The notes below the pieces were generated by a model, which saw only the letters and a program-made list of their open reading frames with translations, did not search any database and had not been told where the DNA came from. From positions 7,812,001 through 7,876,000 of the forward strand of contig NW_027361869.1 of assembly GCF_039654945.1 (NCBI RefSeq): 64,000 bases of DNA. The letters are read 5' to 3'. The translations under genes were made by a program, and so were the position numbers. This DNA is from Dendrobates tinctorius. Its lineage: Eukaryota. Positions 1 through 64,000 of the stretch are shown in pieces. How positions within the stretch are numbered: position 1 is the first letter of the stretch; each line of letters opens with the position of its first letter.

Positions 1-558
1 GAGATCTTTGCCCTCTTAATTCCACAAGAAACATGTGACCGAATTGTAATAGAAAGGGTGCATAGATCTCTTAGACCAAAGCCGAAACCAACGGAACCTC
101 CGAGGGATGTGATTTGCGGCCTACTGAGCTATTTGGATACCAATGCTATTTTGTCCGCTTCAAGAGACATTAAAAATCTTTCTTATGAGGGATCTGCTAT
201 TCATCTTTATCAGGATGTTGCGCCGTCGACCCTTGCAAAAAGAAGAGTCCTAAGGCCCCTCCTGGAGGTGTTACGCTCGCGTAAAATCTTGTATAAATGG
301 CTGTTTCCGTTTGGTATATCTATACAAGGAGATGGTAGGCAAATAATGGTTCGGACCCCTGAAGATTTACCCAAAATATGGGACGCTTTTGGCATTGCCC
401 CTATGGACATTCCTTCCTGGCTTCCCCTAGACATGGATCATCGTACGCCTCCCCCTGTTCATGCTTTTACTGGAGGACAGGGGGACTGGGTCTTGGGAAA
501 GAGACGCTCGACTCCCAAAAGAGGGAAATCTGGAACGGAAAAGGAGATACCCCCCTGA
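1..558 (+). CDS. L1 ORF1p, C-terminal part (partial)
   Basis: Frame open from base 1 (EIFALLIP...IERVHRSL...PRDVI...IHLYQDVAPSTLAKRR...YKWLFPF), matching L1 ORF1 RRM/CTD motifs. Confidence 0.85.
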   Translation, partial: EIFALLIPQETCDRIVIERVHRSLRPKPKPTEPPRDVICGLLSYLDTNAILSASRDIKNLSYEGSAIHLYQDVAPSTLAKRRVLRPLLEVLRSRKILYKWLFPFGISIQGDGRQIMVRTPEDLPKIWDAFGIAPMDIPSWLPLDMDHRTPPPVHAFTGGQGDWVLGKRRSTPKRGKSGTEKEIPP

Positions 559-933
559 GCTTTCTTGTGCTTCTCCCGGTTGTATTTGTTTTTTCCACAC
601 TGGAGCCGGACCCCTCGGCCCGTTCGGACATGCTTTATCCTATTTTAGCTTGCTAAGTTTGACATTTATTCAGGTGTTGATATCATTCAATTGCCGTATA
701 AGTTAACATATGCCACTCGTGTGTCAGAAATGTTTTTTCCTGTTCTGTTATAGGAGGTATTTTTGACCCCCTGCCTCTGCCACAGACAGGTAGTTGGTTC
801 TTGTTGTATTTCTCATGTTTTATCTTAATAATTTTTAGGTTTTTTGTTATTTTTCTTATCTCTTTGTTTTTTTCTTTTAATTTCTGTGGTTTGATGACGG
901 AGGAATCCTTTTTATTACCTTCTTTAACAAATA

Positions 934-3900
934 ATGGGTGATAAGGTGAACTTAGCCACTATAACTGTGGCCTCGTATAATGTAAAGGGCTTACGCTCTC
1001 CGAATAAGAGAAGCCAAGTGATGAATCTTTTGCACTCAAAGAAATCTAGTATAGTTTTCCTGCAGGAGACACATTTTAAAAAAGGGAGAGTCCCAGATAT
1101 GTCTAGATCTCGCTACCCGACCTGGTATCACAGTACGGGCGGTTCAGCGTCGGGTGGAGTGAGTATTGCTATAAAGAAAAATGTTCCTTTTATTTTGAGC
1201 GATTGTTTATCTGATTCAGAAGGCAGGTACATTATAATTAAGGGCTTTTTGGCTAACACTAAGATTACCTTGTGTAACTTATATGCCCCAAATAGGAACC
1301 AGATAGGTTGGCTGTGTAAAACATTGAATGTTCTGGAACTTTTTACTGAGGGTCTGTTGTTGGTGGGAGGGGATTTTAATGTATCTTTGAACCCAGCCTT
1401 AGATACTTCAACGGGCAGATCGGCTCTTTCTCAGAGGGCGCTGAGACGATTACACCTTTCATTACAAAAATTGCATCTGATAGACCCTTGGAGAACGCTT
1501 TTTCCTTCGGGCAGAGATTATACTTTTTATTCCCATCCGAATAATAGCTATCACAGAATTGATTACCTACTGGTACAAACAGCTAATCTCCAATTAGTTA
1601 GAAAAGCTAATATAGATATCATTTCTCTCTCAGATCACGCTCCCATTTTTCTTGACATAGAGATAAAAACTCTACCACGGCCGGCTGGGTCGTGGTCACT
1701 GAATGAAACTCTTTTGGACTCGGATTCTCACATTGAAAAACTGACAAGTACTCTTGACTTCTTTTTTCAGAATAATTTGCACTCAGGCCCGCCCTTGCCT
1801 ATGGTGTGGGAATCTCATAAAGCAGTAATGAGAGGGGAATTTATAGCCCTAGGCTCATATTTGAAAAAGGAGCGATCAAAAAAGGTTGTGTCTATTCTAC
1901 ATCAAATCAGTTCCTTCGAGAGGTTACATAAGAGATCTCAGGTAAATAAAATATTGTCAGAACTGTCAGATCTGAGAACCTCATTAAAAAACCTTTTAAA
2001 CATTAAATCAGCAAAAATTTATATGAGAAGTAGACAGAAGTTTTATCTCCATGGCAATAAGAGTAGTAAGCTTATGACATCCCTACTTAAGAAACAAAAG
2101 GAAAAGACGTTTATTAGACAACTTAGAGCTTTAGATGGCTCTTCAATTCTCGGGACTGCAGATATTGCCAGGGAGTTTAAAGACTTTTATGAAAATTTAT
2201 ACAATTTATATACACCTGATAGCATGCAGGAGCCAGTCACAGCCTTAGCAAAAATAAAAGAATTTTTGACCTCGTTACATCTCCCTAAAATAACTCTTGA
2301 AGGTCAGTCCTTATTGACTGCCCCAGTTACCCCTACAGAGATTTTAGACATTCTTTCTACTATTCCGAACGGAAAGGCACCGGGCCCAGATGGTCTTCCC
2401 ATTATCTATTATAAACAGTTTATAAAACCACTGTTACCTCACCTAGTGTCTTTGTTTAATTCCTATTTAGCAGGCCAGCTCCCCCCTAGACAATCCTTGG
2501 AGGCATACATCACAGTCCTCCCTAAGGAGGGTAAAGATCCCAATCTGTGCACTAGCTACAGACCAATATCACTGCTTAATGCAGATATCAAGATGTGGGC
2601 TAAAATATTAGCGGGCAGATTAAGCAATTTCTTACCTAAGCTAATTTATGCAGACCAAGTAGGCTTTGTAAGAGGCAGGGAGGGGAAGGATAATTCTACT
2701 AAAGTCATTCAGTCTATAATGTTTGCTAAGACTCGGGGTATGCCCTTGATGCTCTTGTCGACGGATGCTGAGAAGGCTTTCGATAGAGTGAGCTGGAGGT
2801 TTATGGAACAAGTAATGATTAAGTTTGGCTTCCCCCCTCAATATATAACAGCAGTCCTCTCGCTTTATTCACAACCGACGGCCAAGGTCAGAGTCAACGG
2901 CACCCTGTCAGATAGTTTTGGGATTAGCAACGGGACTAGACAGGGTTGCCCCTTGTCGCCTTCTTTGTTCATTTTAGTTATAGAAACTTTGATACAAAGC
3001 ATCAGACAAGATCAACGTATAGAGGGGTTGACGGTGGGTCAGAGGTCACTTAAGACTCTAGCTTTCGCAGACGATTTGCTTTTCCTTATCTCCAATCCAT
3101 CCCAGGCCTTTCCAATTATTCTTCAAGCCTTTCATCATTTTGGTCTCCTTTCTAATTTCAAAATCAATTTGTCAAAATCTGAAGTGTTAAACATTGGTCT
3201 CCCTCACTCTCAGACCTCCACCATTCGTACGCAGATTCCATTCTCTTGGGCTACTAATTCTATTAGATATTTGGGAATAATGATAACTAGAGACCCCACT
3301 AACCTATTCCATGACAATTACACTCCTTTAATTCAAAAGGTCAAAAACCTGATGCAGAAGTATAGCTTACCCACTTTATCCTGGATGGGTCGTATTAATG
3401 TGTTTAAGGCATATATAATGCCCATTATACTATATACCATGAACATGGTTCCGATTCGGATTCCCCTGACATTTTTTGGAACATTAAAATCCCTTATTGG
3501 AAAATTTATATGGAAAAATAAAAGGGCTAGGTTACCTTATAAGTTTCTTTCTCGTCCTCTCTCTTTTGGAGGGTTAGGGGTTCCAGACCTTCTTTTATAT
3601 TATAAGGCTATCCATCTCAGTAGATGGTTAAAGGTGGTGTCCTGTGCTGAAAGGGAGGAGGGGGATAGTGTTGACTGGGCTTTACTGGGCCCGAGAGGTT
3701 TGCCGTATCTCTGGACTAGGGCTAAGCCGCCGGCCTCTCTTAGGTTGGATGAGGTAACTACAACTACGTTGCGTATTAAAAGATTGGTAATGGGAGAGTT
3801 CCCGGAAGATACTTTCCCCTCCACATTGACACCGATTGGCTCAATTCCCTATTTGTTAGAGCAAGACTTTCAGGATCCATACAATTTATGGTCCAACCTC

Positions 3901-4740
3901 CCTAGAGAAACGTTAAATAGTTTTTATAGTAATAACACTTTGCGGGAGGGATCTTGGCCACAGGGGGCATCGGTCCAACCAACAAATTTTCTCCAGAAAC
4001 AACACATCAAACGCATACTTTTACAGTTTGGAAGGAGATTCCCGTCTAAATCTAATTGGTCCTGGCTAGATATTATGATTAAACTTCCATCCCCACGGCA
4101 GAAAATTATATCCCGCATTTACTCACATCTCATCTCTCCGAATGTACATTCTAAACCCTCATTTATACATTCGTGGGAAATTGAACTTAATATCACGTTT
4201 ACAGAAGATCAAATATCTAAAATGCTGTCAAATGCTAGGGGTTTTTCTAGATGTGTACTTTTGCAGGAGAATTCTTATAAAATATTAACTAGGTGGCATT
4301 TAACTCCAGCTAAGTTGTTCCAGTTAGGCCTCGTGGATAATGATGATTGCTGGCGATGCCTCAATCCTAGAGGACATCATACGCATATATTCTGGGAATG
4401 TCCTAGATTGCGAATTTTTTGGGAGGGAGTTGAGTTAGTTCTCAAAAAATTAGGATTAATAAAGGTGGATCTTGGAGCCACGGAAGCTCTCCTTTCATGC
4501 CCGTCAAAAGATTTTTTACCAAAAAAACATGGGCTTCTTCCACTGATGTTGAGTGCGGCGAGACAGTTGATAGCTGCCCATTGGAAGGATGTAGCTCCTC
4601 CCACGTTGGGAGAATGGTATACGAAAATAAATCAGATTTATCGTTTAGAGGAGCTGTCTAGCTGGGAAATCTATAATCATAAAGCTTTCGTGTCGACTTG
4701 GGCCCCTTGGAATAGGTACTTAGAAGACAATCCTCTTTAG
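934..4740 (+). CDS. L1 ORF2p: APE endonuclease, reverse transcriptase and C-terminal Cys-rich domain, 1268 aa, uninterrupted
   Basis: SYNVKGL, LQETH, GGDFN, RIDY, SDH (APE); KAPGPDG, YRPISLLN, DAEKAFD, GTRQGCPLSP, FADD, YLG (RT); CWRC...HIFWEC. Confidence 0.96.
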   Translation: MGDKVNLATITVASYNVKGLRSPNKRSQVMNLLHSKKSSIVFLQETHFKKGRVPDMSRSRYPTWYHSTGGSASGGVSIAIKKNVPFILSDCLSDSEGRYIIIKGFLANTKITLCNLYAPNRNQIGWLCKTLNVLELFTEGLLLVGGDFNVSLNPALDTSTGRSALSQRALRRLHLSLQKLHLIDPWRTLFPSGRDYTFYSHPNNSYHRIDYLLVQTANLQLVRKANIDIISLSDHAPIFLDIEIKTLPRPAGSWSLNETLLDSDSHIEKLTSTLDFFFQNNLHSGPPLPMVWESHKAVMRGEFIALGSYLKKERSKKVVSILHQISSFERLHKRSQVNKILSELSDLRTSLKNLLNIKSAKIYMRSRQKFYLHGNKSSKLMTSLLKKQKEKTFIRQLRALDGSSILGTADIAREFKDFYENLYNLYTPDSMQEPVTALAKIKEFLTSLHLPKITLEGQSLLTAPVTPTEILDILSTIPNGKAPGPDGLPIIYYKQFIKPLLPHLVSLFNSYLAGQLPPRQSLEAYITVLPKEGKDPNLCTSYRPISLLNADIKMWAKILAGRLSNFLPKLIYADQVGFVRGREGKDNSTKVIQSIMFAKTRGMPLMLLSTDAEKAFDRVSWRFMEQVMIKFGFPPQYITAVLSLYSQPTAKVRVNGTLSDSFGISNGTRQGCPLSPSLFILVIETLIQSIRQDQRIEGLTVGQRSLKTLAFADDLLFLISNPSQAFPIILQAFHHFGLLSNFKINLSKSEVLNIGLPHSQTSTIRTQIPFSWATNSIRYLGIMITRDPTNLFHDNYTPLIQKVKNLMQKYSLPTLSWMGRINVFKAYIMPIILYTMNMVPIRIPLTFFGTLKSLIGKFIWKNKRARLPYKFLSRPLSFGGLGVPDLLLYYKAIHLSRWLKVVSCAEREEGDSVDWALLGPRGLPYLWTRAKPPASLRLDEVTTTTLRIKRLVMGEFPEDTFPSTLTPIGSIPYLLEQDFQDPYNLWSNLPRETLNSFYSNNTLREGSWPQGASVQPTNFLQKQHIKRILLQFGRRFPSKSNWSWLDIMIKLPSPRQKIISRIYSHLISPNVHSKPSFIHSWEIELNITFTEDQISKMLSNARGFSRCVLLQENSYKILTRWHLTPAKLFQLGLVDNDDCWRCLNPRGHHTHIFWECPRLRIFWEGVELVLKKLGLIKVDLGATEALLSCPSKDFLPKKHGLLPLMLSAARQLIAAHWKDVAPPTLGEWYTKINQIYRLEELSSWEIYNHKAFVSTWAPWNRYLEDNPL

Positions 4741-4986
4741 GAACATTCTGGAGTTTTTTGTTTTGTTAGGCTCTACTGAATTGGGTGGCTTCTGCTTTGG
4801 GGCTCCTGGCCTTACTACCCCATATTAGATAGCTCAATTGTATTACATGGAGAAGCGTTATTTTTTGAAGTGCACCCATGCAATGATTGTGCTCATGTTG
4901 TCAACCACATGTTGTTATTGTTAATGTTGTTGATATTGTATATGAATATGTTCCCTTTTCCCCTTCCCTTTCTTTTTTCCTTTCCT

Positions 4987-7649
4987 GATGGCGGCCGGTG
5001 ATTGTCCACATCAGTGACTGCTGCTCCTCCCGGAGGGCGATCCCGTGATGGCGGCTCTGGAGGGCCGGACTCTGCGCGGTTCTCTGTGTGACCGGATTGT
5101 GATGTCCGCTAATAATCCTCGGCGGAAGAAGAGCGGGAAGTTCAAATCCCCAAACGGATCCTGCGATCAGACAATGAGCGGGAATCCTCGGTTAAGCGCC
5201 GCCCTCAGCCTTCAGCGATGTACATAGACGCCTTTCCTCCTCTGTTTAACCTCTTACTTGCCTTGTTCCTGCTGATCCCCTCTTATTTACCAGTGTTCAT
5301 AGATGCGCCACCTTCATCTCACATCGGGCTCCTCGAGAACATCTGCTGCTTATAGCCCCCTGTAATCAGTGCAGAAACAGCTGGGAGTCCCGATAATACT
5401 GTAAGTGACTGAGGAGATTGCGGCACGTGCAGATCGAGCTAATTGCCATCATTGGTGAAAAGTCCTAGAGCTACACAGAGGGTTAACCCCACATTAGTGT
5501 AGTGTAATTATCCGCAGGTTCACTGAACAAATATTATGTAACAGAAGAAAATTAATTAAGCCAATAAACCACAAATCCTCCTGCTTTTCTGTAATTACTA
5601 AAAAAAAAAAAGCACAGATGAAAACCTATGTACTGATGGGGGAGCGTGATAGGCGACGCGCTGGTTCCAGCATCAATGTGCTCTCCATCCGCATGCCATA
5701 CTCCATACCCCGTCCCCCATTTTTGGCCTGTATGATCAGTGCCACCACTTCACCCCTGCAGAGTTCTATAATGAGTGCCACCACCTCGTCCCTGCTGACC
5801 TGTATGTTCAGTGCCACCACCTTTTCCCTGCAGAGCTGTATGTTCAGTGCCACCACCTTTACATGCAGAGCTGTATGATCAGTGCCACCACCTTTTCGCC
5901 GCAGAACTGTATAATCAGTGCCACCACATTGTCAACGCAAGCTGTATGATCAGTGCCACCACCTACTCCTTGCAGAGCTGTATGATCAGTGCCACCACCT
6001 AATCCCTGCAGAGCTTTTTGATCAGTGCCACCACGTCATCCCCTCAGGGCTACCTGATTAGTGCCACCACCTTGTACACGCAAAGCTGTCTGATCAGTGC
6101 CACCACCTTGTCCACGAAAAGTTGCATGATCAGTGCCACCACCTCGTCTCTGCAGACCTGTATGATCAGTGCCACTACATCATCCCTGCAGAGCTTTATG
6201 ATCAGTACCACCATCTTGTCCCAGCAGAGCTGTACGATCAGTGCCACCACCTATTCCCTGCAGAGCTGTATGATCAGTGCCACCACCTCCTCCCTGCAGA
6301 GCTGTATGATCAGTGCCACAACCTCATCCCTGCAAACCAGTATGTTTAGTGCCACAACCTCCTCCCTGTAGAGCTGTCTGATCAGTGCCACCACCTTGTC
6401 CGCGCTGAGCTGTATGTTCAATAACACCACCTTTTCCCTGCAGACCTGTGTGATCAGTGCCACCACCTTGTCGCCGCAGAACTGTATAATCAGTGCCACC
6501 ACCTTGTCGCCGCAGAGGTGTATGATCAGCGTCACCAACTTTTCCCTGAAGAGCTGTATGATCAGTGCCACCACCTCATCCCTGCAGGGCTGTATGATCT
6601 GTGCTACTGAAACATCCCTGCAGAGCTGTATGATCGGTGCCACTACCTCATCCCTGCAGAACTGCATGATCAGTGCCACGACCTCATCACTGCAGAGCTG
6701 TATGATCAGTGCCAACATCTTGTCCCCACAAAGCTGTATCATAAGTGCCACCACTTTGTCCGAGCAGAGCTGTATGATCAGTGCCATCAAATTATCCCGG
6801 GAGAGCTCTATTATCAGTGCCACCACCTACTCCCTGCAGAGCTGTATGATCAGTGCCACCATCTCCTCCCTGCAAATCTGTATAATCAGTGCCACCACCT
6901 CCTCTCTGCAGAGCTGTATGATCTGTGCCACCACCACATCCCTGCAAACCAGTATGTTCAGTGCGACAACCTCCTCCCTGCAGAGCTGTATAATCAGTGC
7001 CACCACCTTGTCTCTGCAGAGCTGTATGATTAGTGCCACCACCTGGTCCTTGCAGAGCTGTATGATCAGTAACACCACCTTGTCGCCGCAGAGGTGTATG
7101 ATCAGTGCCACCACCTCATCCCTGCAGGCTGTATGATCTGTGCTACTGAATCATACCTGCAGAGCTGTATGATCGGTGTCACTACCTCATCCCTGCAGAA
7201 CTGCATGATCAGTGCCACCACCTTGTCCCCACAAAGCTGTATCATAAGTGCCACCACTTTGTGCGAGCAGAGCTGTATGATCAGTGTCACCAACTTTTCC
7301 CTGCAGAGCTGTATGATCAGTGCCATCACCTCATCCCTACAGGGCTGTATGATCTGTTCTACTGAATCATCCCTGCAGAGCTGTATGATCGGTGCCACTA
7401 CATCATCCCTGCAGAACTGCATAATCAGTGCCACGACCTCGTCACTGCAGAGCTGTATGATTAGTACCACCACCTTGTGGCCGCAGAGGTGTATGATCAG
7501 TGCCACCTCCTCGTCCCTGCAGAGCTGTATGATCTGAGCCACTATCTCATCCCTGCAGAACTGCATGATCAGTGCCTCCAACTTATCCCTAAAGAGATGT
7601 ATAATCAGTGCAACCACATTGTCCCCGCAAAGCTGTATGATCAGTGCCA
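4987..7649 (+). repeat. Segmental duplicate, copy 1 (H2A 3' flank, array leader and first ~53 satellite units)
   Basis: Almost base-for-base identical to 57666-60329 (offset 52,679-52,680; ORF pairs 5045/57724, 5618/58298, 7094/59774). Confidence 0.93.
5133..5157 (-). promoter_or_regulatory. Composite MYB-like/CHR/E2F element (duplicate of 57812-57836)
   Basis: Minus strand reads CCGTT-TGGGGA-TTTGAA-CTTCCCGC. Confidence 0.55.
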
Positions 7650-10445
7650 ACACCTCGTCCTTGCAGAGCTGTTTGATCAGTGCCACCACCTTGTCCATGA
7701 AAAGCTGTATGATCAGTGCCACCACCTCGTCCCTGCAAAGCTGTATGAGGAGTGCTACCACCTCATCTCTGCAGAACTGTATCATCAGTGCCACCACATC
7801 ATCCCTGCAGATCTTCATGTTCAGTGCCACCATCTTGTCCCCGCAGAGCTGTATGATCAGTGCCACCACCTCCTCCCTGCAGAGCAGTATGATTAGTACC
7901 TACACCTCATCCTTGTGGAGCTTTAAGATCAGAGCCACCACCTTGTCCACGCTGAGCTATATGTTCAGTGCCACCACCTTGTCCCCGCAAAGCTGTATCA
8001 TAAGTGCCACCACTTTGTCTGAGCAGAGCTGTTTGATCAGTGCCATCAAATTGTCCCCACAGATCAGTGCCACCATCTCCTCTCTGCAAAGCTGTATAAT
8101 CAGTGCCACCACCTCCTCTCTGCAGAGCTTTATGATCAGTGCCACCACCTGGTCCTTGCACAGCTGTATGATCAGTACCACCACCTTGTCGACGCAGAGG
8201 TGTATGATCAGTGTCACCAAATTTTCCCTGCAGAGCTGTATGATCAGTGCCACCACCTCATCCCTGCAGAACTGCATGATCAGTGCCACAACCTAGTCAC
8301 TGCAGAGCTGTATGATCAGTGCCACCACCTTGTCCCCACAAAGCTGTATCATAAGTGCCACCACTTTGTCCGAGCAGAGCTGTATGATCAGTGCCATCAA
8401 ATTGTCCCCGCAGAGCTGTATGATCAGTGCCACCACCTACTCCCTGCAAAGTTTTATGATCAGTACCACGATCTCCTCCCTGCAAAGCTGTATGATCTGT
8501 GCCACTACCTCATCCCTACAGAGCTATATGATCTGTGCCACTACCTCATCCCTGCAGAACTGCATGATCAGTGCCACAACCTAGCCACTGCAGAGCTGTA
8601 TGATCAGTGCCACCACCTTGTCCCCACAAAGCTGTATCATAAGTGCCACCACTTTGTCCGAGCAGAGCTGTACGATCAGTGCAATCAAATTCTCCCCGCA
8701 GAGCTGTATGATCAGTGCAATCAAATTCTCCCCGCAGAGCTGTATGATCAGTGCCACCACCTACTCCCTGCAGAGCTTTATGATCAGTGCCACCATCTCC
8801 TACCTGCAAAGCTGTATAATCAGTGCCACCACCTCCTCTCTGCAGAGCTGTATGATCTGTGCCACTACCTCATCCCTAAAGAGCTGTATGATCAGTGCCA
8901 CAACCTCATCCCTGAAGAACCGCATGATCAGTGCCTCCAACTTATACCTTAAGAGATGTATAATCAGTGCAACCACTTTGTCCCCGAAAAGCTGTATGAT
9001 CAGTGCCAACACCTCGTCCTTGCAGAGCTGTTTGATCAGTGTCACCACCTCTTCCCTGCAGAGCAGTATGATCAGTGACATCACCTCTTACCTATAGAGC
9101 TGCATGATCAGTGCCACCTCCTCGTCCCTGCAGAGCTGTGTGATCTGTGCCACCAACTCCTCCCTGCAGAGCTGTATGATCAGTGCCACCATCTTATCCA
9201 CACAGAGCTGTATAATCAGTGCCACCTCCTACTTCCTGCAGAGCTGTATGATCAGTGCCACCATCTCCTCCCTGCAGAGCTGTATAATCAGTGCCACCAC
9301 CTCGTCTCTGCAGAGCTGTTTGATTAGTGCCACCACCTGGTCCTTGCAGAGCTGTATGATCAGTACCACCACCTTATCGCCGCAGAGGTGTATGATCAGT
9401 GTCACCACCTTGTCCCTGCAGAGCTGTATGATCAGTGCCACCACCTTGTCCCTGCAGGTCTGTAGGATCTGTGCCACTACCTCATCCCTGCAAAGCTGTT
9501 TAATCAGTGCCACCACCTCCTCTCTGCAGAGCTGTATGATCTGTGCCACTACCTCATTCCTGAAGAGCTGTATGATCTGTGCCACTACCTCATCCCTGCA
9601 GAGCTGTATGATCAGTGCCACAACCTCATCCCTGAAGAACCGCATGATCAGTGCCTCCAACTTATACCTTAAGAGATGTATAATCAGTGCAAACACATTG
9701 TCCCCGCAAAGCTGTATGATCAGTGCCACCACCTGGTCCTTGCAGAGCTGTATGATCAGTACCACCACCTTATCGCCGCAGAGGTGTATGATCAGTGTCA
9801 CCACCTTGTCACTGCAGAGCTGTATGATCAGTGCCACCACCTTGTCCCTGCAGGTCTGTAGGATCTGTGCCACTACCTCATCCCTGCAAAGCTGTATAAT
9901 CAGTGCCACCACCTCCTCTCTGCAGAGCTGTATGATCTGTGCCACTACCTCATTCCTGAAGAGCTGTATGATCAGTGCCACCACCTCCTCCCTGAAGAGC
10001 TGTATGATCAGTGCCACCACTTCCTCCCCGCAGAACTGTATGATCAGTGCCACCACCTCATCCCTACAGAGCTGTAAGATCAGTGACACAACCTTGTCCC
10101 TGCAGAGCCTTATGATCAGTGCCACCGCCTCCTCCCCACAGAGCTGTATGATCAGTGCAACCACCTCATCACTGCAGAGCTGTATCTTCAGTGCCACCAC
10201 CTCATCCCTGCAGAGCTGTATGATCAGTGCCACTACCTCATCACTGCAAACAAGTATGTTCAGTGCCACCACCTCCTCCCTGTAGAGCTGTCTGATTAGT
10301 ACCACCACCTTGTCCACGCTGAGCTGTATGTTCAGTGCCACCACCTTTTCCCTGCAGAGCTGTATGTTCAGCACCACCACCTCCTCCCTGCAGAGCTGTA
10401 TTATCAGTACCACCACCCTGTCCCCGCAGAGTTGTATGATCAGTG
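5728..10445 (+). repeat. 36-bp tandem satellite (histone 3'-end/HDE-derived), segment 1
   Basis: Consensus about TCAGTGCCACCACCT(C/T)(A/G/C)TCCC(T/C)GCAGAGCTGTATGA with a 36-bp period, giving 12-aa periodic ORFs. Confidence 0.98.
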
Positions 10446-13400
10446 GTGGCATTTATGCACATGTAATCGAAGTACATGAATCAAAGTACTACTGTCAGTT
10501 ATAGCATGGCAGTTAGACAGGGCAGGAGACAGGTAAGACATTTATATACATCTACTCCCTGTACATTTGGAGCACATCAAATATATACCATAAGCATTTG
10601 TATAATTTATATCCTGGCCGCTGCATTCACACACATCCACCGCCCTTGCATTAACTCTCTACACTCCATCCATATCGGCCCCTCGCTCCTTTCCTCTCCT
10701 ATGTATAGCACTCACGCTCTTTTCACATTGTTAAATTGCACAGATCCAGTCAGTCCCACCATTCAACATCAGAGACGCTCTCACAAATCACTTAACAATC
10801 TGCTCACTCTTTCTATCCTCCTCCTAGTCGCAGGAGACATTGCTCCCAACCTTGGTCCCCCATGTTATAGAAAGTCAAACCCCCCAACTGCTACACTTAG
10901 AAACCCCTCTAATCTTATTAATATTCCCTGCATGCCATCTATCTCTCTTAATTGTGCACTTTGGAATTCTCGCTTAGTTTGTAACAAACTCTCCTTCATC
11001 CATGACTTCTTCCTTTCTAATTCTCTTAACCTTCTGGCTCTTACTGAAACCTGGATCCAGCAGTCAGACACTACCGCTGCTGCTGCTCTTTCATACGGGG
11101 GGCTACACTTCTCTCATACCCCAAGATCAGACAGTAGAGCAGGTGGAGGCGTTGGTCTGCTCCTATCACCAAAATGTACCTTTCAGGTTATCCCTCAAGT
11201 ACCCTCACTTGTCTTCCCTTCTTTTGAGGTCCATGCCGTCAGACTCTACACCCCCTTCTCCATGCGAGTGGCGGTGGTGTATCGTCCTCCCGGCCCCTCC
11301 CATCAGTTCCTGGATCATTTTGCCACTTGGCTTCCACATTTTCTCTCCTGTGACATCCCTACCCTCATCATGGGAGATTTCAACATTCCCATTGCTCTTC
11401 CCCTCTCACCATCTGCTGCTCACCTTTTATCTCTAACCTCCTCATTTGGCCTTTCGCAGCTTACTAATTCTCCAACGCATGAAGTCGGAAACTCCCTCGA
11501 CTTGGTCTTCTCTCGGCTTTGTGCAGTGGATGATTTTGCAAACTCCCCTCTCCCGCTCTCTGACCACAATCTTCTTTCATTCTCTATCAAGAACTGCCAG
11601 GCTGCTCAGGTCACCCCCACTGTCCAGACTTATAGAAACATACAGGCCATTAACACCCAGAAACTTACGAAGAACTTGCAGTCTTCATTGGCCCCTATCT
11701 CCTCCCTCTCATGCCCTGATTCTGCATTGAAGCATTACAATGAAACACTTCAAAGTGCCCTGGATGAATTTGCACCCCTTATAACTAGAACACCACAACA
11801 CAGACGGCGACAACCCTGGCACACGGTGCAAACACGTTTCCCAAACACGTTTCCTGCAGCGGTGCTCCAGGTGCGCCGAACGTCTGTGGAGAAAATCCAA
11901 TCTACACGAAGATTTCATCCATTATAAGTTTATGCTTTGAACATACAACACTGCCCTTCACCTCTCCAAACAAACCTATTTCAACACCCTCATCACCTCA
12001 CTGTCCAATAACTCGAAACGTCTCTTTGACACTTTTCATTCTCTTCTCAACCCAAGAGTACAGGCCCCAACCTCGGAGCTCCGAGCTGACGATCTGGCCA
12101 ATTACTTCAAAGAAAAAATTGACCAGATCCGACAGGAAATTATCTCCCAATCACCTCATACCATGCACTGTCCTCCCTCCCCCACTGCATCTAGCTCACT
12201 CTCTGATTTTGAACCAGTCACAGAAGAAGAAGTAAGCAGGCTCCTTGCATCTTCTCGCCCAACTACTTGCACCAGTGACCCATTTCCGTCACATCTCCTC
12301 CAGTCCCTTTCCCCTGCTGTCACCCCTCACCTAACTAAACTATTTAACCTCTCTCTCTTCAGGTATTTTTCCCTCCACATTTAAGTTTGCCATCAAACAT
12401 CCACTACTTAAAACACCATCCCTCGACCAAAACTGTGCCGCTAACTATAGACCTGTCTCTAATCTTCCCTTCATCTCTAAACTCCTGGAACGCCTGATCC
12501 ACTCCCGTCTTATCCGCTATCTCTCAGAAAACTCTGTTCTCGACCCTCTCCAATCCGATTTCCGTTCTGTACACTCCACTGAAACTGCCCTCACTAAAGT
12601 CTATAATGATCTGCTAACAGCTAAATCAAATGGTCATTACTCCATGCTAATTCTCTTGGATCTCTCTGCAGCATTCGACACTGTGGATCATCAGCTCCTC
12701 CTCACTATGCTCCGTTCCATTGGCCTCAAGGACACCGTTCTCTCCTGGTTCTCCTCCTATCTCTCTGACTGCTCCTTTACTGTATCTTTTGCCGGTTCCT
12801 CCTCCTCTCACCTTCCCCTTACTGTTGGGGTCCCCCAAGGATCGGTTCTAGGCCCTCTCCTCTTCTCCTTGTACACTGCCCCTATTGGTCAAACAATCAG
12901 TAGATTTGGTTTCCAGTACCATCTCTATGCTGATGACACCCAATTATACGCTTCTTCTCCTGACATCACGCCAGCCTTTCTAGAAAACACCGGCGATTGT
13001 CTAAACACTGTGTCTAATATCATGTCCTCACTATATCTGAAACTGAACCTGTCAAAGACTGAACTCCTGATGTTTCCTCCCTCTACTAATGTACCTATAC
13101 CCAACATTGCTATTTCTGTGTGTGGTTCCACTATTACTCCCCAGCAAAAGGCCCGCTGTCTTGGGGTCATACTTGATTCCGAGCTTTCCTTTGCCCCCTA
13201 CATTCGATCACTGGCTCGCTCTTGTCATCTGCACCTCAAAAACATTTCTAGAATTCGACCTTTTCTTACTTTTGACTCTGCAAAAGCTCTTACTGTTTCC
13301 CTTATTCATTCTCCTCTCGACTATTGTAACTCTCTTCTAATCAGTCTCCCTCTTACCAAACTCTCCCCCCTCCAATCTGTCTTGAATGCTGCAGCCAGGA

Positions 13401-14147
13401 TTATATTCCTCACCAATTGTTACACCGATGCCTCTACCTTGTGCCAGTCATTACACTGGCTACCCATCCACTCCAGAATTCAGTATAAACCTTTTACCCT
13501 CACCCACAAAGCCTTCCATGGCTCAGCACCACCCTACATCTCCTCCCTTGTTTCAGTATACCACCCTACCCGCGCCCTCCGTTCTGCTGATGACCTGAGG
13601 TTAGCATCCTCAATAGTCAGAACCTCCCACTCCCGTCTCCATGACTTTACACGTGCAGCGCCAATTCTTTGGAATGCACTTCCCAGGTCAATACGATTAG
13701 TCCCCAATCCCCACAATTTTAAGCGTGCCCTGAAAACGCATTTATTCAGACTGGTCTATCGCCTCAACACATTAACCTAATCTATCCCCGTGTGGCACAG
13801 CCAAAAGTTTTACCATAAGCAGTTTTCCCGCATCATGTTCTCACATGTTTTATGCATCCATTAGCCCTCTGTGTCCGTACTGTCACATACCTAACAGTAT
13901 GGCTGGTTCCTACAATCAGGGCAACTGTTACCACCCACCTTTCGTGTCTACCTCTTTCCTCATAGACTGTAAACTTGCGAGCAGGGCCCTCTTTCCTCTT
14001 GGTATTTGTTATAATCTACTGTATGTGATTACTGTTATGCTGTAATGTCTATTGTCTGTACAAATCCCCTTTGAAATGTAAAGTGCTGCGGAATATGTCG
14101 GCGCTATAAAAATAAAATTTTGTATTATTATTATTATTATTATCATT
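10446..14147 (+). mobile_element. L2-clade (CR1/L2 group) LINE inserted in the satellite, frameshifted
   Basis: APE and RT remnants; 3' end GTAAAGTGCTGCGGAATATGTCGGCGCTATAAAAATAAA followed by a (TAT)n tail; flanked by ATCAGTG at 10439-10445 and 14148-14154 (possible TSD). Confidence 0.9.
10476..13780 (+). pseudogene. L2 ORF2 (APE-RT), disrupted
   Basis: ALTETW, MGDFN, LSDH (APE); [27 protein letters not shown] (RT). A 13-bp tandem duplication CAAACACGTTTCC at 11829-11854 shifts the frame, with further stops or frameshifts up to about 12640. Confidence 0.9.
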
Positions 14148-15406
14148 ATCAGTGCCACAACCTCATCCCTGCAGAACCGCATGATCAGTGCCTCCAACTT
14201 ATCCCTAAAGAGATATATAATCAGTGCCATAACATTGTCCCCGCAAAGCTGTAAGATCAGTGCCACCACCTAATCCCTGCAGAGCTATTTGATCAGTGCC
14301 ACCACGTCATCCCCTCAGGGCTACATGATCAGTGCCACCAACTCATCCCTGCAGACCTGTATGATCAGTGCCACCACCTTGTAGCCGCAGAACTGTATAA
14401 TCAGTGCCACCACCTTGTCACCACAAAGTTGTATGATCAGTGCCACCAGTTGGTCAGCACAGAGCTGTATGATCAGTACCACCACCAAGTCCCCGCAGAG
14501 CTGTATGATCAGTGCCACCGCCTACTCCCTGCAGAGCTGTATGATCAGTGCAACCACCTCATCCCTGCACAGCTGTATCTTCAGTGCCACCACCTCTCAC
14601 TGCAGAGCTGTATAATCAGTGCCACTACCTCATCCCTGCAAACCAGTTTAGTGCCACAACCTCCTCCCTGTAGAGCTGTCTGATCAGTGCCACCACCTTG
14701 TCCGCGCTGATCTGTATGTTCAGTGCCACCACCTTTTCCCTGCAGACATGTATGATCAGTGTCCCCACCTTGTCGCCGCAGAACTGTATAATCAGTGCTA
14801 CCACCTTGTCACCGCATGAACAGTGCCACCAGTTGGTCAGCACAGAGCTGTATGATCAGTACCACTACCTACTCCTCGCACAGCTGTTGAATCAGTGCCA
14901 CCGCCTACTCCTTGCAGAGCTGTATGATCAGTGCCACCACCTAATCCCTGCAGAGCTATTTGATCAGTGCCACCACGTCATCCCCTCAGAGCTATATGAT
15001 CAGTGCCACCACCTTGTCCACGCAAAGCTGTATGATGAGTGCTACCACCTCATCCCTGCAGACCTGTACGATCAGTGCCACCACATCATGCCTGCAGAGC
15101 CTTATCATCAGTGCCTCCATCTTGTCCCCGCAGAGCTGTATGATCAGTGCCACCACCTCCTCCCTGCAGAGCTGTATGATTAGTACCACCACCTCATCCT
15201 TGTAGAGCTTTAAGATCAGTGCCACCACTTTGTCCACGCTGAGCTGTATGTTCAGTGCCACCAACTCCTCCCTGCAGAGCTGTATGATCAGTGCCACCAC
15301 CTTGTCCCCGCAAAGCTGTAACATAAGTGCCACCACTTTGTCCCCGCAGAGCTGTATGATCAGTGCCACCACCTACTCCCTGCAGAGCTGTATGATCAGT
15401 GCCAAC
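14148..15406 (+). repeat. 36-bp satellite, segment 2
   Basis: Same unit and orientation as segment 1. Confidence 0.97.
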
Positions 15407-16203
15407 TGGTATGATTGAGTCACCGTAGGAGGCAGACACAAAAATAGAAGCTACGTCCAGAAAAAAAGAGAAGTTGGCAACTATCAGATTGAATACCCCT
15501 GAACCTATCAACACAACTAGCAGTAGCCGTGGGGGATTCCTACGGTGCCCTAGACCCCTCGATCACAGCCGGAGAGCTAATTAGGCTAAAGACAGAAAAG
15601 GAAATCTAAACTGCCCCAGAGCAGACCCCAAAGTAAAAGGCAGCCCCCAGCATATAATGACGCTGAAGCAAGATGAAAAAACACTCACACAGATAGAAAT
15701 ATAGGCTGAGCAAACGATGGGGCCCAAGCTAACTAAACAGAACAGGAAAGAAAGGTTGCTGTCTGCAATCTGCCAAAACCCTATCAAAGACATAAGCCAA
15801 CAAGCTGATATGGAAAAAGACCCTGAAGCAGCTAGGCTTCAAAAACTAAATCAGCACTCAGTTATTTTCAGAAGACAGAGCTAAAGGAATTCAGCTCACC
15901 CCAGCAGGGAATGGCAGAAATCCAGAAAAACAAAGCAAAACAAAGTCAAAGCACAAATGCAAAAAGCCGAGCAGAAAACTTAGCTTTAGAAGAGCAGGAA
16001 TTCAGACTGGTCTCCAAGGATCCCACAGAGAATTCACCCGCAGGGCAGAAGGGCGTCGGCGGCCTTATATCCAGTCAGTAACTCCACTCAGCCAGTCATC
16101 ATCATTAGGCTCAGGTGCTTGATAATCAGGCTCACTACCTTTCTTTACCAGAAGAGGGAGTTCATCGGGCCTCAGTAGTGAAGGGGAAAATGAACTCACA
16201 ACA
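15407..16203 (-). repeat. 3' LTR
   Basis: Direct repeat of 20395-21191, about 20 substitutions by eye. Confidence 0.95.
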
Positions 16204-19200
16204 GTACCTCCCCCTTGAGGAGGGGTCACCGAACCCTCATCCATGCCACCAGGGCGATCCGGGTGAGACCGATGAAAGGCACGCACCAATCTTTTGGCAT
16301 GAATATCAGAGGCAGAGACCCAGGAATTATCCTCCTGACCATAACCCTTCCACTTAACCAAATACTGGAGTCTCCGTCTAGCCAGACGGGAATCCAGTAC
16401 TTTCTCTACCTCATATTCCATGTTACCTTCAACCAATACAGGGTCTGGAGGTGCCACCCCCGGAACAACAGGTTCAACAAACCTCTTCAACAAAGATTTA
16501 TGGAACACATTATGGATTTTAAATGTGACAGGAAGAGCCAAACGAAAAGAGAACGGATTAATAATCTCCAAAATCTTGTAAGGTCCAATAAATCTAGGCT
16601 TAAACTTAGGAGGAGCCACCTTCATAGCAATATTTTTTGATGATAACCACACCATATCACCAACCTTAAACTGGGGACCAATGGTCCTATGTCGGTTGGA
16701 AAACCGCTGGGCCTTTTCCTGGGAAAGAGATAACTTATCCACCACTTGGTCCCAGATCTGGTGCATTCTCTCCACCACAGTGTCAACACCTGGGCAGGCA
16801 GAGGGCTCCACCTGCCCTGAAGAAAATCGAGGATGAAACCCAAAGTTACAAAAAAAGGTGACATCAAAGTGGCAGAACTAGCTCCATTATTTAAAGCAAA
16901 TTTGGCCAAGGGCAAAAATGAAACCCAATCATCCTGATCAGCAGAAATAAAACATCTCAAATATGACTCAAAGGTCTGGTTTGTTCTCTCTGTCTGCCCA
17001 TTGGTCTGATGGTGAAAAGCAGTGGAGAAGGACAACTGAATTCCCAGCTTGGAACAGAAAGTTCTCCAAAATCTAGACACAAACTGAACTCCTCTGTCAG
17101 ATACAATGTTCTCAGGAATCCCTTGCAAGCGAACCACCTGTTGCAAAAACAGGGGCACCAACTCAGAGGAAGACGGCAACTTAGGGAGTGGTACAAGATG
17201 AACCATCTTAGAGAACCTATCACAAATCACCCAAATAACAGTCATCCTTTGAGAGACAGGCATATCAGAGATGAAATCCATTGAAATATGGGTCCATGGC
17301 CTCTTGGGGACAGGCAAAGGCATCAACAACCCACTAGAGCGAGAACACGATTTAGACCGGGAGCACGTCCCACAGGACTGCACAAAATTCCTGACATCAC
17401 GAGACAAGGAGGGCCACCAAAAAGATCGACTCACCAGATGTCTAGTAAAAAAAATACCTGGATGACCAGCCAAAGCAGAGCAATGAACTTCAGACATCAC
17501 TCTCTTCTTCCACTGGTCAGGAACATACAACTTTCCACTGGGACAACGCTCAGGTTTGTCCTCCTGGAACTCTTCCAGAGCACGTCTCAAATCGGGCAAG
17601 ATGGCAGAAAGAACTACCCCTTCGCCTAAGATGGTAGCAGGCTTGGTCACCACAGGAGAATCAGCAAAGAAGCTCCTAGAGAGGGCGTCTGCCTTGACAT
17701 TCTTAGTTCCAGGAAGAAAAGAAACCACAAAATCAAAACGTGTAAAAAAACAAAGCCCACCTAGCCTGTCTAGGGCTCAAGCGCTTAGCCGACTCTAGGT
17801 AAATCAAATTCTTGTGGTCAGTGAGGACCACGACTTGATGCTTAGCTCCCTCCAACCAATGTCTCCACTCCTCAAATGCCCCTTTCATGGCCAACAGTTC
17901 CCGATTCCCCACATCATAGTTACGTTCAGATGGAGAGAACTTTCGGGAAAAGAAAGCACAGGGATTCATTTTAGATGTTACAGGATCCTTTTGGGACAAA
18001 ACAGCTCCTGCACCAATCTCAGAAGCATCCACCTCTACCTGGAACGGAAGTGAGACATCAGGTTGCCGCAAAACCGGGGCGGAGGTGAATCTTCGCTTCA
18101 GCTCCTGAAAGGAAGAAACAGCCTCCGGAGACCAATTTAACACATCAGCACCCTTCTTAGTCAAATCAGTCAATGGCTTGGCAATACTAGAAAATTTTGC
18201 TATAAATTTCCGATAAAAATTAGCAAAACCCAAAAACTTCTGGAGGGCCTTCAAAGAAGTGGGCTGAACCCAATCGTAAATGGCCTGTACCTTGGCCGGG
18301 TCCATTTCAATAGTTGACGGGGACAAAATAAATCCCAAAAAAGAAATCCTCTGTACTCCAAAAAGGCATTTAGATCCTTTGACATACAGGGAATTCTCCC
18401 TCAAGATCCGGAACACAGTCCGAATATGTTCCACATGAGAATCCCAGTCCTTGGAGAAGATCAAAATATCATCCAGATAGATAATCAAAAATTTATCGAC
18501 AAAATCTCGGAAAATATCGTTCATGAAGCACTGGAAGACAGAAGGGGCATTAGTGAGCCCAAAAGGCATCACCAGGTACTCAAAATGTCCCTCCGGAGTA
18601 TTAAACGCCGTCTTCCATTCATCCCCATGCTTAATGCGAATAAGATTATACGCCCCCCTGAGGTCAAGCTTGGTAAACCAGCAAGCACCTTTAACTCTGG
18701 AGAATAGATCAGAAATCAGGGGTAACGGATACTGATATTTAACAGTAATTTTGTTGAGGGCACGATAATCAATACAAGGTCTTAATGATCCATCCTTTTT
18801 GGCTACAAAAAAAAACCCGGCACCTAAGGGTGACGAGGATGGTCTAATATGACCCTTCTCCAACGCCTCCTTAATATAGGATCGCATAGCCTCATGCTCG
18901 GGTACAGATAAATTGAAGAGCCGACCCTTGGGAAATTTACACCCCGGGCTCAGTTCAATTGCACAGTCATAACTCCTATGAGGAGGCAGAGACGCAGACT
19001 CATTCTCACTAAATACATCATAAAAGTCCGCCAAATAATCAGGAACATCATGCGACTGAGGAGAGGTGGAAAACACCGGAGCCTCACTAAAGGCACACCG
19101 ACAACCCCAACTCACCATAGACACAGATTTCCAATCCAAAACTGGATTATGAATTTGTAACCAGGGAAACCCCAGAACAATAGTATCATGCAGATTATGC

Positions 19201-20261
19201 AACACCAAAAATCTGCAATTTTCTTGATGGTCTGGGGCGACCCGCATTACCACCTGGGTCCAAAACTGAGGTTTATTTTTAGCCAAAGGAGTAGCATCAA
19301 TCCCCCTCAAAGGGATAGGCGTCTGCAGAGGTGTCATCGGAAATCCACAACGTTTAGCAAAATCCAAGTCCATTAGGTTTAGGGCTGCTCCCGAATCCAC
19401 AAAAGCCTTGGCGGAAAATGTGGACAGGGAGCAGATCAGAGTAATAGCCAGAAGAAACTTAGGTTGAACACTACCAACAGAAAACGTGTGTGCAAAGCGT
19501 TTCTCTCGTTTAGGGCAGACAGAAATAACATGCGAGGCATCTCCACAGAAAAAAAAACACAACTTATTACGCCTTCTGAACTCCTGACGCTGCTCTCTGG
19601 ACAAAACTCTATCACATTGCATAGGTTCAGACATTTGTTCAACAGGTGGCAACACCTCTCGTGCAGTTTTGCGTTCGCGCAAACGCCGATCAACCTGAAT
19701 AGCTAATGACATAGAATCGTCAAGACCAGAGGGAACAGGAAATCCCACCATAGTATCTTTTACGGCTTCTGACAACCCCTTCCGAAAGAGAGCAGCCAAG
19801 ACATTATCATTCCAGGTAGTAAGTACTGCCCATTTTCGGAATTTTTGACAGTACAATTCTGCAGAATCTCGATCCTGGTTCAATGCCAGCAGGGTCTTTT
19901 CAGCCTGATCAATGGCATTAGGTTTGTCATACAACAACCCCAAGGCTTGAAAAAATGCGTTCACATTAGTCAGAAAAGGATCATCTGGTTTCAAAGAAAA
20001 CGCCCAATCCTGGGGATCGCCACGCAGCAAAGAGATGACAATTTTAACCTGCTGCGCGGAGCTCCCTGACGAGTTAGGCTTCAAGGCAAAAAATAATTTA
20101 CAATTATTTTTGAAATTCAAAAATTTAGACCGATCCCCAAAAAATACATCAGGTGTAGGAATCTTTGGTTCAGCAGCATGTGAATGAGCAAGGTAGGCGG
20201 AAATTCCACGCACTTCCGCAGCGAGCTGCTCCACACGATCAGACAATTGCTTTATCTCCAT
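16065..20261 (-). pseudogene. gag-pol polyprotein split into three ORFs (17733-20261, 16622-17728, 16065-16811)
   Basis: Gag zinc knuckle (C..CG...H....C), protease FVDSGA, RT LRPCIDY/YLDD, RNase H VDAS, integrase HHCC and DDE core (ISMDF, SDRG, GQTER), GPY, chromodomain YEVEKVLD...YLVKWKGY...SW. Breaks fall at A-homopolymers near 17745 and 16850. Confidence 0.92.
16207..16216 (-). other. Polypurine tract (AAGGGGGAGG)
   Basis: Purine run 3 nt upstream of the 3' LTR start on the minus strand. Confidence 0.85.
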
Positions 20262-20383
20262 TGAGAGAAAAAAAAAAAATCCCCCTACGGCCTCAGAGAT
20301 ATAGAGGAAAAAATATACACACTTTTTTTTTTTTTTTTTTACAATTCTTTCCTGCTATTGAGTACCCTAGGATCTGCGGTATG

Positions 20384-20393
20384 GCGGGTGATT
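20384..20393 (-). other. Self-priming primer-binding site (AATCACCCGC)
   Basis: Not a TGG tRNA-type PBS; exactly complementary to GCGGGTGATT at 21029-21020, which starts 28 nt downstream of the LTR TATA box. Confidence 0.75.
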
Positions 20394-20394
20394 C

Positions 20395-21191
20395 TGTTAT
20401 GATTGAGTCACCGTAGGAGGCAGACACAAAAATAGAAGCTACGTCCAGAAAACCAGAGAAGTTGGCAACTATCAGACTGCAGACCCCTGAACCTATCAAC
20501 ACAACTAGCAGTAGCCGTGGGGGGTTCCTACGGTGCCCTAGACCCCTCAATCACAGCCGGAGAGCTAAATAGCCTAAAGACAGAAAAGGAAATCTAAACT
20601 GCCCCAGAGCAGACCCCAAAGTAAAAGGCAGCCCCCAACATATAATGACGGTGACGCAAGATGAAAAAACACTCACACAGATAGAAAGATAGGCTGAGCA
20701 AACAATGGGGCTCAAGCTAACTAAACAGAACAGGAAAGAAAGGTTGCTGTCTGCAATCTGCCAAAACCATATCAAAGACATAAGCCAACAAGCTGATATG
20801 GAAAAAGACCCTGAAGCAGCTAGGCTTCAAAAACTAAATCAGCACTAAGGTATTTTCAGAAGACAGAGCTAAAGGAATTCAGCTCACCCCAGCAGGGAAT
20901 GGCAGAAATCCAGAAAAACAAAGCAAAACAAAGTCAAAGCACAAATGCAAAAAGCCGAGCAGAAAACTTAGCTTTAGAAGAGCAGGAATTCAGACTGGTC
21001 TCCAAGGATCCCACAGAGAAATCACCCGCAGGGCAGAAGGGCGTCGGCGGCCTTATATCCAGTCAGTAACTCCACTCAGCCAGTCATCATCATTAGGCTC
21101 AGGTGTTTGATAATCAGGCTCACTACCTTTCTTTACCAGAAGAGGGAGTTCATCGGGCCTCAGTAGTGAAGGGGAAAATGAACTCACAACA
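20395..21191 (-). repeat. 5' LTR
   Basis: TG...CA termini; TATAAGG at 21057-21051 on the minus strand. Confidence 0.95.
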
Positions 21192-21515
21192 GCCAACATC
21201 TCCTCCCTGCAAAGCTGTCTAATCAGTGCCACCACCTCCTCTCTGCAGAGCTTTATGATCAGTGCCACCACCTGGTCCTCGCAGAGCTGTATGATAAGTA
21301 CCACCACCTTGTCGCTGCAGAGGTGTATGATCAGTGTCACCACCTTGTCCCTGCAGAACTGTATGATCAGTGCCACCACCTCGTCACTGCAGGGCTGTAT
21401 GATCTGTGCCACTACCTCCTCTCCTCCCTGCAGAGCTGTATGATCAGTGCCACAACCTCATCCCTGCAGAACTGCATGAACAGTTCCACCACCTCGTCAA
21501 TGCAGAGCTGTATGA

Positions 21516-21674
<159 letters not shown>

Positions 21675-21836
21675 CCAGCATCAATGTGCTCTCCATCCGC
21701 ATGCCATACCCAGTACCCCAATTTTGGCCTGTATGATCAGTGCCACCTCCTCCTCCCCGCAGAGCTGTATGATCAGTGCCACCACCTCGTCCCTGCTGAC
21801 CTGTATGATCGGTGCCACCACCTCGTCTCTGCAGAG

Positions 21837-22086
21837 TTCTTCAGTGTTTTGTTCGCTGGCTCCACTTCATCTCCTCTTCCTCTTGCTTTCTGGGTACCTC
21901 AGGGCTCAGTCCTTGGCCCCCATCTCTTCTTGCTCTATACAGCCCCAATTGGACAGACCATCAGCAAATTTGGCTTTCGGTACCATCTTTATGCTGATGA
22001 CACACAACTGTATACGTCTTCCCCCGACCTTACCCCTCTGTAATACAGAACGCCAGTGACAGTCTGTCCGCAGTCTCCAATATCAT
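21837..22086 (+). mobile_element. ~250-bp L2 RT fragment, copy 1
   Basis: Encodes VPQGSVLGP...[10 protein letters not shown]; homologous to but diverged from about 12775-13024. Confidence 0.85.
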
Positions 22087-23419
22087 CAGAACTCTATGAT
22101 CAGTGCCACCATCTATTCCCTGCAGAGCTGTATGATCAGTGCCACCACCTATTCCCTTCAGAGCTGTGTGATCAGTGCCACCACCTCCTCCCTGCAGAGC
22201 TGTATGATCAGTACCACCACCTTGTCGCCGCAGAGGTGTATGATCAGTGTCACCACCTTGTCCCCGCAGAGCAGTATGATCAGTGCCACAACCTCATCCC
22301 TGCAGAACCGCATGATCAGTGCCTCCAACTTATCCCTAAAGACATATATAATCAGTGCAACCACATTGTCCCCACAAAGCTGTATGATCAGTGCCACCAC
22401 CTCCTCCCTGCAGAACTGTATGATCAGTGCCACCACCTCATCCATGCAGAGCTGTAAGATCAGTGACACAACCTGGTCCCTGTAGAGCCTTATGATCAGT
22501 GCCACCGCCTCCTTCCCAAAGAGCTGTATGATCAGTGCAACCACCTCATCCCTGCAGAGCTGTATGATCAGTGCTACTACCTCATCCCTGTAAACAAGTA
22601 TGTTCAGTGCCACCACCTCCTCCCTGTAGAGCTGTCTGATCAGTACCACCTCCTTGTCCTCGCTGAGCTGTATGTTCAGTGCCACCACCTTTTCCCTGCA
22701 GAACCGCATGATCAGTGCCTCCAACTTATCCCTAAAGAGATATATAATCAGTGCAACCACATTGTCCCCGCAAAGCTGTATGATCAGTGCCAACACCTCA
22801 TCCTTGCAGAGCTGTATGATCAGTGCCACCAACTCCTCCCTGCAGAGCTGTATGATCATTGCCACCATCTTATCCACACAGAGCTGTATGATCAGTGCCA
22901 CCACCTCCTCCCTGCAGAACTGTATGATCAGTGCCACCACCTCATCCCTGCAGAGCTTTAAGATCAGTGACACAACCTTGTCCCTGCAGATCCTTATGAT
23001 CAGTGCAACCACCTCATCCCTGTAGAGCTGTATCTTCAGTGCCACCACCTCTCACTGCAGAGCTGTATAATCAGTGCCACTAACTCATCCCGGCAAACAA
23101 GTATGTTCAGTGCCACCACCTCCTCCCTGTAGAGCTGTCTGATCAGTGCCACCACCTTGTCCGCGCTGAGCTGTATGTTCAGTGCCACCACCTTTTCCCT
23201 GCAGAGCTGTTTGTTCAGTGCCACCACCTTTCCATGCAGAGCTGTATGATCAGTGTCACCACCCTGTCACCGCCGAACTGTATAATCAGTGCCACCACAT
23301 TGTCACCGCAAAGCTGTATGATCAGTGCCACCAGTTGGTCAGCACAGAGCTGTATGATCATTACCACCACCTAGTCCCCGCAGAGCTGTATGATCAGTGC
23401 CACCGCCTACTCCTTGCAG

Positions 23420-23760
23420 GCGTATCTATCCACCTGACGAAGGAGATTTATTTCCGAAACGCCCGTGGGGGCATGTTCTTATACAACTCACGTAGCGTCA
23501 ATCGGCTTACAGGTATTTTACACTTTGTGTTTTGTTGCACACGCCTTAGTGCGATTTGAATTTTTTGCACAGCTGCACCTCTGCACTTTGGGCACATTCA
23601 TTATACATATATTTATTTTCTTTTTATGTAATTATCCTTGTGTCACTATATATATGCATTTTTGTACCTGGTTCATTAATTAAGAATTTTTGATATGGAT
23701 TGGTTTTCCATTATCCATAAACACATGGCTAATGTGATTGTATACTCTAATATATATCTA

Positions 23761-23791
<31 letters not shown>

Positions 23792-23957
23792 TTTAATGCA
23801 CTTAATTGTTGTGTCAATATTTTAATAAAGGCATCTTTATTTAAAAAAATAAAAATTGTGCCATTTATTATTATCATTGTTATTATTTTTATCATTCATG
23901 TAGCATCTTTTTTATCCTGTGGGATTTCTCATTCCCATCCATCTTCGAGTTATTTTT
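23420..23957 (+). mobile_element. AT-rich insert with hammerhead-like motif and (TA)n, possibly a Penelope-like element remnant, copy 1
   Basis: CCAC-CTGACGA-A-GGAGA-TTTA-TTTCC-GAAAC-GCCC-GTGG at 23430-23468, AT-rich tail with AATAAA, TCCTTGCAG on both sides. Confidence 0.5.
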
Positions 23958-26363
23958 TCCTTGCAGAGCTGTATGATCAGTGCCACCACGTCCTCCGCTC
24001 AGGGCTACATGATCAGTGCCACCACCTTGTCCCCGCAGAGCTGTATGATCAGGGCCACCACCTCCTCCCTGCAGAGCTGTATGATTAGTACCTCCACCTA
24101 ATCCTTATAGAGCTTTAAGATCAGAGCCACCACCTTGTCCACGCTGAGCTATATGTTCAGTGCCACCACCTTGTCCCCGCAAAGCTGTATCATAAGTGCC
24201 ACTACTTTGTCCGAGCAGAGCTGTATGATCAGTGCCATCAAATTGTCCCCACAGAGCTGTATGATCAGTGCCACCATCTCCTCCCTGTAAAGCTGTATAA
24301 TCAGTGCCACCACCTCCTCTCTGCAGAGCTGTATGATCAGTGCCACCACCTCATCCCTGCAGAGCTTTATGATCAATGCCACCACCTGGTCCTTGCAGAG
24401 CTGTATGATCAGTACCACCACCTTGTCGCCACAGAGGTGTATGATCAGTGTCACCAACTTTTCCCTGCAGAGCTGTATGATCAGTGCCACCACTTCATCC
24501 CTGCAGGGCTGTATGATCTGTGCTACTGAATCATCCCTGCAGAGCTGTATGATCGGTGCCACTACCTCATCCCTGCAGAACTGCATAATCAGTGCCACGA
24601 ACTCGTCACTGCAGAGCTGTATGATCAGTGCCACCACCTTGTCCCCACAAAGCTGTATCATAAGTGCCAACACTTTGTCCGAGCAGAGCTGTATGATCAG
24701 TGCCATCAAATTGTCCCCGCAGAGCTGTATGATCAGTGCCACCATATCCTCACTGCAAAGCTGTATAATCAGAGTCACCATCTCCTCTCTGCAGAGCTGT
24801 ATGATCTGTGCCACTACCTCATCCCTGCAGAGCTGTATGATCTGTGCCACTACCTCATCCCTGCAGAGCTGTATGATCAGTGCCACAACCTCATCCCTTC
24901 AGAACCGCATGATCAGTGCCTCCAACTTATACCTAAAGAGATGTATAATCAGTGCAACCACATTGTCCCCGCAAAGCTGTATGATCAGTGCCACCACCTT
25001 GTCCCTGCAGGTCTGTAGGATCTGTGCCACTACCTCATCCCTGCAGAGCTGTATAATCAGTGTCACCACCTCCTCCCTGCTGAGCTGTATGATCAGTGCC
25101 ACCACCTCCTCCCTGCTGAGCTGTATGATTAGTGCCACCACCTCGTCACTGCAGAACTTTATGATCAGTGCCACCACCTATTCCCTTCAGAGCTGTATGA
25201 TCAGTGCCACCACCTCCTCTCTGCAGAGCTGTATGATCAGTACCAGCACCTTGTCGCCACAGACGTGTATAATCAGTGTCACCACATTGTCCCCGCAGAG
25301 GTGTATGATCAGTGCCACCTCCTCGTCCCTGGAGAGCTGTATGATCTGAGCCACTATCTCATCCCTGTAGAGCTGTATGATCAGTGCCAACACCTCGTCC
25401 TTGCAGAGCTGCATGATCAGTGCCACCAACTCCTCCCCACAGAGCTGCATGATCAGTGCAACCACCTCATCCCTGCACAGCTGTATCTTCAGTGACACCA
25501 CCTCATACCTGCAGAGCTGTATGATCAGTGCCACTACCTCATCCCTGCAAACTAGTATGTTCAGTGCCACAACCTCCTCCCTGTAGAGCTGTCTGATCAG
25601 TGCCACCACCTTGTCCGTGCTGAGCTGTATGTTCAGTGCCACCACCTTTTCCCTGCAGACCTGTGTGATCAGTGCCACCACCTTGTAGCCGCAGAATTGT
25701 ATAATCAGTGCCACCACCTTGTCACCACAAAGTTGTATGATCAGTGCCACCAGTTGGTCAGCACAGAGCAGTATGATCTGTACCACCACCTAGTACCCGC
25801 AGAGCTGTATGATCAGTGCCACCGCCTACTCCTTGCAGAGCTGTATGATCATTGCCACCACCTAATCCCTGCAGAGCTATTTGATCAGTGCCACCACGTC
25901 ATCCCCTCAGAGCTATATGATCAGTGCCACCACCTTGTCCGCGCAAAGCTGTATGATCAGTGCCACCACCTTGTCCCTGCAGAGCTATATGATGAGTGCT
26001 ACCACCTCATCCCTGCAGACCTGTACGATCAGTGCCACCACATCATCCCTGCAGAGCTTTATCATCAGTGCCACCATCTTGTCCCCGCAGAGCTGTATGA
26101 TCAATGCCACCACCTACTCCCTGCAGAGCTGTATGATTAGTACCACCACCTCATCCTTGTAGAGCTTTAAGATCAGTGCCACCACCTTGTCCACGCTGAG
26201 CTGTATGTTCAGTGCCACCAACTCCTTCCTGCAGAGCTGTATGATCAGTGCCACGACCTTGTCCCCGCAAAGCTGTAACATAAGTGCCACCACTTTGTCC
26301 CCGCAGAGCTGTATGATCAGTGCCACCACTTACTCCCTGCAGAGCTGTATGATCAGTGCCAAC

Positions 26364-27159
26364 TGTTATGATTGAGTCAGCGTAGGAGGCAGACACAAAA
26401 ATAGAAGCTACGTCCAGAAAACCAGAGAAGTTGGCAACTATCAGATTGCAGACCCATGAACCTATCAACAAAACTAGCAGCAGCCGTGGGGGGTTCCTAC
26501 GGTGCCCTAGACCCCTCGATCACAGCCGGAGAGCTAAATAGCCTAAAGACAGAAAAGGAAATCTAAACTGCCCCAGAGCAGACCCCAAAGTAAAAGGCAG
26601 CCCCCAACATATAATGACGGTGAAGCAAGATGAAAAAACACTCACACAGATAGAAAGATAGGCTGAGCAAACGATGGGGCCCAAGCTAACTAAACAGAAC
26701 AGGAAAGGAAGGTTGCTGTCTGCAATCTACCAAAACCATATCAAAGACATAAGCCAACAAGCTGATATGGAAAAAGACCCTGAAGCAGCTAGGCTTCAAA
26801 AACTAAATCAGCACTCAGGTATTTTCAGAAGACAGAGCTAAAGGAATTCAGCTCACCCCAGCAGGGAATGGCAGAAATCCAGAAAAACAAAGCAAAACAA
26901 AGTCAAAGCACAAATGCAAAAAGCCGAGCAGAAAACTTAGCTTTAGAAGACCAGGAATTCAGACTGGTTTCCAAGGATCCCACAGAGAAATCACCTGCAG
27001 GGCAGAAGGGCGTCGGCGGCCTTATATCCAGTCAGTAACTCCACCAGCCAGTCATCATCATTAGGCTCAGGTGTTTGATAATCAGGCTCACTACCTTTCT
27101 TTACCAGAAGAGGGAGTTCATTGGGCCTCAGTAGTGAAGGGGAAAATGAACTCACAACA
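26364..27159 (-). mobile_element. Solo LTR of the Gypsy element
   Basis: 796 bp, TG...CA, same GCCAAC duplication (26358-26363 and 27160-27165) and same flanking satellite variants as the full-length copy. Confidence 0.95.
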
Positions 27160-27398
27160 GCCAACATCTCCTCCCTGCAAAGCTGTCTAATCAGTGCCAC
27201 CACCTCCTCTCTGCAGAGCTTTATGATCAGTGCCACCACCTGGTCCTCGCAGAGCTGTATGATCCGTACCACCACCTTGTCGCTGCAGAGGTGTATGATC
27301 AGTGCCACCACTTCATCCCGGCAGAGCTCTATAATGAGTGCCACCACCTCGTCCCTGCTGACCTGTATGATCGGTGCCACCACCTCGTCCCTGCAGAG

Positions 27399-27648
27399 TT
27401 CTTCAGTGTTTTGTTCGCTGGCTCCACTTCATCTCCTCTTCCTCTTGCTGTCTGGGTACCTCAGGGCTCAGTCCTTGGCCCCCATCTCTTCCCTCTCTAT
27501 ACAGCCCCAATTGGACAGACCATCAGCAAATTTGGCTTTCGGTACCATCTTTATGCTGATGACACACAACTGTATACGTCTTCCCCCGACCTTACCCCTC
27601 TGTAATAGAGAACGCCAGTGACTGTCTGCCCGCAGTCTCCAATATCAT
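27399..27648 (+). mobile_element. ~250-bp L2 RT fragment, copy 2
   Basis: Near-identical to 21837-22086. Confidence 0.85.
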
Positions 27649-30600
27649 CAGAACCGTATGATCAGTGCCACCATCTATTCCCTGCAGAGCTGTATGATCT
27701 GTGCCACCACCTATTCCCTTCAGAGCTGTATGATCAGTGCCACCACCTCCTCCCTGTTGAGCTGTATGATCAGTACCACCACCTTGTCGCCGCAGAGGTG
27801 TATGATCAGTGTCACCACCTTGTCCCCGCAGAGCTGTATGATCAGTGCCACAACCTCATCCCTGCAGAACCGCATGATCAGTGCCTCCAACTTATCCCTA
27901 AAGATATATATAATCAGTGCAAACACATTGTCCCCGCAAAGCTGTATGATCAGTGCCACACCTCATCCTTGCAAAACTGTATGATCAGTGTCACCACCTC
28001 TTCCCTGCAGAGCTGTACGATCTGTGCCACTACCTCATCCCTGCAAAGCTGTATGATTAGTGCCACCACCTCGTCACTTCAGAACTGTATGGTTAGTGCC
28101 ACCACCTCGTCACTGCAGAACTGTATGATCAGTGCCACCACCTATTACCTTCAGAGCTGTGTGATCAGTGCCACCACCTCCTCCCTGCAGAGCTGTATGA
28201 TCAGTACCACCACCTTGTGGCCGCAGAGGTGTATGATCAGTGTCACCACCTCTTCCCTGCAGAGCTGTATGATCAGTGCCACCAACTTCTCCCTGCAGAG
28301 CTGTGTGTTCAGTGCCACCACCTCCTCCCTGAAGAGCTGTATAATCAGTGCCACCACCTCCTCCCTGCTGAACTGTATAATTAGTGCCACCACCTCATCC
28401 CTGCAGAGCTGTAAGATCTGTGACACAACCTTGTCCCTGCAGAGCCTTATGGTCAGTGCCACCGCCTCCTCACCACAGTGCTGTATGATCAGTGCAACCA
28501 CCTCATCCCTGCAGAGCTGTATCTTCAGTGCCACCACCTCATCCCTGCAGAGCTGTAAGATCAGTGACACTACCTCATCCCTGCAAACAAGTATGTTCAG
28601 TGCCACCACCTCCTCCCTGTAGAGCTGTCTGATCAGTACCACCACTATGTCCGTGCTGAGCTGTATGTTCAGTGCCACCACCTTTCCCTGCAGTGCTGTA
28701 TGTTCAGTGCCACCAACTCCTCCCTGTAGAGCTGTCTGATCAGTACCACCACTTTGTCCACGCTGAGCTGTATGTTCAGTGCCACCACCTTTCCCAGCAG
28801 TGCTGTATGTTCAGCGCCACCACCTCCTCCCTGCAGAGCTGTATGATCAGTACCACCACCTTGTCCCCGCAGAGATGTATGATCCGTGCCACAACCTCAT
28901 CCCTGCAGAACCGAATGATCAGTGCCTCCAACTTATCCCTAAAGAGATATGTAATCAGTGCAACCACATTGTCCCCGCAAAGCTGTATGATCAGTGCCAA
29001 CACATCATCCTTGCAGAGCTGTATGATCAGTGCCACCAACTCCTCCCTGCAGAGCTGCATGATCATTGCCACCATCTTATCCACACAGAGCTGTATGATC
29101 AGTGCCACCACCTACTCCCTGCAGAGCTGTGTGATCAGTGCCACCACCTCCTCCCTGCAGAGCTGTATGATCAATGCCACCACCTCCTTCCCGCAGAACT
29201 GTATGATCAGTGCCACCACCTCATCCCTGCAGAGCTTTAAGATCAGTGACTCAACCTTGTCCCTGCAGAGACTTATGATCTGTGCAACCACCTCATCCTT
29301 GCAGAACTGTATCTTCAGTGCCACCACCTCACCCCTGCAGAGCTGTATATTCAGTGCCACTACCTCATACCGGCAAACAAGTATTTTCAGTGCCACCACC
29401 TCCTTCCTGTAGAGCTGTCTGATCAGTGCCACCACCTTGTCCGCGCTGAGCTGTATAATCAGTGCCACCACCTCTTCCCTGCAGAGCAGTATGATTAGTA
29501 CCTCCACCTCATCCTTGCAAAGCTATAAGATCAGAGCCACCACCTTGTCCATGCTGAGCTATATGTTCAGTGCCACCACCTTGTCCCCGCAAAGCTGTAT
29601 CATAAGTGCCACCACTTTGTCCGAGCAGAGATGTATGATCAGTGCTATCAAATTGTCCACACAGAGCTGTATGATCAGTGCCACCACCTCCTCTCTGCAG
29701 AGCTGTATGATCAGTGCCACAACCTCATCCTTGCAGAACCACATGATCAGTGCCTCCAACTTATCCCTAAAGAGATGTATAATCAGTACAACCACATTGT
29801 CCCCGTAAAGATGTATGATCAGTGCCACAACCTTGTCTGCGCAAGGCTGTATGATAAGTGCCAACACCTCGTCCCTGCAGAGCTGTATGATCAGTGCCAC
29901 CAACTCTTCCCTGCAGATCTTTATGATCAGTGCCACCACCTGGCCCTTGCAGGGCTCTATGATCAGTGTCACCACATTGTCCCCGCAGAGCTGTATGATC
30001 AGTGCCACCAACTCTTCCCTGCAGATCTTTATGATCAGTGCCACCACCTGGCCCTTGCAGGGCTCTATGATCAGTGTCACCACATTGTCCCCGCAGAGCT
30101 GTATGATCTGTGCCACTACCTCATCCCTGCAGAGCTGTACCATTAGTGCCACCAAATCGTCACTGCAGAACTGTATGATCAGTGCCACCAACTATTCCCT
30201 TCAGAGCTGTGTGATCAGTGCCACCACCTTCTCCATGCAGAGCTGTATGATCAGTACCACCACCTTGTCACCGCAGAGGTGTATGATCAGTGCAACCACA
30301 TTGTCCCCGCAAAGCTGTATGATCAGTGCCAACACCTCATCCTTGCAGATCTGTATGATAAGTGTCACCTCCTCTTCCCTGCAGAGCTGTATGATCAGTG
30401 CCACCAACTCCTCCCTGCAGAGCTGTATGATCAGTGCCACCATCTTAGCCACACAGAGCTGTATTATCAGTGCCACAACCTACTCCCTGCAGAGCTGTGT
30501 GATCAGTGCCACCACCTCCTCCCTGAAGAGCTGTATGATCAGTGCCACCACCTCCTCCCTGCAGAACTGTATGATCAGTGCCACCACTTCATCCATGCAG

Positions 30601-31299
30601 AGCTGTAAGATCAGTGACACAACCTTGTCCCTGCAGAGCCTTATGATCAGTGCCACCGCCTCCTCCCCAAAGAGCTGTATGATCAGTGCAACCACCTCAT
30701 CCCTGCAGAGCTGTATCGTCAGTGCCACCACCTCATCCCTGCAGAGCTGTATGATCAGTGCCACTACCTCATCCTTGTAAACAAGTATGTTCAGTGCCAC
30801 CACCTCCTCCCTGTAGAGCTGTATGATCATTGCCACCATCTTATCCACACAGAGCTGTATGATCAGTGCCACCACCTCCTCCCTGCAGAGCTGTATGATC
30901 ATTGCCACCATCTTATCCACACAGAGCTGTATGATCAGTGCCACCACCTCCTCCCTGCAGAACTGTATGAACAGTGCCACCACCTCATCCCTGCAGAGCT
31001 TTAAGATCAGTGACACAACCTTGTCCCTGCAGATCCTTATGATCAGTGCAACCAACTCATCCCTGCAGACCTGTATCTTCAGTGCCGCCACCTCATCCCT
31101 GCAGAGCTGTATAATCAGTGCCACTACCTCATCCCGGCAAACAAGCATGTTCAGTGCCACCACCTCGTCACTGCAGGGCTGTATGATCTGTGCCACTACC
31201 TCCTCTCCTCCCTGCAGAGCTGTATGATCAGTGCCACAACCTCATCCCTGCAGAACTGCATGAACAGTTCCACCACCTCGTCAATGCAGAGCTGTATGA

Positions 31300-31458
<159 letters not shown>

Positions 31459-31656
31459 CCAGCATCAATGTGCTCTCCATCCGCATGCCATACACAGTAC
31501 CCCAATTTTGGCCTGTATGATCAGTGCCACCTCCTCCTCCCCGCAGAGCTGTATGATCAGTGCCACCACTTCATCCCTGCAGAGCTCTATAATGAGTGCC
31601 ACCACCTCGTCCCTGCTGACCTGTATGATCGGTGCCACCACCTCGTCTCTGCAGAG

Positions 31657-31906
31657 TTCTTCAGTGTTTTGTTCGCTGGCTCCACTTCATCTCCTCTTCC
31701 TCTTGCTTTCTGGGTACCTCAGGGCTCAGTCCTTGGCCCCCATCTCTTCTTGCTCTATACAGCCCCAATTGGACAGACCATCAGCAAATTTGGCTTTCGG
31801 TAGCATCTTTATGCTGATGACACACAACTGTATACGTCTTCCCCCGACCTTACCCCTCTGTAATACAGAACGCCAGTGACAGTCTGTCCGCAGTCTCCAA
31901 TATCAT
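31657..31906 (+). mobile_element. ~250-bp L2 RT fragment, copy 3
   Basis: Near-identical to 21837-22086. Confidence 0.85.
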
Positions 31907-32844
31907 CAGAACTCTATGATCAGTGCCACCATCTATTCCCTGCAGAGCTGTATGATCAGTGCCACCACCTATTCCCTTCAGAGCTGTGTGATCAGTGCCA
32001 CCACCTCCTCCCTGCAGAGCTGTATGATCAGTACCACCACCTTGTCGCCGCAGAGGTGTATGATCAGTGTCACCACCTTGTCCCCGCAGAGCAGTATGAT
32101 CAGTGCCACAACCTCATCCCTGCAGAACCGCATGATCAGTGCCTCCAACTTATCCCTAAAGACATATATAATCAGTGCAACCACATTGTCCCCGCAAAGC
32201 TGTATGATCAGTGCCACCACCTCCTCCCTGCAGAACTGTATGATCAGTGCCACCACCTCATCCATGCAGAGCTGTAAGATCAGTGACACAACCTGGTCCC
32301 TGCAGAGCCTTATGATCAGTGCCACCGCCTCCTTCCCAAAGAGCTGTATGATCAGTGCAACCACCTCATCCCTGCAGAGCTGTATGTTCAGTGCTACTAC
32401 CTCATCCCTGTAAACAAGTATGTTCAGTGCCACCACCTCCTCCCTGTAGAGCTGTCTGATCAGTACCACCTCCTTGTCCTCGCTGAGCTGTATGTTCAGT
32501 GCCACTACCTCATCCCGGCAAACAAGTATGTTCAGTGCCACCACCTCCTCCCTGTAGAGCTGTCTGATCAGTGCCACCACCCTGTCCGCGCTGAGCTGTA
32601 TGTTCAGTGCCACCACCTTTTCCCTGCAGAGCTGTTTGTTCAGTGCCACCACCTTTCCATGCAGAGCTGTATGATCAGTGTCACCACCCTGTCGCCGCCG
32701 AACTGTATAATCAGTGCCACCACATTGTCACCGCAAAGCTGTATGATCAGTGCCACCAGTTGGTCAGCACAGAGCTGTATGATCATTACCACCACCTAGT
32801 CCCCGCAGAGCTGTATGATCAGTGCCACCGCCTACTCCTTGCAG

Positions 32845-33174
32845 GCGTATCTATCCACCTGACGAAGGAGATTTATTTCTGAAACGCCCGTGGGGGCATG
32901 TTCTTATACAACTCACGTAGCGTCAATCGGCTTACAGGTATTTTACACCTTGTGTTTTGTTGCACACGCCTTAGTGCGATTTGAATTTTTTGCACAGCTG
33001 CACCTCTGCACTTTGGGCACATTCATTATACATATATTTATTTTCTTTTTATGTAATTATCCTTGTGTCACTATATATATGCATTTTTGTACCTGGTTCA
33101 TTAATTAAGAATTTTTGATATGGATTGGTTTTCCATTATCCATAAACACATGGCTAATGTGATTGTATACTCTA

Positions 33175-33219
<45 letters not shown>

Positions 33220-33382
33220 AATGCACTTAATTGTTGTGTCAATATTTTAATAAAGGCATCTTTATTTAAAAAAATAAAAATTGTGCCATTTATTATTATC
33301 ATTGTTATTATTTTTATCATTCATGTAGCATCTTTTTTATCCTGTGGGATTTCTCATTCCCATCCATCTTTGAGTTATTTTT
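32845..33382 (+). mobile_element. AT-rich hammerhead-like/(TA)n insert, copy 2
   Basis: Near-identical to 23420-23957. Confidence 0.5.
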
Positions 33383-36300
33383 TCCTTGCAGAGCTGTATG
33401 ATCAGTGCCACCACGTCCTCCGCTCAGGGCTACATGATCAGTGCCACCACCTTGTCCACGCAAAGCTGTATGATCAGTGCCACCACCTCATCCCTGCAGA
33501 GCTTTATGATTAGTGTCACCATCTTGTCCCCGCAGAGCTGTATGATCAGGGCCACCACCTCCTCCCTGCAGAGCTGTATGATTAGTACCTCCACCTAATC
33601 CTTATAGAGCTTTAAGATCAGAGCCACCACCTTGTCCACGCTGAGCTATATGTTCAGTGCCACCACCTTGTCCCCGCAAAGCTGTATCATAAGTGCCACT
33701 ACTTTGTCCGAGCAGAGCTGTATGATCAGTGCCATCAAATTGTCCCCACAGAGCTGTATGATCAGTGCCACCATCTCCTCCCTGTAAAGCTGTATAATCA
33801 GTGCCACCACCTCCTCTCTGCAGAGCTGTATGATCAGTGCCACCACCTCATCCCTGCAGAGCTTTATGATCAATGCCACCACCTGGTCCTTGCAGAGCTG
33901 TATGATCAGTACCACCACCTTGTCGCCACAGAGGTGTATGATCAGTGTCACCAACTTTTCCCTGCAGAGCTGTATGATCAGTGCCACCACTTCATCCCTG
34001 CAGGGCTGTATGATCTGTGCTACTGAATCATCCCTGCAGAACTGCATGATCAGTGCCACGACCTCGTCACTGCAGAGCTGTATGATCAGTGCCACCACCT
34101 TGTCCCCACAAAGCTGTATCATAAGTGCCAACACTTTGTCCGAGCAGAGCTGTATGATCAGTGCCATCAAATTGTCCCCGCAGAGCTGTATGATCAGTGC
34201 CACCATATCCTCACTGCAAAGCTGTATAATCAGTGTCACCATCTCCTCTCTGCAGAGCTGTATGATCTGTGCCACTACCTCATCCCTGCAGAGCTGTATG
34301 ATCTGTGCCACTACCTCATCCCTGCAGAGCTGTATGATCAGTGCCACAACCTCATCCCTTCAGAACCGCATGATCAGTGCCTCCAACTTATACCTAAAGA
34401 GATGTATAATCAGTGCAACCACATTGTCCCCGCAAAGCTGTATGATTAGTGCCACCACCTTGTCCCTGCAGGTCTGTAGGATCTGTGCCACTACCTCATC
34501 CCTGCAGAGCTGTATAATCAGTGTCACCACCTCCTCCCTGCTGAGCTGTATGATCAGTGCCACCACCTCCTCCCTGCTGAGCTGTATGATTAGTGCCACT
34601 ACCTCGTCACTGCAGAACTTTATGATCAGTGCCACCACCTATTCCCTTCAGAGCTGTATGATCAGTGCCACCACCTCCTCCCTGCAGAGCTGTATGATCA
34701 GTGCCACCACCTCCTCCCTGCAGAGCTGTATGATCAGTGCCAGCAACTTGTCGCCACAGACGTGTATAATCAGTGTCACCACATTGTCCCCGCAGAGGTG
34801 TATGATCAGTGCCACCTCCTCGTCCCTGCAGAGCTGTATGATCTGAGCCACTATCTCATCCCTGTAGAGCTGTATGATCAGTGCCACAACCTCATCCCTG
34901 CAGAACTGCATGATCAGTGCCTCCAACTTGTCCCTAAAGAGATGTATAATCAGTGCAACCACATTGTCCCCGCAAAGCTGTATGATCAGTGCCAACACCT
35001 CGTCCTTGCAGAGTTGCATGATCAGTGCCACCAACTCCTCCCCACAGAGCTGCATGATCAGTGCAACCACCTCATCCCTGCACAGCTGTATCTTCAGTGA
35101 CACCACCTCATACCTGCAGAGCTGTATGATCAGTGCCACTACCTCATCCCTGCAAACTAGTATGTTCAGTGCCACAACCTCCTCCCTGTAGAGCTGTCTG
35201 ATCAGTGCCACCACCTTGTCCGTGCTGAGCTGTATGTTCAGTGCCACCACCTTTTCCCTGCAGACCTGTGTGATCAGTGCCTCCACCTTGTAGCCGCAGA
35301 ATTGTATAATCAGTGCCACCACCTTGTCACCACAAAGTTGTATGATCAGTGCCACCAGTTGGTCAGCACAGAGCAGTATGATCAGTACCACCACCTAGTA
35401 CCCGCAGAGCTGTATGATCAGTGCCACCGCCTACTCCTTGCAGAGCTGTATGATCATTGCCACCACCTAATCCCTGCAGAGCTATTTGATCAGTGCCACC
35501 ACGTCATCCCCTCAGAGCTATATGATCAGTGCCACCGCCTTGTCCACGCAAAGCTGTATGATCAGTGCCACCACCTCGTCCCTGCAGAGCTTTATGATCA
35601 GTGCCACCATCTTGTCCCCGCAGAGCTGTATGATCAGTGCCACCACCTCCTCCCTGCAAAGCTGTATGATTAGAACCATCACCTCATCCTTGTAGAGCTT
35701 TAAGATCAGTGCCACCACCTTGTCCACGCTGAGCTGTAACATAAGTGCCACCACTTTGTCCGAGCAGAGCTGCATGATCAGTGCCACCATTTCCTCCCTG
35801 CAGAGCTGTATGATCCGTACCACCACCATGTCGCCGCAGAGGTGTATGATCAGTGTCACCACCTTGTCCCCGCAGAGCTATAAGATCAGTGCCACCACCT
35901 CGTCCCTGCAGGGCTGTATGATCTGTGCCACCACCTCGTCACTGCAGAACTGTATGATTAGTGCCACCACCTCATCACTGCAGAACTGTATGATCAGTGC
36001 CACCACCTCCTCCCTGTTGAGCTGTATGATCAGTACCACCACCTTGTCGCCGCAGAGGTGTATGATCAGTGTCACCACCTTGTCCCCGCAGAGCTGTATG
36101 ATCAGTGCCACAACCTCATCCCTGCAGAACCGCATGATCAGTGCCTCCAACTTATCCCTAAAGATATATATATATAATCAGTGCAACCACATTGTCCCCG
36201 CAAAGCTGTATGATCAGTGCCACACCTCATCCTTGCAAAACTGTATGATCAGTGTCACCACCTCTTCCCTGCAGAGCTGTACGATCTGTGCCACTACCTC

Positions 36301-39300
36301 ATCCCTGCAAAGCTGTATGATAAGTGCCACCACCTCGTCACTTCAGAACTGTATGGTTAGTGCCACCACCTCGTCACTGCAGAACTGTATGATCAGTGCC
36401 ACCACCTATTCCCTTCAGAGCTGTGTGATCAGTGCCACCACCTCCTCCCTGCAGAGCTGTATGATCAGTACCACCACCTTGTGGCCGCAGAGGTGTATGA
36501 TCAGTGTCACCACCTCTTCCCTGCAGAGCTGTATGATCAGTGCCACCAACTTCTCCCTGCAGAGCTGTGTTTTCAGTGCCACCACCTCCTCCCTGAAGAG
36601 CTGTATGATCAGTGCCACTACCTCCTCCCTGCTGAACTGTATAATTAGTGCCACCACCTCATCCCTGCAGAGCTGTAAGATCTGTGACACAACCTTGTCC
36701 CTGCAGAGCCTTATGGTCAGTGCCACCGCCTCCTCACCACAGTGCTGTATGATCAGTGCAACCACCTCATCCCTGCAGAGCTGTATCTTCAGTGCCACCA
36801 CCTCATCCCTGCAGAGCTGTAAGATCAGTGACACTACCTCATCCCTGCAAACAAGTATGTTCAGTGCCACCACCTCCTCCCTGTAGAGCTGTCTGATCAG
36901 TACCACCACTATGTCCGTGCTGAGCTGTATGTTCAGTGCGACCACCTTTCCCTGCAGTGCTGTATGTTCAGTGCCACCAACTCCTCCCTGTAGAGCTGTC
37001 TGATCAGTACCACCACTTTGTCCACGCTGAGCTGTATGTTCAGTGCCACCACCTTTCCCTGCAGTGCTGTATGTACAGCGCCACCACCTCCTCCCTGCAG
37101 AGCTGTATGATCAGTACCACCACCTTGTCCCCGTAGAGCTGTATGATCAGTGCCACAACCTCATCCCTGCAGAACCGCATGATCAGTGCCTCCAACTTAT
37201 CCCTAAAGAGATATATAATCAGTGCAACCACATTGTCCCCGCAAAGCTGTATGATCAGTGCCAACACATCATCCTTGCAGAGCTGTATGATCAGTGCCAC
37301 CAACTCCTCCCTGCAGAGCTGCAAGATCATTGCCACCATCTTATCCACACAGAGCTGTATGATCAGTGCCACCACCTACTCCCTGCAGAGCTGTGTGATC
37401 AGTGCCACCACCTCCTCCCTGCAGAGCTGTATGATCAATGCCACCACCTCCTCCCCGCAGAACTGTATGATCAGTGCCACCATCTCATCCCTGCAGAGCT
37501 TTAAGATCAGTGACTCAACCTTGTCCCTGCAGAGACTTATGATCAGTGCAACCACCTCATCCTTGCAGAACTGTATCTTCAGTGCCACCACCTCACCCCT
37601 GCAGAGCTGTATAATCAGTGCCACTACCTCATCCCGGCAAACAAGTATTTTCAGTGCCACCACCTCCTTCCTGTAGAGCTGTCTGATCAGTGCCACCACC
37701 TTGTCCGCGCTGAGCTGTATAATCAGTGCCACCACCTCTTCACTGCAGAGCAGTATGATTAGTACCTCCACCTCATCCTTGCAAAGCTATAAGATCAGTG
37801 CCACCACCTTGTCCCCGCAAAGCTGTATCATAAGTGCCACCACTTTGTCCGAGCAGAGATGTATGATCAGTGCTATCAAATTGTCCACACAGTGCTGTAT
37901 GATCAGTGCCACCACCTCCTCTCTGCAGAGCTGTATGATCAGTGCCACAACCTCATCCTTGCAGAACCACATGATCAGTGCCTCCAACTTATCCCTAAAG
38001 AGATGTATAATCAGTATAAAAACATTGTCCCCGTAAAGATGTATGATCAGTGCCACCACCTTGTCTGCGCAAGGCTGTATGATAAGTGCCAACACCTCGT
38101 CCCTGCAGAGCTGTATGATCAGTGCCACCAACTCTTCCCTGCAGATCTTTATGATCAGTGCCACCACCTGGCCCTTGCAGGGCTCTATGATCAGTGTCAC
38201 CACATTGTCCCCGCAGAGCTGTATGATCAGTGCCACCAACTCTTCCCTGCAGATCTTTATGATCAGTGCCACCACCTGGCCCTTGCAGGGCTCTATGATC
38301 AGTGTCACCACATTGTCCCCGCAGAGCTGTATGATCTGTGCCACTACCTCATCCCTGCAGAGCTGTACCATTAGTGCCACCAAATCGTCACTGCAGAACT
38401 GTATGATCAGTGCCACCACCTTCTCCATGCAGAGCTGTATGATCAGTACCACCACCTTGTCACCGCAGAGGTGTATGATCAGTGCCACCACATTGTCCCC
38501 GCAAAGCTGTATGATCAGTGCCAACACCTCATCCTTGCAGATCTGTATGATAAGTGTCACCTCCTCTTCCCTGCAGAGCTGTATGATCAGTGCCACCAAC
38601 TCCTCCCTGCAGAGCTGTATGATCAGTGCCACCATCTTAGCCACACAGAGCTGAATTATCAGTGCCACAACCTACTCCCTGCAGAGCTGTGTGATCAGTG
38701 CCACCACCTCCTCCCTGAAGAGCTGTATGATCAGTGCCACCACCTCCTCCCTGCAGAACTGTATGATCAGTGCCACCACTTCATCCATGCAGAGCTGTAA
38801 GATCAGTGACACAACCTTGTCCCTGCAGAGCCTTATGATCAGTGCCACCGCCTCCTCCCCAAAGAGCTGTATGATCAGTGCAACCACCTCATCCCTGCAG
38901 AGCTGTATCGTCAGTGCCACCACCTCATCCCTGCAGAGCTGTATGATCAGTGCCACTACCTCATCCCTGTAAACAAGTATGTTCAGTGCCACCACCTCCT
39001 CCCTGTAGAGCTGTATGATCATTGCCACCATCTTATCCACACAGAGCTGTATGATCAGTGCCACCACCTCCTCCCTGCAGAGCTGTATGATCATTGCCAC
39101 CATCTTATCCACACAGAGCTGTATGATCAGTGCCACCACCTCCTCCCTGCAGAACTGTATGAACAGTGCCACCTCATCCCTGCAGAGCTTTAAGATCAGT
39201 GACCCAACCTTGTCCCTGCAGATCCTTATGATCAGTGCAACCAACTCATCCCTGCAGACCTGTATCTTCAGTGCCGCCACCTCATCCCTGCAGAGCTGTA

Positions 39301-39580
39301 TAATCAGTGCCACTACCTCATCCCGGCAATCAAGTATGTTCAGTGCCACCACCTCCTCCCTGTAGAGCTGTCTCATCAGTGCCACCACCTTTTCCCTGCA
39401 GAGCTGTTTGTTCAGTGCCACCACCTTTCCATGCAGAGCTGTATGATCCGTGTCACCACCTTCTCGCCGCAGAACTGTATAATCAGTGCCACCACATTGC
39501 CACCGCAAAGCTGTATGATCAGTGCCACCACCTAGTCCCCGCAGAGCTGTATGATCAGTGCCACCGCCTACTCCTTGCAG

Positions 39581-39887
39581 GCGTATCTATCCACCTGACG
39601 AAGGAGATTTATTTCCGAAACGCCCGTCGGGGCATGTTCTTATACAACTCACATAGAGTCAATCGGCTTACAGGTATTTTACACTTTGTGTTTTGTTGCA
39701 CACGCCTTAGTGCGATTTGAATTTTTTGCACAGCTGCACCTCTGCACTTTGGGCACATTCATTATACATAAATTTATTTTCTTTTTATGTAATTATCCTT
39801 GTGTCACTATATATATGCATTTTTGTACCTGGTTCATTAATTAAGCCTTTTTGATATGGATTGGTTTTGGCTAATCTGATTGTATAC

Positions 39888-39943
<56 letters not shown>

Positions 39944-40115
39944 TTTTTTTTTAATGCACTTAATTGTTGTGTCAATATTTTAATAAAGGCATCTTTATTT
40001 AAAAAAATAAAAATTGTGCCATTTATTATTATCATTGTTATTATTTTTATCATTCATGTAGCATCTTTTTTATCCTGTGGGATTTCTCATTCCCATCCAT
40101 CTTTGAGTTATTTTT
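39581..40115 (+). mobile_element. AT-rich hammerhead-like/(TA)n insert, copy 3
   Basis: Near-identical to 23420-23957, with a small deletion and a longer (TA)n. Confidence 0.5.
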
Positions 40116-43100
40116 TCCTTGCAGAGCTGTATGATCAGTGCCACCACGTCCTCCGCTCAGGGCTACATGATCAGTGCCACCACCTTGTCCACGCAAAGCT
40201 GTATGATCAGTGCCACCACCTCATCCCTGCAGAGCTTTATGATTAGAGCCACCATCTTGTCCCCGCAGAGCTGTATGATCAGTGCCACCACCTCCTCCCT
40301 GCAGAGCTGTATGATTAGTACCTCCACCTAATCCTTGTAGAGCTTTAAGATCAGAGCCACCACCTTGTCCACGCTGAGCTATATGTTCAGTGCCACCACC
40401 TTGTCCCCGCAAAGCTGTATCATAAGTGCCACTACTTTGTCCGAGCAGAGCTGTATGATCAGTGCCATCAAATTGTCCACACAGAGCTGTATGATCAGTG
40501 CCACCATCTCCTCCCTGTAAAGCTGTATAATCAGTGCCACCACCTCCTCTCTGCAGAGCTGTATGATCAGTGCCACCACCTCATCCCTGCAGAGCTTTAT
40601 AATCAGTGCCACCACCTGGTCCTTGCAGAGCTGTATGATCAGTACCACCACCTTGTCGCCACAGAGGTGTATGATCAGTGTCACCAACTTTTCCCTGCAG
40701 AGCTGTATGATCAGTGCCACCACTTCATCCCTGCAGGGCTGTATGATCTGTGCTACTGAATCATCCCTGCAGAACTGCATGATCAGTGCCACGACCTCGT
40801 CACTGCAGAGCTGTATGATCAGTGCCACCACCTTGTCCCCACAAAGCTGTATCATAAGTGCCAACACTTTGTCCGAGCAGAGCTGTATGATCAGTGCCAT
40901 CAAATTGTCCCGGGAGAGCTGTATGATCAGTGCCACCACCTACTCCCTGCAGAGCTGTATGATCAGTGCCACCAACTCCTCCCTGCAAAGCTGTATAATC
41001 AGTGCCACCACCTCCTCTCTGCAGAGCTGTATGATCTGTGCCACCACCTCCTCCCTGCAAAGCAGTATGATTAGTGCCACCACCTCGTCACTGCAGAACT
41101 TTATGATCAGTGCCACCACCTATTCCCTTCAGAGCGGTATGATCAGTGCCACCACCTCCTCCCTGCAGAGCTGTATGATCAGTACCAGCACCTTGTCGCC
41201 ACAGACGTGTATAATCAGTGTCACCACCTTGTCCCTGTAGAGCTGTATGATCTGAGCCACTATCTCATCCCTGCAGACCTGTATGATCAGTGCCACCACA
41301 TCATCCCTGCAGAGCTTTATGATCAGTGCCACCATCTTGTCCCCGCAGAGCTGTATGATCAGTACCACCACCTTGTTGCTGCAGAGGTGTATGATCAGTG
41401 CCACCACCTCCTCCCTGCAGAGCTGTATGATCAGTACCAGCACCTCGTCGCCACAGACGTGTATAATCAGTGTCACCACCTTGTCCCCGCAGAGGTGTAT
41501 GATCAGTGCCACCACCTCCTCTCTGCAGAGCTGTATGATCAGTGCCACCACCTCATCCCTGCAGAGCTTTATGATCAGTGCCACCACCTGGTCCTTGCAG
41601 AGCTGTATGATCAGTACCATCACCTTGTCACCACAAAGGTGTATGATCAGTGTCACCAACTTTTCCCTGCAGAGCTCTATGATCAGTGCCACCCTTTCAT
41701 CCCTGCAGGGCTGTATGATCTGTGCTACTGAATCATCCCTGCAGAACTGCATGATCATTGCCACAACCTCGTCACTGCAGAGCTGTATGATCAGTGCCAC
41801 CACCTTGTAGCCGCAGAACTGTATAATCAGTGCCACCACCTTGTCACCACAAAGTTGTATGATCAGTGCCACCAGTTGGTCAGCACAGAGCTGTAAGATC
41901 AGTGCCACCGCCTACTCCTTGCAGAGCTGTATGATCATTGCCACCACCTAATCCCTGCAGAGCTATTTGATCAGTCCACCACATCATCCCCTCAGAGCTA
42001 TATGATCAGTGCCACCACCTTGTCCACGCAAAGCTGTATGATCAGTGCCACCACCTCCTCCCTGCAAAGCAGTATGATTAGTGCCACCAACTCGTCACTG
42101 CAGAACTTTATGATCAGTGCCACCACCTATTCCCTTCAGAGCTGTATGATCAGTACCACCACCTCCTCTCTGCAGAGCTGTATGATCAGTACCACCACCT
42201 TGTCGCCGCAGAGGTATATTATCAGTGTCACCACCTTGTCCCCGCAGAGCTGTATGATCAGTGCCACATCCTCATCCCTGCAGAGCTGTGTGATCTGTGC
42301 CACTACCTCATCCCTTCAGAGCTGTATGATCAGTGCCACTAACTCATACCTGCAGAGCTGTATGATCAGTGCCACAACCTCATCCCTGCATAACTGCATG
42401 ATCAGTGCCTCCAACTTATCCCTAAAGAGATGTATAATCAGTGCAACCACATTGTCCCCGCAAAGCTGTATGATCAGTGCCAACACCTCGTCCTTGCAGA
42501 GCTGTATGATCAGTGTCACCACCTCTTCCCTGCAGAGCTGCATTATCAGTGCCACCATCTTATCCACACAGAGCTGAATGATCAATGCCACCACATACTC
42601 CCTGCCGATCTGTAAGATCAGTGACACAACCTTGTCCCCACAGAGCTGTATGATCATTGCAACCACCTCATCCCTGCAGAGCTGAATCTTCAGTGCCACC
42701 ACCTCATACCTGCAGAGCTGTATGATCAGAGCCACTACCTTATCCCTGCAAACCAGGATGTTCAGTGCCAAAACCTCCTCCCTGTAGAGCTGTCTGATCA
42801 GTGCCACCACCTTGTCCGTGCTGAGCTGTATGTTCAGTGTCACCTCCTTTTCCCTTCAGACCTGTATGATCAGTGCCACCACCTTGTCACCGCAGAACTG
42901 TATAATCAGTGCCATCACCTTGTCACCGCAAAGTTGCATGATCAGTGCCACCAGTTGGTCAGCACAGAGCTGTATGATCAGTGCCACCACCTAATCCCTG
43001 CAGAGCTGTTTGATCAGTGCCACCACCTTGTCACCGCAGAACTGTATAATCAGTGCCATCACCTTGTCACCGCAAAGTTGCATGATCAGTGCCACCAGTT

Positions 43101-43787
43101 GGTCAGCACAGAGCTGTATGATCAGTGCCACCACCTCCTCCCTGTAGAGCTGTCTGATCAGTGCCACCACCTTGTCCGCGCTGAGCTGTATGTTCAGTGT
43201 CACCTCCTTTTCCCTTCAGACCTGTATGAACAGTGCCAGCACCTTGTCACCGCAGAACTGTATAATCAGTGCCATCACCTTGTCACCGCAAAGTTGCATG
43301 ATCAGTGCCACCAGTTGGTCAGCACAGAGCTGTATGATCAGTGCCACCAACTCCTCCCTGCAGAGCTGTATGATCAGTGCCACAACCTTTTCCCCGCAAA
43401 GCTGTAACATAAGTGCCACCACTTTGTCCCCGCAGAGCTGTATGATCAGTGCCACCACCTACTCCCTGCAAAGCTGTCTAATCAGTGCCACCACCACCTC
43501 TGCAGAGCTTTACGATCAGTGCCACCACCTGGTCCTCGCAGAGCTGTAGGATCCGTGCCACCACCTTGTCGCCGCAGAGGTGTATGATCAGTGCCACCAC
43601 CTCATCCCTGCAGGGCTGTATGATCTGTGCCACTACCTCCTCTCCTCCCTGCAGAGCTGTATGATCTGTGCCACTACCTCATCCCTGCCGAGCTGTATGA
43701 TCAGTGCCACAACCTCATCCCTGCAGAACTGCATGATCAGTGCCACCACCTCGTCACTACAGAGCTGTATGATCAGTCCACCATCTT

Positions 43788-43930
43788 GGCTGTTTGAGGA
43801 CACAAATCTGTGCGCGATCCACGCTAAGAGGGTCACCATCATGCCCAAAGATATCCAGCTAGCCCGCTGGATCCGTGGGGAGAGAGCTTAGATCTGTCCT
43901 GCTCACCTGACTGCAACACAAAGGCTCTTT
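43788..43930 (+). pseudogene. Histone H3 3' fragment with half stem-loop, copy 3
   Basis: Matches 50728-50870 and ends AAGGCTCTTT|CCAGCATC. Confidence 0.93.
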
Positions 43931-44129
43931 CCAGCATCAATGTGCTCTCCATCTGCATGCTATACCCCGTCCCCCATTTTTGGCCTGTATGATCAGTGCC
44001 ACCTCCTCCTCCCCCGCAGAGCTGTATGATCAGTGCCACCACTTCATCCCTGCAGAGTTCTATAATGAGTGCCACCACCTCGTCCCTGCTGACCTGTATG
44101 ATCGGTGCCACCACCTCGTCCCTGCAGAG

Positions 44130-44379
44130 TTCTTCAGTGTTTTGTTCTCTGGCTCCACTTCATTTCCTCTTCCTCTTGCTGTCTGGGTACCTCAGGGCTC
44201 AGTCCTTGGCCCCCATCTCTTCTCTCTCTATACAGCCCCAATTGGACAGACCATCAGCAAATTTGGCTTTCGGTACCATCTTTATGCTGATGACACACAA
44301 CTGTATACGTCTTCCCCTGACCTTACCCCTCTGTAATACAGAACGCCAGTGACTGTCTGTCCGCAGTCTCCAATATCAT
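44130..44379 (+). mobile_element. ~250-bp L2 RT fragment, copy 4
   Basis: Near-identical to 21837-22086. Confidence 0.85.
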
Positions 44380-47300
44380 CAGAACTGTATGATCAGTGCC
44401 ACCATCTATTCCCTGCAGAGCAGTATGACCAGTACTGCCAACACATCCCTGCAGACCTGTATGATCTGTACCACCACCTAGTCACCACAAAGAAGTATGA
44501 TCAGTGCCACCACCTCGCCCCTGCAGAGCTGTATGATTACTGCCACTGCCTCATCCCTGCAGAGCTGTATGATCAGTGCCACAACCTCATCCCTGCAGAA
44601 ATGGATGATCAGTGCCTCCAACTTATCCCTAAAGAGATGTATAATCAGTGCAACCACATTGTCCCCGTAACGATGTATGATCAGTGCAACCACCTTGTCT
44701 GTGCACGGCTGTATGATAAGTGCCAACACCTCGTCCCTACAGAGCTGTATGATTAGTGCCACCAACTTTTCCCTGCAGAGCTTTATGATCAGTGCCACCA
44801 CCTGGCCCTTGCAGAGCTCTATGATCAGTACCACCAACTTGTCGCCACAGAGGTGTATGATCAGTGTCACCACCTTGTCCCAGCAGAGCTGTAAGATCAG
44901 TGCCACTACCTCGTCCCTGCAGGGCTGTATGATCTGTGCCACTACCTCATCCCTGCAAAGATGTATGATTAGTGCCACCACCTCGTCACTGCAGAACTGT
45001 ATGATCAGTGCCACCACCTATTCCCTTCAGAGCTGTGTGATCAGTGCCACCACCTCCTCCCTGCAGAGCTGTATGATCAGTACCACCACCTTGTCGCCGC
45101 AGAGGTGAATGATCAGTGTCACCACCTTATCCCCGCAGAGCTGTATGATCAGTGCCACAACCTCATGCCTGCAGAACCGCATGATCAGTGCCTCCAACTT
45201 ATCCCTAAATAGATATATAATCAGTGCAACCACATTGTCCCCGCAAAGCTGTATGATCAGTGCCAACACCTCATCCTTGCAGAATTGTATGATCAGTGTC
45301 ACCACCTCTTCCCTGCAGAGCTGTATGATCAGTGCCACCAACTCCTCCCTGCTGAGCTGTATGATCAGTGCCACCACCTCCTCCCTGCAGAGCTGTATGA
45401 TCAGTGCCACCACCTCATCCCTGCAGAGCTGTATGATCAGTGCCACAACCTCATCTCTGCAGAACCGCATGATCAGTGCCTCCAACTTATCCCTAAAGAG
45501 ATATATAATCAATGCAACCACATTGTCCCCGCAAAACTGTATGATCAGTGCCAACACATCATCCTTGCAGAGCTTTATGATCAGTGTCACCACCTCTTCC
45601 CTGCAGAGCTGTATGATCAGTGCCACCAACACCTCCCTGCAGAGCTGTATGATCAGTGCCACCATTTTATCCACACAGAGCTGTATGATCAGTGCCACCA
45701 CCTACTCCCTGCAGATCTGTGTGATCAGTGCCACTACCTCCTCCCCGCAGAACTGTATGATCAGTGCACCACCTCATCCCTGCAGAGCTGTAAGATCAGT
45801 GACACAACCTTGTCCCTACAGAGCCTTATGATCAGTGCCACCGCCTCCTCCCCACAGAGGTGTATGATCAGTGCAACCACCTCCTCCCTGTAGAGCTGTC
45901 TGATCAGTACCAACACCTTGTCCAAGCTGAGCTGTATGTTCAGTGCCACCACCTTTTCCCTGCAGAGCTGTATGTTCAGCGCCACCACCTCCTCCCTGCA
46001 GAGCTGTATGATCAGTACCACCACCTTGTCCCCGCACAGCTGTATGATCAGTGCCACAACCTCATCCTTGCAGAACCGCATGATCAGTGCCTCCAACTTA
46101 TCCCTAAAGAGATTTATAATCAGTGCAACCACATTGTCCCCGCAAAGCTGTATGATCAGTTCCAACACCTCATCCTTGCAGAGCTGTATGATCAGTGCCA
46201 CCAACTCCTCCCTGCAGAGCTGTATTATCATTGCCACCATCTTATCCACACAGAGCTGTATGATCAGTGCCACCACCTGATCCCCGCAGAACTGTATGAT
46301 CAGTGCCACCACCTCATCCCTGCAGAGCTTTAAGATCAGTGACACAACCTTGTACCTGCAGAGCCTTATGATCAGTGCAACCACCTCATCCCTGCAGAGC
46401 TGTATCTTCAGTGCCATCACCTCATCCCTGCAGAGGTGTATGATCAGTGCCACTACCTCATCCCTGCAAGCAAGTATGTACAGTGCCAACACCTCCTCCC
46501 TGTAGAGCTGTCTGATCAGTGCCACCACCTTGTCCGCGCTGAGCTGTATGTTCAGTGCCACCACCGTTTCCCTGCAGAGCTGCTTGTGCAGTGCCACCAC
46601 CTTTCCATGCAGAGCTGTATGATCAGTACTACCACGTTGTCGCCGCAGAACTGTATAATCAGTGCCACCACATTGTCACCGCAAAGCTGTATGATCAGTG
46701 CCATCAGTTGGTCAGCACAGAGCTGTATGATCAGTACCACCACCTAGTCCCCGCAGAGCTGTATGATCAGTGCCACCGCCTACTCCTTGCAGAGCTGTAA
46801 GATCAGTGCCACCACCTAATCCCTGCAGAGCTATTTGACCAGTGCCACCACCTCGTCCCTGCAGAGATGTATGATGAGTGCTACCACCTCATCCCTGCAG
46901 ACCTGTATGATCAGTGCCACCACATCATCCCTGCAGAGCTTTATGATCAGTGCCACCATCTTGTCCCCGCAGAGCTGTATGATCAGTACCACCACCTTGT
47001 TGCTGCAGAGGTGTATGATCAGTGTCACCAACTTTTCCCTGCAGAGCTGTATGATCAGTGCAACCACCTCATCCAGGCACAGCTGTATGATCAGTGCCAC
47101 TACCTCATCCCTGCAAACCAGTATGTTCAGTGCCACAACCTCCTCCATGTAGAGCTGTCTGATCAGTGCTACCATCTTGTCCGCGCTGAGCTGTATGTTC
47201 AGTGCCACCACCTTTTACCTGCAGACCTGTATGATCAGTGCCACCACCTTGTCGCCGCAAAGTTGTATGATCAGTGCCACCGCCAACTCCTTGCAGAGCT

Positions 47301-48874
47301 GTACGATCAGTGCCACCACCGAATCCCTGCAGAGCTATTTGATCAGTGCCACCACGTCATCCCCTCAGAGCTTTATGATCAGTGCCACCATCTTGTCCCC
47401 GTAGAGCTGTATGATCAGTGCCACCACCTCCTCCCTGCAGAGCTGTATGATTAGTACCACCACCTCATCCTTGTAGAGCTGTATTATCACTGCCACCACC
47501 TTGTCCCCGCAAAGCTGTAACATAAGTGCCACCACATTGTCCGAGCAGAGCTGCATGATCAGTGCCACCACCTCCTCTCTGCATAGCTGTATGATAAGTG
47601 CCACCACCTGGTCCTTGCAGAGCTGTATGATCAGTACCAACACCTTGTCCCCGCAGAGCTGTATGATCAGTGCCACCACCTTGTCGCCGCAGAGGTGTAT
47701 TATCAGTGTCACCACCTTGTCCCCGCAGAGCTGTATGATCAGTGCCACCTCCTCATTCCTGCAGAGCTGTATGATCAGTGCCACCACCTCCTCCCTGAAA
47801 AGCAGTATGATTAGTGCTACCAACTCGTCACTGCAGAACTTTATGATCAGTGCCACCACACATTCCCTTCAGAGCTGTATGATCAGTGCCACCACCTCCT
47901 CTCTGCAGAGCTGTATGATCAGTACCACCACCTTGTCGCCGCAGAGCTGTATGATCAGTGCCACAACCTCATCCCTGCAGAGCTGTATGATCAGTGCCAC
48001 AACCTCATCCCTGCAGAGCTGTATGATCAGTGCCACCACCTCGTCCCTGCACACCTGTATCATCAGTGCCACCACATCATCCCTGCAGAGCTTTATGATC
48101 AGTGCCACCACCTCATCCCTATACAGCTGTGCTCTGTGTGTAGAAATTGCATTTTGTGTCTCCTCTTTTCTCCCAATATTCCCCTTTTGCACAATAGTTG
48201 GGTCACATAAATCCAGGAATATCTCACAGTTTTCTCCCCGGAGATGCGTCTGGTTGGGGAGTGAGTCGCATTATGAAGCTGCCCCTTATCAGTTCTCTTC
48301 CACCATTACAGGCCTCAGCGGTCACAGCTCCACAATGGGTGAGACCAGATTTTAGCAGGTCATTGCAATCAGCCGCCGATGTGGATCATCTCCTGATGTG
48401 GAGCATCTGTCACCCCCAATACTCCGCACATACGGGGTACAGGGAGGTCACAGGTCAGGGAGGCGGCAGTCAGCGGAGCCATCGCCTGTGTTACCCTTCT
48501 GGGCTCTCAGCAGCTCCAGGTCGTCGCCACATCGTACAATCAGCGTCCTGTACGATAGACATTGTAGTAAAGATCCCTGTGATGGTGACAGGAGCCGGGA
48601 ACAGGAGGAACGAGTTCCCCCAGCAGATGTATCTTCCCGGATACACAGCGATGTGCAGATCTGGAGGACGACGGCGATGATCCCGGGACCTCCTCTCCGC
48701 TCTTCCCCGGCGTCTCTGCTAGTGACAGCTACAGACGGTCGGTGGAGAAGATGGCGAAGAAGAAGCGGCGGAGGAAGCGCGCTCTGCTGTCCGGTGTCAG
48801 CCGGTAAAGGGCTTTTATTCCGGGCAGGGAAGCACAAGGGGAGAGCGGAGCTTCACTCGTTCTCAGCTGGGAAG

Positions 48875-48965
48875 AGGCGGGGCATGTATGCAGTGTCAGC
48901 CAATAGATGCTCAGGACGGTGTAGCTCAGCAGCCAATCAGTGCACAGTAAGCCTGTACATATAAC
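48875..48965 (+). promoter_or_regulatory. H1 proximal promoter (GC box, two CCAAT boxes, TATA)
   Basis: GAGGCGGGG at 48875, CCAAT at 48900 and 48933, ATATAA at about 48959. Confidence 0.75.
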
Positions 48966-49035
48966 AGACTCCTCCAGCTCCGGCCTTAGTGTTTTCCTAT
49001 CGGGAGATTTTTGTGTTTTGGCTCCGTAGCACAGG

Positions 49036-49653
49036 ATGGCAGAGACCGCGCCAGCCGCCGCTCCCCCTCCCGCAGAACCGGCTGCCAAGTCCAAGAAGCA
49101 GCCAAAGAAATCCGCCGCCAAGAGCAGCAAGAAATCCTCCGGTCCTGGCGTCTCCGAGCTGATCGTGAAAGCCGTGTCAGCCTCTAAGGAGCGCAGTGGG
49201 GTGTCTCTGGCCGCCCTGAAGAAGGCGCTGTCTGCCGGAGGGTACGATGTAGAGAAGAACAACAGCCGCCTGAAGCTGGCCGTCAGGTCTCTGGTCACCA
49301 AGGGCACCCTCCTCCAGGTGAAGGGCAGCGGCGCCTCCGGGTCCTTCAAACTCAACAAGAAGCAGGAGACTAAAGTGGCCAAGAAGTCAGCAGCCAAGCC
49401 CAAGAAACCCGTTGCTGCTAAGAAAGCCGCCAAATCTCCGAAGAAGCCCAAGAAGGCTCTGACCACGGCCAAGAAGAGCCCGAAAAAGGCCAAGAAGCCC
49501 GCAGCTGCCAAGAAAGCGGCCAAGAGCCCCAAGAAGTCGAAAGCCGCTCCCAAGCCTAAGAAGGCGACGAAGAGTCCGGCTAAAAAGGCGGCCAAACCTA
49601 AAGCTGCCAAGAGTCCGGCTAAGAAAGCCAAGAAGCCCGCGGCCAAGAAATAA
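49036..49653 (+). CDS. H1: Histone H1, replication-dependent, 205 aa
   Basis: MAETAPAA..., globular domain ([25 protein letters not shown]...GASGSFKL), K/A/P-rich tail with KSPKK motifs; intronless; 3' stem-loop. Confidence 0.98.
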
Positions 49654-49680
49654 GTTGCGGACCCAGTTATTTTACACAAA

Positions 49681-49721
49681 GGCTCTTTTCAGAGCCACCA
49701 CCCTGTCCCCGCAGAGCTGTA
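49681..49721 (+). terminator. H1 3' stem-loop and histone downstream element (HDE)
   Basis: AAA-GGCTCTTTTCAGAGCC (49681-49696)-ACCA, then AGAGCTGTA at 49713-49721. Confidence 0.95.
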
Positions 49722-49948
49722 TGATCGGTGCCACCACCCTGTCCTCGTAGAGCTGTATGATCAGTGCCACCACCCTGTCCCCGCAGAGCTGTATGATCTG
49801 AGCCACCACCCTGTCCCCACAGAGCTGTATGATCAGTGCCTCCACCTCCTCCCCGCAGAGCTGTATGATCAGTGCCACCACCCTGTCCCCGCAGAGCTGT
49901 ATGATCAGTGCCTCCACCTCCTCCCCGCAGAGCTGTATGATCGGTGCC
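49689..49948 (+). repeat. 7.2-unit 36-bp array starting inside the H1 stem-loop
   Basis: Unit 1 is TCAGAGCCACCACCCTGTCCCCGCAGAGCTGTATGA (49689-49724); the period is exactly 36 up to 49941. Confidence 0.96.
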
Positions 49949-50259
49949 TTCAGGTGACAGTTCTGTGTAATGGAGGGAAGGGGCCGATGTGCAGCAGAAA
50001 TCACGTTACTTCCATCATCCTAATTATCACCACCTGTAACCCACATCTTAGTAAGAGTGGTGTGAGGTTATAACTCCGATGTGAGAGTTGGAGCGTCAGT
50101 GACTGATTATAGAGGAGCTGCTGTACCGCTCTGGGTACTGGGAATATAGAATCGGAGCTTCCGCTGTAGAAGCCGCCTGGAGATTGGATGTGACCCTGTG
50201 TATCAGAGCAGTGGGTGATAGCTGAACTGTGAGTCAGGTTGAGCCTTCTCTGTACAGTG

Positions 50260-50831
<572 letters not shown>

Positions 50832-50862
50832 ATCTGTCCTGCCCACCTGACTGCAACACAAA

Positions 50863-50903
50863 GGCTCTTTTCAGAGCCACCCAATCCTCCCTCAAGAAGA
50901 GCG
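50863..50903 (+). terminator. H3 3' stem-loop and HDE
   Basis: GGCTCTTTTCAGAGCC (50863-50878), ACCCA, then purine-rich AAGAAGAGCG. Confidence 0.93.
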
Positions 50904-51719
50904 AATTCCTGACATTTAATACTGCCGGCTTTGCTACCAACCATGGTCCTGATCATGCTCGTGGTGGTGAGGCTGGTAGTTTTGCTACCCCTGCTGATGC
51001 TGGCATGGCAGGTGGTGCAAATGACCTTTTTTGGGGTTATGGGCAGAGTATTAAAAAACAACTAGACTTGAGAAGGCCTAACAGATGGACAGGCAACTTC
51101 CATCATGTTGGTGTTACTGTTAATAGTCGCCGGCCTTCTGTCTGCGGCAACCACACTGCTTCTTCCTGGCTGTTGGGGCGCTATGCCTCCCTCCCCCTAT
51201 GCTGCTGTCCTCACTTTGCATGTCCTCCTGCTAGCTTGGGTCAGTTACTATATCATCCACCACTTCATCCTGCTAAACACTGTCTCTTGTGCCTCCTTCG
51301 AGCCTGCCACCTGGTTCCAGCAGTCATGGTACTTTATTTCCCAGGGCGTTCTGATGCTTCCTGTATCCCTGGGTGGTCCTTACCAGGTCAGCTCGCCCAG
51401 GGTGGGTTGGAATCATGGCCCAGAGGGTCCACTCCAGGAGTCCTCACACGAACAAGGGTGGGTGGTTTTGCTGGGCGTAAAATACTGGTTATGGAAAAGG
51501 TTGAGGTGTAACCCACAGGGCAACATGTTTGCCAGCCAACACACTTAGTGTATGGGCATTACAAGTCTAGGAGATCTGGTTCTTTTTTTAATGAGACATT
51601 TTTTAAAAGGCCCTCTATATTTTATTCCAAGGGGGGATTGGAGTTATTGGGGTGCATATGACTTGGTAGCAGGGCAGGCCTTGCCGTGAATCCATAATAC
51701 ATGAGGGTGTGCACGAATA

Positions 51720-52070
51720 TATGGGGAGTATACAGCACTGTATGGATACAGGATATTCAACTATAAAATACTATATGTTGGATTATCAGCACTATATGGA
51801 GATATATAATACTACTTGAAGGGTATACTGCACAATGTGTCCGTATACAACAGTATTTGGCAGCTTACAGCACTATATGGGGGTATACAGCCACATATGA
51901 TGTTATATAGAACAATATGGAGGGCCCACAGCACTTTGTGCAGAGTATTCAGCAATATGTAGGTATCAGCACTACCTTATGCTCATGTCACTATATGGAG
52001 GGTATCCAGCACTATGTGAGCCTATACATACAATAGCTATTTGGGGTTTACAGCACTATATGGGGGTATT
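51720..52070. repeat. Degenerate ~20-bp minisatellite (TACAGCACTATATGGGGG-like)
   Basis: Recurrent CAGCACTATATGG/CAGCACTGTATGG variants; similar units resume after the CR1 fragment at about 52310-52400. Confidence 0.6.
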
Positions 52071-52084
52071 CTGTAGATGATTCT

Positions 52085-52260
52085 GAATGGGAGGAGACAC
52101 GGATTAGATATTAAAGAGAACTTTTTGACAGTGAGGATGATCAATAAGTGGAACAGGCTGCCACTGGAGGTGTTGAGTTCTCCTTCAATGGAAGTCTTCA
52201 AACAGAGGCTGGACAGACATCCGTCTGGGAGGATTTAATGAATCTTGCACTGAGCTGGAA
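52085..52260 (+). mobile_element. CR1 LINE 3'-end fragment
   Basis: Translates as ENFLTVRMINKWNRLPLEVLSSPSMEVFKQRLDRH, the typical CR1 ORF2 C-terminus. Confidence 0.8.
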
Positions 52261-52728
52261 CATTCCATGATTCAGGCTTATATAGAACAGATGCTCTCGG
52301 ATTTGTGTCTGCAGCACTAGATGGGGAGTATACAGCACACGTAGGCTTTGTAGTGCTGTATACCACCCAGTAGGTGGTATGGAGGATGTGCAGCACCGTA
52401 CGGGGTGTGTATACATTGCCTGCAGCTCCAGGGCTGATCAGTCTCAACTCCACTTCCAGCAGTGATCGGAGCGGACCCCACACGGAGACCCGGTAACGTT
52501 ATATCTGGGCGTCTCCGTGTGGGGTCCGCACTGATCACAGGAGGCCGCATCTAGCACAGATCGGATGATACAATCCGCACATGTTCTACCAGGAGGAGCC
52601 CGATGTGCTGAGCGCTGCCGGGAGAACACGTGTACATGAGGAGCAGCAGGTAGAAGGGCAATAAGGAGTTAAACGGAGGAGGAAGCACGTCTATCGATTG
52701 GTCGGTTCCTGTGGGCGGAGCTTTATAA

Positions 52729-52753
52729 CCGTTTGATGGTTTGAATCTCCCGC
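52729..52753 (+). promoter_or_regulatory. Composite MYB-like/CHR/E2F element in the H3-H4 spacer
   Basis: CCGTT-TGATGG-TTTGAA-TCTCCCGC, with ATTGG and GGGCGG just upstream. Confidence 0.55.
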
Positions 52754-53893
52754 TCAGTCGTGCTCTCGGCCCTCGATCATTAACCCTTCAGTGACTGTTC
52801 TCTGCTTGTGGAAGAGACATCATTTCCCAATCACTGTCAGGAGTAAGCGGCCATTATACCTGCAGATCATGTGGTAAAGTGAGATTGTATTAACCCCTCA
52901 ATCCCCAGAACGGTGGCCGCTGCTCATTATCTCACCAACCACATTTATGCAGTTATCTTGTATGCGAGACTTTTTCTCCTCTGGAGGGATGGCGCTCTCC
53001 GCACTCAGAAATACACAGGCTCCGGAGCCGCCTCATCTCCAGTCCTCGCTATGGTCCGCCAGGCTCGGATGACGGCGCTGTACATTCGGGGTGCGGACTC
53101 TGTTCTCTCTTCTGGCTCCGACTACTGATAAATAGGATAAGACACCAGAAACCTCCCCGTCATGAGGGGAACGAGCCGCTAATGTCCGGCTGCGGGGAGG
53201 GAGCGGCTTCATCCATCAGCCCGAGCACAGGAGACCGCTGCCGGCTGTAGCTCCAGTCCATGTTATTAGGAGCAGTCAGGAGGTCACAATCAGTGGCCAC
53301 ATGTAGATGGTAAATGAGGAGGGTGGTAGTGATGAGATGCAGGCGCTGGACATACCGGGGAGCCGCCACTAACAAGGGGGAGCAGTTACCGGTACAGGAT
53401 GTGACCGCTCCTCACTGGATTTACACCAATCCTGAGAAATAGGATCTGACCAGACTCCATCACCGCAGTCATCAAATATCAGGAATTGTAGAACACATGT
53501 GGGCGGCTCTGATAGGAGCCTTTGGGGGAGGCGCATCTATCCAGCGACAATCCCCGGGAGTATTCGCTGCCTCCTGACACACACACTGATCTGATCAGGA
53601 AGACCTGTAGCAGAATCACTTTCATCTCACGGCAGAACTTGGATTTCTGCTCTGTAGTGACCACATCACAGCGAGGTATGTACTGTGGTGCAGAGATGTC
53701 TGTGCTGCACAGTGCGGATATACTGTATGCCCCCAGAACCTGGCAGCTGTATATTATAGATCAAGGAGAATAAACCACATCACCCCAAGTCCGCGGTGCC
53801 AGCTCCAGTATGGAAGGAGGAAAGTGCAAGACACATGCCAGGCTGTGACAACTAGTATACTTACAGGCACCAGATTGCAGGAATAGGAAATCG

Positions 53894-53935
53894 TAGCCTC
53901 TCAGGTAGAAGATGTGGGTGGCTCTGAAAAGAGCC
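53894..53935 (-). terminator. H4 3' stem-loop and HDE
   Basis: Minus strand GGCTCTTTTCAGAGCC (53935-53920), ACCCA, then GAGAGGCT. Confidence 0.92.
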
Positions 53936-53965
53936 TTTGGGTTATCAGCACAGAAAAGAATACAA

Positions 53966-54304
<339 letters not shown>

Positions 54305-54325
54305 CTAAAACCGAACGACCCCTCC

Positions 54326-54467
54326 TTTATATACAGGAGAGACGGACCAGAGAGAGAACTGCAGAGATGACGCGCCCCAGGGCGGGGCTTACAGAATCCA
54401 CATGAGCTCCTCCCTTCCTCTGCTGTTTGGCTGAGCACAGAACTGTTCGAGAGTTTGAATTTCCCGC
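54326..54467 (-). promoter_or_regulatory. H4 promoter (TATA, GGTCCG H4 element, GC box, MYB-like/CHR/E2F element)
   Basis: TATATAAA at 54333-54326, GGTCCG at 54348-54343, GGGCGGGG at about 54380, CTGTT-CGAGAG-TTTGAA-TTTCCCGC at 54443-54467. Confidence 0.8.
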
Positions 54468-55618
54468 TCATTGTTCAGTTTCCCTTTTCTTTCCAGCTTG
54501 TAATATAATGTCACTTCTTCCCCTGTGATGAGAATTATTCCAGATTCAGCCTATAGATAAATGGGCAGCACAAATAGAGGGGAGCAGACACGGCCCCAGT
54601 ATATGTCAGGAGGACAGAACAGACTGTAACCACAGATATTACAGGCAGCCGCCCAGGGGATCTCACACCGGTAGATACACTGCCTGATATAAGGCTCAGT
54701 CCTCAGTAATCACAGGATCTCCGGTTTTCATAGAGAATATTACATTTATATTAACCCCAGGGCTAAGCCCTCTCTGCCTTTATTCAGGTCTTATATTCCC
54801 GCATTAGGGACATTTGTGCTATGATAGGAGTCATCATTACTTCCGGCAATTATGACACTATTGTCCTTATATTTGTGTTTTCTTCTTCCCCTGGCAATGA
54901 TTCTTTTTTCCACCACATCATAGCTCACATTGCTGCAGAGTAGGGACCTGCTGTCAGCTACAATTAATTAGGAAAAACAATTATTAACATAATGACAGAA
55001 AAGGCTGAAAATCAGAGCTCAGCAGTGATCCTGACTGATCCCAGCCGCCAATATCGCCCCATATCCTGCAGTAATTATTTAAAAAACATCTGTGAGGAGG
55101 ATGTGATGGGAGATGATGTCATGACATGTCTGACCTAGAGGATCCTCACATCACAGTGTAATGTATTGTGCACTGAGCTCTCGGCAATCTTCTCTACATG
55201 ATCGCACATTTCCCATCACAGACCTCCTGCCTGGAGCTGCAGGTGGGATCTGCTTAGAAGAGCAGAATTGGTCTCCCCTGAAATGTCTCTTGTAGGATAC
55301 ATCTCTAGCCAATATATTGTCTCCACAATACTGATTATGACGAGAAAGGGAGATGTGATCGCCTGCAGGTCAGACACACGGGGCATCACAGCATCTGCCT
55401 AACGCGGATTCATTCTCTAACCAGGAACAGCTGCAGACTCCTGTATGGGATGTAAGCGACCAGCGACCTCTCAACACCTGCAGATTCCCCGACATCGCTC
55501 CGTCCTGGGACCGCGCGTTATATGGAGACAAAGAACAGAAAAAGCGGGAACTGCAAACGTGTCAACCATTGGGAACATTAGCTCCTCCCCTCCCTCTGCG
55601 GATTGGCTGAACACAGGA

Positions 55619-55643
55619 CGGTTAGGGGGTTTGAATTTCCCGC
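55619..55643 (+). promoter_or_regulatory. Composite MYB-like/CHR/E2F element in the H4-H2B spacer
   Basis: CGGTT-AGGGGG-TTTGAA-TTTCCCGC within a ~65-bp paralog of 54405-54468. Confidence 0.6.
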
Positions 55644-56143
55644 TGCTTCTAAAATGTCGTTACCGCTTCCCTTTACAGTGAAGACTCCAGCATAATCTCT
55701 AGATAAAACTGCACCGACACAAATGTCTCCTGTTATTTGAGGAAAAACACGAGAATCATGAACTAAGTGCAGAGAGGAAAATCGTCAGCTCACTGTCTGG
55801 TGCTGCATGGGGGAGAAAATTCAGTCTCAAAGCATCCCGGCTTAGAAAGTGTTATTAGTCATCATGGTGTATCATGAACTAAACCGAATCATGTTATACC
55901 AAATGAATGAGACCCCAGAATATCAAGATCTGTGGAGCAAGGGGTTAAAGAGTAATCCCTGAACACAGAGCAACTTATGGAGAAGTGACCAGGTTATTAT
56001 TTAGAAGGTCCTCGGTTCTCACAATCTCCTTGGTAGCATTCATCATCCCTACTTCCTTCACCTGTCACTTCCCGTCACTAGACGCAGAGACCCAGGCGGT
56101 GGAGCAGACAACTCGGGGAGACGGGAAAGGACACAGGAGCAGC

Positions 56144-56185
56144 CACAGCTCTGATGGAGATGGGGTGGTGGCTCTTAGAAGAGCC
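56144..56185 (-). terminator. H2B 3' stem-loop and HDE
   Basis: Minus strand GGCTCTTCTAAGAGCC (56185-56170), ACCACC, then CAGAGCTGTG. Confidence 0.93.
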
Positions 56186-56219
56186 TTTGGGGTGATGGCG
56201 GAGCAGCAGACTGAGCAGA

Positions 56220-57307
<1,088 letters not shown>

Positions 57308-57340
57308 GCGCTGCCGCCGATCTCTGTCCACAACACCAAA

Positions 57341-57382
57341 GGCTCTTCTAAGAGCCACCCACACCGTCGCCACAAGAGCTGA
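57341..57382 (+). terminator. H2A 3' stem-loop and HDE
   Basis: GGCTCTTCTAAGAGCC (57341-57356), ACCCA, then AAGAGCTGA at 57374-57382. Confidence 0.93.
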
Positions 57383-57665
57383 CGCCGCTGATCTCTGCGT
57401 GCTCACATGGGACTGACGTTAGACACCACGGGCTGCCGCCACCAGTTTGTAGGTTGGTGCCCATACACACTTGATTCCGGGGTTCAACACAAAACACGTG
57501 AGGATGCCCATGTCTGGGTTATCACATGAAGCCTCAGACCTGTGTGGGGAGAGGAGTCCTCGAATAGTCACAGGAAATGTCCCTCATTAGTGAATGTCTT
57601 GATACTCGGGCCCCTGACTCCGCTGTGGAGATTACATGCGGTTATCACGTCCCGGAGTATCGGGG

Positions 57666-60329
57666 GATGGCGGCCGGTGATTGTCCACATCAGTGACTGC
57701 TGCTCCTCCCGGAGGGCGATCCCGTGATGGCGGCTCTGGAGGGCCGGACTCTGCGCGGTTCTCTGTGTGACCGGATTGTGATGTCCGCTAATAATCCTCG
57801 GCGGAAGAAGAGCGGGAAGTTCAAATCCCCAAACGGATCCTGCGATCAGACAATGAGCGGGAATCCTCGGTTAAGCGCCGCCCTCAGCCTTCAGCGATGT
57901 ACATAGACGCCTTTCCTCCTCTGTTTAACCTCTTACTTGCCTTGTTCCTGCTGATCCCCTCTTATTTACCAGTGTTCATAGATGCGCCACCTTCATCTCA
58001 CATCGGGCTCCTCGAGAACATCTGCTGCTTATAGCCCCCTGTAATCAGTGCAGAAACAGCTGGGAGTCCCGATAATACTGTAAGTGACTGAGGAGATTGC
58101 GGCACGTGCAGATCGAGCTAATTGCCATCATTGGTGAAAAGTCCTAGAGCTACACAGAGGGTTAACCCCACATTAGTGTAGTGTAATTATCCGCAGGTTC
58201 ACTGAACAAATATTATGTAACAGAAGAAAATTAATTAAGCCAATAAACCACAAATCCTCCTGCTTTTCTGTAATTACTAAAAAAAAAAAAAGCACAGATG
58301 AAAACCTATGTACTGATGGGGGAGCGTGATAGGCGACGCGCTGGTTCCAGCATCAATGTGCTCTCCATCCGCATGCCATACTCCATACCCCGTCCCCCAT
58401 TTTTGGCCTGTATGATCAGTGCCACCACTTCACCCCTGCAGAGTTCTATAATGAGTGCCACCACCTCGTCCCTGCTGACCTGTATGTTCAGTGCCACCAC
58501 CTTTTCCCTGCAGAGCTGTATGTTCAGTGCCACCACCTTTACATGCAGAGCTGTATGATCAGTGCCACCACCTTTTCGCCGCAGAACTGTATAATCAGTG
58601 CCACCACATTGTCAACGCAAGCTGTATGATCAGTGCCACCACCTACTCCTTGCAGAGCTGTATGATCAGTGCCACCACCTAATCCCTGCAGAGCTTTTTG
58701 ATCAGTGCCACCACGTCATCCCCTCAGGGCTACCTGATTAGTGCCACCACCTTGTACACGCAAAGCTGTCTGATCAGTGCCACCACCTTGTCCACGAAAA
58801 GTTGTATGATCAGTGCCACCACCTCGTCTCTGCAGACCTGTATGATCAGTGCCACTACATCATCCCTGCAGAGCTTTATGATCAGTACCACCATCTTGTC
58901 CCAGCAGAGCTGTACGATCAGTGCCACCACCTATTCCCTGCAGAGCTGTATGATCAGTGCCACCACCTCCTCCCTGCAGAGCTGTATGATCAGTGCCACA
59001 ACCTCATCCCTGCAAACCAGTATGTTTAGTGCCACAACCTCCTCCCTGTAGAGCTGTCTGATCAGTGCCACCACCTTGTCCGCGCTGAGCTGTATGTTCA
59101 ATAACACCACCTTTTCCCTGCAGACCTGTGTGATCAGTGCCACCACCTTGTCGCCGCAGAACTGTATAATCAGTGCCACCACCTTGTCGCCGCAGAGGTG
59201 TATGATCAGCGTCACCAACTTTTCCCTGAAGAGCTGTATGATCAGTGCCACCACCTCATCCCTGCAGGGCTGTATGATCTGTGCTACTGAAACATCCCTG
59301 CAGAGTTGTATGATCGGTGCCACTACCTCATCCCTGCAGAACTGCATGATCAGTGCCACAACCTCATCACTGCAGAGCTGTATGATCAGTGCCAACATCT
59401 TGTCCCCACAAAGCTGTATCATAAGTGCCACCACTTTGTCCGAGCAGAGCTGTATGATCAGTGCCATCAAATTATCCCGGGAGAGCTCTATTATCAGTGC
59501 CACCACCTACTCCCTGCAGAGCTGTATGATCAGTGCCACCATCTCCTCCCTGAAAATCTGTATAATCAGTGCCACCACCTCCTCTCTGCAGAGCTGTATG
59601 ATCTGTGCCACCACCACATCCCTGCAAACCAGTATGTTCAGTGCGACAACCTCCTCCCTGCAGAGCTGTATAATCAGTGCCACCACCTTGTCTCTGCAGA
59701 GCTGTATGATTAGTGCCACCACCTGGTCCTTGCAGAGCTGTATGATCAGTAACACCACCTTGTCGCCGCAGAGGTGTATGATCAGTGCCACCACCTCATC
59801 CCTGCAGGCTGTATGATCTGTGCTACTGAATCATACCTGCAGAGCTGTATGATCGGTGTCACTACCTCATCCCTGCAGAACTGCATGATCAGTGCCACCA
59901 CCTTGTCCCCACAAAGCTGTATCATAAGTGCCACCACTTTGTGCGAGCAGAGCTGTATGATCAGTGTCACCAACTTTTCCCTGCAGAGCTGTATGATCAG
60001 TGCCATCACCTCATCCCTACAGGGCTGTATGATCTGTTCTACTGAATCATCCCTGCAGAGCTGTATGATCGGTGCCACTACATCATCCCTGCAGAACTGC
60101 ATAATCAGTGCCACGACCTCGTCACTGCAGAGCTGTATGATTAGTACCACCACCTTGTGGCCGCAGAGGTGTATGATCAGTGCCACCTCCTCGTCCCTGC
60201 AGAGCTGTATGATCTGAGCCACTATCTCATCCCTGCAGAACTGCATGATCAGTGCCTCCAACTTATCCCTAAAGAGATGTATAATCAGTGCAACCACATT
60301 ATCCCCGCAAAGCTGTATGATCAGTGCCA
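57666..60329 (+). repeat. Segmental duplicate, copy 2
   Basis: Near-identical to 4987-7649. Confidence 0.93.
57812..57836 (-). promoter_or_regulatory. Composite MYB-like/CHR/E2F element downstream of H2A
   Basis: Minus strand reads CCGTT-TGGGGA-TTTGAA-CTTCCCGC. Confidence 0.55.
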
Positions 60330-63300
60330 CCACCTTGTCCCTGCTGAGCTGTATAATCAGTGCCACCACGTCCTCCCTGCTGAGCTGTATGATCAGTGCC
60401 ACCACCTCCTCCCTGCAAAGCAGTATGATTAGTGCCACCACCTCGTCACTGCAGAACTTTATGATCAGTGCCACCACATATTCCCTTCAGAGCTGTATGA
60501 TCAGTGCCACCACCTCCTCTCTGCAGAGCTGTATGATCAGTACCACCACCTTGTCGCCTCAGAGGTGTATTATCAGTGTCACCACCTTGTCCCCGCAGAG
60601 CTGTATGATCAGTGCCACCTCCTCGTCCCTGCAGAGCTGTATGATCAGTGCCACCACCTGGTCCTTGCAGCACTGTGTGATCTGTGCCACTACCTCATCC
60701 CTGCAGAGCTTTATGATCAGTGTCACCACCTCTTCCCTACAGAGCTGAATGATCAATGCCACCACCTACTCCCTGCAGAGCTGTAAGATCAGTGACACAA
60801 CCTTGTCCCTACAGAGCCTTATGATCAGTGCCACCGCCTCCTCCCCATAGAGCTGTATGATCAGTGCAACCACCTCATCCCTACAGAGCTGTATCATCAG
60901 TGCCACCACCTATTCCCTTCAGAGCTGTATGATCAGTGTCACCACCTCCTCTCTGCAGAGCTGTATGATCAGTACCACCACGTTGTCGCCGCAGAGGTGT
61001 ATTATCAGTGCCACCACCTTGTCTCCACAGAGCTGTATGATCAGTGCCACCTCCTCGTCCCTGCAGAGCTGTATGATCAGTGGCTCCAACTTATCCCTAA
61101 AGAGATGTATAATCAGTGCAACTACATTGTCCCCACAAAGCTGTATGATCAGTGCCAACACCTCTTCTTTGCAGAGCTGTATGATCAGTGTCACCACCTC
61201 TTCCCTGCAGAGCTGTATAATCAGTGACACCACCTCATACCTGCAGAGCTGCATGATTAGTGCCACCATCTTATCCACACAGAGCTGAATGATCAATGCC
61301 ACCACCTACTCCCTGCAGAGTTGTAAGATCAGTGAGACAACCTTGTCCCTGCAGAGCCTTATGATCAGTGCCACCGCCTCCTCACCACAGAGCTGTATGA
61401 TCAGTGCCACCTCCTCGTCCCTGCAGAGCTGTGTGATCTGTGCCACTACCTCATCCCTGCAGAGCTGTATGATCTGAGCCACTAACTCATCCCTGCAGAG
61501 CTGTATGATCAGTGCCACAACCTCATCCCTGCAGAGCTGCATGATCAGTGGCTCCAACTTATCCCTAAAGAGATGTATAATCAGTGCAACCACATTGTCC
61601 CCGCAAAGCTGTATGATCAGTGCCAACACCTCGTCCTTGCAGAGCTGTATGATCAGTGCCACCATCTTATCCACACAGAGCTGAATGATCAATGCTACCA
61701 TATCCTCCCTGCAAAGCTGTATAATCAGTGCCACCACCTCCTCTCTGCAGAGCTGTATGATCAGTGCCACCACCTCATCCCTGCAGAGCTTTAAGATCAG
61801 TGCCACCACCTGGTCCTTGCAGAGCTGTATGATCAGTACCACCACCTTGTCGCCGCAGAGGTGTATGATCAGTGCCACCACCTCATCCCTGCAGGGCTGT
61901 ATGATCTGTGCTACTGAAACATCCCTGCAGAGCTGTATGATCTGTGCCACTACCTCATCCCAGCAGAACTGCATGATCAGTGCCACAACCTCGTCACTGC
62001 AGAGCTGTATGATCAGTGCCACCATCTTGTCCCCACAAAGCTGTATCATAAGTGCCACCACTTTGTCCGAGCAGAGCTGTATGATCAGTGCCATCAAATT
62101 GTCCCCGCAGAGCTGTATGATCAGTGCCACCACCTACTCCCTGCAGAGCTGTATGATCAGTGCCACCATCTCCTCCCTGCAAAGCTGTATAATCAGTGCC
62201 ACCACCTCCTCTCTGCAGAGCTGTATGATCTGTGCCACCACCTCATCCCTGAAAACCAGTATGTTCAGTGCGACAACCTCCTCCCTGCAGACCTGTATGA
62301 TCAGTGCCACCACCGTGTCGCCACAGAACTGTAAATCAGTGCCACCACCTTGTCACCGCAAAGTTGTATGATCAGTGCCACCACTTTGTCCGAGCAGAGC
62401 TGTATGATCAGTGCCACAACCTCATCCCTGCAGAACCACATGATCAGTGCCTCCAACTTATACCTAAAGAGATGTATAATCAGTGCAACCACATTGTCCC
62501 TGCAGAGCTGTATGATCAGTGACACCACCTCTTACCTGCAGAGCTGCATGATCAGTGCCACCAACTACTCCCTGCAGAGCTGTATGATCAGTGCCACCAC
62601 CTTATCCACACAGAGCTGTATAATCAGTGCCACCTCCTACTGCCTGCAGAGCTGTATGATCAGTGCCACCATCTAATCCCTGCAGAGCTGTATAATCAGT
62701 GCCACCACCTCGTCTCTGCAGTGCTGTATGATTAGTGCCACCACCTGGTCCTTGCAGAGCTGTATGATCATTACCACCACCTTGTCGCCGCAGAGACGTA
62801 TGATCAGTGTCACCACCTTGTCCCTGCAGGTCTGTAGGATCTGTGCCACCACCTATTCCCTTCAGAGCTGTATGATCAGTACCACCACCTTGTCGCCGCA
62901 GAGGTGTATGATCAGTGTCACCAACTTTTCCCTGCAGAGCTGTATGATCAGTGACACGCCACCACCTCATCCCTGCAGGCTGTATGATCTGTGCTACTGA
63001 ATCATCCCTGCAGAGCTGTATGATCGGTGCCGCTACCTCATCCCTGCAGAAGTGCATGATCAGTGCCACCACCTTGTCCCCACAAAGCTGTATGATAAGT
63101 GCCACCACTTTGTGCGAGCAGAGCTGTATGATCAGTGCCATAAAATTGTCCCCGCAGAGCTTTATGATCAGTGCCACCACCTACTCCCTGCAGAGCTGCA
63201 AGATCAGTTCAACCACCTCATCCCTGCAGAGCTGTATCTTCAGTGCCATCACCTCATACCTGTAGAGCTGTATGATCAGTGCCACTACCTCATTCCTGCA

Positions 63301-64000
63301 AACCAGTATGTTCAGTGCCACAACCTCCTCCCTGTAGAGCTGTCTGATCAGTGCCACCACCTTGTACACGCTGAGCTGTATGTTCAGTGCCACCACCTTT
63401 CCATGCAGAGCTGTTTGCTCAGTGCCACAACCTCCTCCCTGCAGAGCTGTACGATTAGTACCTCCACCTCATCCTTGTAGAGCTTTAAGATCAGAGCCAC
63501 CACCTTGTCCACGCTGAGCTATATGTTCAGTGCCACCACCTTGTCCCCGCAAAGCTGTATCATAAGTGCCACCACTTTGTCCGAGCATAGCTGTATGATC
63601 AGTGCCATCAAATTGTCCCCACAGAGCTGTATGATCAGTGCCACCATCTGCTCCCTGCAAAGCTGAATAATCAGTGCCACCACCTCCTCTCTGCAGAGCT
63701 TTATGATCAGTGCCACCACCTGGTCCTTGCAGAGCTGTATGATCAGTACCAACACCTTGTCGCCGCAGAGGTGTATGATCAGTGTCACCAACTTTTCACT
63801 GCAGAGCTGTATGATCAGTGCCACCACCTCATCCCTGCGGGGCTGTATGATCTGTGCTACTGAATCATCCCTGCAGAGCTGTATGATCGCTGCCACTACC
63901 TCATCCCTGCAGAACTGCATGATCAGTGCCACAACCTCGTCACTACAGAGCTGTATGATCAGTGCCACCACCTTGTCCCCACAAAGCTGTATCATAAGTG
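58408..64000 (+). repeat. 36-bp satellite, next array (runs past the window end)
   Basis: Same unit and orientation; starts after the same leader sequence as at 5728. Confidence 0.98.

Follow-up and report, generated by a model that had tools for sequence, protein, structure and literature searches.

What is the source of the 36-bp satellite that surrounds the histone genes in this part of the Dendrobates tinctorius genome, and how is it related to the short array of the same unit that begins behind the histone H1 gene? The window, that is the whole stretch of DNA analyzed here, comprises 64,000 nucleotides of contig NW_027361869.1 (GCF_039654945.1, positions 7,812,001 to 7,876,000). A consensus scan places about 926-933 units of 36 bp in it, which make up 52% of the window and, like H1, are all on the + strand. 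A first-pass annotation of this DNA had proposed that the satellite arose by amplification of the H1 processing signal, and the content, order and spacing of the elements in the unit support this proposal. With the caveats given below, we put the probability that the satellite derived from an H1-type histone mRNA 3′ processing signal at roughly 0.8.

The satellite lies on both sides of a cluster of five histone genes (48121-58407, a feature to which no strand is assigned). H1 is an intact coding sequence of 205 aa (ORF, 49036-49653, +), and the top matches of its protein are dendrobatid H1 proteins at 91-94% identity. This agrees with the Dmrt1 preprint, in which GCA_039654945.1 is assigned to Dendrobates tinctorius; an assembly table in PMC12822217 has Rhinella marina next to that accession, but the accessions there are visibly shifted against the species. 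The other genes are H3 (50421-50831, +), H4 (53966-54277, −), H2B (56220-56597, −, including a masked N run at 56363-56499) and H2A (56915-57307, +). A separate stem-loop and HDE-like element accompany each gene of the cluster, and no repeat adjoins the 3′ signals of H3, H4, H2B or H2A within the cluster. The spacer between H3 and H4 holds a degenerate 20-bp tandem repeat of about 14 copies (51787-52069, 54% matches).

Upstream of the cluster, the satellite comprises a large array of 131 units (5728-10445, +), a segment flanked by two retroelement insertions (14148-15404, +; TRF, Pfam) and the main tract of about 700 units with small interruptions (21192-48120, +), which stops 916 bp short of the H1 start codon. 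A further array downstream of the cluster (58408-64000, +) continues past the end of the window. The spacing between satellite units is exactly 36 bp in 886 gaps, and these long head-to-tail arrays, built of one unit in one orientation, are satellite DNA in the usual sense. Since 36 bp corresponds to 12 codons, stop-free frames occur on both strands, with ORFs of up to 407 aa composed of 12-residue repeats (e.g., 9229-10452, −). These satellite ORFs show no sign of being genes, and gene callers may report them.

Three retroelements, recognized by their Pfam domains, break up the arrays. The first is an L1-like non-LTR retrotransposon (1-4987) with an uninterrupted 1268-aa ORF2 containing endonuclease and reverse transcriptase (RT) domains. 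A second non-LTR element (10476-13780) has its endonuclease and RT on separate ORFs, and an LTR retroelement (about 15500-21100, −) carries gag, RT, RNase H and integrase.

The left part of the window contains the tail of a previous copy of the same arrangement (4987-7700, +), which corresponds to 57666 to about 60400 at 99.9% identity; the first ~2 kb of the 131-unit array are likewise 99.9% identical to the sequence from 58408 onward. The two copies of the cluster tail and array start are separated by 52,680 bp and are 99.9% identical over about 2.7 kb, a recurrence indicating that one macro-unit of about 52.7 kb, repeated as a whole, comprises both the histone cluster and the satellite. This macro-repeat is therefore very young or actively homogenised. 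The L1-like element sits in the previous cluster copy and is missing at the paralogous position before 57666, so its insertion is recent. No fixed higher-order period was found in the arrays by autocorrelation, because indels break the phase. Where identical units recur, they do so about 8-10 kb or 52.68 kb apart, as a result of segmental duplications. Short (AT)n microsatellites were also observed in the main tract, at 23750-23783, 33178-33216 and 39892-39938; spaced roughly 6.7-9.4 kb apart, they fit the shorter of these two lags and suggest that segments inside the array have been duplicated.

The stop codon of H1 is followed by a 16-nt stem-loop with a 6-bp stem and a 4-nt loop (GGCTCT / TTTC / AGAGCC, 49681-49696, +), the expected SLBP binding site, which was found by motif search and by Rfam RF00032. 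The Rfam match (Histone3, 49676-49722) scores 35.9 bits, against a gathering score of 34. The satellite unit is entered from within this structure. Unit 1 of the H1-adjacent array (49689-49724, +, read from the sequence) is also the H1 processing signal: it starts with the last two loop bases, which together with the 3′ arm AGAGCC cover 49689-49696. The ACCA cleavage context follows directly 3′ of the stem (49697-49700), then a C-rich spacer and then CAGAGCTGTATGA, within which the HDE core AGAGCTGTA occupies 49713-49721. As far as can be judged from the letters, all canonical elements of a histone 3′ signal are present in unit 1, in canonical order and spacing. We take these elements to work as established for histone mRNAs, with SLBP on the stem-loop, the U7 snRNP on AGAGCTGTA and a CPSF73 cut after ACCA. 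The first-pass annotation had read the unit in the same way, as 3′ stem arm, cleavage site and HDE, and had described the same layout at the H2B 3′ end. The Rfam match, the position of ACCA and the predicted U7 duplex described below bear out the first reading, and the H2B 3′ end, which reads AGAGCC ACCACC ... CAGAGCTGT, bears out the second.

The purine core of unit 1 starts ~10-12 nt past ACCA and the predicted cut, a spacing consistent with the fixed distance rule between cut and HDE described in PMC7026596. Pairing was predicted with the 5′ region of U7 common to human and mouse (PMC7026596), which may not be the frog's own sequence; on this basis the unit forms a duplex of 9 bp with an energy of −14.0 kcal/mol, a value reached by 1 of 500 shuffles. 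The predicted duplexes of the cluster's own histone genes range from −9.9 to −18.2 kcal/mol, and in its predicted pairing with the conserved 5′ end of vertebrate U7, the HDE of the unit is roughly on a par with the HDEs of these genes. One contig of run X15, from the same species, terminates at 49699, approximately at the predicted cut, contig ends in general not being marks of molecule ends and units 2-7 being obscured by cross-mapping of the satellite.

Behind unit 1 the repeat continues in phase. TRF delimits this mini-array at 49689-49948 (+; period 36, 7.2 copies, 88% matches, score 408), and the H1 3′ end and the in-phase 36-mer read just as quoted in the first-pass annotation. The phase of the array begins exactly inside the loop of the H1 stem-loop, and later units start with TCGGTGCC, TCAGTGCC and TCTGAGCC. 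Compared with an ordinary histone 3′ signal, the part from loop to HDE is thus repeated 7.2 times behind H1, with ~900 more copies nearby. The repeated units also differ from such a signal in having no 5′ stem arm inside the unit and in carrying T at position 5, which must pair, in 97% of cases. A complete stem-loop that could bind SLBP is absent from units 2-7 and from the large arrays, and Rfam Histone3 gave no match in the satellite arrays.

As the key test of origin we chose a comparison independent of the H1 junction, in which the satellite consensus was aligned with histone 3′ signals that have no repeat of their own. The consensus aligned with the H2B, H4, H3 and H2A signals at scores of 15, 13, 11 and 11, respectively (shuffle mean 3, sd 1.6), and these scores were reached by 0-4 of 5000 shuffles. 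Against the H1 signal the score was 28 (shuffle mean 3.4, sd 1.6), in agreement with the earlier observation that the 36-mer behind H1 matches the consensus of the large arrays. The unit is identical to the H1 signal at 32 of 36 positions, and its identity to the H2B signal is far lower. Thirteen of the 14 bases of the arm and ACCACC and all nine of the HDE match, with the correct spacing between them. Given the resemblance to four repeat-free histone signals, there is good support for descent of the satellite from a histone processing signal. That an unrelated satellite merely adjoins the H1 stem-loop and resembles it by chance is hardly conceivable. Such a coincidence could draw only on the fact that satellites are abundant in frog genomes generally, and it would have to account for the agreement in arm, ACCACC, HDE and spacing, for significant alignments to four independent histone signals, which the shuffle tests disfavour as chance, and for an array phase that starts exactly in the loop.

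We infer that descent ran from the H1 signal to the satellite, and we propose the following course for it. A tandem duplication would have extended from inside the loop of the stem-loop to just beyond the HDE. The resulting units would contain the 3′ stem arm, the ACCA context, the C-rich spacer and the HDE complementary to U7, without the 5′ stem arm. Unit 1 would keep working as the actual H1 processing signal, and units 2-7 would form a short array subject to turnover by slippage or unequal exchange. Finally, the unit would have been amplified into arrays tens of kilobases long, which now space the histone clusters in the ~52.7-kb macro-repeat.

Preservation is far higher in the H1-adjacent array than in any part of the large arrays. 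The element AGAGCTGTATGA is kept in seven of seven mini-array units and the CpG at unit positions 22-23 in six of seven, and positions 25-36 have zero substitutions. The HDE 9-mer is intact in all seven units, compared with 37% of the large-array units, and among 706 contiguous windows of seven units in the large arrays there was none in which all HDE 9-mers were intact. The mean pairwise distance between units is 3.76 in the mini-array vs 7.75 (minimum 4.24) in the large arrays.

Decay of the large arrays is neutral, marked by CpG loss, a bias from GC to AT and an unprotected HDE. Their most variable unit positions are 16-17 and 22-23, where TCG has changed to TCA or TTG and CCCCG to CCCTG or CCCCA; this CpG-type variation at 22-23 indicates that the inferred ancestor had CG there. 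Divergence amounts to 0.49 at the two inferred CpGs vs 0.10 elsewhere, substitutions are biased from GC to AT, and no protection of the HDE was detected in the large arrays when base type was controlled (p = 0.20). Their behavior is that of neutral, probably methylated satellite DNA. Selection would explain the integrity of the mini-array, but no better than recent turnover by slippage together with a gene-proximal position in unmethylated DNA. Gene tables give gaps of 912 and 1020 bp between H1 and H3 in other clusters on the contig, compared with 768 bp here; the differences of 144 and 252 bp equal exactly 4 and 7 units, which is consistent with copy-number turnover of the mini-array between clusters, as far as gene tables can tell.

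To place the two kinds of array relative to each other, 44 common large-array variants and the five distinct H1-adjacent units were analyzed with IQ-TREE, using the H2B signal as root. Units 1 and 4 are basal in this tree, followed by units 3 and 2, and all 44 large-array variants fall into one nested clade (UFBoot 85, and 88 for the node leaving out units 1 and 4). The H1-adjacent units thus take the basal position that the first-pass annotation had predicted for them. This placement depends on about two of the 36 sites (A5 and C15), with UFBoot values below 95, and A5, one of these two tree-defining characters, is fixed in unit 1 by stem pairing.

The same sites bear on how closely the present mini-array is related to the large arrays. 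C15 occurs in five of seven mini-array units vs 5 of 926 large-array units, and the combination of T9 with TCC, which occurs in the mini-array, is found in 0 of 159 large-array TCC units. These private variants indicate that there was no recent exchange between the mini-array and large-array lineages. With T5 in 97% of the units and C15 in so few of them, the present mini-array is not the immediate parent of the large arrays. Units 5 and 7 of the mini-array have the TCC spacer that is typical of one large-array subfamily; import of these two units from the large arrays was considered and ruled out, as T9+TCC is absent there. The first-pass annotation had also pointed to large-array units that still begin with TCAGAGCCACCACC. 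Units of this kind are present at 7929, 24121 and 63491, with three more at 29531, 33618 and 40351, but they make up only 6 of 926, and the idea that they retain the ancestral start did not hold. A is found at unit position 5 in 18 of 926 units (1.9%), a frequency similar to that of minor bases at other well-kept positions and thus at the ordinary level, so units starting with TCAGAGCC represent mutational noise; they were rejected as retained ancestry.

Sequences from relatives give a minimum age for the H1-adjacent array. Organism A (run X1) is a relative about 6% divergent, with flat, DNA-like depth. One of its contigs (93 nt) corresponds to 49626-49718 with 5 differences and takes in the stop codon of H1, the stem-loop and unit 1 up to a point inside the HDE; another (562 nt) begins at 49919, within the final unit, and runs on across the distal flank. 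Organism A thus has the mini-array junctions on both sides, and the array predates that split. Satellite-type contigs were found in organism A and in organism C. A Pristimantis contig that ends inside H1 contained no unit and no tandem repeat, and two Logan contigs, probably not from frogs, have ordinary single-copy H1 3′ ends. Neither the H1 signal nor the satellite junction was found in metagenome scans (0 matches each).

Within the window, the edges of the large arrays show no H1 remnant, no H1 pseudogene and no homology to the H1 flanks, so seeding from the H1 3′ end is not directly visible, and whether the proximal mini-array represents the seed lineage of the large arrays, as the term 'seed array' would have it, is a proposition to which we give even odds. 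The bare edges would also fit a secondary spread, in which the satellite came from another histone 3′ signal, such as another, now dead H1 or H2B, and in which homologous exchange in the stem arm and ACCACC made the H1 array a recipient instead of a seed. The clustering of units 5 and 7, with their TCC spacer, within a large-array subfamily in the tree, at low support, agrees with this as well. Both the different source and the exchange are unlikely in our judgement: the private variants of the mini-array speak against recent import, the rooted tree has units 1-4 at its base, the unit matches the H1 signal at 32 of 36 positions and H2B far less well, and both array junctions already existed in the relative. 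Derivation from the H1-type signal is therefore the reading we retain.

To what extent the repeats are transcribed was considered from sequencing depth. RNA-labelled runs of three species contain satellite words at very high depth, with a value of 1,896 in X11 vs 0 for the flanks. The X15 contigs have a depth of 6,000-66,000 over the H1 gene body, compared with 29 in the upstream and 191 in the downstream flank, a 6.6-fold excess on the downstream side in these unstranded contigs. Over units 5-7 the depth of the unstranded contigs rises to 80,000-129,000. DNA carry-over multiplied by a copy number of roughly 1000-fold could be the source of the satellite depth. Units 2-4 (49716-49817), which are more distinctive, were observed at 3,700-8,000, as deep as the H1 3′ UTR and 20-40 times the depth of the distal flank; in unstranded contigs this could be cross-mapping of satellite or H1 read-through.

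In mammalian extracts, cleavage independent of SLBP requires a U7 duplex of about 15-16 bp (PMC7026596). Compared with this length, the 9-bp duplex would make the unit at best a weak fail-safe, and the extra units, having no stem-loop, may serve at most as weak U7 fail-safe sites. A selected function of the tandem HDEs, whether in fail-safe U7 cleavage and termination, as a sponge for U7 snRNP or as a scaffold of the histone locus body, would agree with the complete set of HDE 9-mers in the mini-array, which no large-array window equals, with its unsubstituted positions 25-36, with the deep satellite words in RNA-labelled runs and with a predicted duplex strength inside the range of real cluster genes. 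We nevertheless hold it to be very improbable, since the large-array HDE decays like all other positions, slippage turnover and an unmethylated position near the gene explain the integrity of the mini-array equally, carry-over at ~1000-fold copy number can yield the depth seen in unstranded contigs, and the mammalian requirement for a longer duplex applies where SLBP is missing. Slightly less remote, though still a long shot, is the more specific idea that read-through transcripts containing HDEs bind U7 snRNP and form a reservoir or scaffold tethered to the locus, or that the seven units are fail-safe sites. If this were true, a satellite that is not inert would account for the fact that the H1-adjacent array alone keeps all of its HDEs. 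We favor the reading in which the large arrays would be without function.

Satellites are known to have arisen from rDNA, tRNA and transposon fragments. Full-text literature searches in which satellites were paired with histone, stem-loop, U7 or HDE turned up no satellite like the present one, and a major satellite derived from a cis-acting RNA-processing signal appears to be undescribed. The closest setting is that of the newt Notophthalmus viridescens, in which, according to work from the Gall laboratory in 1981, histone clusters are reportedly separated by long satellite tracts that are read through on lampbrush loops; the satellite unit there is said to be about 220 bp. We know of no report that the newt satellite was derived from a histone processing signal. 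As in the newt, a five-gene histone cluster lies within tens of kilobases of a satellite and is repeated together with it (here at 52.7 kb); unlike the newt unit as reported, the frog unit is 36 bp long and probably derived from a histone signal.

Among frogs, the PcP190 satellite was derived from 5S rDNA, according to the mention of Vittorazzi et al. (2011) in PMC12191414. Like PcP190, the present satellite is a frog satellite that comes from part of a tandem multigene family. It differs in its source, which is a cis-acting RNA-processing signal of 36 nt and not a transcribed RNA gene, and in that it stays physically interleaved with its source genes. New here are the start of the array in the loop, the junctions in the relative, the rooted tree, the 52.7-kb macro-repeat and the contrast in preservation between the two kinds of array. 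The origin of the satellite is well supported and apparently undescribed.

With the source, the short proximal array and the amplified satellite all within a few kilobases, the locus is an unusually clean case. In every 50 kb of it there are roughly a thousand sites to which U7 snRNA could bind, at the very place where U7 snRNP concentrates, so that a role of repeat RNA in organising the histone locus body can be tested. If the repeats are neutral, the locus would be a good model for the birth of a satellite by slippage at a functional element.
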